64,000 nucleotides of DNA, taken from positions 16,351,875 through 16,415,874 of the forward strand of contig OZ037768.1 of NCBI GenBank assembly GCA_964035545.1. Direction: 5' to 3'. The stretch is from Bugula neritina. Lineage: Eukaryota > Animalia > Bryozoa. Below, piece by piece: positions 1 to 64,000 of the stretch; the first letter of the stretch is position 1; each line of letters starts with the position of its first letter. Both the position numbers and the translations under genes were made by a program. The notes under the pieces are model-generated. The model did no database searches and was not told where the DNA came from. It worked only from the letters and a program-made list of their open reading frames with translations.

Positions 1-739
1 TTGGTGGAATGTTAGCCTATAACAAACAGGTGTACCAAAGCTAAAAAATATCTAATTCACTGCACTAGGATATTATTCAACTTATTTAAATTTAATATAT
101 AGCAGTAAAACAATCACATACTTGTATTTATTTTATCAGCTTTACTTTACAAAGCTGAACCATATGATTTAGTAACTTGTCACCATAATAAACATTGTAC
201 AACATACAAATTGAAAACCTGATGTGATTGCTTTTTAATAGAATATACATTACAAACATGTTACTTTGATAAGCATGTTCATAATAAAAGTATTAAACCA
301 GTTTGAAAAAAATTATTTTGTTATGTAATGGATCGCAAAACTACATAATTTTAGACCTGTAGCTCGATGTTCTTCAAGCAACGGGCTGCTGTGACTAATT
401 AATTTTCTATCATTGCATTTGATTGTTCTACTCATAGTGTATTGGCGAGTTAAAATTATTGGTAATTTAATGTATATTTTAGCTACCTCTGTACAATCAA
501 TGTCATAGTAATATCAATTAGGTTTTAAATTTCACTGAGTTTATAGTAAATTATTGCAACTGTTACATAACATTTGGCTAGTTCTCTAGTTCATTAAATG
601 ACCATACGAACTTAATTTTATAACATGACAAAACACACAAAGCAAAATTAAAATAAGCATATTATGAACCAATGTAATTGATAAGTGATAATGCTGTTGT
701 AAAACATAAATTATCAAATTTAAATAGTTATTATTACCA

Positions 740-1270
740 TTAGTATTACTATCATTATTACAACTATAATCATTATTACTATTACTATTAGTATTAGCAT
801 TAGTAGTAAAAAAATGAGTAGAGTTCAACATATACAATCTAGCGTACTATAAAAGTAGAAGTAGAACTTCTAAAACTATCATTAACAGAACTATGAGTAA
901 TACTAGTAGTTGTACTAATAGTAATACTAATTATTAATACTAATAAACAATAGTAATAGTATCACTATGAGTATGAGACTTGGGCTGGCAGTGATTATCA
1001 CTATCACTATCAGCATCGTCATAGTCAAAAGTTACAAGAATTAGAAGCCATCTTCATATTGATATTCTCATTGAGTTATGCATAGTCATATTCACAGTAT
1101 TAGTCAATCACTGATTGAGTTAATGTCATAGTGATACTCATACTCATAATTAATTTATACGATTACGACACTCATAGTGATACTGATAGTCATAGTCATA
1201 CTCATAGAGTAAGTACATAGTGATAGTGATACTTCTTCGTGAATTTAATATTATCATTGTTGCTAATATT
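740..1270. repeat. Degenerate 3/6-periodic low-complexity tract (ACT/AGT/ATC-type)
   Basis: Runs such as attactatcattatta, agtaatactaat, catagtgatactcat; boundaries approximate. Confidence 0.7.
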
Positions 1271-3589
1271 ATGTCTTACTCTTAGTCTAACAGCAGCTCT
1301 ATGAAGAAGTTAAACATAACTGATAAAACAAATTTAAAAAATAATACTGCAACAATCAATATAATGTATATCAATATGCTAGCAACCTAATTTTCAGCTC
1401 ACTTCATTAACTTTCCGTGCAGTATTGTGATAAAATTAATTTATTAATGGTGACCTTGACATCTTCGTCTAAATGCCTTTCACATCAAGCCCGAACCAAT
1501 TTGTAAAAAGTTTGGATTTTTTACTTTTAAATATTTTTTACGAAAAGAGCTTCAAAATAAATTTAAAAAAAAGTGAGCTGTTGTCCACATGAAAGGAAAT
1601 ATATGAGCCAATTTTCTAAATTCTGGAAGTTACCAGAGGGTCACAATATTTTTTTTTAAAATCTTTATTTTCACGACAAGCTCTATATATTAATATAGAA
1701 AAAAAGAAGACAACTCTTCTTTCAGATTTTTCATGTGCCACGGTCACGTCAATATCAGTGCTATTAACACATATATTTTAATTCATTTTTTCTGGTATAT
1801 TGAGTTGAGATTTTTTTTATATATTTTGTGAATGTAACTAAAAAAGTATGATCTTTCAACTAACAGTAATTGATTTTATCAAAATAACCTGGATGCCTAC
1901 GATGTTTAAAGCATATATTTCAAATTTTATATTTTTTCTCAAGAAGATGAGAAAAACCAGAAACTAGAAACCAAGGACAAGTCAGACCAGAAGGAAATGA
2001 TACATCCAGTTGGACGACTGTTATTCAAGTAGCACATATAATTATATTTAAATCCAATTTCTAACAAAAAATAAGAGTCGGTATTAAGATCAAATAGTTT
2101 ACTATATGCTATATGACATGATGATTAACAAAACGGGTCGTGGAAATTGCTGAAAGATTTTTTTTAAAATCACAAAGTCAATATGTTGAGCATATCTGGT
2201 TGATTTGCAACAGAGTCCAATTATGAATGAGCACTTATTGAGAGAAATCATGGAAGTCACGGCTCTAACAATAAATACAATTTCTTAAGAAGAGCTGACC
2301 AGAATCAATGCAACAAATATTACCAGCAACAATAGCAAACCTGACAAATATAATTTATTACGTAACTAGTTCAAAGGTTTTCCTACTTTATACATTCTTT
2401 AGCTTGAAGATGAAAATTAACTTTGAAATTCGTTTCTGCTGTCCATCTGAATATTCAAATTCCAGTGGTAGGGTGTACTGATATAAAATAATGTATGAGA
2501 TAGCCGCAGTTGGGGTCACTTAATATACTGTGACATTTTTAGCTTGTGAATGACTTTCAAGAAAGAGTTAGTATTGTACTAGAAAACTAACCAGTGTCAA
2601 TACTGCTTACCTAATAATACTCTAGAATATTATGACAGTATTTTTCAACCAATGCTTATTCAGCCTTAGATAAAAGCAATATATTTTGCTAACATTCAAG
2701 AAGCTAGCAATAAAACTAGCATTACTCAAAACATGAGCAACTTTATTTCAATTAAACCACTGCTTTAGTGAATACATTTATAAAAGTTACAAAATGAACT
2801 TATTGAATATAAGCTAGCTTAATTACTAAATAATATACAAAACAGATACTGAGTGAAATTTAGTCATATATGTAAGTCTATTTTATTGATAAAGTAGAAA
2901 AACCTTGAACTGTCGGAAACAGTTGGTGTAACAAATAATCTCTAATTACTAAAAAGGAATTTTTATTGACATAAATGCAGGTAACTGCAACACAATCATA
3001 ACATTCTCAACTATATTAATCTAAAATACAAGTACAAGTAGTTAGTAAGCTTTGGTTATTATTCACTGCAATAAAGTCCTGCATTGTATAACAAATTAAT
3101 ACAAATCATGTGTCAATGTTTTGATATACAATATATTTGCAAGCAACTTATTGGTTGCTATGATTTTTTAGAACTTCAACATACTATTTATTAGTGAATG
3201 ACTTCATCAAAGAAATTTACATAAAATATAGCTGAAGCAGCTGCCTTGTCCAAGTCTAACACTTGCCCTGAATGACTAATATGAGTGTGTGGTTTTCATA
3301 CCGACACTTGCATTGAAATATATCAAACCAAGTCCAACATGGATACCAACACTGGTAAACAATACTCATTATGATTATAATACTAATATAAATTATGGTA
3401 ATAGCAAACCAACCTCAAAAACAACCAATTGTACTCGAAAAATGCTACCTTAAATTTGTTATAACACATTTCTGATTTCAAGCATAGTCTCAACAGCAAA
3501 CCAAGAGCAAATGTTGATCGTTGGAGCAGGAATATGACATTTTAGCTATTGAAACTTTGCTTACTCTTGATTGAGAAAATTATACTTAT

Positions 3590-3965
3590 ACTAATAATCA
3601 TAGTAGTAGGCACTACTAAAACTACTAGCAATAGTAAGGCTTACTGAATAGTCACTATAAGAATAATACCAATAGTAATAGTAATACTAATACTAATAGT
3701 AAATTATACTAATACTAATACTAATAATAATGACCTTAGCCCATACTATAGTGATAGCAATAGTTGAATAAACTTAGTCTTACAGAATGAGAATAACTAG
3801 AACCCATGAGCTGATAGTGATAGTGATGAGCATTAGCATAGCATTACCATAGCCATAGTCATAGTGATACTTATTACTTATACTTATAGACTATAGTTCA
3901 AGTTGAGTTATAGTCATACTGATACTCATACTGATGGTGACAGTCAGTGATACTGATAGGCACAA
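3590..3965. repeat. Degenerate 3/6-periodic low-complexity tract
   Basis: atagtaatactaatactaat, catagtcatagtgatac repeats; boundaries approximate. Confidence 0.65.
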
Positions 3966-4049
3966 GACTAAAAGTAGAATAACAATATAAATAAAATACT
4001 TTAACTTATACGTGAATTATTACAAATACAATCAATAAATTATAATTAT

Positions 4050-4721
4050 TGTCATGAAGTCCGACCCACTCCCAATGACTGTGGGACTGAGTGAGTGTGA
4101 GTGTCGCCGTAGGTGCTAACTACATCAACATGGTGATGATAACCTGTCGATGTTATTTCCACACTGGACCTCCCTAGAGGGAAGAAGGGGTGTGCCTCAC
4201 ATAAAAAACTAAGTTGTCAGTACTTGGACAGTAATCTAAAAAGTGTTAACATTCTTGTGCAGATTAACTCAACAGGCTAACTAGTAACTAGCCTGTCTGT
4301 GTGTGATCAGTGCTGATCCTCATATCTCTTATTGTGAAGGTATTATATTTATACTTATAGTTGCTTGCCTTAATTTTCCGAGATCAGGCCCAAGAGTTTA
4401 TAAAAACAAGAAACCGAAACCACCTTTTAAAAGTAACATAGATTTGCAAGTTTAGCACCGCGTGCCCATAACCATAGGCATGAGTAGTAGTAGCAGCAGT
4501 GTATATCAAGGTTGAACGATTTCGCTAATCGCAGGGCCGGACTCTGTAGACATAGTTGAGGAGAATGGTTTCGTTAAATAAAGCCTGTGCGTAACGCGTG
4601 TAATTTGAAGAGCGATCATTTAAAAGTATATTTATGACATCGATTTATGGCCCTTATAAATTAAGAAAGTAGCTAAATTGTAGGACTTGTGTTGCGAGTA
4701 CAGCGTGGTACTTATCATCAA
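4050..4721 (+). mobile_element. Possible degenerate solo LTR or other insertion within low-complexity DNA
   Basis: Higher-complexity block starting TGTCATGA; TATA-like ttataaaaa near 4397; AATAAA near 4577; ATTAT on both sides (4045-4049, 4722-4726), but the 3' end is not a clean CA. Confidence 0.3.
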
Positions 4722-4914
4722 ATTATTATGATAATCATACTCATAATGATAAACATATTTTTATGCTGTCTAACTCTATTACTATAGCAGTATGAAATGA
4801 ATATCATAATGGTATTCATGTCTACACTCAATATGTCATGAAAGTACACCAGAAAGGAAGCTGCAAATCAAAGTGAAAGACTAAGAGCCTTTGATAAAAG
4901 ACATTTTTATTTTG

Positions 4915-5786
4915 ATTTGACTCGTACTCATACTGATACTCATAGTGATAGTCATAGTCATAGTAATTGTGATACTCATAGTCATAGTGATAGTAGTCAT
5001 AGTTCAAAGACTATAGTAAATCTAAATTTAATACTTATACTAATAATAATACTTATACTTAATCTTATAGTTATTGTTAATGTTATACTCATACTCATAG
5101 TCATAGTGATACTGCGACAGTAAATGTGTCTGTGATACTGATAGTGATAGCTATACTCGTAGTAATAGTTACTATGTTAGTATCAGTCAATGTCATAGTG
5201 ACTAGTGATTGATAATTACAGTATGAGTATCGGTATGAATATGATACTCATACTGATAGTGATAGTTAAACTTAATCATAATGTGACAGTCACTCATAAG
5301 TCAATGTCATAGTGATAGTCAATCACTGTCAGTGTGAGTGTCATACTCTTTGTCGATGTCAAACTCATACTCATAGTAATATTCATAGTCATACTGATAC
5401 TGAAAGTGAATCTGATAGTGATAATGATAGTTGATAATCATTATCATTAGGATAATCATAATGTCAGTGAGTATGACAATGAATGATTGATAATGATAAA
5501 GTGATGCTCGGTAGTCTGTAAGTGTATGATAGTGTGACTGTTAGTGCCACTGATAATAATGATTATAATATAAAATAAACATTAACTAATACTAACAGTA
5601 ATAGTAATAATTATAATTATTTAATTAAAATACTTATACTTATAGTTATATTTATATTAAGTAACTTAGTTAAACTTAAAAACAGTTATACTAAATTGAT
5701 AATAAACAACAACTAATATAAATAATAGACATAGTATTAATCAAATTTTTCTAATGTAATACTAATAGTATAAATATAAGTAATAC
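4915..5786. repeat. Degenerate 3/6-periodic low-complexity tract
   Basis: catagtgatagtcatagtcatagt, atacttatactaataat repeats. Confidence 0.7.
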
Positions 5787-6343
5787 TGTAGTAAACTGTG
5801 GGTTCTGAATGCAACTAGTGCCTACATGCTCTAGAAAGAATAAGCCAAGTATTTGAGTACAAATGAGGATAACCTTTATTGTATCAGATACAGCTCATGT
5901 GGTCCTACTACCAGCGAGCTCCAGTAGTAGTCTGAACTACACTGGAACTCGCTGGCTTTTATATACAAGCGAGACAAAGACATTCCTTTGTTGCCGAGAT
6001 CGGGGTTCCGAAATGCCGAATATCGGCATTTCGGGACTCCGAAATGCCGAAACGCCGATTTTCGGCATATCGGCATTTCGGAAGACCGAAATGCCGATCT
6101 CAGCAACAAAGGACACACACAAAAGAAAGCAACATTAGTAAAAGAAATATTACATAACTTCAGAATGCGTATTTCAGTAAAATTACATTATGTTGAGCTT
6201 TAACCGTAATTACCATACTTAGGCATTAGCAAGCTAACTTACTTAACTATAATTACAGAATTAAGAATGATACGCAACAGTATTTATAATATACTGTTGC
6301 ACGCTGTTATTTCGAAACTAAAAGAGGGTGAAAATCCATTACA
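5787..6343 (-). mobile_element. Solo LTR, family 2, copy A
   Basis: TG...CA ends with 4-bp TSD ATAC (5783-5786, 6344-6347); homologous in inverted orientation to 37843-38361; TATATAAAAG on the minus strand near 5956-5965. Confidence 0.85.
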
Positions 6344-8477
6344 ATACTATAAGTACAATATTAGCTGTATAACATTAACCATAAGTGCAAGTTATAAGTA
6401 TTACTATTCGTCTATTACTATTAGTATAACCTATAACTATGTCTATATAAGTATAAGTAAATGTTATTTTAATTAAATTATGTAACTATTCTAATGCTTA
6501 TAGTTATACTGAGTTGATATTCATATTTATTGACTTTGAGGGTGTTACTTATTATTGCTTTTAATCACCAATCCATTGCTAGAACTAACTCGCCCAAGAC
6601 TTAAGGCTAAGGTAACTGTGGAGGTATCGCACTCACAGTCACACTCACTGTGGTTATCAGTATGTGTGTCAATATCAGTATCACTATGACTATAACTATA
6701 AGTTTAACAATATAAGTCCTGAGATGACTAAGAGTAAGTCCAATAGCCTATTAAGTGACCTTGTATGTCGAGAAATGTTACTGTGATACTAATAGTAATA
6801 GTATATGTATTACTGTAATACTAATAGCCTAAGCCTACTACAATACTAATACTGTAATAAACAATAGTAATACCTATAATAATTTATAGTTTTCATTTTG
6901 TTACTAGTGATTTAAGTTATAATAAGATTAAAGAATTAGATTGATAATTTAGATAATTGATATAAATATTAGATCATAATTGTAAGGATATTTGTTAAAA
7001 TACTTACTAAATCTGTGAAACTGAACAGAACTAGGACCCAAACTGTCTTATAATTAAATTTCTTTCTCAATATGATCTTTATCCTTTATACTTTTTGTTT
7101 TGTAACGTTCTCGATACAGTTGACTTTTTATTTATTTATTTTGTTTATAAAATCGTATGCGCCACGCCAATGTTTAGTTCTAGACTTTAGAGAACTACAA
7201 ATTACAGTTAAAGTTGAGAATAGGGCGTTGTTTTAAGTTGCTTGTCTTGAGCAAATGTGTTGCTAAATGTTTATTCCACAAATAGATTTCATCAACAACT
7301 GTAGTTATAAAAATATGCTCACTATTGAGCGTCATATTTCTTTTACATGTGCAGTCCAACAATGTGAAATATGCAAAGCACTTTGCCGAATATCACGGGT
7401 GTAACAGTGGCATACTAGTTCTAAACACTAACTGTGACCCTTGAAATGTCGAATCTACTTGCACACTGGCACACTAATGCCTCAAAAATGAAATTTCATG
7501 AAGTTGCACTAGAAACAAAATTTGCCAGTAATACCGAAATATTTTTGAAGATTTATTTTACATGAACAATGTTGGACATTTTATTTCCTCCATATTCTTT
7601 AGCAAAGATCACAGAAACAAATAGTTTCTTTACAGTAGTAGCTTGAACATATCGTTTCAATTAATGGAGGGGTGCCTAATTTGCTAAAATTGATAAACAA
7701 TGCATAATCATCTCCTTTTTTTTCAGGCGACATGTATGAAATTTACCCAATAGCTTGTTTTTATGCCCCATAGTTTTGTATTTATTCATAATCTGTGGGA
7801 TTTGGTAAACTGATTTTATATAAAGTTTTTGGAATAAATACTTTAGAAAAAGTTGCTTTGCATGGTATAGTTTAAGCACAATGAAATTGGTAGCTTTAGA
7901 GTCAGGAAATTGCAATACTTGGACTGGTTCATATTGTAACTGTAAATGTACTATAATTATATAGCTTGGCTGTCTATAATATGTGTAAGGTGGCAGTGTA
8001 ATTCAATGTTCTATGCAGCACGTAGATCATTACTCAATGAATGGGTATGTGTATAGAAACTTTTCTTTGCAATTCTAAATTGAAGTTATTGGGCACACAG
8101 ATGCTCCATGCTTCATCCAGACACTAGTCGCTGAAGGGTACTGCGTTTTAATTAATACTAGCTTATTGGATATTTTTAAAACTCGCCCACTGCAAAAGTA
8201 AAGCAAATGGCCTGTTTCTGTTTTGTGGCCACTTTTCTTCCAAAATAATTGTTTAGAGGGTTGTATTCCTATTAGTAAAACAATGCTACATATCTATAGG
8301 GTCTTGATAATTAATCTACATGCTCCAGCATATTACTAATTTGTCATTCAATTTGACAGGCGTGTAGACAAATAACATTCTGAAGTTATGTATTTGCTGT
8401 ATTTTTTAGCTTTTACAATCATTACCTATTTCAAGTAGTCTCCAAATCCATATCTGTACCACAGCTGGCTAATCAAA

Positions 8478-11114
8478 ATGGTAAGTAGTGTTTTTAGAGA
8501 CTGACTAAATTAATACTAACAGCGTAAAGCACTTATACAGTTGTTTATTGCAACTTTTGAACATGATTTTGAACCTCTTATTGTTCACATGTTTTAGCCT
8601 CAGAATGAACATATTGAGCTTCACAGAAAACGACATGGGAGGAGACTCAACTACGAGGAGAAAAAGTACGTCGTGAAGTTTCTCTATTTATTAGTTAATT
8701 TCTTCAAAACATGTTTTAGAATTTAGACAGTAATATTCACTAAGGTTAGGTGTCTTGTACTATTTTATGATTGAAAATAGTTTATTTTCCAGGTCAAATC
8801 TGTAGTGAGTTTATATTCTGGTATTGTTATACAGGCGGAAGAAGGAAGGTAGAGAGGCCCACACAAGAGCTGACAAAGCTAAGAAGTTGAGAGGGTTGAA
8901 GTAAGTCTATTCGTTACAGGTTATATAATCAGTTCAATCACCTCCTTACCATGTTATCTCTGGCATGTATAATGTGGTAACTCTGTACGCAGGGCCAAGA
9001 TTTATCACAAACAGAGGCATTCAGAAAAGATTCAAATGAAGAAGACAATAAAAATGCACGAGGAGCGAAACACAAAGGCCAAGTCAGATGATAATGTACC
9101 AGAAGGAGCCATACCTGCTTACTTGCTGGACAGGGAGACTCAAACCAGGGCCAAAGTTCTTTCTAATATGATTAAACAGAAGAGAAAAGAGAAAGCTGTG
9201 AGTATTGATAGACTTGCAGATGTTTCTTTATCTGAATATTATGCCGGATTTTGCAATCTGTAGGACGTTCTATACAGAACCCCTTATAATTATTTGTTTT
9301 GCAGGGGAAGTGGGAAGTTCCGTTACCCAAAGTAAAGGGTGTAAGTGAAGCAGAAGTTTTCAAGGTCATTAAAACTGGTAAATCTCGAAGGAAGTGTTGG
9401 AAGCGTATGGTGACAAAAGTTTGTTATGTTGGCGATGGTTTTACTCGAAAGCCTCCAAAGTATGAAAGGTTTATTCGGCCAATGGTAATTAGATTTCTAA
9501 TTTTACAACCTGTGCTTCTTCGATATTGGAATATATATACAACTAAGCAATTCAAAGGAATGATTCTATAAGTAGCTCCTAGTTGGGGGTGACTGGGTGC
9601 AGTAGTTGGTGGTTCTTGAGTTTGGAGTTGGGGTTTATTGAAACTCCAAACTTAAGAACTGCAAACTACTGCACTCAGTCACCGTAAGTCAGAGCTGATT
9701 ATAAACTATTGCCTGGCCATAGCATACTGTTCTATAGTTTGACATGTTTGTCTGAATCACTAAATTATAGTAATTGACCTTGACTTGTGCTGTTTTGCCT
9801 AAGAGCTCTCCTAACTCCTACAGTAGCATATAAGAGGTCAATGCTACTATGGCTAATAACTTTTTGTTTCAGGCTCTAAGGTTTAAGAAGGCACATGTCA
9901 CTCACCCTGAATTGAAAGCTACATTTTGTCTCCCGATTATCGGTGTTAAGAAAAACCCGAGCTCACCTATGTACACAGGACTAGGTGTGATAACTAAGGG
10001 CACAGTTATAGAGGTAATCAATTAGCTATGCCTGAATGTTGTGTATCTGTCTCATTTTCTATACAGCCATACTTAGGTGCAAGTTGTACAATATATCAAT
10101 TTTAAAGCAAATTATTTGCTTCACCCGAAAATGTTGATTCACACGAACAGTTTGACATTAAACGTTTTACTAGTAAATTTTTGTAAGTGTCTAAAATACA
10201 TTCCAGTGGTTGATAATAAGTAGCTCAATGGTAATGATTTACTATTAATTGTGAGCGATCCATCCAACTGCCATTAAAGCTTTTTTCAGCCAAAATTTTA
10301 TTCCTCATTAGTTTATATTTTGTATCAACCAATACTATAGAAGAAGGCAGCTTTTACTCTTATTGCTCAGGCCACTTGTAATAAAAAGCAAGCTTGTCTT
10401 TAAGTTGAAAAAAAAATATTTTAATTTGATTTGATAAATTGATTTTATAAACCCCTTAAATCTATTTAAAACATATATACAATTCTTGTAGTAGAGCCTT
10501 TATTGTTGAGTTGCTGGATCAGATCAATTCTACAACCGCATAATAGACAACTTAGATTGGATGGAATTTTTACAACTGCTTTTGGAGTTGTTTTATTTTT
10601 TGAAAACCAAGATCTTAAGTTAAAACAGTAATTTGGCTCAACCTATCACAATAAGCAAATAAGTTATTATGAAATAGCACTTTTAGAACTATGTAAGATA
10701 AGCAATAATAATTAACTTAAGACCATATCATTTGCAGGACTTTTAAACCCAAGGCATATGGTTATTAATCTAGTTAGTCTTATTCTCATCACTAACTGTT
10801 TAGACTTTAGATCATGGTCCTTCAGCATCCAAGTTTATTATTTGATGAAGCTCCACTCATGGTGGTATAGAGATTTTAGCACCTCTTGATCACACTTGTA
10901 TATAGTTGAGTTGTGATCACATTATATATAGTTGAGTTGTTGATCACACTTGTATATATGTTGAGTTGTGATCACACTTGTATATATGTTGCAGGTAAAT
11001 ATAAGTGAGCTGGGGTTAGTCACACAAGGTGGCAAAGTTGTCTGGGGGAAATACGCTCAGGTAACTAACAATCCGGAGAATGATGGGTGCATTAACGCTC
11101 TATTGTTAGTGTGA
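8478..11114 (+). CDS. NSA2: Ribosome biogenesis protein NSA2 (260 aa, 7 coding exons)
   Basis: Exons 8478-8480, 8598-8665, 8835-8900, 8993-9197, 9305-9484, 9873-10013, 10995-11114, all GT-AG and phase-consistent (783 nt); [17 protein letters not shown]...[10 protein letters not shown]...[23 protein letters not shown]. Confidence 0.97.
9567..9703. repeat. Long hairpin/palindrome in NSA2 intron 5 (MITE-like or structured RNA)
   Basis: About 42-bp arms across 9588-9683 (ggtgactgggtgcagtagtt...aactactgcactcagtcacc), extending imperfectly to TATA at both ends. Confidence 0.7.
10887..10991. repeat. About 27-29 bp tandem repeat x4 abutting the NSA2 last-exon acceptor
   Basis: tgatcacacttgtatat(at)gttg(agttg) repeated four times. 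Confidence 0.85.
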
Positions 11115-12336
11115 TTCAAAGTCTCGGACCCCTTGAAAATTGGGACAATTCCATCCTCAGCCATTCTAACCATTATGAGTTATATTTTATATAAATGTGA
11201 CATCACTAACCAACTGTCGGGAGTGGGTAGCCATCATTTTCAGGTTTATATGACAGATTGTTGGATCTTCTCTGTAGTTAGAAACCTATATTTTGTCAAT
11301 ATTATAAAAAATGAAAAATTGAAATAGATGTTTTGTTGAAAGTAATTCATGTTGAAATGTTTTATGTCTAACTAGTTTTCGCTCAGATGGTGACTATAAT
11401 GTTGGTTAAAATATGGTACTGTACTGGTTTTTAACAAACTGTAAAAATAGCAATGACTACTTCACTATTCTTGTTATAATAATTTTTTGTTTATTAGAGC
11501 TTGTAAACATGCACAATAAACTGATGTTGGTAAATGCTAAAATGAGTAGTGTTATGATTTTAACATCATCTATGCATGTCTGCTATTTTTTTTGCAAAAT
11601 AAAAATATTCTGATGTGCATTCATAAACTAATTTGCTGTTGCTCTAAAAATATTAATGGTGTGATTTTAGCATTAAACTGTGATACTAATAGCTGTTAGC
11701 TATTTTCAACACTTTCAATGATGATGCTGTGGTAGTCAATATAGTCTTAAGATGCACCCATTTAGGTGCAGTTCCACTAAGTTTGGAATAGCCCACATTC
11801 TTCATTTTAAAAAATTGGCTAGAGTTGATAATTATGAGCTCGTTCTCCTTGTGGCAGTCAGTTTTGTTATTTGTATTGAACAAGTTGTCATTCTTTTTAG
11901 TATGCTGTATGTAAGCTTGCACAAAAAACTACTAAATAAATTAGTACATTTCAACACTGGAAGCCTACAATGTTATTTTAATAATTTTTTATTCACTTGG
12001 CTTATTTTGGTCATATCTGTCAACTTTTTTTTGAAAATGTTGATGCCCAGAGAATAATTGGAATCATAAAAGCAAAATGTTCAAATCTCAGTTAGTTTCA
12101 AAACAAGCTCTGCCTTTGATGATGGGTGAGGGAGATTTATTTCGACCAGTCATCATGACATGTGTTGAGCATATGAGCCTCATCAGCTTGCGTTCCACTA
12201 AATTACTCTATAATAATATACACGTATATAACCTTTGTGACTTATTGTTTGGAGTTATCTTTTCTGCAAAGCTTGCATCCATTAACTTGTCGTATTCATA
12301 TCATGTCATTGTTTATGAAGATACTCTTTCACCATT

Positions 12337-12486
12337 CCTGTGAGATTAGGACTTATTTATGTGACACAGGAGCAAGTGTGACTGGATGCTCTTCCTAACA
12401 TCACCAATGGCCCTCCCTTAGAATCGAACCCATGACTATGGGTTTACAAAGCCAGCCCTCTAACCCATAGACCACGGCTGCTCCCT
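12337..12486 (-). mobile_element. tRNA-derived SINE (internally deleted copy)
   Basis: Homologous to the copies at 26155, 46136 and 61454; B-box-like GGTTCGA on the minus strand; shared core GATGTTAGGAAGAGCATCCAG. Confidence 0.75.
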
Positions 12487-13764
12487 TTGTTTATAAGGAT
12501 ACTAATGATTCTAATTTATATTAATAACAAAAAATAGTGCATGTATCCTCCCAAGTTCAACCTCTCTATATAAGTAGAAACATATTTTCCAATTATTACA
12601 TAAATTATTTTCTCTATCTAATAGCAGCAATCTCTTCTCCTAGTATTAAAATTACTAAATTGCTTTTGAAAACGCATTTTTATTTTCAAATGAACTGTGA
12701 CATCATGGCTCTTAATGTTGAGGGAAATTTTCTGTACTAGCTGAAATAAAATTTTGACTCGTATTTTATTGAATGCAGTTGCTACTGGTTTTAGGTATGA
12801 TTGAACTCAGATGCTCGCCAGCTTGTTCCTTAGAAGTCATGTTAGGAAATTTTGTTCACTTTGTTTAATTGGAATGAAAGAAGTTTGTACAGTTTGAATT
12901 GATCTATATATTAATATGCATCTACAAGCTACTTATGTGTTATATAACATTCATACCTCCATACTGCTAAGTTTTCTCATTCAATATAATTACACAGGGT
13001 ATTTTGTGTCACTAGCACTTGACTGTAGGCTACACCACAGAGATATTATAATATTATTATATTATAGCTTAGATATGTAAAACACTACCTCAACTGCTGC
13101 TTCTAATTTCATTCCAAGGCTCTGGTGTACTGCTAACCTCCAGTCTAACAGCTAAAGCAGGTCTAATGTAGGTATATTTGGATTATCATACTGTTATAGA
13201 ATACGTTATAAGGGGTTTATAACATATTAAATAGGGTAATTTGTAGGACCATTGTACTGTAATAATCCAAAAGCACCTCCACTTTCAATTTCAATACTTT
13301 TAGTCTCTGAAGCTTTTTACTAATTTTCTTAGGTGATTGTAATTTATGTCGTGAACAATGTCTGCATGTAAAGTCTTGGGCGATACCCTAAAACCAACCA
13401 CAAACTAATAGAAATGCTAAATTTATCGCTATCGATCACCTTCAAGGGTTTCTTTCTGAACGTTACCATGTTATTACTAGTATACATTACAGCGCATCTT
13501 CTAGGAGCCTACACTGTGCTTCGCATTAATCTGCTGGGCATTCAAGCGTTGCGGTTTGTTACCATTTACCTTCACGGCGCTTACTAACTCAGAGTTGAAT
13601 CTCAATACTGCGTATTATATTGGCTAGCCATACAAGTGAATGACACCCAGTGCTAATAAGTTTCTTAGTTTATTCACCTTAGGGCTGGGCATTTAGTAGT
13701 AGTCGCAAGTCAATCCTTTATCATGTGGTTGAATGTTTCTGGATTGTATTGAAAGAATTTGAGC

Positions 13765-13777
13765 TGCTAAGGTAAGT
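13765..13777 (+). promoter_or_regulatory. Candidate 5' splice donor of a non-coding first exon of the 17436 gene
   Basis: Perfect AAG|GTAAGT at 13771/13772 in a relatively CpG-rich stretch; an unpaired acceptor (tttcag|) lies just before the ATG at 17436. Confidence 0.45.
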
Positions 13778-14434
13778 GCGGTCTACTGTGCGTAGTCTGC
13801 TAGTACAGGTGTATGATTTGTTGGGTGTGTACGTTTTAGTTTATTTCTAGCTGTGTGGTAATCCGCTCTTTAGATAAAGTTGTGTTATTTTAGATAACGT
13901 CACTGTTACTAAATTTATAATCATCCAAGTATAGGCAGTAAGGGATGAGGAGATTACAATGAAAATTATTAAAACTTTAGATATGTTAATCACATCCTTT
14001 TATTTGAGCTGTTAACTTTATCATTTGTTTTATATCTACTCTGTTGAGGACATACTTATTTTTGAAACTTTATCATCGTTACCTGTCATTGTAGCTCTTG
14101 TATACTGGAGCCAGGTGAGGTTTACTAGGTGAGTTGTATGCTATAATTCTGCTATGTTAACATCTACTCCTAGCATCTCTACAACATAATAATATGCTAG
14201 TAGTTGCTTTCACTACTGAATTATTCCATTCAGACAACATCTAACTTGTTTACCTTTAATGCAACATCTTTGTCTACTTTGTAGTTTATAACTACACATC
14301 TCTGACTGCTGGCCTTACAAAGTCAATGAATGAAATGACAATTCAGGAATATTTATTTTATAATACTAATAGGAATATTAGTTTGTATTCTTTATACTGT
14401 ATAGTGATTATTATAATGATAAGGCAGTCTTGCA

Positions 14435-14700
14435 TGTGGTATAGCAGACACTGTAGTAGCTAGTGTAATAGGCAATATTTTAGATAGTGTAGTGTAGTAG
14501 GTAGTGTAGTGTAGTATGTAGTGTAGTATATAGTATAATATATAGTGTATAGTCTAGTATGTAGTATAGACTTTAGTGTGTAGTGTAGTAGGTAGTAAGT
14601 GTGTAAAGTAGTAGCTAGTGTAATAGGCAGTATTGTAGGTAGTGTAGTAGGTAGTTTAGTATGTGGTATAGTAGGCATGCAGTGTGATGAGAAGCGTGAT
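14435..14700. repeat. Strand-asymmetric simple repeat (TAGTG/GTAG-type)
   Basis: tagtgtagtgtagtaggtagtgtagtgtagt. Confidence 0.75.
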
Positions 14701-16693
14701 ATGTTGTGAATATATAATTAAGGCCTGAACTGGGTGAACAGTTTCTAAATTGATTTAAAAGAAGATTTAAATTTTTGCTATTTTATACGGAATAGCCTTC
14801 ACCCTACAGGTAACCATGGCCATGCACATTAAAATGAAAGGTTTTCTACGGCCTAGCATTTTTACATTTATAGACAGCTTAAAACTTATTTTCAACACGG
14901 GCAATCAACTCCAGTACTTGATTACTCACAAAGGGGAGGCAATTGCTATAACATACTGAAAGATGATTATTCTGAATATTGGTTCATGTGAAATTATTTG
15001 TATTGGAAGTAGCCACCTGTCAGCTGTTATGTAATGGTCACCCTTACATAATCAATTTGTTAACTGTCTAATATGCACTATCTCCAATGTCAATATCTTA
15101 CATTAGTTGGTATATAAATGAAAATATTTGACTCAATGAAATTATATGAAGCTTTGGTCAACTAAACAAATTTCCTGTTTCATAAATCCAAAAAGGCATA
15201 TTCTTAGTAGTAAGATGTGAGGACTGAGGAGTAAGCAAGATTTTCAGAGCAGATTGATTGGAGTCGTCAGACTTTTGAGACCCATTTTGTCAGTTAGGTG
15301 CAGAAATGGAGATTTTTTAGCAGATTCATAGTTTTTTGATTCTTACTTCTGGAAAGCAGTAGTTATTATCTGGTAGGGATAATTACAGTTGCTATCACAC
15401 ATAGGTAAACCGTATATCATTTAACCACTGTCTATCTTGCACATAATATTCAGAGAGTAAATCATGGTTATTATTTACTCAGTGATGTAGTTATCACTAA
15501 CTATTTACATCTTAGGCAAAGATAGGTAACCATCCACCATCTTCTATCACAGCATCAAGATGATCACTAATGTTATTCAAAGTTATTACTGTCTATAATA
15601 ATCTTGTCTTGAACTCCATAAGCTTCTGGTGGTCTCCTTAGTCTCAGTCTGGTTGAAAGCTACAAGTATAGTAGATCAAGTTATAATTGAACCAAATATT
15701 CACAACTATTATTGCAGATTGCTTTACTGTAATGTTGCTTGCTATCCATTTAATTGTGTTAATCAGGCTACTGTGAAAAGTTCTGGAAAAAAGAAATAGA
15801 AATAGAAATATATTCTGCAAATAATCTTAATCTAAAGATGCAGTATTAGCTTCTCAACATGACAAATAACAACAAACACAATATTTAAGTACGTGGTGGT
15901 TATGATTAAGTATGTTCGAGAGATGCCTTTTACATTTAAATTTACAGAGATGTAGATTTTTTATAACTTAGGTTTATAATTTATAGTTTTAATTGCTTTA
16001 TTTTGAAAGCAGAAACTCTTATGCTACAAGTATTGGATAGAGATAGCACAAAATAAAAAAAACTTTGCACCTGCCTTGCCTTTTGCTAGTAATTCAAGAT
16101 AAACCTGGAACAATTTTTATATTTGCAAATACATTTAGTAGCAGAATAAATCATTTTAATGTATTATACTTTCAAACTGCTGAAAATTTATAGTCAAATC
16201 TCTGTCAAACTTGCTTCACATTACTCAGTGAAAATTTGTTTTATGAGCCAGATTTGTTATAAGGCCTTATTGCTACTGATATGAAATACCTATCATAGCA
16301 TATTATGTGCACGGAAGCTGGTCTCCAGCTGCACATTCATTCCATGGTGTGGTATATAACTGACACCTGGTAATCTTTTATGACTCAGACATTATGATTC
16401 ATTTTCTTCAAGCTTAGCCAATCAGTTTAACATTCCAATCATTGAACGAAATTGATTTATTGGCTTATTTCGAATGATTACTGCATGTGGGAGCAAGTGT
16501 GCTCCAGTAGATATAGACAATGTATGCATAGCATAACACCAGTTGTACTAGTCCTATAAGGGTGTTAGTGGCACTAGCAAAGCATTCCAACAAAATTGCT
16601 CCTGTGATACTTTGAGCCATAAATCACAGTAAAACAAGTCTATAGTCTTGGGGGACCTATTATTACGAAATTTTCGCAAAACACTGTAAATAT

Positions 16694-16980
16694 GATTTTA
16701 GGTAAAAATGGCACAATAAAAATGGCACAGGTAATAATGGTAAAGGTAAAAATAGCACAGGTAATAATGACACAAATGGAAAGTAGGTAAAAATGGCAAA
16801 CTGATGTTAAATTTTCTCAAACCCAAACCTCCAACCCTTAAACCCCAAATCCCAAACACTAATATTGAAAATGTGCCATTTTTACCTACTTTGCCACTTG
16901 TGCCATTATTACCTATGCCATCATTACCTGTGCCATTATTACCTGTGCCATTTTTACCGGTGGTAATTTTACCAGACACC
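16694..16980. mobile_element. Non-autonomous DNA transposon (Mutator-like MITE), copy 1
   Basis: Inverted arrays of a 15-bp unit GGTAAAAATGGCACA; same ends as 50420-50722; TSD degenerate. Confidence 0.75.
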
Positions 16981-17435
16981 AGTATATTCAAGTGTGAGTT
17001 TAAAAACAATTGTTAAAATATTTGTTGTAGTGGCGTTGTAATAGTCATTGTTGTACTTGTTGTAGTAGTTGTTGTGGTTGTTGTAGTGGTTTTAGAAAAA
17101 AGCCTATTAGTGAACATAAACTATCTAATGCTTCACATAGTCAAGGTTTTGCTTCTTTGTTTAGCAATACTTAAAACAATCATTGTTGTAGATCTGATAT
17201 CCTGTTTCATACAATTTTGTTACTATCAAATATATTTTCTAACTGAAACAATGCTCTTGAATCTTTTTAGGACATGTTATGTTATACACCTTGCTGTCAA
17301 TGATGGTTATTCCACTGTACTATATACACTAGTAGTAGATGTGTATTGACTATTTTACGACAGGTTCAACATTTTATTGAGATAAATGTAATTATAATAT
17401 CCTTGCATGGATTTCCATTTGTTTCAGTGTCAGTC

Positions 17436-19845
17436 ATGGATACATCCGTCTCGTATAGCAAGTATGGCCAAGGAAAGCAAAGAGTAGAGGAGTCCTCGTC
17501 TTCGTATGACCATGGCTATAATTCACAGAACAGATACTACAGTAACTCTGTCACGTCGGATGCCTTTAGTGATATTAGTTTTGACCCGTACAATAACAAA
17601 ACCCATCTGCCGGCCAACTATGGGTATAGTAACTCTCACTTTGTGCCTGATGGTGGCAGACGCCAAATACTAGATGTTCAACAAATGCCTCTAAATGATG
17701 GAAGGCAGAGAATGAGGGATAACTCTGTAGATTCAGACGCTTATGGTGGCCACAGAGCGCCGAGTATAATCAGCAGTGTTGGTAGAGATGCTGATGTGGA
17801 ATCAATCACTAGTCAGCAAACGTACAGCACCAGCACATCGTTTGCTACTGAAAGTAGTGCGTTTAGTTATGACCAATACAGATATCACGGAGAGCTGTAT
17901 AAGCCCGTTGCAGCTCCTCGAAAAGTAAACTCTCAAGTTAAAAAGCTGTTCGGTGAGATTCACCCTCGGATGTTGAGGCCAGAAGATAAACCAATTGAAG
18001 AGAGTGGAGAAGAAACAGAAGACAGTGTGAGCATTGTGTCTTCGGTTGCTCCTAGGCCTGCGCCAAGGGCTAGTATGAGAATGAGTAGGAGGTCCATTGA
18101 GTTTATGGAGGATGAGGCAATTCGACTTGAAAATTCTCTTCTTAAAAGCATTTTGCGGAGTGCTGTTATGTCCGCAAGACGTGATGCTAAAGGAAACAAA
18201 ATGATAGTTAGATTTGAGCACGTCGATAAATATGCGGATTCTAAGCCACGAAGAGACATCACAGACTATTCGGATATTGACAGCGATCATGGTAAAAACT
18301 CTAAAAAGCACAAAACCAAGCAAAAAGACGTTTGGAGTCATGTTGCACCAGTTGGTCCAAAGCCAGCTAGAAATTCCCGATCAAATTCACACAGATCAAG
18401 CAGCAGACGTTCATCATCTGCTGACAGGTCCCGACAGACGAGTAGATCTGGTAGCAAGAGAAGGTCATCTTCCGCCTCCAGCATTTCAAGGAGATCTCAT
18501 CGATCCTCAGTCAAAACCAATAAACACTCTCAATCTGATTCTAAACCCGGTGTGACTGCCAATGGTGGGGGTGAAGTAGCTATACAAGTAAGTATGTAGT
18601 TCTACTAGCAGGAATAAAATTCTACTCATTCACTCGACTGGAACTGAGTTTAGAGTCTGTTGATAAATAATGATAAATAATCTGTAGGCGAGGTTGTTGC
18701 GGATAATTTACAACTCATCAAACATTCATCACTGAAAATGTTTTATTAAAAGACCATATATAGTGGCAAACCATTGTCACTGGTCGAGGTATAGTAAATA
18801 GAATAGGAAGCAACGATAATTTTGCAAATCTATTCTCAGTCACTAATCACCCTGTATATGGAAACGGATGCATAATGAAGAGCTACAGATTGTTTTAATT
18901 GATAATTACGGCCAAGCATATTATGCAGTTAAATTAACTATTTCATTGATTCTAGATTAGCCCATCTATACTCTCTCCAAGATTTGCTTATAAATACCAT
19001 TACTAAACTGGCAGCAATAATAAACTGTTTTCTTCCCATCCTCAATTTTCTTTATTTGAAATACTTAATAGGTAACAAAGTTACACATAATAATTTTTAT
19101 ACTAAATTTTTGTCTGTTTAAGATGTGGTGTAAACAAGTGTTAAATCTTGAGCACTTTTAAAAATAATAAAAAACTTGCACACATTCCAAAAATGTCATG
19201 CTAGGTGCACGTATATATACATGTATAGACTTTTGATCTATAATTTTTGGTTTAATATTTTTGATTGAAACATTGTTGCTTTATTTGGCAGTCACTCAGC
19301 TTCTCATTTGCCAAGGTTTTACTGAAAATTTTGCTGTTTGAAAAAGTGAAATGTTGAACCTACTTAAAATGGTGATGACGAAGTTTATATGTTTAGATTT
19401 TGAAGTTGTCTTCTAAATGTAGAGTTATTTTGAATTTGGTTAAAAGTTAATAGCTGAAACCACTGAATTAAGGTTATATTTCAATGGCTGAAACACACAG
19501 AGCAAGAAATAGCCATGACCAACACCCATTATATTACAATTCCTCACAGCTGTGGATAATGTTATATGGGATGTTGCATTTTGTACATTGGTATACCATA
19601 TTGCGAGTAGTTTCACTCAAACACGGATTTGACAATAAGCTTCACTTTGTTTTGTTTAGATGCCTGGAGAAGAAGGAAAGAAGCCACAAAGCATGTTTGG
19701 TGACATAAAACAATCAAGCAACAGCAGTGGAGGTATCTGTTCAGACCCCCAGAAGGTGCTGAAGTGGTCACTGATTATAGGCGTTCCCTCTGTATTGCTG
19801 ATTATAGTCATCATTGTAGTTGTTGTTGTTCTTCAATCCAATTAG
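17436..19845 (+). CDS. Uncharacterised, largely disordered S/R-rich protein with a single C-terminal transmembrane helix (about 445 aa)
   Basis: Exon 17436-18587 (CAA|GTAAGT) joined in phase 0 to 19660-19845 (ttag|ATGCCT); ends WSLIIGVPSVLLIIVIIVVVVVLQSN*. Confidence 0.8.
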
Positions 19846-22800
19846 CTCAACGTGGAATGATGCAAGTGATTGGGGTCAGCAGCAAGAAAATGACATCACA
19901 GCAAAAGTTGTTTCTGCTTCTAACATTTACTGATTGTCAGCTTGCTGCCATTAATCTATCATCTGAAACTTTGCTCCTCTCTAATGCTCTTCTATTCTAG
20001 CTTTCACTGTAGGCAATACTTTCTGCAAAGTTGCTTATATGTTCTACTTGTGAGTTTAAAACACTAACTAAAAACTAAGTCCTAAACTATATCCTATCTC
20101 AAACTTGAGATAGGTTATTCCTTTGTGTTTTTTTATAGTTTGAGATATTTTTCAATGAAACTCTTACTCAAATTGTACAAAGTGAAGCTAAGCAAGACCT
20201 AATAGCATATAAACAATTAGTATGTCATTCTGTAACATTGAAAATGGTGAGCAAAAAATGCAGTTTGGCCTTTTATTTCACTGAGTAATTTATAGGAGAT
20301 GAGTTGAAGCAGGACAAATCACTTTTGTGGTAGTTGTTTGTCATAGTCAAGTATATTGGCTAACAGTAGGCAAGTAGTTTTAGTAGCTAGTTACACTTTT
20401 CTATTTTGATTCATTTCATTACAGATTTTCACACATAAGAACTAATTTTTTAATTTAAATTTACTAATGTATTTCAACTTCCATATAAGTTAGTATAATA
20501 TTTATTCAACCTTCATAATCTTAAACAGAAAAAAACTAGCAAGAAATTTGCTTTACTTTTTTCAATTAAATGGAACAGAAATAATTAAAATTACAATGAA
20601 GTATAGTATAACCTATATTTGCTAGGTTATATTGGTCAAAATAGCACGTTGACAGTGCTTTATCTTTTTGTGCTCCCAACAATTTTCCAACTTGTAAAGC
20701 TTTAAGCTATTTATTTGTAGTTAATTGGAACAATTATAAATGAGCTTTGTATAGTTACTTTTATATTATATTCAGTTATTTTTTAAATATTTTGCATTCC
20801 AATTCCACCCGTTACTTTAATAACATGAGTAATAGATGTAGGGTGATACACACACATTCCATATAGCTGTTTTATTTCAGTTGTAACTTTGGCAAACATT
20901 TAACAAGAAACTTGGAAATGTTGCTTATGTAAACCAATTGTATAGACTTTAAATTTGTTTTGTCTAGGTTTTTCCCCATTAAGACTTGGGATTAAAATCT
21001 CAAATCATGTACATTTATATACTTGATTAGAGAAACATTGAAACACTAATTTTTTATTATTTGTTTTAAAAAGTTGTTGAAGAGAAAATACATACATATT
21101 TTTAGTTTACATGCATGTCATTTACTAAATAAAAACTGTTTAATCTGTGTAGTTGAGCACAAACTTGTTTATTAACGAATTTAGATACCTATCGTTAATA
21201 TTTTATACCCTAAATAATAAAAAATATCAAAAATATATTATTATTATTATTCAACAAAAAGTTATTTATAAATCTGACTATAGTATATTGCATTAAACTT
21301 GAACAAGCTTTGTGGTAAATACTCAAAATAATATGCTCATAAAAACATGTTTATTTCAGTCATAACCTGCAAAACAACACCAGCTGTTTCATGGTGCATT
21401 ACGAAGGATCAGTCCTTACAGCATTGTGCCATATCAGCATAGGCCTAACCATCGAACTGTAACTTTTAATTTATTGGTTTTAATTCATTGAGCATAACTA
21501 CAATAATAGCAGCCAACAACCAGAAAATCAATAAAACTAACTCCCAAAATAATGTTATAAATTATTTTAGTTTTTAGAGTATAATTTGTTAAAGTATCAT
21601 TGTGTTTCAACATTTATACATATCCAGGCATCAGTTAAATCCATTTTTAACTTAATCTGTATCCACAGAGAGTTGATCGTAAACAAAAAACTGGTTTTAC
21701 TGAAATTTAGGACATTTTACAAGATTATTTAGTAAAAATTATTTTTATGTGCAAGAAGTAAACTTCTCTATTGATCAACTTTTCCTTACATAATAGAAGA
21801 GAATATTTAGAAAGCATTAGCAATGACATTCTCTACATAGCATCTCGCTACCCGAACAGGACAAAGCAGAGATAGGTGAGAAAAATGGTCTACATAGCAT
21901 ATTTTCTGATCGAATGGTATACTGAAAATGTCATCTGAATATCACAAACTACGCTAGCTGTAATAACTTTCTTGAGTATAATTTTTCTAACTGTACTGCT
22001 TGTTTATACATGTATAGCAATTTATTGTTTGTCTGAATATAAAATTTCGAATTGTTTGATGAAGGTGGAAGAGCACATGACTTGTAAACATGCTAAACTG
22101 TATTGCAACATTATTTGCTAATGTCTATTTTAGTATAATTAGTGAACTGGACATGACTACCAACCTGATTGATTATTACTCCTAATTGTAATTAAAATTT
22201 GCGATAAAAACTGATGACTAGGAGTGTTGTAGAATCAACATATTACAAAACAAATTTGTTGGACAAATAAGCAATGAGATGCTGTAAAAAGAAGACAGTG
22301 TTATTATTAGTGTAAAAATTATACAGTTACGATTTGCACTTGTAGTTTCCTAAATATTAACTCCACAGTAGCTAGACTAATTCAACTTATATACTCGTAT
22401 TATAATAACTCTCTGTGGCAGTGACCAATGGGTGAAACATTGGACCTAACCTGAAATAATACACTGTATTGTTTTAGTGAATGATTTGTCATTCTCTATT
22501 TAGTAGTTTTAAATTTAGGTTTTTCAATTGATAGATTTTATTTCTATACTAAGTGATATACAATTGTGTACTAATATAATGGTGTAAATTGAAGTAATAA
22601 GTATGTATATTATATCAAAACATTACATTAGTACATCATATAACTGTTAGTACTTCAAAATACTAAATTGGTAGGCTATACATATTACCACTACATCTTT
22701 ACTGTACACCTTCGCAGCATCATTAAACTGTGGTAATTGAGTGACTAGCGCCAATTTTATTAACATTATACATCTTAGCTCATTTCTTACGTCTTCCATG

Positions 22801-22877
22801 TTTTAAAAAATGTAATACAAAAAGCAACATTAAAAATTTGCATTTAAAATGTTGTAATAAATGCATCTCAAGTTGAT

Positions 22878-25800
22878 TTACCATCCAAATACATATTCCA
22901 TTGTTTTTTTCCACCAGCCATCTTCTTGATTTTTTACATTTGCCTGCGGAATCTAAAAGGAAATCATATGGTGATAATTTCAAAAATGTTTCATAAAAGA
23001 GGGAATCAACAACCAAATTGATTCGTAGAAAGTGCATTCTTTTACCAAACACTTTGTAAACTTCAAAGTTTATACCCAAACACAATTAACACAATTTACT
23101 AATCAGCCAATCTTTTAAATTTAAAGCTTTCTCATTATGCTCACAGCTGTAGATTCCAGTCAAGAGCACATACAAGTTTTTGAAAATCCAGTATAGTATA
23201 TGCAGCATGTAATACTTGAACATGATTTGATGGAGCAGAGTCAAAGTCACACCAAGTAAAGTTAACGCTGCACAGATAATCATTATACTGAATAATTTAT
23301 TTGGAACAAACTTCCGACCTGAATTCAAGCAAACTTAAATGAATTAAAAATCCTGTATATATACACACAGGTACACACTCGCACACTTACATTAGTTGGT
23401 GGCCTTGAAGAAGTGTATGCTTTGGTCAAAGGTCGAATGGGTTGAGGTGTGTTGCCCAAGTTGCTATTGCTGGACTCGTACAGAGAGCCCAAAGTCTTGA
23501 GGGGAATTGTCTGCTCTACACTATGCAGTGTGATCTGACTGTGATCTACTGTTGGGGTGGTAGTAGAACCCCCCTGTCTGTTCATAACTTTCTGGTCTAT
23601 GCATTGTCTCACACCAACCATCATGTTGTCTCCTATCAGTTTACCGTTTTTACTTAACGCCTTTTTAGCTGCTATTTTTGATTTGTAGTGAAGATGCATC
23701 CAATTTCCTTCATTAGATATCTGGTAACACAAGGGCAACATAAACTAATTCACAATTTTTTTATTCCAACAACCATAAACTGCTTTTACGACGAATGGCT
23801 GTTGCCTGTTGACTTTAACAATACGACAACACATACATTACATAACTCTAAACAGAAACTTATTAGAGTTGAAGGTAATCAATTTCACAACATTAAACTA
23901 TGCCTAAACTAAGTATGAATGCAGCATCTAAAAAGCCTAGAACCAAGTCTAACATTAAGCCCGAAGTACCGTGTGTTCCAGAATAGTCCCGTACTCATTG
24001 AATTGCTGTAACATGTGTCCAACAGCTCCAGGGGCAAATCTACAAGCAAATTTCTACATTACAAACTCTACGATACAAATTGATGAGATAATTTTACAAT
24101 CTATGCATTCTCCATACCACCTAGTTAACTAATAGGATGTTTGCTATCAATTATGGCAAGTGCAGAGATAAATTGAGGTAAATTTTATTGATATATTATT
24201 TTAATAAGTTACTAAATGTATCAAATCAAACATATGATGAAGATAGTTTCATCACTTGAATAAAGATTTAATGGCTATTACGAATTGCAGCTGTAATCGA
24301 TTACTCTTATGATAACAATTACATTGGAATGGTTCTTTTAATATTAGATTATAATGATGAATAAATTTGAATGATCCAAAATAAAACTTTCCATAAATTT
24401 ATTCTCTTGTTTCAACTGAGCACAACTAACAAATTCTATAAGAATATTTATTAATGAAATGTTTGAGTTGGCGAAGCATTGACTTGACTTGCTGTAAAAA
24501 AAACCAATATTTATTTCAATAGTATTCAAAATTGTCACTTTTGCTATTCATTATTTTTGGTATTTTTAATATTATTATTATTTACTATTCATTGTTATTG
24601 CACAAGTATTTTGCACTAAAGATTCAAACACTGAAGACACAAAACACTAAAATATTACCAATTTGCTTACTCAGCAAATTTTGATAACTGTAGAATTACT
24701 ACACCAACTCAGTACTACTATACCAACTCGGTATTACTATAAAATGAAAATGTGCAGAAAATGATAGCAAGTCGAGCGGCTTATTCATTGCAAGAACTCG
24801 GTGAAACTGCCTTCCAGGTCAAATGGACTCAGACTGAGAATGTGTCTTTACTGTTGATACTTAATTAGTACTACTGTCAACCATTACAAGTGCTGTTGAA
24901 AATACTACCACCACTATTTCTGCAATCATCTCCGATACTGCTATTGCAGAAAAGACAACTCCACTATTCAAGACTTATGCACCAAATAGCTACTGGGTAC
25001 AACTGAGACATCACCATTACTAATACTGCCATCATGAAGTAATTTTGTCACTTTTAATCTGAAATGGTTGCATTCATGTATTTAAAACTAGTGACATTGG
25101 TAGCCTTTGCAATAACTTTTAATATCTGATTTATGATTATCAACTGTGAATGGACGCATATAACATGCATATCAGTAGCATTAGAGTTGTAACTTCTTGG
25201 ATGAATTAGAGATGAAACTCTAATAGTATATTTATGTATTGTAATTTGTGGCAATGTATGATATAAGATATTTTAACACATATACAGCAAATATAACAGG
25301 TAATTTACCATGCTTATCAACTAAATTTAACTAAACTAGAAGGAAATATATATTGTACAGCTAGTCAGAAAGAAAACAATACAAACCCAAACACTGTGAT
25401 CCAGGTTTCATCTAGTACATCATGGGGAGATAAGTCTTCGCTAAAACAATTAATTTATTTGCATTGTCAAATAACGATAATGAATAGAGACTATCACAAT
25501 TAAAGTTTAAACTGTATGTTTTTAGCATTAAGTTGATGTTTCAAGGCCTCCACTACAAGTTGTTGGTACATATCAAATATATAGAGCAGGCCACTCTCTC
25601 TTGAGTATAGAAGGGTAGGGTAATTACCCCTGAGTATAGAAGGGTAGGGTAATCACCCCTGAGTATAGAAGGGCACTCATCCCTGAGTATAGAAGGGTAG
25701 GACACTCATCCCTGAGCATAGAAGGGTAGGGTACTCACCCCTGAGTATAGAAGGGTACTCACCCCTGAGTATAGAAGGGTACTTACCCTTGAGTATAGAA

Positions 25801-27943
25801 GGGCACTTACCCCTGAGTATAGAAGGGCAAGACATTCACCCCTGAGTATAGAAGGGTAGGGCACTTACCCCTGAGTATAGAAGGGTAGGGTACTCACCCC
25901 TGAGTATAGAAGGGATCAACCTGGGGAGGAGACAGGAGTGTAGCACTTGCATTTATGGATTGGTGTAAAGATGTGTTTGATGGAGCTTTCACAGCTGGCG
26001 TTGAGAAACTTGACTGAGTAGCTACAGAGTATAGAATACTAATGTTCTCAGACAGTTCAGTATATTAGGGGAAGTGTTGGAACCAAGTGATGGAAACAGG
26101 TCTATTTAAAAACATGAAGCAGTCTATTTAATTACCTAACTATTTGTTACCTAGAGGGAGCGGCAGTGGTGTAGGGGTTAAAGTGTTTGCTTAGTAAACA
26201 TGAAGTCATGGGTTCAAACCCCGACAAAGGCCATTGGTGATGTTAGGAAGAGCATCCAGTAAAAATTACTCCTGTCCTCCATCTGAATAAGTCCTTAGCC
26301 CGATTTAATAAAAAAACTCCTTCCATTACGGGTTTCTCACAGAGATGGTGACTACTAACTTGTGTGAGTTTATTTAACTAACTAACTAACCATTGTTTAC
26401 TTACCGTTATGTTGATGGGCTGAGAGTAAGGGACTTGAGAAGCCACAGGCCAGCTGATGCTGTAAGAGAACACAACTCCAGTCAGCAAGGAAACATAAAA
26501 TATACACATCTGATGTTGGAGAAGATGGGCAGATGATAAACCATAATATTACAAACACAAGAGATGGCCCACCTTTGACTCTGCATTGTCTAGAAGACTA
26601 GTATGAAGGTTGTGTGAAGGTGTAGACAGACTGGAATCTAAAAGTCCAACAACAGGTGGAGCCGACAGTTTATCCTTGAGACGATCATGACTAACACTCT
26701 CACTGAACAAACAAAGTAAGAGGTATTACAAGGCAGCTATTAGCTAAGTTCATCTAGCAAAACACAATCATACTCGCCATAGGCCTATTTAAATTTAAGA
26801 AAATATTGATTAAAAGTCCTGCAAAATATCATTTAGATTCTGTATGCATATGTGTATGTATATATGCATGATTCTGCATATATACATGCATGTATGAATG
26901 TATAATTACTCTAATCTATCCTGAAACTTCTTTGAAGAGCTAAAGCTGTGTGGGAGATGAATGTTGCTGTGATTGGCTGATCCAAAGCCAGTAGACGCAG
27001 ACGGCCACATACCTCTAGATCCATAGACAGGCTACAAAGTACAGTTTAATAACAATACCACTGGTTCTTTTACCAACAGATACAACTCTCAAATTACAAT
27101 AGCTATAAGCTGTGCAGGTTTTGAACATAGCTACAAAACTTAATTTGTATTATCTACTAATAGTTAGCAGTTGTCTTCTCTCCATTTGAGAAAATTACTC
27201 GGGTGTAAAACCAGATTTGGCATTTAGTTAATGTTACCCTCTACTAGTAAATTGTTTCACTAAATAAATTTGCATGATACTCATGATAGTTACATACAAA
27301 TAAACCAATTGCCTAGTATTGGCTTACGATCTAAAATAGCCAATAAAATAGAGCGAAACATATTTCAATATTATACACCAGCTCCATTACCTATAGTTGG
27401 TAAGCCATAATATTATATGATTCAATGTAAGTTTAAAATAACCGACGAAGTCCACATGGAATAACAAGAGTATAATGTATAGAAGGGTCAACTATAGTAA
27501 AAGGAGATTAATGCATCTTATATGATACAAAACTGGTGTATATATATACACACATACAGTTTGTGGTCCACTGGGTCCCGGTGTGTGATCGCCCAATAGG
27601 AATCCAGGTAAGTATTGAGATGAATTATGAGATCCAGGGTGGGGAGATGATGGTGATCCCATAACCATTGGCTCAGCACCTACAACCAATCTAACAGCTG
27701 TACCACACAGGAAAAACATGTTTACAATTTTGCTAATATCATGTTTTACAACTAAATTTTACTTAGCCAATGTAAAGTCATAGTAGAATTGAACATTTAA
27801 CTATACTGTAACACAAAGCAAGTAATTTAAAACTAGATGCAACCTGCAACACTCCTGATTTACTTACGAGACATTGAGCTTGTTGGGCTACTCAATCTCC
27901 CTTGCCCATAGAGACTAAATCGGTTATCAGCAGAGATATCCAT
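22878..27943 (-). CDS. NUP35: Nucleoporin NUP35/Nup53 (382 aa, 10 coding exons)
   Basis: Exons 27943-27868, 27679-27558, 27031-26910, 26702-26573, 26459-26405, 26021-25898, 25440-25387, 24039-23970, 23720-23391, 22943-22878 (1149 nt); motifs [32 protein letters not shown] (RRM), GNWMHLHY, C-terminal TMEYVFGW*. Confidence 0.95.
25601..25914 (-). repeat. Minisatellite of 24/29-bp units x12 copying the NUP35 exon 6/intron junction
   Basis: TGAGTATAGAAGGG core at 25602, 25631, 25660, 25684, 25713 (one mismatch), 25742, 25766, 25790, 25814, 25843, 25872, 25901. Confidence 0.92.
26155..26370 (+). mobile_element. tRNA-derived SINE
   Basis: A-box-like TGGTGTAGGGG, B-box GGTTCAAACC, central GATGTTAGGAAGAGCATCCAG; four copies in the window. 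Confidence 0.8.
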
Positions 27944-29580
27944 GAGCTTAAAGTCAGTTTATTGTGTCTTTAGATTTACTCTTGCTTCCACGAGGCTCTA
28001 TAGCACATATATACATACATTATTTACTTGGTTTTATAGAAATAAACCAAATAAAATTTTGATGGTGCTATAATAACCATTATCAGAAATAACCTATTTG
28101 TGTGCACACACAGTAATTGTTGTGAGCACAAAGACAGCAAAAAATATTGTATTTATGGTTTCAGTTTATGGCCATAGTTTTATCGTATGATTATCTTATA
28201 CATGTCAGCACTTTTTTACCAATTATAAAAACTGTGAGTTGGTGCAGAAATATTTTGTGAAATACATAAGCTAAAGCTTTCGGAAAAATTACGTACGATA
28301 TAAGAGTAATGTGATCATTTTCAAAATTGTTAATCAAATTATCAACTGTTAAGATAAGCAGGCGCAAGATATTTCATTGTACAAACTTCATGTTTCACAT
28401 CTGTTATTACTTATACATGGAATTTGGCTAAATATATGTTATATACTCAAGTATAACCGAGAAGTAATAAAGATGGATGACCATGATACTTTTATTATGA
28501 TTCAGTAACTTACAGCCAACACAGGCAAGAAGACAGAAAATTGGGTGGTAGCCTAAGTTTGCTGGGTCATGTTTGGAACATTTTGTAAATTGGAACAACT
28601 CTGGAGTTAGCATGTTTGATACTAGAATTAAATTTGTTTTTATTTACAAAAGGATCTAAACACAATTTTTTTAAATATAAAAATTAATAATACAATTATT
28701 GATGATTTAACGAACGCTCAAGTAGCCTATAGACTATAAATAACAACAATAACATATTAAAACATCACAGTTTATACTAAAAATATTTGTATGATTGTAT
28801 TTACAATAAATATATTGGTTAAATTTTTTAATTGGTATTATATTATTATTAGCAGTTTTAAATTACCAACAACAATATCAATAATAATTGTGATTCAGTA
28901 TTTTGTAACACTAATTCAACTTGTAACTGTAAGCATTAAAAAATAATATTAAATTTAACATTCAAATGACATGCTTAAATTGAAGATTGACAAAATTGAT
29001 ACTCACAATCACAATGTGAATGTAATTCAACAACTTAAAATTGACCAATCCATACAAATATCAAATTAGATGTCAGTTTAAATACCTAATGATAATCTTA
29101 CAGTGCAACTAATAATAGATGTAATAGTAATAACTAATATTTACTCATAATCAGATATTGAGTTAATATTAATCATATTCATCAATCATATGAATTTTAT
29201 TAAATTAACTTTTGGTATGATAATCAATTTATTATGGTATAAAACAAATATTAATAAGTATAATAATTATATTTCAATTTTTTAGTCACACTTATAGCTA
29301 TACTTTTCATTATTAGACTTGGTTATTAATAGTACAGGCACTAATCTAATAGTAATAGTATTAACTAATTAAATAAGTAATTAATTAAAATGGTATATAT
29401 CTGTAACACTAATACTAATACTAATAGTAATACTATCACCATAAACTTGAATTTGAAGTGATGAACTTCAACTTGAACTTGAAGTTCATAGTAAATGTAA
29501 TACTAATATTAATAGTGATACTAATAAGTATAACTATAAGCAATAATTAATAATAGCGCATGAGTTATCGCACTATGACT

Positions 29581-30050
29581 GGGTTACTGTCGTTTCATAC
29601 ACAAGTCCTTTTGTACACCAGTTGTTTCGTACACAAGCTGCTATCCATCTCGCACGCAAAATGAATAATAAATTAATCCACTAGATAACCACTTGATTGA
29701 TACTAGTTTACCTATTCATTGCATCCTAGCTTTCTCTCTCACTCCTAGCATATTTTTGAAACAAAAAAGTTATTTATCAACTATGTGCTTCCATCTACTG
29801 ATAACAATATCCAAACCAAAAGAGCAGTTCTATCTTAACATCTAGGCTACCTATCACAATAACAAATAAGAATGCGGTGAAATGAACTGTGTAAGTTACT
29901 AATTCTTGAGAGCAGTACTTTTTGACTCATATATCAAATAGAAGATAAATATAAAATAAAAAGTATGTATTTTAGTAATTCATATTGATGTGTACAAAAC
30001 GACTTATCAGATGCGTAGGAAATTACTTGTGTGAGAAATGGCCTGTACTG
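29581..30050. mobile_element. Non-autonomous DNA transposon with subterminal repeats
   Basis: Degenerate inverted subterminal repeats (tttcgtacacaagtc / gacttgtgtgagaaa type); CTATGACT direct repeat on both flanks (29573-29580, 30051-30058). Confidence 0.55.
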
Positions 30051-30224
30051 CTATGACTATCTGCTATTCGTTCCTATTGTACTAGTACTACTACTACTAC
30101 ACTACTACTATTACTAGTACAATAACAGATAACTTCTACTTTTAGCACTCCTAGTCTACTACTAGTTCAATAACAGATAAGTTCTAGTTCTACTTCTAGC
30201 TCTGCTACTACTAGTGAGTAGTAG

Positions 30225-30529
30225 TGTTATAATTTTCAGATTTAGGGTTGATGTGCTATCCAGAGAGTCTATTTATTTACTATAGAACTGCACCAGGATA
30301 AGTCGAGTGAACGAGTATATTTTACACACAATTATACATTATAAAAACGATACATTATTTCCAAACAAGTTACACATCTAATCTATTTCACACTCTAGCT
30401 TCGACTGAGTTAGCAGCGGGAAACTACAATTGCTGCTAACTATCAACTACGCTAATTGGCTATCCATTGTTCCGGGTCAATTACGTGACCCTACATGTTG
30501 TGCTGCTGGTAGTTCCACGAACCACCACA
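30225..30529 (-). repeat. 3' LTR (305 bp)
   Basis: Identical to 37432-37736; minus strand has CCAAT, an Inr-like TCAGTC and AATAAA. Confidence 0.97.
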
Positions 30530-30540
30530 CCGCCCCCACC
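30530..30540 (-). other. Polypurine tract
   Basis: GGTGGGGGCGG on the minus strand immediately before the 3' LTR. Confidence 0.8.
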
Positions 30541-30819
30541 AGCAGAAAGCCATCTTTCTGATATATACATAAAAAAAAACATTCATTAGTAACCGCATAC
30601 ATCAGTGGACAAAATAATACATAATATACAGGACGAGACATAATAATAGACAGAGTCATTATAACGATCCGTTGCATACAAGTGGCCAGCTGTAGATAGA
30701 CGAGGAATACTAGCTAGCTGTGGTGTTAGACAGGGGATAACCTGTTAAGCAGTCAAACATTTGCATGACATCTTGGTTCCTCCCGAGATGTGAAGTTGCG
30801 GAGTATTCTGGGTAGCCAA

Positions 30820-31641
30820 CTAGAGTCCTTGTTGGGCACGCCGGTGTTTGGCTTGGCATGTACGCAGTTTCCGTTTCATACGGCATACGGATCCCTTTAG
30901 CTGGAAGAGTCCTGTGGTAGTGTTAAGTAGATCTGGTGCCAGCTGGGTGAACTCTTCTTGTAATCGTAGGAGGCGTTCTTCTACTGTAGCCAGGCGTACT
31001 GGGTCCGGGGACGGTGTCCGTCTGCGGCGCAAGGGTGGACTGGGGGACCTGGTTCGTCTCTTCGCCGGTGTGGGGGAGATCTCTCCTTCTTCTGGATATG
31101 TAATTTCCTCGGGGGTGTATGTAATTTGAGGACGGTCAGACACCAACGGGGATTGTTGGCGGGCGTTGTCTAACACACGTTGGAACCCCGAGGACAGAAC
31201 GGCTAACAACATGGCCTTCTTCACCAGAGGTCGTATAAGTGTGAGGAACTCCGGGTATAGCTTAGCGTCGACCACGTAGTTTTCTCCAGGGAAACAGCCC
31301 GCCGCTCGGTGTCTGGTGACGGGGTAGGGATACACATCATTGTACCCGCAGGGGCAGAATGTTAGTAGGAGATGAGCATTGACGTGTAGTTTAAGGGAGC
31401 GGTGAGAGGCGCAATCTTCACCACAGATCTGGCATCTCGTTCGTCCTCTGGACCCCCAGGCCGTTTCTATTTCTTCCTCTGTTTGTGGAGACACCCACCG
31501 CCAACGGCGGCGTAGTGGCTCAGGCCGATCACCACTAGCACACTCCTCCGGATACGGAGCGGGAAGTGTTCTATCCCGTACCCTGGTTGTAGCGGGTCGA
31601 GTGTAATCTGAAAAAGTTTCAACAGTGTTAATACAGTACAC
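30820..31641 (-). CDS. Retrotransposon ORF3: C2H2 zinc-finger, Arg/SP-rich, coiled-coil accessory protein (probably spliced; coding exon 31607-30820)
   Basis: 273-codon ORF starting at GTG; CQIC-x12-HVNAH finger followed by CPC...H-x4-C; KRRTRSPSPPLRRRRTPSP; C-terminal heptads; acceptor ttttcag| at 31608. Confidence 0.8.
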   Translation of the reverse strand: MYCINTVETFSDYTRPATTRVRDRTLPAPYPEECASGDRPEPLRRRWRWVSPQTEEEIETAWGSRGRTRCQICGEDCASHRSLKLHVNAHLLLTFCPCGYNDVYPYPVTRHRAAGCFPGENYVVDAKLYPEFLTLIRPLVKKAMLLAVLSSGFQRVLDNARQQSPLVSDRPQITYTPEEITYPEEGEISPTPAKRRTRSPSPPLRRRRTPSPDPVRLATVEERLLRLQEEFTQLAPDLLNTTTGLFQLKGSVCRMKRKLRTCQAKHRRAQQGL

Positions 31642-31921
31642 TGCTGTGTTGTCAGCTTGAACAGCTTGGCAACTCCTAATTCAGTTACCTCGTAGAGATT
31701 AATGGTAGTGAATAGTCAGATAGAACACGTATTGCAATGAGATTATAAAAATCTCTAAGTCAAACTGAGTTCTTACTACGGTATTTCACTAACCTATCTC
31801 CAGCTCGATTGACTCAGTGAGTCAGAGCTGAGCGATGCAATCTAGTTTCGTATTAAGATATAGTTAACTCACCCCACGATCTGTTGTCGTAAGACATACT
31901 GAATGTGTGAAATGGTTTGAA

Positions 31922-32512
31922 CTACTGCTTAGAAACACGTCTACTCCTGACTGCATCAGCGTATGAAAAGATCGAGCAACGTGGTTGGGGTGCGTGATTA
32001 AGACTTTGTGCACCCGGCGGATGAATTTTGTTTCTATTTCCGCCGATACAAAAGTTGATTTTTCCGTGGTGTTGACAACTCCCACATTTGCTCGATTCTT
32101 TTCTCGTACGGTTTTCCCCTAGACTTTCATGTGTGCCGCTTTTAACGCAGTCACATACGAAGTCCTTCAAGTATGCGGGGGGTTGCCTCGTACGCTGTCC
32201 CCTTTCTAGGGGGGGTGACACGCTTGCCGGTTCGTTAGTAGGGGCCTCTAATGGCGTCTCTACTTCACCGTTAGCGGTCACCTCTTCTTGTTCTCCGGAT
32301 GGAGCCCCTCCCTCCGTGGGGGTTTGCACTTCCGGAACCGGCTCGGTTTCTGGAAGTGATGGAATTAGACTTGGCGGTGGCGGACACGCTTCTGTTGACA
32401 AAAGCTGCCGCTCCTCGCTCACCAAGTTTTCTTCCCGCGGTATGATCACTTCGTATTCAGGTCCATGCCGCCGTCGCCCGCGCGTTGTTGTTTGCCTCCT
32501 GGGCTCTAACAA
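31922..32512 (-). CDS. C-terminal tail of Pol/integrase, out of frame at a C12 run
   Basis: Pro/Glu-rich linker then RGQRTRQPPAYLKDFV, a motif typical of Gypsy integrase C-termini; would be in frame with pol if the run were C10 or C13. Confidence 0.7.
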   Translation of the reverse strand: MLEPRRQTTTRGRRRHGPEYEVIIPREENLVSEERQLLSTEACPPPPSLIPSLPETEPVPEVQTPTEGGAPSGEQEEVTANGEVETPLEAPTNEPASVSPPLERGQRTRQPPAYLKDFVCDCVKSGTHESLGENRTRKESSKCGSCQHHGKINFCIGGNRNKIHPPGAQSLNHAPQPRCSIFSYADAVRSRRVSKQ

Positions 32513-35500
32513 CGGGGGGGGGGGGCTTCTCCCACTCCGCCGGGGCTAGCCCAATACGGTTTCAAGCGAGACTCATTCTGGATAGACACCTGTCCTGAGC
32601 GCTCAATCTTGTACGTATGATTGGGCATAGCCTCGACGACCACGTAGGGGCCTACGAACTTAGGCTTCAGCTTATCAGCCTGTCCGCGACGCCTACGGTA
32701 ATTGACCATCCACACCTTATCTCCCGTTTGATAGAGAGGTGGTTCATCGGAATCTTCGTGCCGCACCTTCCACTGCTGTTGACGCAGTATATCGTGTGCG
32801 GCCTTCATCCGTTCCACTAGTTCACTGGCATACTCGTGAACCAAGTTGTCTTGCTCTGGAACGTGGTAGGTGAGATGGTCAGGGACACGAGTCTCTCTCC
32901 CGAGCATCAAGAGGTTTGGGGTCTCACCAGTACTGGTGTGTGGGGTGCTACGGTATGCACGCATGACTTGTGGCAATACCGTATCCCATTCCTCTTGACC
33001 TCGTCCAAGGAGGAGACTCCGGAGTGCATCACCTAGCATCCGGTTGTTGCGCTCCACCACCCCGTTACCTTGAGGGTGGTAGGGGGTGGTCCTGCTCTGA
33101 TTTACTCCCCAGAGGTGGCAAAGGTCGCTCATCAGTTGAGACTGGAATTGAGCGCCTTGATCAGAGTGTATCTGTTCGGGAAGCCCAAAATAACAGAATA
33201 CATGTTGGTCTAGCGCCCTGGCCACTGTTGGGGCTGATGCATCTGGGATAGCCAGAGCATCCGCCCACCTAGTAAAGTGGTCGGTTAGTACTAGGATCCA
33301 ATTATTGCCTCTGGGGGTCAGGGGCATGGGTCCGACCAGGTCTACAGCGACTACTTGCCAGGGCCTACCAGCATATAGCCTCCGCCGTCCTGCCTCACCA
33401 GGGGGGCGGCTATGCTTACTGGCCTGGCAGATCTCACACTGTTTGACTCTGAGCCGGACGTCACGCTCCATCTGCGGCCAATACCACCGGAGTCGTAATT
33501 TGGATATCACTCTCTTAACCCCTGCGTGGGCCTGTTTGTGAGTATCCCAAATCAACTCACGGCGGATGGCTGTGGGGCAGACTACCCTCTTCCTTTCCGA
33601 GTGTCTGCCGCTGGCAGCTAGAGAGATGGTTAGTAACCCATCCTGCCCGATCCGCAGCGAGTCCCAACGCTGACAGTATAGCCGGAACTCGGCGCATCCC
33701 TGTCGTATGCGTTCCTCGCTGGGTCGTCGCCCTTCCCTTTTGGCCCGGTATATGTCTGCCACGACTCCAGGCAGCTCTTCTTGGAGCTTCTTCAGCTCTC
33801 GAACATTACCGGCCAGTACAGGGTTGGCGCGGAGGTTTTGTACATCCTCCGGGGACTCATCAACTCTTTGCCTGAGTTGACCTTGATCCCAGTCAAACGG
33901 TGCTCCGTGATGAGCCAGCGTCTCCAACTCGCATCGCGGGGGACCTCCATCCCTCCTCTCGATGTTGAGACACTGTTTGCAACCTCCGTCAGGTCGGCGA
34001 CTCAACCCATACGCATTGCTGTGTCTCTTGCCCGGTCGATGTTCGATCCGGTATGAGAATTCAGCTAGGATTTCGAGCCACCGGGCGACCTGACTAGAGG
34101 GCTCTGCTCTCCTGCACAACCAGATCAGCGAGGCATGATCCGTACGCAGCCGGAACTTCCTGCCATATAGGTATGGTCTGAAGTGCTTCACTGACTTGAT
34201 TACTGCCAGCAGCTCCTTGCGGGTAGTGCAGTAATTTCGTTCAGCGGGTGAGAGAGACTTGCTGTAGTAGGCTACTACTACCTCTCGGCCTTCCTGCACT
34301 TGTGACAGCACAGCGCCAACATTTTGGTCACTGGCGTCCGTGTCCAGGATGTACTCCAGAGTGGGGTCTGGGTAGGCCAAGATGGGCGCCGTTAGTAGGC
34401 AGCCCTTTAGGCGGTCGAACGCTTCTTGCTCGACTGGAGTCCACTGCCACGTCACTCCCTTTGCGGTGAGCCGGTTTAACGGCTGGGCTATGCCGGCAAA
34501 GTCTGGTATGTATTGCCTGTAATACCCTACCAGCCCCAAGAAAGCCCGGAGTCCGGTCAAGTCTTGGGGGGTGACCCAGTCTTCTACTGCCCGTACCTTT
34601 TCGGGATCCGTTGCCACGCCGTTTCGACCGACAACGTGCCCCAGATACTTGACCTCCGGCTGCAATAGAGCGCACTTGGAAGGTTTGAGCTTAAGACCGG
34701 CACCTCGGAGTCTCTCGAAAACCTCCTGCAGACGACTGATATGTGTCTCGAAGTCTGGAGAGATTACGATGACATCATCGAGGTAGACCAGCAGCGTCTT
34801 CCAATGGAGTCCGCTAAGGACTTGTTCCATCAGCCTCTGGAAGGTGGCTGGGGCGGAGGTTAACCCGAAAGGCAGCACCTTCCACTTCCACAAACCGTCC
34901 CGTGTGATAAACGCCGCTTTCTCTTGGGCGTCGGGACTCAGAGGAACTTGCCAATAGCCGCTTAGCAAGTCTAACGTACTGAAGTACTTGCTGCCGGCTA
35001 GGGCGTCCAATGACTCGTCAATACGAGGTAGAGGGTAGGCGTCCTGTATGGTTACGCTATTGAGTTTGCGATAGTCCACACAGAACCGCCAACTGCCGTC
35101 TTTCTTCCGGACCAGTACGACTGGCGAGCTCCACGCACTATGGGCGGGCTCTATCAGTCCCCGGTCCAGAAGATCCCGTACTTGTCGGCTAACCTCCTTC
35201 TCTTTCTCCGGCCCCAGCCTGCGTGTGGGCTGCCGGACAGGGACTGTCCCTGCAGTCAGCGGTATTTCGTGTCTGACAATTCCAGTCAGTCCCACGTCAT
35301 GCTCTCCGCTGCTGAACACATCACCGTAGTCGCGTAGTAACTTAGCCATAGCTTGGCGTTCTCTGTTACTCGCGCAGCCGCCACTGGCTGTTTCGTATAA
35401 CTCCCGGAGATGTGTTGGGACTGCCCCCCGTCCCTGAATAGGGCACTGAGGGGGTGCCTCCGTCGCATCACCCAGCGACGGGCCTACGTCTCCCTCCTGA

Positions 35501-36558
35501 ACAGAGTGAAAACGGCCCAGCATCGACCCAGCCGGGAGCTTGATAGGCTCGGTAAAGGGGTTGACACACTGCACTAAGATCTCCCCTTGCTCAGTCAGCT
35601 GATTCAGACTGCTGGCAAGTTGGATCTTTTCGTGCGCGCCTTCAACCACCCCGAGTCCAGAGATCCGGCTACTATTCACCCTGCAGTGAATGGTAGCCCG
35701 GGAGCGGCCTGGTATGATACGGTTGCGTACCACTTGCACACCTCCCACTAAAGGGCGGCCGAACTTGTCGACGCAGGCGAGTTCACGCCCGGACATCATC
35801 ATTGCAGATCTGCTAAAATCTATGTGACATCCGTGCCGTTTAAGGAACGGCATCCCGAGGATAGCATCCTCCTTGAGCTGACTGACGATGAACGTCTCTT
35901 GGATCGTTTGATCACGGACTCGTCCCGTCAGCTCAATTATGCCATAGAAGGGAAGGCACGACCCGTCAGCGAGGGTGCCGTATTCCCCTTCGTATGCTTC
36001 CATCTCGCCCCTGACCCTAGTACTGAGGGTGTCGAAGAGTTGGCGGCTTAAGAGGTTTGTGGTACAGCCCGAATCAATGAGGAAAGTAACAGCTTTGCCT
36101 TCCAGTTTACCGGGCAAGAAATAGCTGTTCCCATGGGGCTGCACCTGAACTCTCCCTTCAGGCCTTACTCTCGCAGGGAGTACCTCCCTCGCTTTGAGTC
36201 GCGAAGGAGGTCTCTTAGGGCGGTGGTAGGTAGGCCTCGGGGGTGCCGAGGCTAGATTCTCAGCTACCTTTGTGGGCTCCCATCCAGATTCTTGGACTTG
36301 TAGCCCTGTGAATCTGTTGTGAAGGGGCATAGAAAAGGCAGCTGCGGGGCGAAGCCCCTTGCTGGTCCGTCGTGGCTGTTGCCACTGTTGGTTGCCAGTA
36401 CGCGGTACCCGTCTGGGTGACCTGCGTTTCTTCTTCCCTGGAGGTTTCATCGTCGGCCCGCGGAAGGTGGGAACATCTGCGGGCCGCGGTAGTTTAACCC
36501 CTGATTTAGGAAGGGACAATATCGGCGGAAATGTCCTTGATTTCCGCACTCCCAGCAA
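32506..36558 (-). CDS. pol: Pol polyprotein (aspartic protease, RT, RNase H, integrase)
   Basis: FLIDSGC (protease), LPFGL and YLDD (RT), DTDASD (RNase H), HKQAH..CEIC zinc finger, VAVD/HSDQG/ERNN DDE core, KFVGPY (GPY/F). Confidence 0.97.
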   Translation of the reverse strand: MLGVRKSRTFPPILSLPKSGVKLPRPADVPTFRGPTMKPPGKKKRRSPRRVPRTGNQQWQQPRRTSKGLRPAAAFSMPLHNRFTGLQVQESGWEPTKVAENLASAPPRPTYHRPKRPPSRLKAREVLPARVRPEGRVQVQPHGNSYFLPGKLEGKAVTFLIDSGCTTNLLSRQLFDTLSTRVRGEMEAYEGEYGTLADGSCLPFYGIIELTGRVRDQTIQETFIVSQLKEDAILGMPFLKRHGCHIDFSRSAMMMSGRELACVDKFGRPLVGGVQVVRNRIIPGRSRATIHCRVNSSRISGLGVVEGAHEKIQLASSLNQLTEQGEILVQCVNPFTEPIKLPAGSMLGRFHSVQEGDVGPSLGDATEAPPQCPIQGRGAVPTHLRELYETASGGCASNRERQAMAKLLRDYGDVFSSGEHDVGLTGIVRHEIPLTAGTVPVRQPTRRLGPEKEKEVSRQVRDLLDRGLIEPAHSAWSSPVVLVRKKDGSWRFCVDYRKLNSVTIQDAYPLPRIDESLDALAGSKYFSTLDLLSGYWQVPLSPDAQEKAAFITRDGLWKWKVLPFGLTSAPATFQRLMEQVLSGLHWKTLLVYLDDVIVISPDFETHISRLQEVFERLRGAGLKLKPSKCALLQPEVKYLGHVVGRNGVATDPEKVRAVEDWVTPQDLTGLRAFLGLVGYYRQYIPDFAGIAQPLNRLTAKGVTWQWTPVEQEAFDRLKGCLLTAPILAYPDPTLEYILDTDASDQNVGAVLSQVQEGREVVVAYYSKSLSPAERNYCTTRKELLAVIKSVKHFRPYLYGRKFRLRTDHASLIWLCRRAEPSSQVARWLEILAEFSYRIEHRPGKRHSNAYGLSRRPDGGCKQCLNIERRDGGPPRCELETLAHHGAPFDWDQGQLRQRVDESPEDVQNLRANPVLAGNVRELKKLQEELPGVVADIYRAKREGRRPSEERIRQGCAEFRLYCQRWDSLRIGQDGLLTISLAASGRHSERKRVVCPTAIRRELIWDTHKQAHAGVKRVISKLRLRWYWPQMERDVRLRVKQCEICQASKHSRPPGEAGRRRLYAGRPWQVVAVDLVGPMPLTPRGNNWILVLTDHFTRWADALAIPDASAPTVARALDQHVFCYFGLPEQIHSDQGAQFQSQLMSDLCHLWGVNQSRTTPYHPQGNGVVERNNRMLGDALRSLLLGRGQEEWDTVLPQVMRAYRSTPHTSTGETPNLLMLGRETRVPDHLTYHVPEQDNLVHEYASELVERMKAAHDILRQQQWKVRHEDSDEPPLYQTGDKVWMVNYRRRRGQADKLKPKFVGPYVVVEAMPNHTYKIERSGQVSIQNESRLKPYWASPGGVGEAPPPRC
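36434..36498 (-). promoter_or_regulatory. -1 programmed ribosomal frameshift signal (gag-pol)
   Basis: G_UUA_AAC heptamer (36498-36492) in the gag frame, 5-nt spacer, stem CGGCCCGC/GCGGGCCG; loop UUCCC could pair with downstream GGGAA. Confidence 0.75.
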
Positions 36559-37400
36559 AAACTGACTGTTTCTCCCTGTGGCGGCGCCGATGGCCGCATG
36601 GGCTCAGGGGCGGTACTCACTGGGTTTTGTGGTGTCAGTGTTGCTATCAGCTTGGCTAGCATGTCCGTCAGTTGAGTGACTTTTGATGCCGTCGCCAACT
36701 GGGACACGGCAGCCGCGGCGGGGGTTTCCTCCCCTTGTCCCGCGGCCGTGTCTGCGCGGTCTATCTCCACTTGGCGGGAGCTTCCGCGACTTTTATGCAT
36801 TTGATTAGCTAGGAGGTAAGCTTCCCCCTCAGTCAGAGCATCTTCAACGGTGGTGACTCCCCTAGCTAGAAACTGGTGGTGGAGACCCAGATCGTCGACA
36901 GATGCTATGAAAGCCTCGAGGGTGTACCTCTCGCGGTTGACTGGGGGCAAGTCGCTGTACGCGATCTGTGCCAGCTTCATGACCGCGGCGGCATGCTCCC
37001 GCAGCGGGGTGCGGGGATCACGCCGCAACCTCTGCAATCGGGCCCTGGCATCTGTAGCAGAGAGGCCAAAGCGGGCCCGCAGAGAAGCAAAGATATTATC
37101 AATGTCTACACCCAGCCCATAGGGCTTGGCTTTGTCCATCAATGCCATTCTAAGCTTCAGCAAGGCCACCCTAGGGGGCCACTGAGCGACGTCCATTACG
37201 TCGCTAAACTCTTGGATAAATTGTTCCACCTCCTCTTCACCCGTGAAGGTGGGCGCCTTTAACCTGTAGCGGTCCTCAGCTAGTTCTCGCGGAACCCTTC
37301 GCTCTTCTACTACATGGTTAACAGGCATTGTCTCTACAGCATTGTCTCTACGCTCACCTTCAATTGCCGGTGGTTGAGTTCCAGCATTTTCAGTCTCCAT
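36447..37400 (-). CDS. gag: Gag (capsid plus CCHC nucleocapsid knuckle), 317 aa
   Basis: LKAPTFTGEEEVEQFIQEF capsid-type start; CWECGNQGHFRRYC zinc knuckle; overlaps pol, which is in the -1 frame. Confidence 0.93.
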   Translation of the reverse strand: METENAGTQPPAIEGERRDNAVETMPVNHVVEERRVPRELAEDRYRLKAPTFTGEEEVEQFIQEFSDVMDVAQWPPRVALLKLRMALMDKAKPYGLGVDIDNIFASLRARFGLSATDARARLQRLRRDPRTPLREHAAAVMKLAQIAYSDLPPVNRERYTLEAFIASVDDLGLHHQFLARGVTTVEDALTEGEAYLLANQMHKSRGSSRQVEIDRADTAAGQGEETPAAAAVSQLATASKVTQLTDMLAKLIATLTPQNPVSTAPEPMRPSAPPQGETVSFCWECGNQGHFRRYCPFLNQGLNYRGPQMFPPSAGRR

Positions 37401-37412
37401 CTTGGATGCACT

Positions 37413-37430
37413 ATCCCACTGCTGCCACCA
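37413..37430 (-). other. Primer-binding site complementary to the tRNA-Leu 3' end
   Basis: TGGTGGCAGCAGTGGGAT, 1 nt after the 5' LTR; its complement ATCCCAC(T)GCTGCCA-CCA matches the metazoan tRNA-Leu(AAG/TAG) 3' end as I recall it. Confidence 0.85.
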
Positions 37431-37431
37431 C

Positions 37432-37736
37432 TGTTATAATTTTCAGATTTAGGGTTGATGTGCTATCCAGAGAGTCTATTTATTTACTATAGAACTGCAC
37501 CAGGATAAGTCGAGTGAACGAGTATATTTTACACACAATTATACATTATAAAAACGATACATTATTTCCAAACAAGTTACACATCTAATCTATTTCACAC
37601 TCTAGCTTCGACTGAGTTAGCAGCGGGAAACTACAATTGCTGCTAACTATCAACTACGCTAATTGGCTATCCATTGTTCCGGGTCAATTACGTGACCCTA
37701 CATGTTGTGCTGCTGGTAGTTCCACGAACCACCACA
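37432..37736 (-). repeat. 5' LTR (305 bp)
   Basis: Identical to 30225-30529 and followed by the PBS. Confidence 0.97.
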
Positions 37737-37842
37737 GTAGTACCTGTACTACTACTACGTCTACTACTACTAGGTCTAGTAGTAGTACTACTAATACTAC
37801 TACTAGTACTACTACTACTAGTACTACTACTACTAGTACTAC

Positions 37843-38361
37843 TGTAATGGATTTTTACCCTCTATTAGTTGCGAATTAACAGCGTGCAACAGTATATTAT
37901 AAATACTGTTGCGTATCGTTATTAACTCTGTAATTATAGTTAAGTAAGCTAGCTTGCTAATGCCTAAGTATGGTAATTACTGTTGAAGCTTTCAACATAA
38001 TGTAATGTTATTGAAATACGCATTCTGAAGTTATGTAATATTTCTTGTACTAATGTTGCGTATCAATTTTTATGCTGTAATTGTGTAGTAGATTTTTGCA
38101 TGTACTTGTTTCCGGTTGCGAGATCGGCATTTCGGGCCTCCGATCTCGGCAACAATGAAAAAGCACTGTATCTTGTTGTATATAAAAGCCAGCGAGCTCC
38201 AGTGTAGTTCAGTCTACTACTGGAGCTCACTGGCAGAGGACCTTCACTATTATATATAATTCAACTAAATAAAAATTTCTTCAACTATACAATACATCTT
38301 GTTCTCTCTAACAAAGAGTATGTTCAGGCACTAGTTCTATTCAACCCACAAAAATATCACA
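37843..38361 (+). mobile_element. Solo LTR, family 2, copy B
   Basis: TGTAATGG...ATATCACA with 4-bp TSD CTAC (37839-37842, 38362-38365); TATATAAAAG near 38179, TCAGTC at 38209, AATAAA near 38268; homologous to 5787-6343. Confidence 0.87.
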
Positions 38362-40342
38362 CTACTACTGTACTGGTACTACAACTACTCTAGTAATACT
38401 AATAGTAATAGTAGTACTACTACTAGTACTAGTAGAAAAACCATGCTATCACTATCAGTATCTGAGACTGATGGTGAAACTGAAAGTGATACTTGTAGTC
38501 ATTCACTCATAGTCATACACACTATCACTATGACTATGACTATCATACTCATACTGATACACTTGCAGTCAATGTCATACTGATAGACGATAACGGATAA
38601 TGATACCGATATGGATATTGATACTCATGCTATTACTATTACTATGAGTAATAGACTAATAGTATTACCATTACTATTAGTATAAGATTAACTTTAAGTA
38701 TTAGTAATTAGTATTACATTTTGATTTACAGTTTACTGGGTAGTGGGTATGATTATGATATTCATATTCATATTGATATTGATAACGATGGTATAAGATT
38801 AAGTAGAAATATCAATATGTGTCATTAAGTTTTATAATATATATTCCATAAAATGATTTATTAACATAACATATAATGACAGATTACAACAATTTAATTT
38901 TTGTGATTAACTATTATCATTATCATTGTGAGTATCAGTACAAGTATGAATTGAATCGACCACATTTACTTAGTTTTAAAAACACTCTCAGGAAGCGCAA
39001 AAATTACTTACAGCTAATCGGTATTATTGAAATAATTTTTCACCTACGTTCAGCCCAAGGTTTCGCGAGCCATCAATTTGCTAGTTTTGTAGAAGATAAC
39101 TCCATATATGTGTGTAGACAGTCGTTCACAAGTTTGCTATAAGATAAGTGTGATACAGTATTCACATTCATACCCCCTTTGAAAAAAAGTATACTAGTTG
39201 GAATTATCAGAATTAGCACATTACTGATTACTATTTTTGACATGATGCAAACAATTATACATAATTTTATACCATTATTGACCACTTGAAGTGTTGACGG
39301 AAATAACAAGACACATAAAGCTTACAAGATACAAGATTTTCGATTAACAGGCAGAAAGCGTAATAAAAAAAAACTTTAACACCAGTAGACTTGTTTATAA
39401 CATACACAAAATCAAATTTGCTATGCAGTTTTATATCATAGCTACATACTAAGTTCATCATATTTATTCACATATTCGGCTACAATCCAAGTTGAAATTA
39501 TTTCTACCTTTATTCGTACAAAAGAAATAGTTAATTCTAAACAAACATGCTCAATGTTGCTTTTCATGTTAAAAGAAAACTGTCATTACACAAGTATCAT
39601 TAAAATGTACTATAAAGTAAACACATGACAGCACAATTTAAGATACATTCTATAGCAATTTGTAGTTAACAATTGAATTTTAGTTTAACCAGTATATTGA
39701 TGAAGGATATTATATCCAAGTGTTGATTTAGCCGCTTACCTGCGGTAAAGATTTCAAGAAAAAAATAGAATTACAAAAATACTCAGCAAGCTTTTAAACT
39801 ACTTAAATTAAAAAAAAATATTTGAGTTTTCTTAATTTTAACATACTTGAGTCCTGAACCTGGAGCTTCTGATGCAGGTTTATGCCACTAAACACTAAAA
39901 TGTCTTTTATTTTGCTAAGAAGAATTCATCAGCATACAAAGAAGTTGTTTCAATACATTTTACCTGCATTCAACATAAAATGAGTCATGAATAGATAAAT
40001 ATGTTTTGGCTTCATCATATATTTACAGAATGAATAATTCAGAAATACTAAAACTGCAACCAACAAAATATTACAATTACAGTATGACTTCACATGAGAA
40101 CCTGACTGAACAAAAACTAATATCTGTTCTTTTATGAAAACTAAAAAAATAAAAAAATACTTATTAACAGCAAATAAAGTTAAAAAAAACAGATGAAAAT
40201 ATGAAAATGTTGATTATAATGAGTTGGGCGGAGAACTAGTTGTGAGTCACGGAGTAATCTCAGAGCACTCTGATGTTGATCAAGTCCATGAACTTCCCTA
40301 TCATACTAAGTCTTAGGTGACAAGGGCTCATGTATCTTACCA

Positions 40343-43300
40343 ACTAAGTCTTGGTTTGAGGTAGCTCCCAATGCCTGAAGCAAATAGGATATGTAATCAC
40401 TCGGCGTTGAACTTACTTTCATATTCTTAAAACTGTATCAAAAAAGATGGGCTTGAAAAGTTCTTCACATTAATAAATTCTAATATCTACTACTACTCTT
40501 GACAATCTATTCACTCACATGGTCTACTTCAAACAGGAAATTTGCGACTAAAGATAGAAAAACTGACCCTCCAAATATTGAGCTTTTGATGGAGGTTCTG
40601 GGATGGAGTGAATGAGAAAGAGAAGACCCCCCTCTGTAGGTATCCTCGTCATGAGATGGCATCTGTACAAAGTCCCCGTGTGACTGGCTCTGGGAACACA
40701 AGCCGTCTACTAAGTCACCACCTCCTATGATGGTTGGTAACCGGGTTATGTCTTTCTTCCCGCACTGAAACCAAAGACCATGTGGTAATACAACAGAGAT
40801 AACTAACATTTACAGAATGTATCCAGCGATACGGCGAAAATACAAATTAACAGCCATAAATGTGGAACTTGGCCTAAACTTCTACAACAGACCAAAAGAA
40901 GTATAACAACACTAGCTGAGCATTTCTTTAACTTTGAGGCAACCCTCAGTGTCAAATTAGCCAAAAGATCTGATGGCTGATAAATCAAACGAAATAACCA
41001 TAAAAACCTTTTTGAAGCGTTTGAAATTGGGCACCCATTTTCCTTTCCATAAAGCCATGCCTTGATGCTCCTCGACAGGTTCTACAACAGAAAGTTTAGT
41101 TTTTCGAAGCAAGTTCCCATAATCCACTTGTATCCTGTTCCATGAATCCCCTATCTCGAGTTTTCTTTCTTCGGACATTTCCTGCAATCGATGTGTCAGT
41201 AATCGCCAGTCAATCTATTAAAACTAGTAATTTAAATTGAGTATACACTAAACAAGTCAACATAGGTTTTAAAATTAATATAAAAACTACAAAAATATTG
41301 TAAATGTATTGCAAAACATTTAGCCTACCATATAGTTTCCATATACTGCAATGTCTTTGTAAATTACTGTTTTTGTGACATGATGTTGACAAGCGGTTGA
41401 ATTATAAATCAACTCTCAACTATAGAGATGCCGTAAATGGCTGTCAGAGCACAGTGACACCTGCATACACAGCAGCACCTGCATACACACAGCAGCACCT
41501 GCATACATACAGCAGCACCTGCACACACATCAGCACAGTGACACCTGCATACACAAAGCACCTGCATACATACATACAGCACCTGCATACACACAGCAGC
41601 ACCTGCATACACACATCAGCACAGTGACACCTGCATACACACAGCAGCACCTGCATACACACAGCAGCACCTGCATACGTACAGTAGCATCACCAGCAGT
41701 CAAGGTGGGCTGTGTTGGTTCAACCTTCACAGAGACCACCCGGTCTGTACAAGTGTCCAGAGTTTCAGATTTTACAATGTGGGCGGCAGGAGTATGACTA
41801 ACAGTCCCAGAATGCTGTGTCTCCTCCACAACACTGTCATCATGACATTTTTCAGCTTCCTATAAAATTTACCAAATATACATCTATACAGGCATAGCTC
41901 CTACCTTAACAATACAACAAACAACTTGATAATTTACTACACCGTATATTATACGCATCATTAAGCAATCCTTGACTATTCTAAATCTATCAAATGATTT
42001 TCATGCCTTGTGCAAAATAGAAGAAATTCTTTCAGGCGTAGCAATGTCTGTCACAGATGGTGCAAAGGATGACTGGTCCACAGCTGTAGCTTGTGCTACA
42101 TGACTTTTGTCTTCTGATTCTGCAGTTTGAGTATCAACCATATTGCTGGCTATAGCAAGCTCATTCTGACTACCAGTTTCGAGGCTTTGGGCAACTGTTG
42201 TCTGTTCATCAAATGCGGTCTTTATTCTAAAAACACGTTAGTTTATTAAATGTTGAGTGCAATAGTGTATTAAATTTTGGAGTCATTTAGAAATATGTAA
42301 CTTACAACATATTAAAATTGATTAAAAATCAGGATGTAGTGTCCTCATAATGCTAAAGCAGTTAGTTAAGAAGCTGAACCAGTGTTGACCTGTTACTAAC
42401 TTTCACTCACAAGAAATTTACACACTTGTTGGAAAATTGTTTAAAAACCCAATTTCTTACATTAAACAAGATTTTACAAATTAAATGACAACAACAAAAT
42501 AGTGATAATGCAAAATAAAATAATAAGAAACTTTTAAAAAGTATGCACACCTTTTTATAGGAGGTTGAAGCTGATGGTTTGATGTCCGTTTAGCAGAAGT
42601 TGTCTGTTTTAAAGGAGTTATCTTCTCCTGCAAAAGTGAAAATGTGTGAAACCCAGAAGATAGGTGTAAGAGTTGTGCAGATTAAGGTAGGAAAGGTATT
42701 ACCTGAGTTGCTGAGAGAGAATCCTGTAGCGTTTCAGAGATGTGAGTCACAACTGGTGGAGGAAGCATCTCAGATATGTAAGCACTTCTCTCTGCAGGTC
42801 TAAATAGGTAGACAACTCCCAGTATCTTACTTTCATTATGTAGCAATGTGATAGGTCAGTTCTACTGTCTACTGAGTGCGAATAGATTCTCAAAATTAAC
42901 TAATAGACATGAAACACGTTTTAAGATTGAGGGACAATTGGCTAATTTGGCACCAAATCAGTGATAAATACTCAAGATTACCTTGAAAAACCTCCTGTAG
43001 TTTCACAGCTCTTTAAGTGTTTAATTTTTTACTTTTAAAGACAAATAAGCATAAAAGTAAGGATAACAAAATGGGGACAAATGAACAGCATGAATATAAT
43101 TACTTGGGCCTGTTGAGGTGCTGTGAATCAGGCACTATTGTGCTGTCTGAGGCACTAACACTGACAGCAGGCAGGTCTCTCTTTCCCTGCTGAGTAGCGC
43201 TCTTTGCTTGTGAAGGTAGAGATTGAGTAGCAGTGAGTTTTTGTGAAAAGTGTTCATGTAGTTTGATACCTACAAAATGGCATGCATAATATCAATGGAA

Positions 43301-45007
43301 ATTATTTATATAATTACATTAAAAAAGAGCAAGAAAATGCCATATTAAATAAACAAAAAATTATTAGTGAATGTAATGTATTTATGCTGCATTTAATAAC
43401 ACCTGCAGAATAATCGTAAATTTGTGTTAAGGTTTGTTTAAAGTTGGACATTTCTGCAGAGACCATTAGCCACTACACAATTGGAATAATTACAGCAAAC
43501 ACATTTCGTTGGCGGTTTGTTGCTATTTAACTAATCTTGTTTGTTGCACACAAAACTTTCCTATTCAGCAAATCTTGTGATAATAATATATTTGTTACAG
43601 TGACAAAAATGATCTAAAAACTGTTTGTTGGACTAGAATTAAAATGTCATCAATTTACCCTGTTTTTCTTAAAACATACAAGTGTGGACAAATAATTATT
43701 TAGGCTCTCTTCAGTAACGACTAAGAAATTTGTAATACTTGTAAGTATCGCTAGAATAGGGCCATACAAAAAATTGCATATATATCATTACCAACTACAT
43801 GGCAAAAGCTCTACCTGACTACTACTCAAGCAAGACTTGAAGAAAATCACAGTCCACAACCCGAGACACTATGCATGCCATATTTTACTTTTATTGCCCC
43901 AGAATACACCTTCCAGCTCATACAATGTATGACCAGTAATAAATTACCTGCAGATTGCTGGGGGTTGCAGTGCCATTCAGTTGAGCAGTACAGCATAGCA
44001 TGGCCTATCTCTGCATCTTGAATATATCTTTTATTATGTCTGTGAAATAAATGAGTTGCATTATATTTGCTGAAATAGTGATATAAACAGGCTCTAGCAA
44101 GCTAACCCAGGCATTTTGTAGTTTAAGTTTTACGATCACTTCATTCCCATAAGCAAAATAATTGCAAATGGCCATTTTAATTCGAATACAGTTTTGCCCC
44201 TATGGGTTGTGGCTTTATTCGAATGATACTGTTCCCATGCATTAAATAAAGACTCCATTCACATAATGTAAAGCATGGAGACTCACTAATGATGACTAGG
44301 ACTGGTTTCATGTTGTCTATTTTAATGTGACAACCAAGTATATCTAAACATGTTCAATCTGATTCCGGTAAACTCACATATGAACAAAGCAGCCATCCTG
44401 GAACACCAGTTTACTTACACATGAAAATAACTACAAAACAAAAGTATACTTCACTTTCCTCTCTCCAACATACTGTCGCTTTAAAAAAAACATTTCAATG
44501 TCAAATGAAAAGCAGCTGACGCAAATGTTTTAATTTTAAAGTTTTCAATTGTTTGCATGACTAGTGTTAGTAGTCATGGTATCATAATTTCTCAGCAAAA
44601 GTGAATGACAACGGAAAATTTCAAAGAGGGAATTAGTCCAAGCAACTTTTTAGCCGAGTTTTTTATAAGAGAGGTGGTGTATTTAATCTTGCCTGAGAAA
44701 GTCGCATAAAATGAAAATACAAGCTTCATTCAACACAACCACTAAAATGACTAAATGGATACAAAACATGGAAGATTATACCTGGTGAGGTGTGTGATGC
44801 ACTCCTTGTACCACTCTGGCTGCACTGTTTCAGGACAATACATGAGTATCGCATTGTTTGCCGTTATTTTAGACAAAGAGCGAGGTTTCCTTTCTAGAAG
44901 CAGCGCTGTCCCACCACCCAACACAATAGCTGGTTTCATCCTCGCAAACTAAATGTTGGTAGTTATAGCAAATCATCAACATTATAATGTATACAACGGT
45001 ATATTGT

Positions 45008-45042
<35 letters not shown>

Positions 45043-48000
45043 AATCATATTATTCTTCGCATTCAAAATGCTAAACAGACATTGTTAAATAATCAATTTA
45101 AATCAATTGAATGGAATGACAACTCCAGGCCAAGTATTCAATATATAAAATGATTTTGCATTCTTTCAAAACTACTTGAAAAAATCGTTTCATTTTCACT
45201 TCCGTAGCATAAACTTTAGAAGAAGATATATTAAATTACAGAAGGCACAACCATTTAATATCCAAGGAATATTTACCTGCGCCTTGTTGCAGAAGAAAAA
45301 AGTTTTGTTTCCAAATACTTTCTTGCGCTGTGGGTTTGGTCTAAGCAAGTACTTATCATTTTCTTCAGATAATAAAGGAATAAACCTACACAACAACAAA
45401 AAACATAAAAACCAAAAGCTGTTAAATTAGAAACTATGCAAACGCTTTGTTGCTGCATATCTTATATTGTATATATGAAAATCTGTACTGTTAATGAATA
45501 TTACAGTGCGTGAATAAGATACTAGATTACTTGGTGGAATGATTTAATATATAAAATACAGTATTTATAAAGTTAGAGCACACAACGAGTAAGAAAAGCT
45601 TACAATGTAAAAATCTATTATATTGTTATGATAAGCGGAATAGACAAACTATATACTGAGATTGCACTAAGTTGCAAAAATCATACCACAACTATAGCCG
45701 CAACTTTAACCCTGCTAACCTTACAAATACCCAATAAAATGGCAAGGAAGCGATACACTAGTATGTAGACTTTTAGACAAAGTATGAAGACATAAGCTTG
45801 AGACATGTTTAATGTGTACTAGGTGCTACAACATATGCTTTCAAAGTATTGTATATAAGAACAGAGCGACATTATTTAAAATTTTTACTTGTCAATATCA
45901 GGCAGGGAGGTTTTCTTCTTGACACTGTTGACTAGAGCTTCAAGGTACTCTAAGGTGACAATAGGCTTGTTACCAGCAAGAGCGCATACAGCCTTTACTG
46001 TGATTCCAACTTTCCCCATAACCAGAGTCACGCACTCCTTACTCCATTCATTCACCTACAGAAAATGCAGAAATATTATCTGCTCATCAGAAATAGACAA
46101 GCCTATAAAATAAACATGATGTGGAGATATTTGACTAAACTCCAGCAAGTTTATAGTCGCCATCCCTGTGAGAAACCGCTGATGAAATGAGGTTTTTGGT
46201 AAATCAGGCTAAGGACTTATTCAGATGGGGCACAGGAGCAATTATAACTGGGTGCTCTTCCTAACATCACCAATGACCTTTGTCGGAGTTCGAACCCATG
46301 ACTTTGTGTTTGCTAAGCCAACGTTCTAACCCCTAGACCACGGCTGCACCATCATGGAGATATGGAGATATTTGACAAATACTCTAATAGGACAGATTTA
46401 GACTTGAAGTTTTAACTTGCGACACCAACAAGAACTTGTAAATAGTAAACACAGTCCTTATAATATTAAATGAAGTTCCACAAATAAACAATGTTTCACA
46501 TCCCAACTTCCAGATACACTGCCTACACTTTCAATGCAAATATACTTCCCTCAAACACTCAGTTAGTAACCATCAGCAATATGTGGCATTAAGTCAGCAA
46601 TACATGGTATTGGGTCAGCATCTCCACCTGACTGACTGACTGACTGACCTGGTGACCCCCAAGCTGCAGGAGATACTCCTTGAGTTTCACTTTATCAGAT
46701 CCAGAGAGAGAAGAAGAAGCCACCACCAGCGGGCAGTACTTTGCTCTGGAAAGTATACAACAGACAAAAATAAAGCAAAATGCTTTGAAATTTGTAACCA
46801 ACTTGAGGACAAATCAACTGCAGAACAAATATAACATACACATTTATGGATATGTTACATTATAGTCTAGTTTAACGTGAAACCTACTGTAATTCATGTA
46901 GTATTTTCTGGCTAACCAAAAACAAAAGAGTTTTTGGGTTAACCATTGCTAAGGCGCAAATTTCTCTATCAGTCTCAAAATTTTAAAGCAATATGTATTA
47001 AATAGCATCTCAATTTTGTGTGTTTAAAATTATAACAAATTAACCTATTAAAATTTAGTTATCACAAAAACTAAAAATATGAACTATGTCTATGTAACTA
47101 TTTAATACAATATAGCAAACATTATTAAAATAGTGTTGATTTAAAAAATATTGAAAACAAGTGCAATGGGAAGCAAAACCCTACAGCAGTACCTGTAAAC
47201 ATTTTTCATTTGTCCAAATTTTACTTCATCACCATCAGAAAGAACACATGTGCCTCCCGATAAAGCCTCTCCATTTACATTAGTTCCGAATTTTGAAAAG
47301 TCAGTAATCGACAATGCTGGAGTATCCAAACTGTTTATCTGGCAAAACAAAAGCTTCAACTTAAATATTCTTCTACTCAATAAAACTCAATAGAAATGTA
47401 TTTCCACCTGATACAAACTTCTGTGTGGTATGATTGTTATGAGCCTAAGCAGCAGCGATAAAAATAAATCAGTAGAAAAGAGAGAAAATTAGTTCATTTA
47501 AGCGAATGAGGCCTAACTAAAGTGATGACATTGCCCAGATTAATCTTCACCTAGATTACTCCATACTGTGTGATGTTAAAAGAACATCAAAGTTGTTATT
47601 TATCATTTAGATGAAAAGCATTCTATTTTGATAAAAGATTCGTCATGCATAAAAGGTGCCATAACTTGTTTTTAGAACCCTTTACAAAAACAAGACTAGT
47701 TGCAGTAACCCTGAATCTAAAATTTAGAATCCAAATATGAGTATCTATTATATTTCACTATGTTTCCAAAGTTCAAATTATGTTAACGAATTTTTAAATG
47801 GAATGAAAACATAACCCAGCAAAACAAGAATTTGTCAGATAGAGCAATTTGAATGAAATGCTCATTAGCGCATGTTGTAGTATGTAGGATTTACTAAATT
47901 GCATTGGCTCTTGTTATATTGTATCTAATGGTAGTCACTATTGATAGAGCTTTGTATGACATCCCCAAGAAAACCAGCTGACTTCTAAATACAGAAGTTG

Positions 48001-49138
48001 ACACAACCGCCAACTATACACGTATAAACTTTAAGGCTGTAAAGTTCTAACTTGAATAATTTGATGAAACTGAATCTACACTGACTACCCACTCCTATAA
48101 ACCAGATGCACTGGCTAACAGTTTCTGACTCATACTCTTTATTCAGTATTAAATAATTGAAAATCTAAAGTTAGTAAGCTAACAAATTGCTGTAACTTAC
48201 TACCTGTTCCTCCTTGAATTCTATGAATATTTTAGCATGTTTCCGACTAATAGAAGGGTCATCCTTTAATAACACATCTACATCTTTTCGTCCTACTGTG
48301 TATTCTGTTTGACACAAAAACCGGATTTCTGTAATAAACCAAAATTTGAGCAAATATAAACAACTACTAACATATATACATATAAGTTTTGTTACATAAC
48401 TATATTAAAAATATAATTATTTTTTACAGTCTACATACAGTTAGCTAGAAGTAGCAATTGCTATTAGTAATCAATTGATATTAAAATGTTATCAATTCTT
48501 TACTACAACACCAGGTTTTATTGAGCTTGATATGATACAGTTCTCAATTTAACACTTTCATCTGATCGTAGTGCTATATGTAGCAAGCCTCTAGCTCAAT
48601 TATTTAACCTTTATGAAAAATTTGAAATCCTGAACTTCTAACCTATATGTGATTGGCATTAAAAATATTTTTATGCATTGTCTACAGCCTACGAGGCAGG
48701 CATTATGCATCCATTCCACAAAACAAAAGTAGATGAAAATGAAATAACAGTTTCTAGTTAGTTCCCATTTACAGTTTAATTGGTTTTGAAGCTGTTACTT
48801 TTATGTTATAAGTATTACATACATTACTAGTGTAAAACTTTTTGCATTAAACTTGAGACTAGTTTATTCATAATATTATTATATAAGCAAATAGTGTACA
48901 ATTAAGCTTAGGTAAAGACTTGGTAGCAATCATACAAAGCATTTCATCAGCATAAGTGAATTGCAAATCTTTACTTAAATATAAAGTTAGACTTCAATCT
49001 ACCCAACTTTCAACCCATCAAGCTCAAGTTTCAAATTAAGTAACAAGTAAGTATTTAGACCACTGCTGTACCTGAGGGAGACTTTTCAGAGAGCCCTTCA
49101 GCTTCCGCTCCATGTCCTACATGTTGCAATAACCACAT
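40343..49138 (-). CDS. NBN: Nibrin/NBS1 (FHA, tandem BRCT, MRE11-binding motif); last exon uncertain
   Basis: Exons include 49138-49072 (MWLL), 48328-48201 (YTVGRK..DDPSISRKHA), 47338-47193 (SKFGT.VNG), 46745-46649, 46055-45889, 45385-45277, 44948-44782, 44039-43948 (AEIG..HCNP), 43269-43104, 42799-42703, 42627-42551, 42226-42007, 41859-41683, 41181-41008 (NFKRFKK) and from 40764 (LPTIIGG.DL). The C-terminal splice choice is ambiguous. Confidence 0.92.
41445..41678. repeat. Minisatellite (17-bp CAGCACCTGCATACACA and variants) at the start of an NBN intron
   Basis: About 12 CACCTGCA cores in tandem, starting at the donor of the 41859-41683 exon. Confidence 0.88.
46136..46350 (-). mobile_element. 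tRNA-derived SINE with TSD
   Basis: Same family as 26155; flanking direct repeat TGGAGATATTTGAC (46122-46135, 46363-46376). Confidence 0.82.
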
Positions 49139-49310
49139 AACTGACAATGATGGTTTTGTCAATCACAGTTGACCCAGAATGGTTAATTAAACTTTAAATA
49201 ACATCATGATGGTCCAATATCAACAGGAAATGATTCACTAAAAATAAAATACATAAAACTAATAAAATTTATAGGCAATAACATAAACCTCACATACTTT
49301 AAGTTTTCCT

Positions 49311-49688
49311 CATTGGCAGCGTGCAAAAAATCTTTCCAGCCGAAAAATGGGCTGTTGTGTGCGCATTTCAGATAGATTTCATACAGGCAAAATACTGAAT
49401 GGCCAGTGCAGAATGTTGGTGCCGATTCGATCTAATTGGTTGAACATCATTTAGTGAGTACACTTTTTGAGTTTTGAGCTTTTTTACTTTCTGTATTCAA
49501 GTCGTCTTATCAATGCAAAGCTTGAAACTCAAAAACTATACTCACTAAATGATAATCTGCCAATTAGATTAAAACCGTACCAAATTTCTACACTGACCGT
49601 TCAGCATTTTGCAGGAATGAAATCTACCTGAAATACGCACACAACAGCCCATTTTTAGGCTGGACAGATATTCTGCATGTAGCCAGTG
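49311..49688. mobile_element. Foldback/MITE-like long inverted repeat upstream of the NBN start codon
   Basis: About 165-bp imperfect arms (aaaaatgggctgttgtgtgcg...cgcacacaacagcccattttt) around a loop of about 35 nt. Confidence 0.75.
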
Positions 49689-50419
49689 CTTGGTAAACGA
49701 CTAACTTTGAACTAGTCCTTTACACTTAGGAGAGGCAGACTTGGTAAAATAAAACGTGTCCCTTAACATTAACATTAAATTCAATCAATATAGTGGTCAT
49801 GTAAAAGTGATGATGTCATCCTCTAAGTTTATATTTACTGCAGCAATTTTAATTTCATAGTTTTACAAGCAGTTAATGACTCTAAATTATGACTCAAACT
49901 TAGTAAAAGGCAATCAATTGAATTTTGCTGAATTTGAAACTAGCAATGCCAGCATTCTGCTGTTGATCACAGGATTATCTATGCAAAAACTCCCATAAGC
50001 CATCCTAATGACAAAACCAATTGTAATCGTAGTTAACTAACTTAGTAAAGAAAATTCAAATTTAAGTCTTGATCAACATGAACATCATCATTACGCAATA
50101 TCCCAACGATAACCATTTATTTTTTTGTACTTTAACTTGCTGCCCTAAAATACTAAATTTAATATTATTTAATTTTATGATTACTAAATGTAATACTATT
50201 ATTCTTAGGTTCAGTATAAGACACAAAATTAAATGTAACAAAAAAATTAAAAAACTACAAATACAAGTTCACTACAACTGCTGGAATTAAATAGAACTAC
50301 AACTATGTCAACAGATACCTGTCCAATTTTTCTTCACACTAAACCACCCTGTTGGGTAGAAGGGGTGTGCCACATTTTTAATCATAGGTTACATGCATGT
50401 ACCTGTGGTCAGTAAAGAT

Positions 50420-50722
50420 GATTTTAGGTAAAAATGGCACAGGTAATAATGGCACCAGTATCAAAGGCACAAATAGAAAAGTAGGAAAAACTGGCACACT
50501 ATTGTTAAATTTTCCCAAACCCGAAACTCAAACCATCAATCCTTAAACCCCAAACTTAAGCCCCCATTCCCAAATCTAAACTACCATCCTAAATATCCAA
50601 CCCCCACCCCAAACCCCAATATTGAAAATGTGCCATTTTTGCTACTTTTCCATTTGTGCCTTTATTACCAGTGCCATTAATACCTATGCCATTTTTACCT
50701 GTGCCATTTTTACCAGACACCC
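50420..50722. mobile_element. Mutator-like MITE, copy 2
   Basis: Inverted GGTAAAAATGGCAC arrays; 9-bp TSD AGTAAAGAT (50411-50419, 50723-50731). Confidence 0.82.
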
Positions 50723-50789
50723 AGTAAAGATATATTTAAAAAAATAATGTACAGTGAATGCAAAACAGGCCTGCTTAGCCTGTCTGTGG

Positions 50790-51130
50790 TAATAGTGGAG
50801 TAAGGGACTGACTGCGCTTTGGTTGCTGTAGTTGATTTAATGTTCAAATCTGTAATTGTCCAAGGTAGAAAACAATTGTAATATTCATTTTGGTTGGCAC
50901 TAATTGAGCACGGCTTTCCTTGAGCCTGAAAAGTGAGACCTAGTTTGAACTGTTGACAATGTTTGTTCAACCAAGTTGATTCGGTGAGTGCTGGGTGGTA
51001 TTCCTCTTCAGATAAAATCTGGAGAATCGGACTAATGTGCTTATTTCTTCTTCTGGAGGCTAATGGTATTATTCCAAGCTTTTCCAAAGCCAAATTCAAA
51101 TTTGTCCAACCATTTAAAATTCAAATTTTT
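50790..51130 (-). mobile_element. Decayed 3' end of a non-LTR retrotransposon ORF2 (CR1/L2-like)
   Basis: Translation has LEKLG..PLASRRR and YYNCFLPWTITDLN, resembling the ORF2 C-terminal L..RR...SFFPRTIxxWN pattern. Confidence 0.5.
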
Positions 51131-51302
51131 AAAATAAACATCACTCCATGTGTAGTTCAATTGTTTAACTTTAAGTTTATCTCTTTGAGATTATGTTGAG
51201 CTTTAACCTTAAGTATTGCATTAGGCTTAGCCTTAGATAATTATCAATATCATTATGAATATTATTATTATTTTGATTTTTTCATAACCATTAGGCATTA
51301 AC

Positions 51303-51530
51303 CAGGAATATAGTGGTACCCATACGCCGCCGTATGGTCTAGACTCTAGAAGAAAATAGACTGCTTTAGGTCCTACGCCCGTAGGCGTATGGGCATATTT
51401 TTGAAAGTGTTACTGATGATTAGAGCACAGGATAGTTAGGGCATCCTCACTGAGAATATTATAAACTAGGCGGCCCCCTAGACCCCGGCCTGGGAGTATA
51501 GCCTAGAATCTTTTTGCCACTACATCCCTG
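51303..51530. mobile_element. hAT-type MITE (228 bp)
   Basis: TIRs CAGGAATATAGTGG / CAGGGATGTAGTGG; perfect 8-bp TSD GCATTAAC (51295-51302, 51531-51538). Confidence 0.85.
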
Positions 51531-51539
51531 GCATTAACT

Positions 51540-52780
51540 ATTATACATTATTATTAAGTCATTTTGATCATAATCATAATGTATGAATATCATTATCAAT
51601 ACTATGATTATAGTAATATTAATAGTATTGGATTTGGTGTTACCATCAGTATAAGGATTACTAATGCTAATAGTACTACTCATAGTTTCACTAAATGTAA
51701 TACTGGTCAAGCAGTAGGCATGGCAGTAGTAGCACTACTACTAGTGAAGTACTACTACTAGTACTTGTACGGAAAAAGAGGCCAATATGAGTAGTGCTGC
51801 TCTTTAATGCACAAAGAAACAAAGTGGAAACGATGAGGTCAAGCCCAATGACGCGATTGCTTATTTTCGTAACTCGGATGAAATAAACCTATTCCATTTC
51901 AGTATTTTTTATAAACTCAAGAGGCTAAAATTGAGGCTAAGGTTTTTGGCTGCTGGTTTTGTCTTCAGTACTAGTACTACTACTACTACTACTCACTGCT
52001 AGTACTGTAGTAGTACTAGTAATGAGTAGTAGTAGCTCCATTATAAAGGCTGTGAGTGACTAGGAACAACAAAAGTTATTAAATAATGAGTAATCAACCC
52101 AGGGCTGCACTAGAACTAAAAGTAAAACATTATCATTATTCATTATCATTATGATTAACAATGAATCACAATCAGTGAATCACAATGACCATGATAACAA
52201 ATTGAAATACAATGACAATCAGAATCAATATTATTGTAATTGTCATACTTATACTCATTAGTCATTGTGATCATTATGATTATGATTTATTGAATAATTG
52301 ATTATTATTATTATAATCATCAACTTATACTTATAGACTATACTCAACCTCATAGTCATAGACTATAGTTCACTATTACTAATAGTTGTTATAATTATGA
52401 GTCATAATATTTAATAATAATATTAATAATTATTTATTAATATTACTATTAGTATTACTAATATTTTTAATATATATTATTATTAGTTAATAGTTATACT
52501 TATAATTTATTACTTCAAGTTTAAGTTTATTAGTATCATATTGATATTTTCATTAGAGTAATGAAGATACCAATATGAATATGATGCTAATGATCATAAT
52601 TATTATAATAATGATAGTGATAATATTAATGATAAACATTATCATACTCCTACTGTGTCTGTAGCATTAACTTCAAATTTATATATGAAAACAATATTTT
52701 GTCTGCTATAACTAAAAGTATAATTCTACAATATTATAATAATATAATAATTATGAGTATAACTATAACTACATATATGC
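51540..52780. repeat. Degenerate 3/6-periodic tract between the divergent NBN and NKIRAS genes, enclosing a complex island at about 51765-51965
   Basis: (ACT)n, (ATT)n and (ATC)n-like runs; the island has two CCAAT motifs and TGACGCGA. Confidence 0.65.
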
Positions 52781-53599
52781 AATAAAATTATCATTATAGA
52801 CATTCATTTTTATTATCAATAGCAATTTTAAAAAATAAAAACACATATGAAATTTAATTATTATAAACTCACAATAAATAGCCTACTTGTACTTTATTTT
52901 TACGTTATAGTAAGTATATAGTTACATATGATTGTAATCATAGTTCTTTAAAACTACGTCTACTATGATTAGCAATATTAGATTACTGGTTCCCTTTTGT
53001 TTACTTTCTTTTTTAATTGTATTCTAATGGGACTGTTGTTATAGAATATAAAAAAACTGTCTTGGTCTTATAGTTGCGAAAATACAAATTTCAATGTTTT
53101 AAATTCCACTCATTGAATTATGAATTTGAGTTCAGCAGAACCTACATCCCTGTACCTAGCAACTCCCTTATTGAGGCAATAACTTGAAGCAATCACCCTT
53201 TTTGCTCATATCTAGTAAACTCTTAAATACCAATTCATCTATTTCATACAGTCAGATTTCAAAGAGGCTGTCTTATGAAATAGATTTATTAACATGATTT
53301 GTAGTTAAAGTTTTTTTTAGTTATTGAAGGTAACTTAGCACCGAGATATTTTTTTAGACATCTTCTTGAACACCTTTTGCTTCGAAATGCACTCACTACT
53401 TTTTAAAAGCTAATCCTGGACCATTTTATTTTTTGACAGATTTCCTTATTAACTTAAAGCTATGTTCAACATCTCAAGAACATGCACCTAATCCTTTGAG
53501 GTTATAAAAAGCCGTTATATTTTGTCACTGTTTATAAGTGCTTCAATTTCTTTAGTTTTTGTAGATATTTATGAATAGCAGCTATACTAAAGAGTAAGC

Positions 53600-55132
53600 A
53601 TGCCTAGTAAAGTTCACAAGATTATAATTTTGGGTGCAGAAGGGACTGGAAAGACTTCCATCATTGAACAAGCAATATATGGCAATCACGTTGCTGGAAC
53701 TGTAAGCAAATATGTTGAAATTATTTTTATAAATTTTCGCTGAGCTTCATTTTCAATTGAAATATCTTTCTTCAAAGACTGTGCAAATAAGTGAGGATCA
53801 AATGAACAATTGTGACTTTAAAGCTAATAATAAGTAAAGATTAAATTAACACTATGCTGATACAATTGCTAGTTGACTCTCAAGTTGTCAATTACTGACC
53901 TGTGTTACAAATTTACATTTTTTTGGTTCTACACACTTGTTAAAGGTACTTCAGTAACAATGTAAGTGATTTGTATGTAAGTTATTTATATTTTATTATT
54001 TAAATACATTTGCTTTGGGTGAATCTATGTATTTGGGAAAGACCTCACCACATATTATGATTAGAAAATTCTTGTTATATTAGAAAATGGTGCCAACAGT
54101 AGAAGATACATATACAGCCAACATATTTACTGAGAGAAACTGTCTAGAGCAACTACGACTATTCGATACTGCAGGGCTGGTATGTTCTCAGTTAACCTGC
54201 TGTGTACTATCTGATGTCTATTATATCCCAACCTTCTTGAATAAAACGAGTCACTTTAGACATGTTTATGTAGTGTTTTTTGAGTTGGTATGAGTTCATA
54301 GATTTGTGTCTTGTACTTGTAGGATTGTCAAACACCGGTAGTACCAAAGCACTACTACTCATTTGCAGATGTAAGTAAGCACTCGAAAGTATTGATATAT
54401 ACTTGTCAATTTCCTGAATAGAATATTATATAATTTCTATCTCAATACAGAAGTCTTGTTTTCTGTCTAAACTATGGTTTCATATAGTTACTACCTTGTT
54501 TCTTTGGGTTTCTTGGATTTTAGTCACCGATGTTTTTCAGGCATATATTTTAGTGTTTGATATTACGAGGTGGGAGACTTTTCATTGCCTAAATGCTTTG
54601 AAAGCTGATGTTGATAAGCATAAGGATAAAAAAGAACTCCCTGTAATACTTGTACTAGGAAATAAAAGTGATTTAGAACACAGCTCTAGACAAATCGAAT
54701 TTGATACGGTAAAAAAATGGGCTGCACGAGAGAAAGGTATTTAAATAGAAATTCATTTTACTATTGGCTCAATATTTGCTGCTGATTCTAGTCGGAGTTG
54801 AATTTTTTTTAAGTTGTATGTTTTCATTATTTATATTACCAATGTGTGCTCATGCTAGATCTCAAATTTAACATATTACTTTGTAGTACATTTTCGGGAA
54901 GTTTCTGTTACGAATAAGAAGAGTTTAATGGATGCCTTCTCTTTCTTAGTTAGCAAGTTGCTTCCACGTAAGTTGAATACATTGTAAAATCTTTTATTTT
55001 GATTTTTTATAGTTGCTTTTTGCATTTTCAGTATGTTTTTTCCTATTTGTAGAGAGATCAATCAAAAGTCGTTTTAAGAAAGACAGCGCCCAGGCCACGT
55101 TCTCTGTATCTGGCCTAGCAACTGATGTGTAA
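53600..55132 (+). CDS. NKIRAS: NF-kappaB inhibitor-interacting Ras-like GTPase (kappaB-Ras), 200 aa
   Basis: Exons 53600-53701, 54084-54179, 54323-54370, 54541-54736, 54887-54967, 55053-55132 (603 nt); GAEGTGKT, IEQAIYGNH, PTVEDTY, DTAGL (Leu at the Ras Q61 position), NKSD, EVSV; no CAAX. Confidence 0.9.
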
Positions 55133-58100
55133 TGTTGAGATTATCAAAATCTATTTGATTCACTGTATATACTCATTTGTATTTTAAAATGTGTAATAAT
55201 TATTCTATTTTTATCTAATCGAAGAAGACTTATTTTTGTAATGAATCCATTGTACTATTATTGTAAAGCTGTAAATCTACTGTAGTTTTCTTTATGCTCA
55301 CATGTACCGCAATTAACTCATTTAAGCTGGACGGTAGTCTTACTTTCAAATATCATGTCTTTTATATTTAGGACCGTTACTTTCCTTTGGTAGACGGTTC
55401 TTGACAATGTTGGCAATGACTGTAGTTTTCTGTAACTTTATTCCCTTGACAATGACTGTGCTATGTTTACCAATTTTTATTTGTTATTTAGCAGCTAAGA
55501 GGTGGGCATTGCTCTGATAGTCACTGCAGAGCATATTGCTTCATCATTTTATTATTGTATGTAATATGTGCTATTAGCTGTATTTATGGATGTTTGTTAG
55601 GGTGCAGGCTAGCTTAGATTGAACTATAATTTATATGTAATATAATATTAAGCAAACTGACAACCTAGAGATGAATTCTGCTCAATCTAACTTAGCATAG
55701 TGTAACTCATGAGTTTTGTATTAATATTATGTTTATGGATTGCTTGTTAATAGTCCCATACCCAGATATTTTTAGATGTAAAGTGCACTGTGATGCAGAA
55801 ATGATATTTGTGTTTGTAGAAAGTTTCATTTTTTTCTTTTGATGACAGCTGTTAACAGTTTTAGCTTTTAATGAATATTTGTTGTGTCATAATTTAAAAA
55901 ATATCAATTATTTTGCATTTGCTTTAGAATTTTGTTGGTTTTCACTTACATATAAGCCAGTCTTTCACAAATCACTAGAATTGTATTGGTTCACATTTAT
56001 TTTGCATTTTAATTTGTTCCATGTTTATATTTTTCCAGCCTTTCATTAAAAATTATTTTTTCATAATAAATCTCTTGGAAATTTTTAAATAATTAATTAA
56101 TGGTTTTACTGCTGTCACTATCATCTCTACAAGTATCTCTTATAGAATGTATTTCAAGTAAGCCTAGGTTTGCCACAAGTGAAGCTAGTGCAGTTGTTAT
56201 TCAAGTCTTTTGCCATTTCTGTTTGATTGAAAAGCTTTTGGGTCAATAATTTTAACAAATTAGTTTTTGTACTCTGAAAATACGTTATCTTGCAATTCAG
56301 GAAAATGAAAACAAATAAATTTGGTATGCATTTTATCTTTTATAATAACATTCGTGCACATTTTTGCGGCTATCTCTAAATTGAGAATATCCTAAATCTG
56401 TAAGCTTCATATTGGTATGGCTTAGTGTTGTGGTACACATTATTATCACAATTTCTTGATATGTCCTTTAAAGAATCATCCTTCTGTGAAGTGGTCTAGC
56501 CTTAAAATCTTCATGTTGGCAAACTACCCTGCTAAGCACATAGTATGCTGTAAGCACTGGTATAGGAGTAATAGCCCACTGATGCAAAACTATAGATTAT
56601 GTGCCACATGATGGTCCATTTACAAATTGAGTTAAATGGGGTATGTCGCCTGAATAGAAATTTGCTAGGCTAACAACATGGACATAATTAGACTGCACAC
56701 AGGGAATGGGCTGTTGTGTACAAAATATTATTCTGATGGTTGAAAATATTTATATGGAGTTGTTCCAATGTGGATCGACCTATACAGTGTCATTAATCAT
56801 AATTTGTTCTATGGTTTACAAAATAGCATGCACATTGATTTCCTTCCATTCATTTAGTTATTACTGCAAAGTAAGAATAAATAACTTGAGGTTAGAAAGT
56901 TGTTAAAATTCTGTATGGTGCTTTAAAGCCGGTACAGAAACTAGAAAATTTCTGTTATTAATTGGCAAAAAATTACCATGTTTACTTTATATATAATATT
57001 ATATTACAGGCATGTTTTAATCAAATGTGGTAATCATGCATTTTTGATTATTTCCTATTAAAACTTCACAAACTACTGTCCAATATTCTATACACACACA
57101 CACACACACACACACGCACAGTATATAATTATGTAAGTATAATGTATACCTCCAGCTAATTAGCATTCCAGATATATTAATATATCTGTCTCAACCTTCT
57201 GTTTTCTCATGCCAGGATGTCAAGCCTACCTGTAAAGACAAACGAACTTGGTAAAACTGTTTATAAGTGTGGGAGGCTTGCAACAAATTGAAATATGACA
57301 ATATATTACTATCTAATAGAATATATGATATATTGCATAGTATGAGGTTACTTACATTTTTAATCTATACCTAGTATACAAATACGTTGACTTTCAATAA
57401 GCACTTCTGCAGTCGCTCATCTTTTTATCAAATTCAAAGTCACTGCCAAGTATATCTTCAAATATAGTAAATTTCTGTTGTTACATTTAATGACTTTGTC
57501 TTGCAGTTCATTAACTTTGCGTTGTGGACATATTATTATAAATATATTACTAATACTTCCCACTGGAAGTGCCTAATTTTCTGTTTGAATAGCAGCTGAA
57601 GGCTGAGAGTTGGTAAGTTGAATAACATGCGCAGCTTGAGAGTGAACAGTAACTGAATGCTTAGCAGTTTCCCTCTTAGCTCCCTCCTTGCCCACCATCA
57701 CCCAGCATCATCCTCAGTTTAGTTGGTATTGGTTATCTTCTACTTCAACTTTTATAGAGTGTTAAATGTATAAAGCTGAAGTAATTTTTCTCATTGAAAT
57801 CTCTTGTAGCTGGGAATCTTTAGTGTGAGTTCCTAACTCTATCAGAATGACTCTGATATTCTTGATCCATATACTTGTTGTGTCTTGTAGAAATAGACCT
57901 ATAAGAATAACCTATTTTATAACTAAAATACTGCAAGGATTCCTTTAATAATGCTAGTTGCCCAAAAGTCAAAACTAAAGCAACATAAGAAAATCATATC
58001 GTAAATAGTTCGTATTTACTCACTAGCGAGAAGTTTAACATGGTAGTACACAGTCAAGGTCATCAGCAAATACATCCACCATATAGTTTGCAGTTATTAA

Positions 58101-59880
58101 ATTTTTCACAAAGTTCAAAAGTATTTTTATTTAGCAAGCAGCATGCAACTCAAAGTAAAATCTGATAACATTGTGTCATCGTTATGTAATTGACTGTCTT
58201 TCTCAATGTAATGTTTACTAAGATCCAATGCATGTCTACCTGTAGTGTGATTAAGATTGCATTGTTATAAAAACTATTTCATTGTTAATTTCCTTTCTGT
58301 AAAATCCATCCCATATTGAAGACAGGAATTTTGATACAAAGTTGTGTTGCTTCCATGCAGGCAGTAGACAACTCTTAAATGGTCATATGACTTCGCTAAG
58401 GATATAAAACTCACAAACCTCACATTAAAGTTCCCTCAATATATTATTATGTAGAGAAATAATGTTACAATTTACGTAGCATCCAACAATGCATTATGTA
58501 CTACTAAACATGCAGCTGCCCAGTACCACTATAAATTGCACTTTTTGAAAACAATATCTCATACTTTTCCACCAACATTGCGTTTGGTAGATATTTAAAA
58601 ACTATGGAGAGCTCTGTTTACCTTCTATTGTAAAATTAAGGGACATGATATTATGCACTTGTGTCAGCACTTATATTGAGACTCAAGGACAACTTCAAAA
58701 TTACTATATTAACAACCTAGCTTGTTTACATTGTACTCAGTGACCTTCACTTATAAACTATATTAATCTAGCTAGAACAGATGAAAAGGTGATAAGTTAA
58801 CTTGCTGATAACAGATACAGAGAGCTTTATCTCGTAAAACATATAATGATACACAGAAAACTGTTTGATGTCAACAATTATGAATACCTGTATTTTTGTG
58901 TGCGAAAGTGGCAGAAATAAAGCTGCTAAAATTCTAAAGAGAAAATGCCTTTCATATAAAAGATATTTAATTTTTAGGAGGTTGATAAATATATACATTG
59001 GTTGCAGGCTTAAAATTTGTACATATCTATTACTTCACCCTTAAGTCAAACAAGACCATACCCAATATGCCAAACTATTAGAATATGCTTTTAAAAAAGG
59101 CAGATGTCTAAATAAATGCTTGCATGTATAAAGATACTGGAGATACTTTTTATTATTACAGCTAATTATAAATCACCTGCAAAAAATTAACCACCAAGTC
59201 CAAAAAATACTTATAGTTTCACACCCTTTAAATCATATATAATTCTTTAGAATTGCTGAATAACACAATATAAAGTAGCATATGACCACTAGCATAAAGC
59301 CTACTTTAATACTATCAAGATAGTAAAATGATAACTGACATGCTTATGATGGCAAAAATTTCTTTTGCCAAGTTACACTGCTCTTGTTGCAATATATATA
59401 ACGACTACCAGTCACTTGAAACGACTGAAGAAAAAAAGGAGTTTGAAAATCAGGTTTAAAATAATGCAATGTGATAGCTAAAACTACAGTGTCGGAAATT
59501 ACTTGTAAATAGATTTTGGTTGTCAATTCTTCACCTAGAAAGTTTGTAAATAAATACAATGAAAAATTAAGAATATTATCCTGTACTGCCTTATTATTCT
59601 GAAATTAAAATTATATGCTACCCTACATTGAATATTTGAAGACATCTAGTTCTTGATTAAAATACTTTTGTTATAACTAAAAAGAGCAGATCAATAAAAT
59701 AATATACTCAGTGTAATTAGACTTGTATAATAAAGACCCACGATTTCATGGGAATCCATATTTTACTCCATCCTCTCTACCCAAACAGGACAAAGTGGAG
59801 ATAGGTGAGGATATTTTACCCCATTATTTGTATTTGCTATTAGACAGCTTTCAAACCAAAATGTTAAGAATTTGATAATT

Positions 59881-60969
59881 AGGGATAACGGGGCACAACG
59901 GTCATAGGGGGGTACAAAAACCGGTCAAATTCCGAGAAGTTATTGATTTAGTGTTGTGATTTTTTTAATTAAAAAGGTAATGATATAATTATTCAGCCAT
60001 TGTAGTTTCAACACTTGCGAAGCATACGTGTTGAAGAGGCGAGTAAAAAACTGTTTTTACCTACTTTTTGTACATTTTTGAAGATGTCATTAAAGCTTTA
60101 TAATTTTTTACACTCAGCGGTAACAAGCCTATTTTTTTACTGATATTGTTGCCATTGCTTGTCTCTACATTGCTTAACTATAGTATAATAGCAAAATCTA
60201 AAATAAATTTTTTTTGAGCCACATTTATTTTCAACTTGGCCACACAGGGCACAATAGACCACCTGATCATTACACCCTGATCACTGTTATTAGTTTGTTT
60301 GCCAAAAAAAATTAGTTGACATGTTAAAAAATTTATAGATATAGTCATTATTGACCTTTTTGTAAAATATCAAAGACATCATGGTAAGACTACAAAACTA
60401 CAAGGTTAAGCTGCCCTAATATAGACATCTTGTGAGCTGGTTATAGCTTTGCCATTTTATACATAATACAAAACACTCTGCTGTTACTACTAATGGATAG
60501 TCATGATATTCATTATACTCGTACATTATATTATTGAGAGAATATACATGTATATTTGACTAAAATAAATTGTGATTTGCTCATTTCCTCCCTCCCCCTT
60601 CCAAACTCCAGCCACAAACTTCAGCTTCCTTAGCTACAATTCATAAAAAAAATTCACCCGAAATTTTGTAGCACATGTTACTAAAAGTTTTTTTGATGAA
60701 AGTTCCTGTGAAGAGGAAATAGAGAAAACAATTATTAATTCTAAACAGTAATGATAATGGCACCGTAGAAATAAGTAATGTGCTTTTGACTTTGCCTCCC
60801 CGCTACCTGTGGTGTACAGCTAAAACATGATTTTTGCTGAAGAATTGAAAGAGTATTTTTATTTACTTGTGTATATTAAATAAATAAAGATCAGATCCAA
60901 CCAAATCAGCAAAGCTTCAATATATTTGTTGTGTCCCACCCAGTGGCCCATCGTGCCCCCCTCCCCCCT
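59881..60969 (+). mobile_element. Decayed TIR DNA transposon (pogo/Tc1-mariner-like)
   Basis: Imperfect TIRs AGGGATAACGGGGCACAACGGTCA and the reverse complement of TGGCCCATCGTGCCCCCCTCCCCCCT; no intact ORF. Confidence 0.4.
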
Positions 60970-61453
60970 TGTTACTCCTACTGATAACATTTGCTATCGG
61001 CTGCAGTACGTATAAATCTATTTCAAAGTATAACTCTCCTAACTGTACATTCTGGCTTATAATATAAGCATTATAATATACATCGTGTTCTTTACCTGTG
61101 TCTCCATTCATTACAGTACAGCCACGTAAAATCAATAGACCTTCCTAGTAGAATTGTGATCAGTACATGGGTACACGTGATGTAATAACTGTAGAAAATC
61201 TTCTCACTAATCATTAAATCTCTTAACAATATGTATCGGCTTTCTAACATTTACGGTAAAGCTTTCATTACCTATTGAAGAAGTTTCCAAGTTGTCTTAT
61301 GAATAATTTCTTAGTTTTTATGTAGTAATGTTTCTAGATAAATTGCTTGGACTAAATAGTGCACATGAAATGATCAATAATTAAGGCATCTGCCTTGGTG
61401 GTCACATTTTAAAATCACACACATATCAACTCTCACTCATTCACGCCATGCAG

Positions 61454-61658
61454 TTTATAGTTACTATTCCTGTGAAAAACCCCATGGAAAGGGTTTTTTG
61501 TTAACTCAGGCTAAGGACTTAATCAGATGAGGCACATGAGCAATTATCATGGCTGGATGCTCCTCCTAACATAACCAATTGCCTTTGTTGGGGTTCGAAC
61601 CCATGACTTTGTGTTTGCTAGGCCAAACACTCTAACCACCAGACCACGGCTATTCCCT
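61454..61658 (-). mobile_element. tRNA-derived SINE
   Basis: Same family as 26155 and 46136; GGGTTCGAACCC B-box. Confidence 0.8.
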
Positions 61659-63079
61659 CACACTCTTATGAGTCTTATCAACTAATACACTTTTATTGTT
61701 GGCCAAAAAGGTCTTTGTTGTATGGAGTTATCCCTGGGTCTCTTTAATTCAACATATTTGCACTTGCCCCTGATTTTTCAATATGGGCAAAGCAAATAAT
61801 TTGAACCTAATGCTTCTCTATGACAAGCACTATTATATTGTAGCATTTGTAGAGGATAAACTTATAGCCACTGCAAGCATAATATATTATTACCATGTAT
61901 AAGAAAATTATGACTATAGATCTATAATTGTTAAGCCTAATATCTTTCTTTGCAGTCTTAATTATTGTGCCTTTTCTTACCTAGCTATATATGCATGTTT
62001 TGTAAAACGGGAAAATGAATTGAAACTAGCTTGAAGGTTGAGACAGAGTGTTAGAAGTTGTATAATGAATAGAAATATACCAAGATATTCAAGTTACAAT
62101 AATTACTATATAAAAAAGAGTACATTGCATAGTAGCAGATCTAGGCCATATTCCTTTGTAGTTATACTATAATTTCAATTTAAGTGCATGTAAATATGAA
62201 GCTAATAGATACATGCAAACTTTTTTATGCCTGTTGAGTACACTTTTTTTTAAAAATATCATTATTCAAACTATTCGCAGTGCACAAAGAACCTAGTGTC
62301 ATGAATTGAGTTCTCCACAAAACAGCTGTGAAATAATAGATTTTCTCTAAACTCAAGTTTTGTACAAGTTTTAAATCGAAAAAAATCAAAATGCTTTTTT
62401 TAGTGATCAGCTGCAAACTCTAACACAGATTTTGATATAAGGATATATTATATATTATATATATTATTATAATTGTCAAATAATGATTATAGTTTAAGCT
62501 GATATATCTGCATGAACCAAGAAATTGTATCATAGTCTCACTACAGCTTGTAGCTATAAGCCTATAACTGTTGGCTCTTTATTTGTAAGTAATAAATAGT
62601 TATATTGCTTATTACGTAGATTCTGCCTCCTAAGATTCCAAATATTGGTTATATCAATAAGGTTATGCCACCGCGTAAGAATTACATGTGTAATAGTACA
62701 ACGTTTGATGTAATTACTGACTGACGATTTGATTGAGCGTTATACGCGCTGTTATGGAGTTGTCCTCAAAACATCGCGTAATATAGGCTGACCTCATTTG
62801 CAATTTATGCATTGCTGAGCTCCGCATTCATCTACGCGCAATGCCAATTGGGTATTTTGAATTCTTTATAATACTATAATTATTATATAAACGTATGAAT
62901 ATTACCAATTTCCATTTGAGACGCGCTCGTGTAATACCTCTACTCTTACTGAGGTTCTACAATAATTGCACGATAAATCAACTAGTTCAGCTTGAAACTT
63001 CACATTTTGATTTATTAATATTATTCAAATGAAAATTTTATATATTGAAATTTTCACTTTGATTTTGTTTTAAGTCTTT

Positions 63080-63750
63080 TTAGTTTTTTACGTAGTCTCA
63101 GTCTGATGACTCATAAGTCAAGTGTTATGGTTTTACTCTTTTAGTTTTAGTTTTACTTTTAAAATTACTATTACTATTACTATTAGTATTAGTATAACTA
63201 TAACGATAAGCATTCCTATTACTATTACTATTAGTATTACTATTACTATTAGTATTAGTGTATAAAATAATATAATTATAATATTAATAACTAAAGTAAT
63301 AGTAATACTAATACTAATACTAATAGTAATAGTAATAGTTATACTTATAGTTATACTTATACTTATAGTAATACTAATACTAGGTGAGTTAGTTAATACT
63401 CATAGAATTACTATTAGTATTAAGTATTAGGGATGGTGATACTGGTAGTGATACTGATAAGTAATAGCGGTAGCATTGTGATACTTGGTTACTGATTCTG
63501 ATTCAGATTGGGAGCGCCATAGCCCATAGTCACTAGTGATCGTAATAATCCTAATCATAGTATAAACATGGCATAGTCATACTCATGTCTCATAGTGATA
63601 GTGATAATGATACTCATATTCATACTCAGTATAAGTTTCAATGAAAATGAAAATATAAATGATAAAATTAAAAATGTTATTATTAAATATTATTCAATAT
63701 TACTATTAATAGGTACTATGTCATAATCATATTGATAATCATAATGAATG
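63080..63750. repeat. Degenerate 3/6-periodic low-complexity tract
   Basis: attactattagtattact, agtaatactaatact, catagtgatagtgat. Confidence 0.7.
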
Positions 63751-63801
63751 TGGTGTTACAAGGTCATACCTCAAGCTCATGGCTCATTTCCATTACGGTG
63801 A

Positions 63802-63950
63802 TTACCAGTTACCTCTGGTCTGCCACAGAGATTGGTTTTAGGACCAATACGCTTCCTCGTCTTCATCAATAACTTACCTGACTCTCTGGATTGCTTGTGT
63901 GCCTTGTTTGCTGATGACACTCTTGACTGCTCACGTACCTTGTTTGCTGA
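63802..63950 (+). mobile_element. Degenerate LINE reverse-transcriptase fragment (CR1/L2-like)
   Basis: 63802-63924 translates LPVTSGLPQRLVLGPIRFLVFINNLPDSLDCLCALFADDTL, matching the SGVPQGSVLGP..F..FINDL...FADD motifs. Confidence 0.8.
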
Positions 63951-64000
63951 TGGCAGCTTTATCTATTAGGATATAGCCTCATTGAGTGGCCGCAGTAGGT

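Follow-up and report, generated by a model that had tools for sequence, protein, structure and literature searches.

LTR insertions in the analyzed window

The window analyzed here is a stretch of 64,000 nt of Bugula neritina DNA (assembly GCA_964035545.1, contig OZ037768.1, positions 16,351,875 to 16,415,874). It contains one full-length Ty3/gypsy LTR retrotransposon and two solo LTRs of a second family (Table 1). The two LTRs of the full element are 100% identical, and its target site duplication (TSD) is GTAG on the plus strand, or CTAC in element orientation. Solo LTR B lies 106 bp from the full element in the same (ACT/AGT)n tract and also has the TSD CTAC, which confirms the first-pass annotation of this pair. 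Solo LTR A belongs to the family of solo LTR B (87% identity across 492 aligned columns), and sequence comparison detected no relation between this family and the LTR of the full element. For solo LTR A, the previously assigned TSD (ATAC on the plus strand) and its placement in a related tract, at the edge of an (ATN)-type one, were retained, while the orientation had to be corrected, the duplication reading GTAT in the LTR's own orientation. As regards a reading of the two solo LTRs as Helenus TRIMs, whose LTRs contain tRNA-derived sequence and which in animals have a 4-bp TSD, a TSD of this length is present, and ARAGORN, which may miss a degenerate copy, found no tRNA in the window.

Table 1. 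Coordinates of the LTR insertions, their coding and structural features, and the shared target tract (window numbering)
Feature	Position	Strand	Remarks
Full-length Ty3/gypsy LTR retrotransposon	30225..37736	-	7,512 bp; 4-bp TSD
5' LTR of full element	37432..37736	-	305 bp; TG...CA
Primer-binding site	37413..37430	-	TGG start, 1 nt past 5' LTR
gag ORF	36447..37400	-	ATG at 37400; one CCHC knuckle (zf-CCHC E 0.15, below cut-off)
Predicted splice donor	37352..37360	-	gag codon 15, phase 1; best of 312 GT sites
pol ORF	32506..36603	-	protease, RT, RNase H, integrase (H2C2, DDE core, GPY/SH3-like)
Integrase tail	31922..32545	-	Pro/Glu-rich; usual R-x-P-x-Y-L-x-D tail motif
ORF3	30820..31680	-	zinc-finger domain and C-terminal long helix (coiled-coil-like); no ATG before domain
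Predicted splice acceptor	31608..31622	-	start of ORF3 conservation; phase 1 in ORF3 frame
Conserved two-zinc-finger domain	31141..31527	-	homologous to integrase C-terminal extension of relatives
Polypurine tract	30530..30540	-	
3' LTR of full element	30225..30529	-	305 bp
Solo LTR A	5787..6343	-	557 bp; family of solo LTR B; TSD ATAC on plus strand
Solo LTR B	37843..38361	+	519 bp; second family; TSD CTAC
(ACT/AGT)n target tract, left part	30076..30224	.	
(ACT/AGT)n target tract, middle part	37737..37842	.	full element to solo LTR B
(ACT/AGT)n target tract, right part	38362..38436	.	

The full element has the structural marks of Ty3/gypsy (Metaviridae), namely direct LTRs with TG...CA ends, a primer-binding site (which we take to be of the tRNA-Leu type), a polypurine tract and a short TSD, and Pfam matches place gag before the order protease, RT, RNase H and integrase. 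Behind the integrase core there is a GPY motif, with SH3_Tf2-1 and MLVIN_C matches at residues 1291-1337 that fall below the curated cut-offs. The long tail of the integrase had been suggested as a source of target specificity. The tail is of low complexity and has no Pfam family, and from a run of 12 G (32514-32525) onwards this copy has it in another frame than pol. The tail ORF also had no BLAST match among the Pol proteins of 120 relatives.

A common palindrome at the target sites

Host DNA amounts to 55.4 kb of the window. Period-3 TA tracts, (TAN)n, make up 5.0% of it, and all three reconstructed LTR target sites are located in such tracts or at their edge. The strict TAC/TAG tract, with 0.9% of the host DNA, holds the full element and solo LTR B only. 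None of the eight non-LTR repeats in the window touches a tract, a difference (3/3 vs 0/8) with a Fisher p of 0.006 (0.022 with the shared tract counted once). The sample comprises three sites and two tracts, and the tracts were defined after the sites had been seen.

The three sites share the palindrome R-TA-[N-TA-N]-TA-Y, where the brackets enclose the TSD. TA is central in all three duplications, which has a probability of 1/27 from register alone, given a triplet tract. Every site also keeps a TA step on either flank (-2/-1 and +1/+2) as well as the R/Y ends. In element orientation the 10-mer is the same for the full element and solo LTR B, while solo LTR A departs from it at 2 of 10 positions; 0.3-0.6% of host positions are as close to the shared 10-mer as the solo A site. 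Of 55,400 host positions, 84 have the motif RTANTANTAY, which was derived from the same three sites on which it was scored, and 57 of these copies (68%) are inside tracts. Site choice by the motif only would bring all three insertions into tracts with a probability of 0.31. Within the shared tract, the motif fits 13 of 322 positions, yet both insertions are on it (p 0.0016, or 0.024 for TANTANTA). Since the target site is palindromic, the mixed TSD orientations of the earlier description did no harm. Its proposal that two LTR families share a target preference holds locally, as the agreement is unlikely by chance in the window, but the unit of preference appears to be the 10-bp palindrome rather than the microsatellite as such.

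A scan for further solo LTRs guided by this motif found the three known insertions among a total of 32 TG...CA pairs whose 4-mers match; by a rough estimate, short pairs of this kind are about as numerous as expected by chance. One candidate (22311-22627) was not counted, as it has no homology to the LTRs described above and was picked up via the motif itself.

Two families inserted three times at one palindrome, which the (TAN)n tracts supply in quantity, and we consider it somewhat more probable than not that the integrases of these families prefer it. The concentration of the motif in tracts explains the tract bias by integrase choice with neither chromatin nor a tether, and the TA-centred register of the sites suggests that the integrase itself chooses them. 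The integrase multimer may bend its target DNA at the TA step in the middle of the 4-bp stagger and favour TA steps 3 bp to either side of it. The preference for such a symmetric, bendable site would belong to the integrase itself, and tracts would be hit as a by-product of motif choice, without a tether. For the solo-LTR family, represented in the window by LTRs, such an integrase preference is putative.

Evidence from sequencing runs and contig collections

Additional information on the flanks came from sequencing runs, in which contigs break at the LTR junctions. Three records of a related LTR in run X1 stop exactly at the LTR terminus. Their merged flank fits R-TA-N-TA-N with an agreement of 0.64, a match with a chance of 0.009 for three random host flanks; this flank was merged into one consensus from the three records, which come from another sample, and was seen before the motif was set down. 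This related family lends weak outside support to a shared site preference. In run X2, one relative of solo LTR B aligns for three bases beyond the LTR end, consistent with N-TA. The summed read depth, which is not a copy number, indicates that both LTRs are repeated. No flank at the LTR end was present among the 13 of 21 loose-end rows listed for a second read alignment. Two joints of LTR pieces to a tract piece in run X3 (37435 to 38394 and 38271 to 38393) were not counted, as their sides had only 20-22 bases. The scan with the LTR-end pattern gave three viral and four metagenome matches, all seven unrelated to the element, and none in the genome contigs collection, and with ORF3 and pol as queries, no locus was detected in the viral or genome contigs searched.

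Comparison with known target preferences

Target motifs of LTR elements have been described as palindromes that reach up to 3 bp past a 4-bp TSD; the core is ATAT in the 412/mdg1 clade, and for mdg1 itself CTAC had been reported before (PMC3276498). The Drosophila elements of this clade (412, mdg1, blood, Stalker2 and Tabor) resemble the window insertions in having a TA-centred 4-bp TSD within a palindrome that extends beyond it. In contrast, their low-information motif is flanked by T...A, whereas the window sites have RTA...TAY with a 3-bp periodicity in a (TAN)n-rich host. With n=3, the TA centre is alike at all three sites and the flanks differ from the published description. The agreement among the three sites also looks stricter than the low-information 412-clade motif.

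The DNA transposons Ginger1 and Ginger2 carry a gypsy-type integrase and have strict palindromic 4-bp-TSD targets, CCGG and RTATAY (PMC2836005). They lack RT and LTRs and use other motifs, unlike the window elements; the gypsy-type integrase fold alone gives their palindromic targets. A further precedent for the integrase reading is that YR steps at the target centre are enriched, most strongly with short TSDs and for the most part irrespective of chromatin (PMC4422553). Insertion into simple repeats is described for MuTAnT (PMC4486113), and Micron is known as a microsatellite-linked element from a reference title in PMC3411680. Both are similar to the window LTRs in this respect, but they target TA dinucleotide repeats, and MuTAnT is a DNA transposon, whereas the window has LTR retrotransposons in degenerate trinucleotide tracts.

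The ORF3 zinc-finger domain

ORF3 of the full element is a separate frame that is predicted to be joined in phase to the start of gag by splicing, with the predicted junction running from 37357 to 31608. Its position between pol and the 3' LTR, with splicing predicted from near the gag start, resembles the third ORF of insect errantiviruses, in which env is expressed from a spliced RNA. In contrast to the errantiviral env, ORF3 encodes a zinc-finger protein; neither ORF3 nor any of 78 aligned relatives has an envelope match in Pfam, only zinc-finger matches. We know of no zinc-finger ORF3 in elements of the 412/mdg1 clade. The domain of roughly 100 residues is well folded when modelled alone (pLDDT 95), while the model of full-length ORF3 is poor (pLDDT 47). 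No Pfam family was found for the domain, and its whole fold had no match in PDB or BFVD (Foldseek, E <= 0.001; best VIA-align Z 3.8), which does not by itself prove a new fold. In the ESM Atlas it falls into unnamed and C2H2 clusters only. A search for longer proteins with the domain gave one match among 7,986 crowded candidates and says little. With E values up to 1 admitted, neither pol nor the tail nor ORF3 gave a chromo family match, the domain being modelled as zinc fingers. Within the scope of our literature search, which covered neither Repbase notes nor subscription journals, nothing was found on LTR elements that target trinucleotide tracts or on this domain. The domain is probably an integrase-associated accessory module of the whole clade, with expression from a spliced RNA predicted here.

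A targeting role for this module is plausible, and one alternative to integrase choice is a two-step process. In it, the zinc fingers of ORF3 or of the integrase tail would bind (TAN)n DNA, or protein or chromatin on it, and tether the complex, and the integrase core would set the TA register. Of 120 related Pol proteins, 36 have the domain as a fusion within the integrase ORF (after the integrase in all 35 that could be placed), and these form one clade with the window element (SH-aLRT 97) in a quick tree that comprises unnamed relatives only. This is the position of the chromovirus chromodomain, which lies behind the GPY/F region and is reported to direct integration (PMC3605345); the accessory part in the window element, however, is a two-zinc-finger module with a long helix, fused in some relatives and a separate ORF here. 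With tandem C2H2 pairs bound to DNA, residues 28-80 give a weak superposition (Z 3.0-3.7; rmsd 2.5-4.1 A over about 50 residues), and helix positions +2/+3 are mostly K/R (22/25 and 14/25). The closeness of two families within 106 bp could also indicate that the tract as such attracts insertions in addition to the motif.

On the other hand, the motif alone accounts for the tract bias, and the domain is not a classical tandem C2H2 array of three or more fingers: there are just two, which form part of a larger folded domain and are connected by a linker that is short and non-canonical (about 4 residues from the last His to the next Cys), with a hydrophobic +6 position in 16/25. In the solo-LTR family the domain would be hypothetical, and the ORF3 of the window is predicted to be joined to the start of gag instead of the integrase. 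The first-pass idea of ORF3 as a specificity source gains from the fusion and the weak superposition; on the other side, ORF3 has no known connection with the solo-LTR family, and the argument from 3 bp per finger to a triplet repeat is not evidence for targeting. Altogether, we regard the tether as unlikely. Quite unlikely, too, is its extended form, in which a large invertebrate Ty3/gypsy clade would possess an undescribed two-zinc-finger module, fused or in a spliced ORF3, that reads (TAN)n and steers insertion to intergenic safe havens as a DNA-reading counterpart of the chromovirus chromodomain.

Retention and DNA shape as alternatives

The insertions could also reflect no strong preference, if LTR insertions survive between genes where the tracts lie and two of them share a local hot spot. 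Judged by eye, the tracts are indeed clustered in intergenic DNA (at about 0.7-6.9 kb, 29-38.8 kb, 51.5-53 kb and 63 kb), where an insertion of 0.5-7.5 kb would presumably be easier to tolerate than one in an intron of a compact genome, and the effective n is two tracts. Nevertheless, neither the register nor the exact 10-mer within a tract can result from retention (p 0.0016-0.04), the intergenic regions of the window are mostly non-tract DNA, and the X1 flank fits the motif; we judge this explanation improbable. It is highly improbable that open or easily bent tracts are simply liked by any integrase with a 4-bp stagger, with no base reading past the central TA: integrases in general prefer a flexible YR step at the centre (PMC4422553), and the tracts are rich in TA steps, but TA-centred 4-mers alone already represent 11% of host positions, while the flanking steps and R/Y ends are kept throughout.

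Implications

Palindromic motifs of gypsy integrases are already known, and the site preference considered most probable here, that of the integrases for the 10-bp palindrome, is a new example and not a new principle. The case would show how LTR insertions can accumulate in an abundant simple repeat through a 10-bp integrase preference. A stronger and more novel lead is the ORF3 domain, a well-folded zinc module without a family that accompanies the integrase across a wide clade, either fused or separate. If this domain selects target DNA, it would represent a sequence-reading targeting domain of an LTR retrotransposon.

Target sites of the LTR insertions

The first-pass annotation had proposed that two LTR families target (ACT/AGT)n tracts. 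Locally the association holds, with all three insertion sites within period-3 TA tracts, (TAN)n, and the unit common to these sites is the palindrome R-TA-[N-TA-N]-TA-Y, which fits the empty sites of all three insertions. The tracts were defined after the sites had been seen, and on this definition rest their share of the 55.4 kb of host DNA left when the three insertions are removed (5.0%), that of the strict TAC/TAG tract, which holds only the full element and solo LTR B (0.9%), and the comparison of LTR insertions with non-LTR repeats (Fisher p 0.006, or 0.022 with the shared tract counted once). None of the eight non-LTR repeats from self-BLAST contacts a tract. Solo LTR A sits on the edge of a tract, which covers its left flank but not its right.

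The full element has two 305-bp LTRs, 100% identical and with TG...CA ends, flanked internally by a primer-binding site and a polypurine tract; its Pfam domains (protease, RT, RNase H, integrase) follow the Ty3/gypsy order. The solo LTRs form a second family, 87% identical to each other over 492 columns and unrelated in sequence to the LTR of the full element. Both kinds of LTR occur repeatedly, in sequencing run X3 as numerous variant contigs and in runs X1 and X2 as relatives. LTRs of the solo family contain a palindromic, GC-rich array built of 8-bp units, which is expanded in solo A and short in solo B; it stands immediately upstream of a TATA-like box, and a hairpin lies immediately downstream of the box.

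Features of the window and their positions
Feature	Position	Strand	Remarks
Full LTR element	30225-37736	minus	7,512 bp; 4-bp duplication CTAC in element orientation
Solo LTR A	5787-6343	minus	TSD GTAT in own orientation
Solo LTR B	37843-38361		TSD CTAC; begins 106 bp past end of full element
8-bp-unit arrays	5984-6113, 38120-38153		solo-LTR family
Candidate third solo LTR	22311-22627		317 bp
Integrase tail ORF	31922-32545	minus	usual tail motif
12-G run	32514-32525		
Two-zinc-finger domain	31141-31527	minus	profile and alignment
Predicted donor, acceptor	37357, 31608	minus	splice prediction
Degenerate hexamer/triplet tracts	728-6900, 29100-29540, 38460-38790, 51500-53000, 63139-63700		
Tract piece	38380-38420		read depth very high in each of the three runs
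SINE-like repeat	12348-12486, 26154-26383, 46125-46353, 61452-61659		four copies, 74-85% identical
MITE-like elements (inverted repeats)	49311-49688, 9588-9683, 16698-16980, 50426-50730		last two related, both with 15-bp tandem units
Host exons	23328-23744, 54418-54741		Pfam matches to Nup35 RRM and Ras
Host gene	about 8580-11115		presumably NSA2-like

The palindrome occurs at 84 host positions (0.15%). In element orientation the full element and solo LTR B occupy the same 10-mer, from which that of solo LTR A differs by two bases, and TA is central in all three duplications, a single register out of three possible. Thirteen positions of the 322-bp shared tract fit the motif, as do both insertions there. 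A purely local preference would bring three of three insertions into tracts with a probability of 0.31; because 57 of the 84 motif sites lie in tracts, the tract bias needs no separate tether.

Evidence from outside the window is thin. In run X1 the match of three records of a related LTR breaks off precisely where the LTR ends; the flank merged from them fits the pattern R-TA-N-TA-N with an agreement of 0.64, the chance of such a fit for three random host flanks being 0.9%. One record of a solo-B relative in run X2 aligns three bases past the LTR end. Against this, a second, narrower read alignment had no outer-flank row among the 13 listed of its 21 loose-end rows. Pattern scans of sequence collections returned seven matches, all unrelated, a further scan returned none, and protein-guided scans found no element locus.

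Tracts of degenerate hexamers and triplets (ATACTC, TAATAG and ATACTT types) are abundant, often form inverted pairs and are apparently concentrated between genes; none of the four SINE-like copies adjoins a tract. Another segment, which lies in no tract, ends in TGTAA...TTACA and has duplicated TTAG at a TA-N-TA-N-TA site. It is possibly a third solo LTR, but it came from a scan guided by the motif itself and has no homology to the known LTRs.

The integrase tail and the ORF3 domain

The long integrase tail, suggested earlier as a source of specificity, offers nothing specific as a reader: its ORF consists of low-complexity sequence, with neither a Pfam family nor a BLAST match among the Pols of 120 relatives. 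About 160 residues separate the tail motif from GPY; in 54 relatives the median is 152. In this copy the tail ORF is out of frame with pol at the 12-G run, and the RNase H end motif (pol residue about 865) differs from most relatives. Both stand beside 100% identical LTRs and are either real damage or assembly error. Two related Pol proteins (P0138, P0177) have PF00692, which we take to be dUTPase, and PF22769 domains.

The zinc-finger domain of ORF3, the other suggested source, is widely shared. Close relatives of ORF3 number 57 (45-98% identity), and a profile search recovers 117 representatives. Among the 120 Pol relatives listed of 160 found, the first profile matched 25 at E < 0.001 and a broader domain profile 36 (best E on reversed sequences, 1.3). 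In 35/35 placeable Pols the domain follows the integrase without a change of frame, and the median tail is 579 residues in domain-bearing Pols versus 142 in the others. A quick tree built on the integrase had 116 rows, five of the 120 Pols (one domain-bearing) being omitted because too little of their integrase was covered; it groups all 35 domain-bearing Pols with the window element in a single clade of 93 rows (SH-aLRT 97). No fused domain occurs in the 57 remaining clade members, a separate ORF being invisible in protein data.

Residues W11, C32, C35, H48, H52, C58, C60, H73 and V86 are kept in at least 90% of 78 sequences, and the domain model has a pLDDT of 95.4. The whole domain has no Pfam family and no Foldseek match in PDB and BFVD at E <= 0.001. 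VIA-align gave only weak matches, among which the finger pair aligns with DNA-bound C2H2 pairs, for example those of Kaiso, SALL4 and CTCF, with Z 3.0-3.7 across ~50 residues. Across 25 sequences, the first helix is basic at +2/+3, but +6 is mostly hydrophobic and the linker short. Two stand-alone relatives of the domain from the bryozoan Watersipora subatra (P0196, P0244), uncharacterised multi-isoform proteins at NCBI, are either domesticated copies or ORFs of elements that were annotated as genes.

ORF3 of the full element has no ATG ahead of the domain. Gag codon 15 contains the best-scoring donor among 312 GT sites. An acceptor in the same phase, equal with two others on pyrimidine count, is placed where family conservation starts. 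The same short peptide occurs at the junction point in 16/58 ORF3-family proteins. A spliced ORF3 headed by the start of gag is predicted from sequence.

Probable site choice by the integrase

From the sites, their register and the motif density we infer the integrase as the cause, and lean slightly towards the reading that the integrases of both families pick a symmetric site, which host (TAN)n tracts supply. They would select a site with a bendable central TA and would also favour TA steps 3 bp either side of the centre; tracts would be hit since (TAN)n repeats are where symmetric TA sites occur. A tether through the zinc-finger domain, acting on top of this choice, is unlikely, being superfluous where the motif preference alone accounts for the tract bias. 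Retention in intergenic DNA combined with a local hot spot likewise seems improbable, and DNA shape or chromatin alone is a very unlikely source of the pattern.

One paper describes LTR target motifs as palindromes reaching up to 3 bp past the TSD, gypsy-group TSDs of 4 bp, a weak ATAT core in the 412/mdg1 clade and CTAC as earlier reported for mdg1 (PMC3276498); the flanks of the 412/mdg1 motif were compared with R-TA...TA-Y through this text description. Other sources report central YR steps at integration sites, strongest for short TSDs (PMC4422553), Ginger transposase targets CCGG or RTATAY (PMC2836005), a DNA transposon targeting TA microsatellites (PMC4486113), 4-bp TSDs of Helenus TRIMs (PMC10886601), and chromodomains at the integrase C-terminus and targeting (PMC3605345). 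The available portions of PMC8556966, PMC13326412 and PMC3411680 contain nothing on targets of this kind, and searches of the open literature, which does not take in Repbase or closed journals, found no description of R-TA-[N-TA-N]-TA-Y or the ORF3 domain.

The local pattern is real, for three sites within the window, and the reading that suits it best is a new example of palindromic site choice intrinsic to the integrase, in a genome with plentiful matching repeats. [quoted passage not shown]

Follow-up and report, generated by a model that had tools for sequence, protein, structure and literature searches.

A Gypsy LTR retrotransposon of 7.5 kb, found on the minus strand in AT-rich surroundings of the 64-kb window (the whole stretch of DNA that was analysed), carries between pol and the 3' LTR (30225-30529), i.e. 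in the env position, a third open reading frame (ORF3) that is under purifying selection and encodes a protein modelled as a double zinc-finger domain and one long helix. The original prediction of a non-env accessory gene of the zinc-finger and coiled-coil type was borne out by a pN/pS of about 0.1 among related copies, by the existence of a protein family and by the structural model. Its claim of a new system was overstated, because accessory genes that are spliced and are not env have already been published for animal Ty3/Gypsy elements, CERV being the case (PMC10309623). What looks new is the ORF3 protein family and its fusion to Pol. We propose, tentatively, that the product regulates the element from within the nucleus, most likely by binding DNA and activating or protecting the element's transcription.

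The element and its third open reading frame

The element was bounded by two LTRs of 305 bp (TG...CA; 5' LTR at 37432..37736 and 3' LTR at 30225..30529, both on the minus strand), which were identical over their 305 bp and were flanked by a 4 bp target duplication, GTAG (30221-30224 and 37737-37740), so that the insertion is recent. A primer-binding site, which we take to be tRNA-Leu-like, lay directly after the 5' LTR (37415..37431, minus strand), and a purine-rich tract lay just before the 3' LTR. The gag gene (36447..37400, minus strand, ATG at 37400) encoded one CCHC knuckle with a weak Pfam match (zf-CCHC, E 0.15), and pol (32506..36603, minus strand) encoded protease, RT, RNase H, integrase and SH3 domains according to Pfam, with the order protease-RT-RNase H-integrase typical of Gypsy. 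The LTRs, primer site, purine tract, target duplication and pol order together place the element in Ty3/Gypsy.

The pol frame was interrupted near its 3' end at a run of G (near 32515-32525, within 32506-32545) despite the identical LTRs. The length of this run varied among copies in the public run X2, so the break may have arisen recently by mutation or may be an artefact of assembly. Past the break, in a different frame, the pol tail (31922..32545, minus strand) was Pro/Glu-rich, bore a ...PPAYLKDFVC motif and weakly matched the Pol tails of two of the sequences described below (P0177 and P0201).

The element was embedded in a (TAG/CTA)-rich simple repeat (30100-30224 and 37737-37850), which represents a single site. 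Another repeat was present as inverted copies (5908-6355 and 37831-38236), 91-96% alike in three pieces, one just past the 5' LTR and the other 32 kb distant. A Ser/Arg-rich open frame of 431 codons (17304-18599, plus strand) was probably a host exon.

The ORF3 frame was free of stops from 31680 to 30820 on the minus strand (286 codons), in the same sense as gag and pol. The position and strand of the 273-codon ORF that had been predicted were right, but its first codon, the GTG at 31641, is not a start codon. The first in-frame ATG (Met157, at 31212) was located past both zinc fingers. The coding exon (30820..31607, minus strand) comprised 261 complete codons and a stop, and a frame of at least 261 codons was obtained in 0/2000 composition-matched random sequences of the 1392-nt region (median 98, maximum 239); the ORF3 frame is real and far longer than expected by chance.

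Selection was evaluated from the differences among related copies in contigs of run X2, which is not a phylogenetic dN/dS. For ORF3, 40 of the 46 differences were listed, and two found only in the RNA run were set aside, leaving 38. Of these, 30 were silent and 29 were at third positions, against an expected fraction of 0.26-0.31, giving a pN/pS of 0.09-0.12, well below 1 (p < 1e-8 versus neutral). The same 38 differences read in the two shifted frames included 5 and 2 silent changes, respectively, and the single indel among the listed differences fell just beyond the ORF3 stop, with none within ORF3. In pol, 18 of 27 listed differences were silent (pN/pS 0.2, with 40 of 241 listed). Purifying selection on ORF3 is thus as strong as on pol.

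The nucleotide sequence around ORF3 suggests that its product is likely to be made from a spliced mRNA. All the splice-site ranks were obtained with a home-made score. A predicted acceptor (TTTTTCAG/AT, 31608..31627, minus strand, phase 1) ranked first among the 33 AG sites that lie between pol and the domain and fifth of 576 in the whole element. The two top donors of 442 GT sites matched this acceptor in phase (phase 1). The first, AAG/GTGAGC (37352..37360, minus strand), was located 43 nt past the gag ATG, and the second, GGG/GTGAGT (at 31872), 25 nt past a local ATG, closed a predicted mini-exon (31873..31897, minus strand) containing the ATG at 31897 and 8 codons. A motif compatible with this mini-exon seems, from the protein letters, to be read through in one relative (P0019). 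A second good acceptor was found at 31899, 2 nt before the local ATG, so that a three-exon mRNA with a 26-nt middle exon may also be possible.

Conservation among the ORF3 relatives started at F-S-D-Y, which is the acceptor at 31608 read as protein, and F-S-D-Y was present near the start in 16 of 57 close relatives (17 matches, one of them internal and false). Upstream of the acceptor, relatives had L-H-C-W where the window had stop-H-C-stop in a shifted frame, and P0069 read the acceptor as F-Q-I-T-L, the same as the other frame of the window. Judged from these protein letters, the DNA seems to be conserved without a frame before the acceptor, which would fit an intron end. Most of the close relatives had a Met about 19 residues past F-S-D-Y and may therefore be able to do without the gag start. 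The RNA run X1 (share 0.18), too sparse to reveal expression or splicing, yielded 21 short contigs, one of them on ORF3, with no splice joint among them.

The ORF3 protein and its family

All the motifs quoted in the original prediction were found in the ORF3 protein: the C2H2 finger, the CxC...H-x4-C module, RRRWRW, the KRRTRSPSP tract and the heptad helix. The model of full ORF3 consisted of one double-finger domain (31165..31527, minus strand) and one long helix. Over its 110 residues the domain was modelled with a pLDDT of 93.6 and a pTM of 0.85, the two fingers being wrapped by a Trp-capped N-helix and by a C-terminal strand and helices. Finger 1 (31372-31434, minus strand; C-x2-C-x12-H-x3-H, with C83, C86, H99 and H103) showed the classical C2H2 pattern and the beta-beta-alpha fold, although in Pfam the C2H2 matches of the window copy stayed under the curated cut-off; of 46 family members, 12 had a C2H2_4 match at E <= 0.05. 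Finger 2 (31294-31356, minus strand) was of C2HC type (C-x-C-x12-H-x4-C, with C109, C111, H124 and C129). Five residues separated H103 from C109, a TGEKP-type linker being absent.

In fold searches of the PDB and of viral structures, nothing matched at E <= 0.001. At the head of the structural and profile matches, all of them weak, were tandem C2H2 fingers, mostly DNA-bound, which covered part of the domain; the best Foldseek match was weak and to a generic C2H2 finger (E 0.46), and the best VIA-align result for the domain had Z 3.9 and rmsd 3.5 with 58 aligned residues, while full ORF3 aligned through long helices only. In the ESM Atlas, the best feature score (0.89, a lead only) pointed to C2H2-type or unnamed clusters. 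The structural comparison proposed at the outset thus delivered a confidently modelled domain but nothing beyond generic C2H2 likeness: a known fold for the whole domain was not found by these searches, which does not by itself prove a new fold. The best weak structural matches included the tandem C2H2 proteins Kaiso, SALL4 and HIC2, which share the pattern of finger 1. They differ from ORF3 in its second finger (CxC-x12-H-x3-5-C) and in its lack of the TGEKP-type linker, and no tandem C2H2 match spanned the whole 110-residue domain into which the ORF3 pair is wrapped.

Among 1791 candidates, 57 close relatives were identified (44-98% identity), none of them named and none with a Pfam domain, and a profile search extended the family to 119 cluster representatives. 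The family has no Pfam model. Its distant members shared about 110 residues with W-x-S/T-x2-T, C-x2-C-x11-12-H-x3-H and F-C-x-C-G, followed by a His 12 residues on, a Cys usually 3-5 residues further, V-D and an aromatic helix. Six metal ligands were invariant in 46/46 aligned members, the His of finger 2 was located 12 residues past CxC in 97 of 108, and at least two R/K occurred within the seven residues before the first His in 81 of 97. In RRRWRW, the conserved residue was the last Trp.

The Leu-rich C-terminal coiled coil was confirmed as a heptad helix (30856..30993, minus strand, residues 230-275) with a basic cluster at its end. Of 27 distant members, 15 had a coiled coil lying 31-67 residues from the C-terminus, against 0.95 in shuffled sequences, and at least five R/K within 12 residues were found near the C-terminal end in 46 of 57 close relatives. 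The two-copy complex prediction of the ORF3 protein scored 0.15. The SP-rich, NLS-like tract KRRTRSPSP was present (31006..31062, minus strand, residues 207-225) but subfamily-specific, as it matched in 2 of 57 close relatives, with a third, degenerate version in P0003. A Rev/Rex-like argument built on this SP/RS tract is weak because the tract is not conserved in the family.

That ORF3 is a degenerate env or a chance frame is highly improbable. It does sit in the env position and probably has an env-like splice from within gag, as documented for env of the idefix subclade (PMC12992720). However, no signal peptide was seen by inspection and no clear membrane anchor was found, as originally predicted: the best 19-residue hydropathy mean was 1.51, inside the folded domain, and the C-terminus was basic. 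A mean of 1.6 was reached in 6 of 57 close relatives. There was one N-x-S/T site, and Pfam scans of ORF3 and its family detected no env family. The zinc-finger model and the random-length test effectively refute both readings. Env-F of insect errantiviruses is likewise encoded by a third ORF downstream of pol and made from a subgenomic RNA that is spliced, as predicted for ORF3, but it is described with a signal peptide, furin site, fusion peptide and membrane anchor (PMC12992720, PMC13524379), in place of which ORF3 has a zinc-finger fold with no clear anchor.

The domain in other elements and in bryozoan proteins

The domain followed pol in three other lineages, in one of them fused in frame to Pol; homologues came after pol wherever the context was visible, which it was for a minority of the 119 representatives. 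P0078 carried in frame, some 80 residues ahead of its first finger, a motif like the pol tail of the window (14/25 identical). The metagenome locus L020 opened with a pol-tail-like peptide and a stop (motif-level likeness), with a diverged, broken copy of the gene downstream. In two of 4 long matches among 7996 scored candidates, pol domains and the double finger belonged to one polypeptide, with RT, RNase H and integrase in P0176 and integrase in P0177, and the fusion was retained in cluster mates of 2193-2276 aa (P0198, P0201 and P0204). The domain was thus in frame at the C-terminus of Pol in P0176, P0198, P0201 and P0204, and after integrase in P0177 and P0210. About 560 disordered residues separated the integrase tail from the domain in the Pol-fused forms, which shared with the window element 54% identity in pol over 1367 columns and 25% in the ORF3 part over 196 columns. 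A further protein, P0193 (1226 aa), had a protease region joined straight and in frame to an acidic region and the double finger, without RT and integrase; it is possibly a deleted, non-autonomous derivative keeping the accessory module.

Of 30 clusters that were looked up, 3 bore a species name and all 3 were bryozoan, two from Watersipora subatra and one from Bugula neritina. XP_067940964 of W. subatra contained two domains, whereas XP_067944745 of W. subatra and KAF6040922 of B. neritina had a common N-terminal block (P0123 versus P0214, 27% over 291 columns) and may be host genes. Three proteins, P0073, P0170 and P0118, each had the double-finger domain duplicated in tandem, the first two being annotated isoforms in W. 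subatra. In a domain tree of 64 sequences (FastTree, midpoint root) with weak deep support, the bryozoan entries were not grouped together, and the tree gave no direction of transfer.

Metagenome and viral contigs were scanned with protein seeds, which detected no locus. A DNA pattern for the metal ligands matched once in viral and 23 times in metagenome sequence, and among the metagenome loci L020 alone scored over the whole domain (E 5e-19). The viral match (L001) was off-frame in a phage-like gene and was rejected, L009 and L022 scored on the pattern alone and were treated as chance, and tblastn gave no pol or gag match at the 24 pattern loci.

Possible roles and significance of ORF3

The putative metal-binding domain with its basic helix, the basic clusters and the terminal coiled coil suggest a nuclear regulator that binds nucleic acid. 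In the role that we tentatively favour, the acceptor at 31608 would be linked in a subgenomic mRNA to either the gag start or the mini-exon with the local ATG, and the encoded protein would have 270-276 residues. The double finger would use its basic helix to bind nucleic acid, nuclear import would depend on the basic clusters, the C-terminal helix would let copies of the protein associate and, in the longer family members, acidic-hydrophobic stretches upstream of the fingers may recruit co-activators. The product would bind the element's own DNA and switch on or protect its transcription. Where it is fused to Pol, the module would accompany integrase and so exert its effect on the new copy. 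Tax and Tas play such a part as LTR transactivators.

The activator is supported by the polarity of the distant members, which resembles that of transcription factors: 17 of 35 had an acidic-hydrophobic 30-mer on the upstream side of the fingers, against 2 of 36 with one on the downstream side, and the upstream side was the more acidic in 20 paired cases (p = 0.0005, a value that ignores kinship). An acidic-hydrophobic region beside a DNA-binding domain is a heuristic sign of a transcription factor. The weak fold matches, mostly to DNA-bound fingers, agree with such a role. However, the acidic stretch was mostly absent in the window's own subfamily (5 of 57 close relatives), the C2H2 matches were generic and weak (Foldseek E 0.46 or worse), and C2H2 fingers bind RNA and protein as well. 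The predicted splice layout, moreover, is that of CERV, an RNA-export factor.

Since the close family mostly lacks the acidic stretch and the splice layout is CERV-like, an RNA exporter stays a close rival, which we regard as possible. A spliced product of CERV or Rev type would bind unspliced element RNA, multimerise and license its export or stability; splicing would first yield the regulator and full-length RNA would escape later. The top donor would let ORF3 share the gag ATG, as cerv shares the gag start, and strong splice sites oblige an element to bring its unspliced RNA out of the nucleus (PMC10309623). The conserved Arg-rich end and the Leu-rich helix would suit this role, and S/T-P pairs in the close family were twice as frequent as after shuffling (117 versus 62), CERV requiring proline-directed phosphorylation; in the distant members this excess was absent (56 versus 54). 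Several windows in the 3' part of pol folded better than shuffles (z -3.3 to -5.3, from a scan of 62 windows of 120 nt with only 20 shuffles per window), including 33176-33057 (-5.3), 32456-32337 (-4.0) and 32216-32097 (-4.0) on the minus strand, a candidate cis-acting RNA element with no Rfam match. Against an exporter, no fold is shared with CERV as it is described, with its H, M and G domains and its C4 loop (PMC10309623), and the Pol-fused form comes from unspliced RNA, whose export it could not license unless it is spliced too.

The Pol fusion keeps alive a third role, which we consider rather unlikely, in which the double finger would read a feature of chromatin or DNA and guide integrase, acting in cis in the Pol-fused forms and in trans as a protein of its own. 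The fused domain, at the Pol C-terminus or after integrase, stands where chromoviruses carry a chromodomain, and the window copy was inserted in a (TAG/CTA)-rich simple repeat; but one insertion site shows no preference, the long disordered stretch separates the domain from the integrase tail, and P0193 keeps the module in frame without RT or integrase.

Somewhat less likely still is that ORF3 was captured from the host, either as cargo or to act, by anti-silencing or host manipulation, on genes of the host instead of on element sequence. The annotated bryozoan proteins and the N-terminal block common to P0123 and P0214, as expected of orthologous host genes, would agree with this. However, selection inside the element equals that on pol, the bryozoan entries are scattered in the weakly supported tree, and the element-borne forms are deeply diverged, so that capture was not recent.

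No description of the ORF3 family was found in the literature, Repbase, GyDB, subscription papers and supplements being outside the scope of the search, and the accessible text of PMC13524379, PMC8556966, PMC13269885 and PMC2774666 held no account of it; a Repbase entry may already note ORF3. The nearest known system is CERV of Cer1, a Ty3/Gypsy element of C. elegans whose unspliced RNA requires CERV for its export; this protein of 517 aa is encoded by 5 exons, has an H-M-G layout with a possible C4 finger and was reported without homologues outside nematodes (PMC10309623). Both are accessory proteins of animal Gypsy elements with a spliced mRNA from the gag start (predicted for ORF3), a Cys-rich metal site, a leucine-repeat helix and a basic signal; as far as CERV's published description goes, ORF3 is set apart by its size of about 275 aa, its C2H2 and C2HC fingers and its Pol-fused forms. 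The sORF1 and sORF2 of the Drosophila MDG1 group are also non-env accessory ORFs under purifying selection, and sORF1 is nuclear, but they lie upstream of gag, are unspliced, have 70-110 aa with a helix-turn-helix or membrane helix, and no zinc finger is reported in the accessible text (PMC11952523). Capture of extra ORFs downstream of pol, replacing env, is known, and the accessory ORFs of planarian Burro alternate between a free ORF and a polyprotein subdomain, as in the free and fused arrangements of ORF3; the accessible part of the review names other domains for these and no double zinc-finger/coiled-coil family (PMC6431247).

Few accessory regulators of animal LTR retrotransposons have been characterised, CERV being the tested spliced example that we found. 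ORF3 represents a second, unrelated-looking accessory family, and its compact, confidently modelled domain makes self-activation or nuclear exit of unspliced RNA testable with one small protein. It is possible, as a more speculative proposal, that an old clade of animal Gypsy elements consists of 'complex' retrotransposons with their own transcription factor built on a wrapped double finger not described before, a module that would switch between a spliced gene in the env slot and the C-terminus of Pol and would have been domesticated by bryozoans more than once. The free, Pol-fused and host-gene states of the domain form a natural series for the movement of a module between element and host.

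Follow-up and report, generated by a model that had tools for sequence, protein, structure and literature searches.

A zinc-finger gene downstream of pol in a Ty3/Gypsy retrotransposon of Bugula neritina is probably expressed by splicing from the start of gag

Introduction

How can a retrotransposon gene be translated if its frame offers no start codon ahead of the protein domain that it encodes? The question is raised by ORF3, a frame downstream of pol in an LTR retrotransposon of the bryozoan Bugula neritina, within a stretch of 64,000 nt that was analysed in full and is referred to here as the window. A sequence-only reading of this DNA had pointed out that ORF3 has no in-frame ATG before its zinc finger, and the earliest is indeed codon 157 of the stop-to-stop frame, past the fingers. 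The same reading had proposed that ORF3 needs splicing, and that its start is supplied by an ATG mini-exon placed shortly after the end of pol and joined to ORF3 by removal of a short intron.

Third genes of other LTR retrotransposons provide several precedents. In the idefix subclade, splicing links env to a Gag peptide (10.1101/2023.08.03.551782), and env of Tor3a from Oikopleura uses donors near the gag start, while that of Tor3b/4b is described as made from unspliced transcripts with an internal promoter in pol or the spacer (PMC4402516). CERV, a protein of the C. elegans element Cer1, is made from a spliced RNA and has its N-terminus in common with Gag, and the Cer1 genome RNA retains working splice sites and needs CERV for its export (PMC10309623).

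Results

The element is a recent Ty3/Gypsy insertion

ORF3 belongs to a Ty3/Gypsy LTR retrotransposon spanning 30225-37736 on the minus strand, in surrounding DNA that is AT-rich and animal-like. No second copy was found within the 64,000-nt window. Its frame and coding genes are as follows.

37432..37736, minus strand: 5' LTR, 305 bp, TG...CA
30225..30529, minus strand: 3' LTR, 305 bp
37737-37740 and 30221-30224: 4-bp flanking duplication CTAC, in a TAC repeat and hence weak evidence
37413..37430, minus strand: primer-binding site, the same but for one difference in the relative L001
30530..30548, minus strand: polypurine-tract-like G-rich stretch, adjoining the 3' LTR
36447..37400, minus strand: gag, 317 aa, with one CCHC knuckle visible in the sequence
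32506..36603, minus strand: pol, with protease, RT, RNase H, integrase and an SH3-like C-terminal domain
31922..32545, minus strand: pol tail, a frame of 207 aa that in L001 runs on from pol without a break

The features looked for in a Ty3/Gypsy element, namely LTR ends, primer site, polypurine tract and target duplication, were all found, the duplication being weak, and pol has the order protease-RT-RNase H-integrase expected of this group. Both LTRs are identical over 305 bp with TG...CA ends, which indicates that the element moved recently. We take the primer-binding site to be of the tRNA-Leu type. The gag and pol frames overlap by 157 nt (36447-36603), with pol in the -1 frame, and pol is parted from its tail where the frame breaks within 12 consecutive C (32514-32525), through either a mutation or an assembly error. 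The insertion lies in a TAC/TAG simple repeat (30080-30224 and 37737-37845); a neighbouring repeat at 37831-38236 has an inverted copy at 5908-6355, and a single site cannot show a target preference. Outside the element there is a stop-to-stop frame of 431 aa (17304-18599, plus strand).

ORF3 encodes a protein with two zinc sites

30820..31607, minus strand: ORF3 exon from the shared acceptor, encoding a two-zinc-site domain, a proline-rich linker and a long C-terminal helix
31294..31434, minus strand: zinc ligands C-x2-C...H-x3-H and then C-x-C...H-x4-C, each kept in 50-61 of 61 aligned sequences
30826..30984, minus strand: predicted 53-residue helix, coiled-coil like, with a basic end

That ORF3 is coding is supported by its 72 near relatives, by a profile search with 117 hits (23 of them at E<=1e-30) and by a folded domain of about 130-136 residues modelled at pLDDT 93, C-terminal of which lie a disordered proline-rich linker and the 53-residue helix. 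The first site is a C-x2-C-x12-H-x3-H finger, whose ligands C39, C42, H55 and H59 of the modelled domain are present in 57-61 of the 61 sequences, and its profile matched C2H2 fingers of solved structures with a best E of 2.9e-6. The Pfam model zf-C2H2_4 was matched in six of the 61 members; Pfam holds no family for ORF3, and the window domain gave 0 hits there. The best structural match was weak (Z 3.9, rmsd 3.0 over 57 residues), and the second site is non-canonical. Foldseek returned nothing at E<=0.001 in the PDB or viral libraries for either the whole protein or the domain, and VIA-align nothing at Z>=5, which is no proof of a new fold; the best value in the ESM Atlas, 0.89, was to C2H2 clusters and serves as a lead only.

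A gene placed after pol invites comparison with env. Neither a signal peptide, a membrane anchor nor envelope homology was found in ORF3, and no env family was matched in Pfam. The highest hydropathy over 19 residues, 1.5, corresponds to an amphipathic helix in the model, and 3 of 50 relatives reach 1.8. ORF3 as an Env or an sORF2-like fusogen was rejected, given a conserved set of zinc ligands and no membrane segment. Judged by its sequence, ORF3 is no Env: it is soluble, with tandem zinc fingers and a long helix.

Named homologues occur in Watersipora subatra (P0214/XP_067940964.1 and P0308/XP_067940963.1) and in Bugula neritina itself (P0317/KAF6040922.1). In Watersipora the gene, on a chromosome-scale record, contains the finger module twice and ends in a helix-like C-terminal part; it is possibly a domesticated copy.

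A probable short intron precedes ORF3

31873..31897, minus strand: ATG mini-exon of the sequence-only reading, 25 nt, phase 1, in the pol-tail frame, ending GGG/GTGAGT
31608..31872, minus strand: short intron, 265 nt, GTGAGT...TTTTTCAG, with its 5' GTG at the same base and distance in the relative P0026

The structure that had been described is present in the DNA. A 25-nt phase-1 ATG exon with a strong donor (31897-31873, GGG/GTGAGT) begins 24 nt past the pol-tail stop, in the same frame as the tail, and is followed by a 265-nt sense-strand GT-AG intron (31872-31608) ending ...CTTTTTCAG/AT at a phase-1 acceptor, 31608/31607; the joined frame is open for 270 aa with no internal stops. The mini-exon donor ranked second among the 440 GT sites of the element with an approximate donor matrix. 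A donor this good arose in 382 of 5000 dinucleotide shuffles of the 262-nt spacer, and 57 of the 5000 had an equally good donor that closes an open phase-1 exon starting with ATG, the region for both counts having been picked after the fact. The acceptor ranked 27th of 575 AG sites on a crude score, a modest value; the case for it rests on relatives.

One relative, P0026, with an ORF3 48% identical to that of the window, reads through this intron: it starts V-S and has the D of the acceptor as residue 89. Because all 323 proteins of the set begin with M, V or L, an initial V signals a GTG start, which puts the GTG of P0026 265 nt upstream of its acceptor, the distance also found in the window. 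A frameshift-aware alignment set this GTG on window position 31872 with a score of 87.5, against a maximum of 5.8 over 20 shuffles, and crossed 18 gap bases with a net of zero; GTG was imposed at codon 1, a choice that favours this anchor, and the method shows only in-frame, open copies. From this comparison the short intron is probably real, not a chance arrangement, and the donor at 31872 is probably conserved.

In a fuller version of the sequence-only reading, an internal promoter in the pol tail would yield a short RNA, and the mini-exon spliced over the 265 nt would be the main source of ORF3. The rank of the donor, the shuffles and the P0026 alignment (with codon 1 fixed) agree with this, as do an initiator-like TCAGT that ends directly 5' of the ATG and the precedent of Tor3b/4b env, which has internal promoters within pol or in the spacer (PMC4402516). 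However, none of the 79 ORF3 proteins has a mini-exon-like N-terminus, and the sole join among them uses the gag donor described below. A TATA box is absent from the 150 nt upstream of the mini-exon, an RNA beginning at TCAGT would have a leader no longer than about 5 nt, the start context of the ATG is weaker than that of gag, and a lone conserved GTG can reflect shared ancestry. We regard this route as an improbable main source of ORF3. A sigma-70 promoter scan found nothing, the bacterial-type model being irrelevant to a eukaryote. The acceptors 31924, 31921 and 31898 were considered as entries to the mini-exon and rejected, their phase being wrong for the gag donor.

The best donor lies at the start of gag

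37358..37400, minus strand: gag start exon, from the ATG, 14 codons and a G, probable first coding exon of an ORF3 mRNA
31608..37357, minus strand: predicted long intron, 5750 nt, from gag donor to ORF3 acceptor, absent from the natural protein P0023

The top-scoring of the 440 GT sites, with the same approximate matrix, was AAG/GTGAGC at 37358/37357, 43 nt into gag and in phase 1. Joined to the acceptor at 31607 it gives an open frame of 276 aa, and a donor as good was seen in 66 of 5000 shuffles of the first 151 nt of gag. The proposal that ORF3 needs splicing thus holds for this copy as far as the 31608/31607 acceptor is concerned, while a need for the mini-exon is not implied, a higher-scoring donor being available at the gag start.

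The predicted product has a natural counterpart. The N-terminus of P0023 is identical at 14 of 14 residues to the start of the gag protein P0127, and at 13 of 14 to eight further gags; it passes from this gag-like arm to D-H-T-R and then follows ORF3 from the acceptor on. At the join the E-G of gag is replaced by E-D, exactly as a phase-1 splice predicts. P0023 is the sole joined form found in nature, one of 79 ORF3 proteins (72 relatives and 7 cluster members), and a search found no shorter proteins carrying its junction. It lies on a contig of 5320 nt, which exceeds the approximately 1.8 kb that a spliced unit would span, and we therefore suppose that the spliced RNA was reverse-transcribed and integrated there. 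A genomic deletion at a shared AG is a possible though unlikely origin of the join. Two other internally deleted ORF3 forms, P0047 and P0215, were rejected as splice products, their joins lying off the splice sites.

To assess conservation of the gag donor, all 120 gag hits that were listed were aligned blind to any motif, and the N-terminal arm is covered by 68 of them; splice-site conservation was read here at the protein level, with codons inferred. The three donor codons, preceded by an arm of 9-17 codons, encode E in 58, G in 60 and E in 68 of these 68 gags, against 25-41 of 68 at flanking positions, and E-G-E is the best-conserved part of the arm. The exceptions at the middle codon are five S and one R, with which a GT is still possible, and two D, with which it is impossible. 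This conservation could instead serve the Gag protein. At the other end of the intron, the acceptor boundary is visible in 21 of the 79 ORF3 proteins, and 20 of these 21 read F/L-S-D, L-S-G or L-L-D, which fit (Y)nCAG or TAG in phase 1. Of the conservation that had been called for as a check, the acceptor boundary is kept in these proteins and the 31872 donor probably so (P0026).

The sequence-only reading had also held that an in-frame ATG in other copies, with no conserved splice signals, would speak against splicing. Of 40 scored relatives, 37 have a Met ahead of the finger and after the acceptor position, a count inflated by gene calling, and the lack of an ATG is thus peculiar to this subfamily; the splice signals, as read from proteins, are conserved in relatives. 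One could suppose that ORF3 starts at its own Met on an unspliced internal transcript, that the present copy is defective and that P0023 is a chance deletion. These Met residues, even as inflated by the gene callers, and the existence of other internally deleted proteins (P0047, P0215) would suit such a view, which we nonetheless consider very improbable: similarity among ORF3 relatives begins at the acceptor, some 17 codons ahead of those Mets, the P0023 join matches both splice sites to the base, and the identical LTRs speak of a recent move.

The finger module is fused to Pol in a relative

L001 is a near-complete relative, with an RT 78% identical and the same primer site. In L001:1694-6928 the Pol, the tail, the zinc-finger pair and the helix form a single frame of 1744 aa; the finger module is fused to Pol and no splice is needed there. 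Of 420 donors in L001 the best, CAG/GTATGT, lies in the 5' leader at position 540; the tail has an acceptor-like AG near 5990, and on these sites L001 may also make a spliced form. Other proteins have related arrangements. Three cluster members, P0218, P0309 and P0310, carry the pol-tail motif some 35 residues ahead of the finger domain and in the same frame, through a deletion or another splice. P0227, P0235 and P0238, of a distant subfamily, have a longer open N-terminus with an LDLELD...RVPYK-like motif resembling the L001 tail, and this N-terminus suggests an intermediate state.

Scans with ORF3 of viral, metagenome and prokaryote genome contigs gave no confirmed loci, and scans of viral contigs with pol, gag and RT gave none. 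An RT scan found 78 metagenome and 5 genome loci, and the finger module accompanied RT in L001 only (1/83), the others being mostly short or distant.

These forms bear on the short intron, together with one further candidate exon.

31873..31950, minus strand: speculative 78-nt cassette exon, running to the 31872 donor from a candidate phase-1 acceptor at 31951/31950 and including the tail stop in frame

The mini-exon shares the frame of the pol tail and lies 8 codons beyond the stop of that tail, and its ATG may therefore be incidental. The 31872 donor might then close the Pol frame, as a relic of, or a route to, a Pol-finger fusion like that of L001, or might end the 78-nt cassette, which would tune ORF3 output. 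The 1744-aa frame of L001, the in-frame tail motif of P0218, P0309 and P0310, and the cassette acceptor candidate, which ranked 6th of 575 AG sites and lies 78 nt before the donor, are in keeping with this, and it is compatible with splicing from the gag donor. On the other hand, in this copy a stop precedes the donor and the frame is broken before the tail, and splicing would strip the short intron from progeny, while P0026 and others keep it. We consider this role of the 31872 donor unlikely, if less so than the mini-exon route.

Discussion

From its splice sites and those of its relatives, ORF3 is probably made from an LTR-driven subgenomic RNA spliced from 37358 to 31607, with the short intron representing a second, minor donor and the cargo being a soluble tandem zinc-finger protein. 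A single RNA transcribed from the 5' LTR would, when unspliced, serve as genome and gag-pol mRNA, and when spliced at the gag donor would encode a 276-aa finger protein headed by 14 Gag residues. Splicing would presumably be incomplete, which is the usual solution of retroelements. The 265-nt intron would then reflect a second donor onto the same acceptor, used by an internal transcript, by a Pol-linked form as in L001, or by a regulatory cassette. Retention of a sense-strand intron in an element that moves through RNA had seemed to call for a special explanation. It is no paradox, such introns being normal in retroviruses and in several LTR retrotransposons (PMC10309623, PMC4402516). The two consequences drawn from it, regulated splicing and a subgenomic RNA, are both implied by splicing from the gag donor; the mini-exon as main route is not.

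The logic of splicing from the gag start is already known. Insect errantivirus env (of the idefix subclade, and also of ZAM and springer variants) and Tor3a env resemble ORF3 as post-pol third frames without their own start, and they are spliced, as ORF3 probably is, to a Gag peptide or to a donor near the gag start (10.1101/2023.08.03.551782, PMC4402516). ORF3 differs from these env genes in having no signal peptide or membrane segment, in its zinc fingers and in a second phase-1 donor onto its acceptor. CERV, like ORF3, is an accessory product of a Ty3/Gypsy element and combines a cysteine finger with a coiled-coil region; it begins with the N-terminus of Gag, as ORF3 probably does. By its description CERV is set apart by a length of 517 aa, by being encoded in 5 exons that all lie inside gag, and by having a C4 loop together with a G-protein-like domain (PMC10309623). 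ORF3, in contrast to CERV, is encoded by one downstream exon, has C2H2 and C2HC sites and comprises about 270 aa. The internal promoter of Tor3b/4b offers a likeness only to the putative mini-exon route, and the Tor3b/4b transcripts are unspliced (PMC4402516).

At the protein level, the tandem C2H2 fingers of SALL, ZBTB and Kaiso match the first finger by profile (E 2.9e-6) and the two-site arrangement weakly (Z 3.9). Unlike them, ORF3 has a second site C-x-C...H-x4-C, and its pair lies within a domain of about 130 residues without a Pfam family. In foamy viruses an internal promoter drives Tas/Bet, which would match the mini-exon route. The chromodomain of chromoviruses is a module added to the C-terminal end of integrase, and is named in PMC2774666. 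It resembles the finger module of L001, which closes the Pol frame after integrase; the fold is different, and in the window family the module is a separate gene.

By analogy with CERV and Rev, each made from fully spliced RNA, ORF3 could be a nuclear nucleic-acid-binding regulator of the expression or RNA export of its own element, a function to which we give slightly less than an even chance. The fusion to integrase in L001 suggests a role in integration targeting, and ORF3 might, though we hold this to be rather unlikely, be an integration-targeting module or a partner of integrase. Still more tentatively, and with the doubts greater than the support, an integrase-tail finger module, Pol-fused in L001, may be turning into a regulatory gene of its own that is expressed by splicing. 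Two phase-1 donors would serve its LTR-driven and its internal-promoter or Pol-linked forms, spliced RNA would retrotranspose as mini-elements of 1.8 kb, and a Rev/Tas-like accessory gene would have arisen independently, out of a new zinc-finger family.

No description of a zinc-finger cargo in the env position, of its fused and split forms or of the two donors was found in the literature searched, including PMC2774666, PMC8556966, PMC8220671 and 10.1101/2025.03.14.642691; Repbase, subscription journals and supplements were outside the search, and Repbase or supplements may already contain an annotation of this kind of ORF. What looks new is an env-position gene for an unnamed two-zinc-site protein, met with in two forms, a probably spliced third gene and a C-terminal fusion to Pol. 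For animal LTR retrotransposons, regulatory accessory proteins such as CERV are known in few cases, and the ORF3 family may offer a second, whose natural fused and split forms make the origin of an accessory gene testable by comparison of genomes and RNA-seq.
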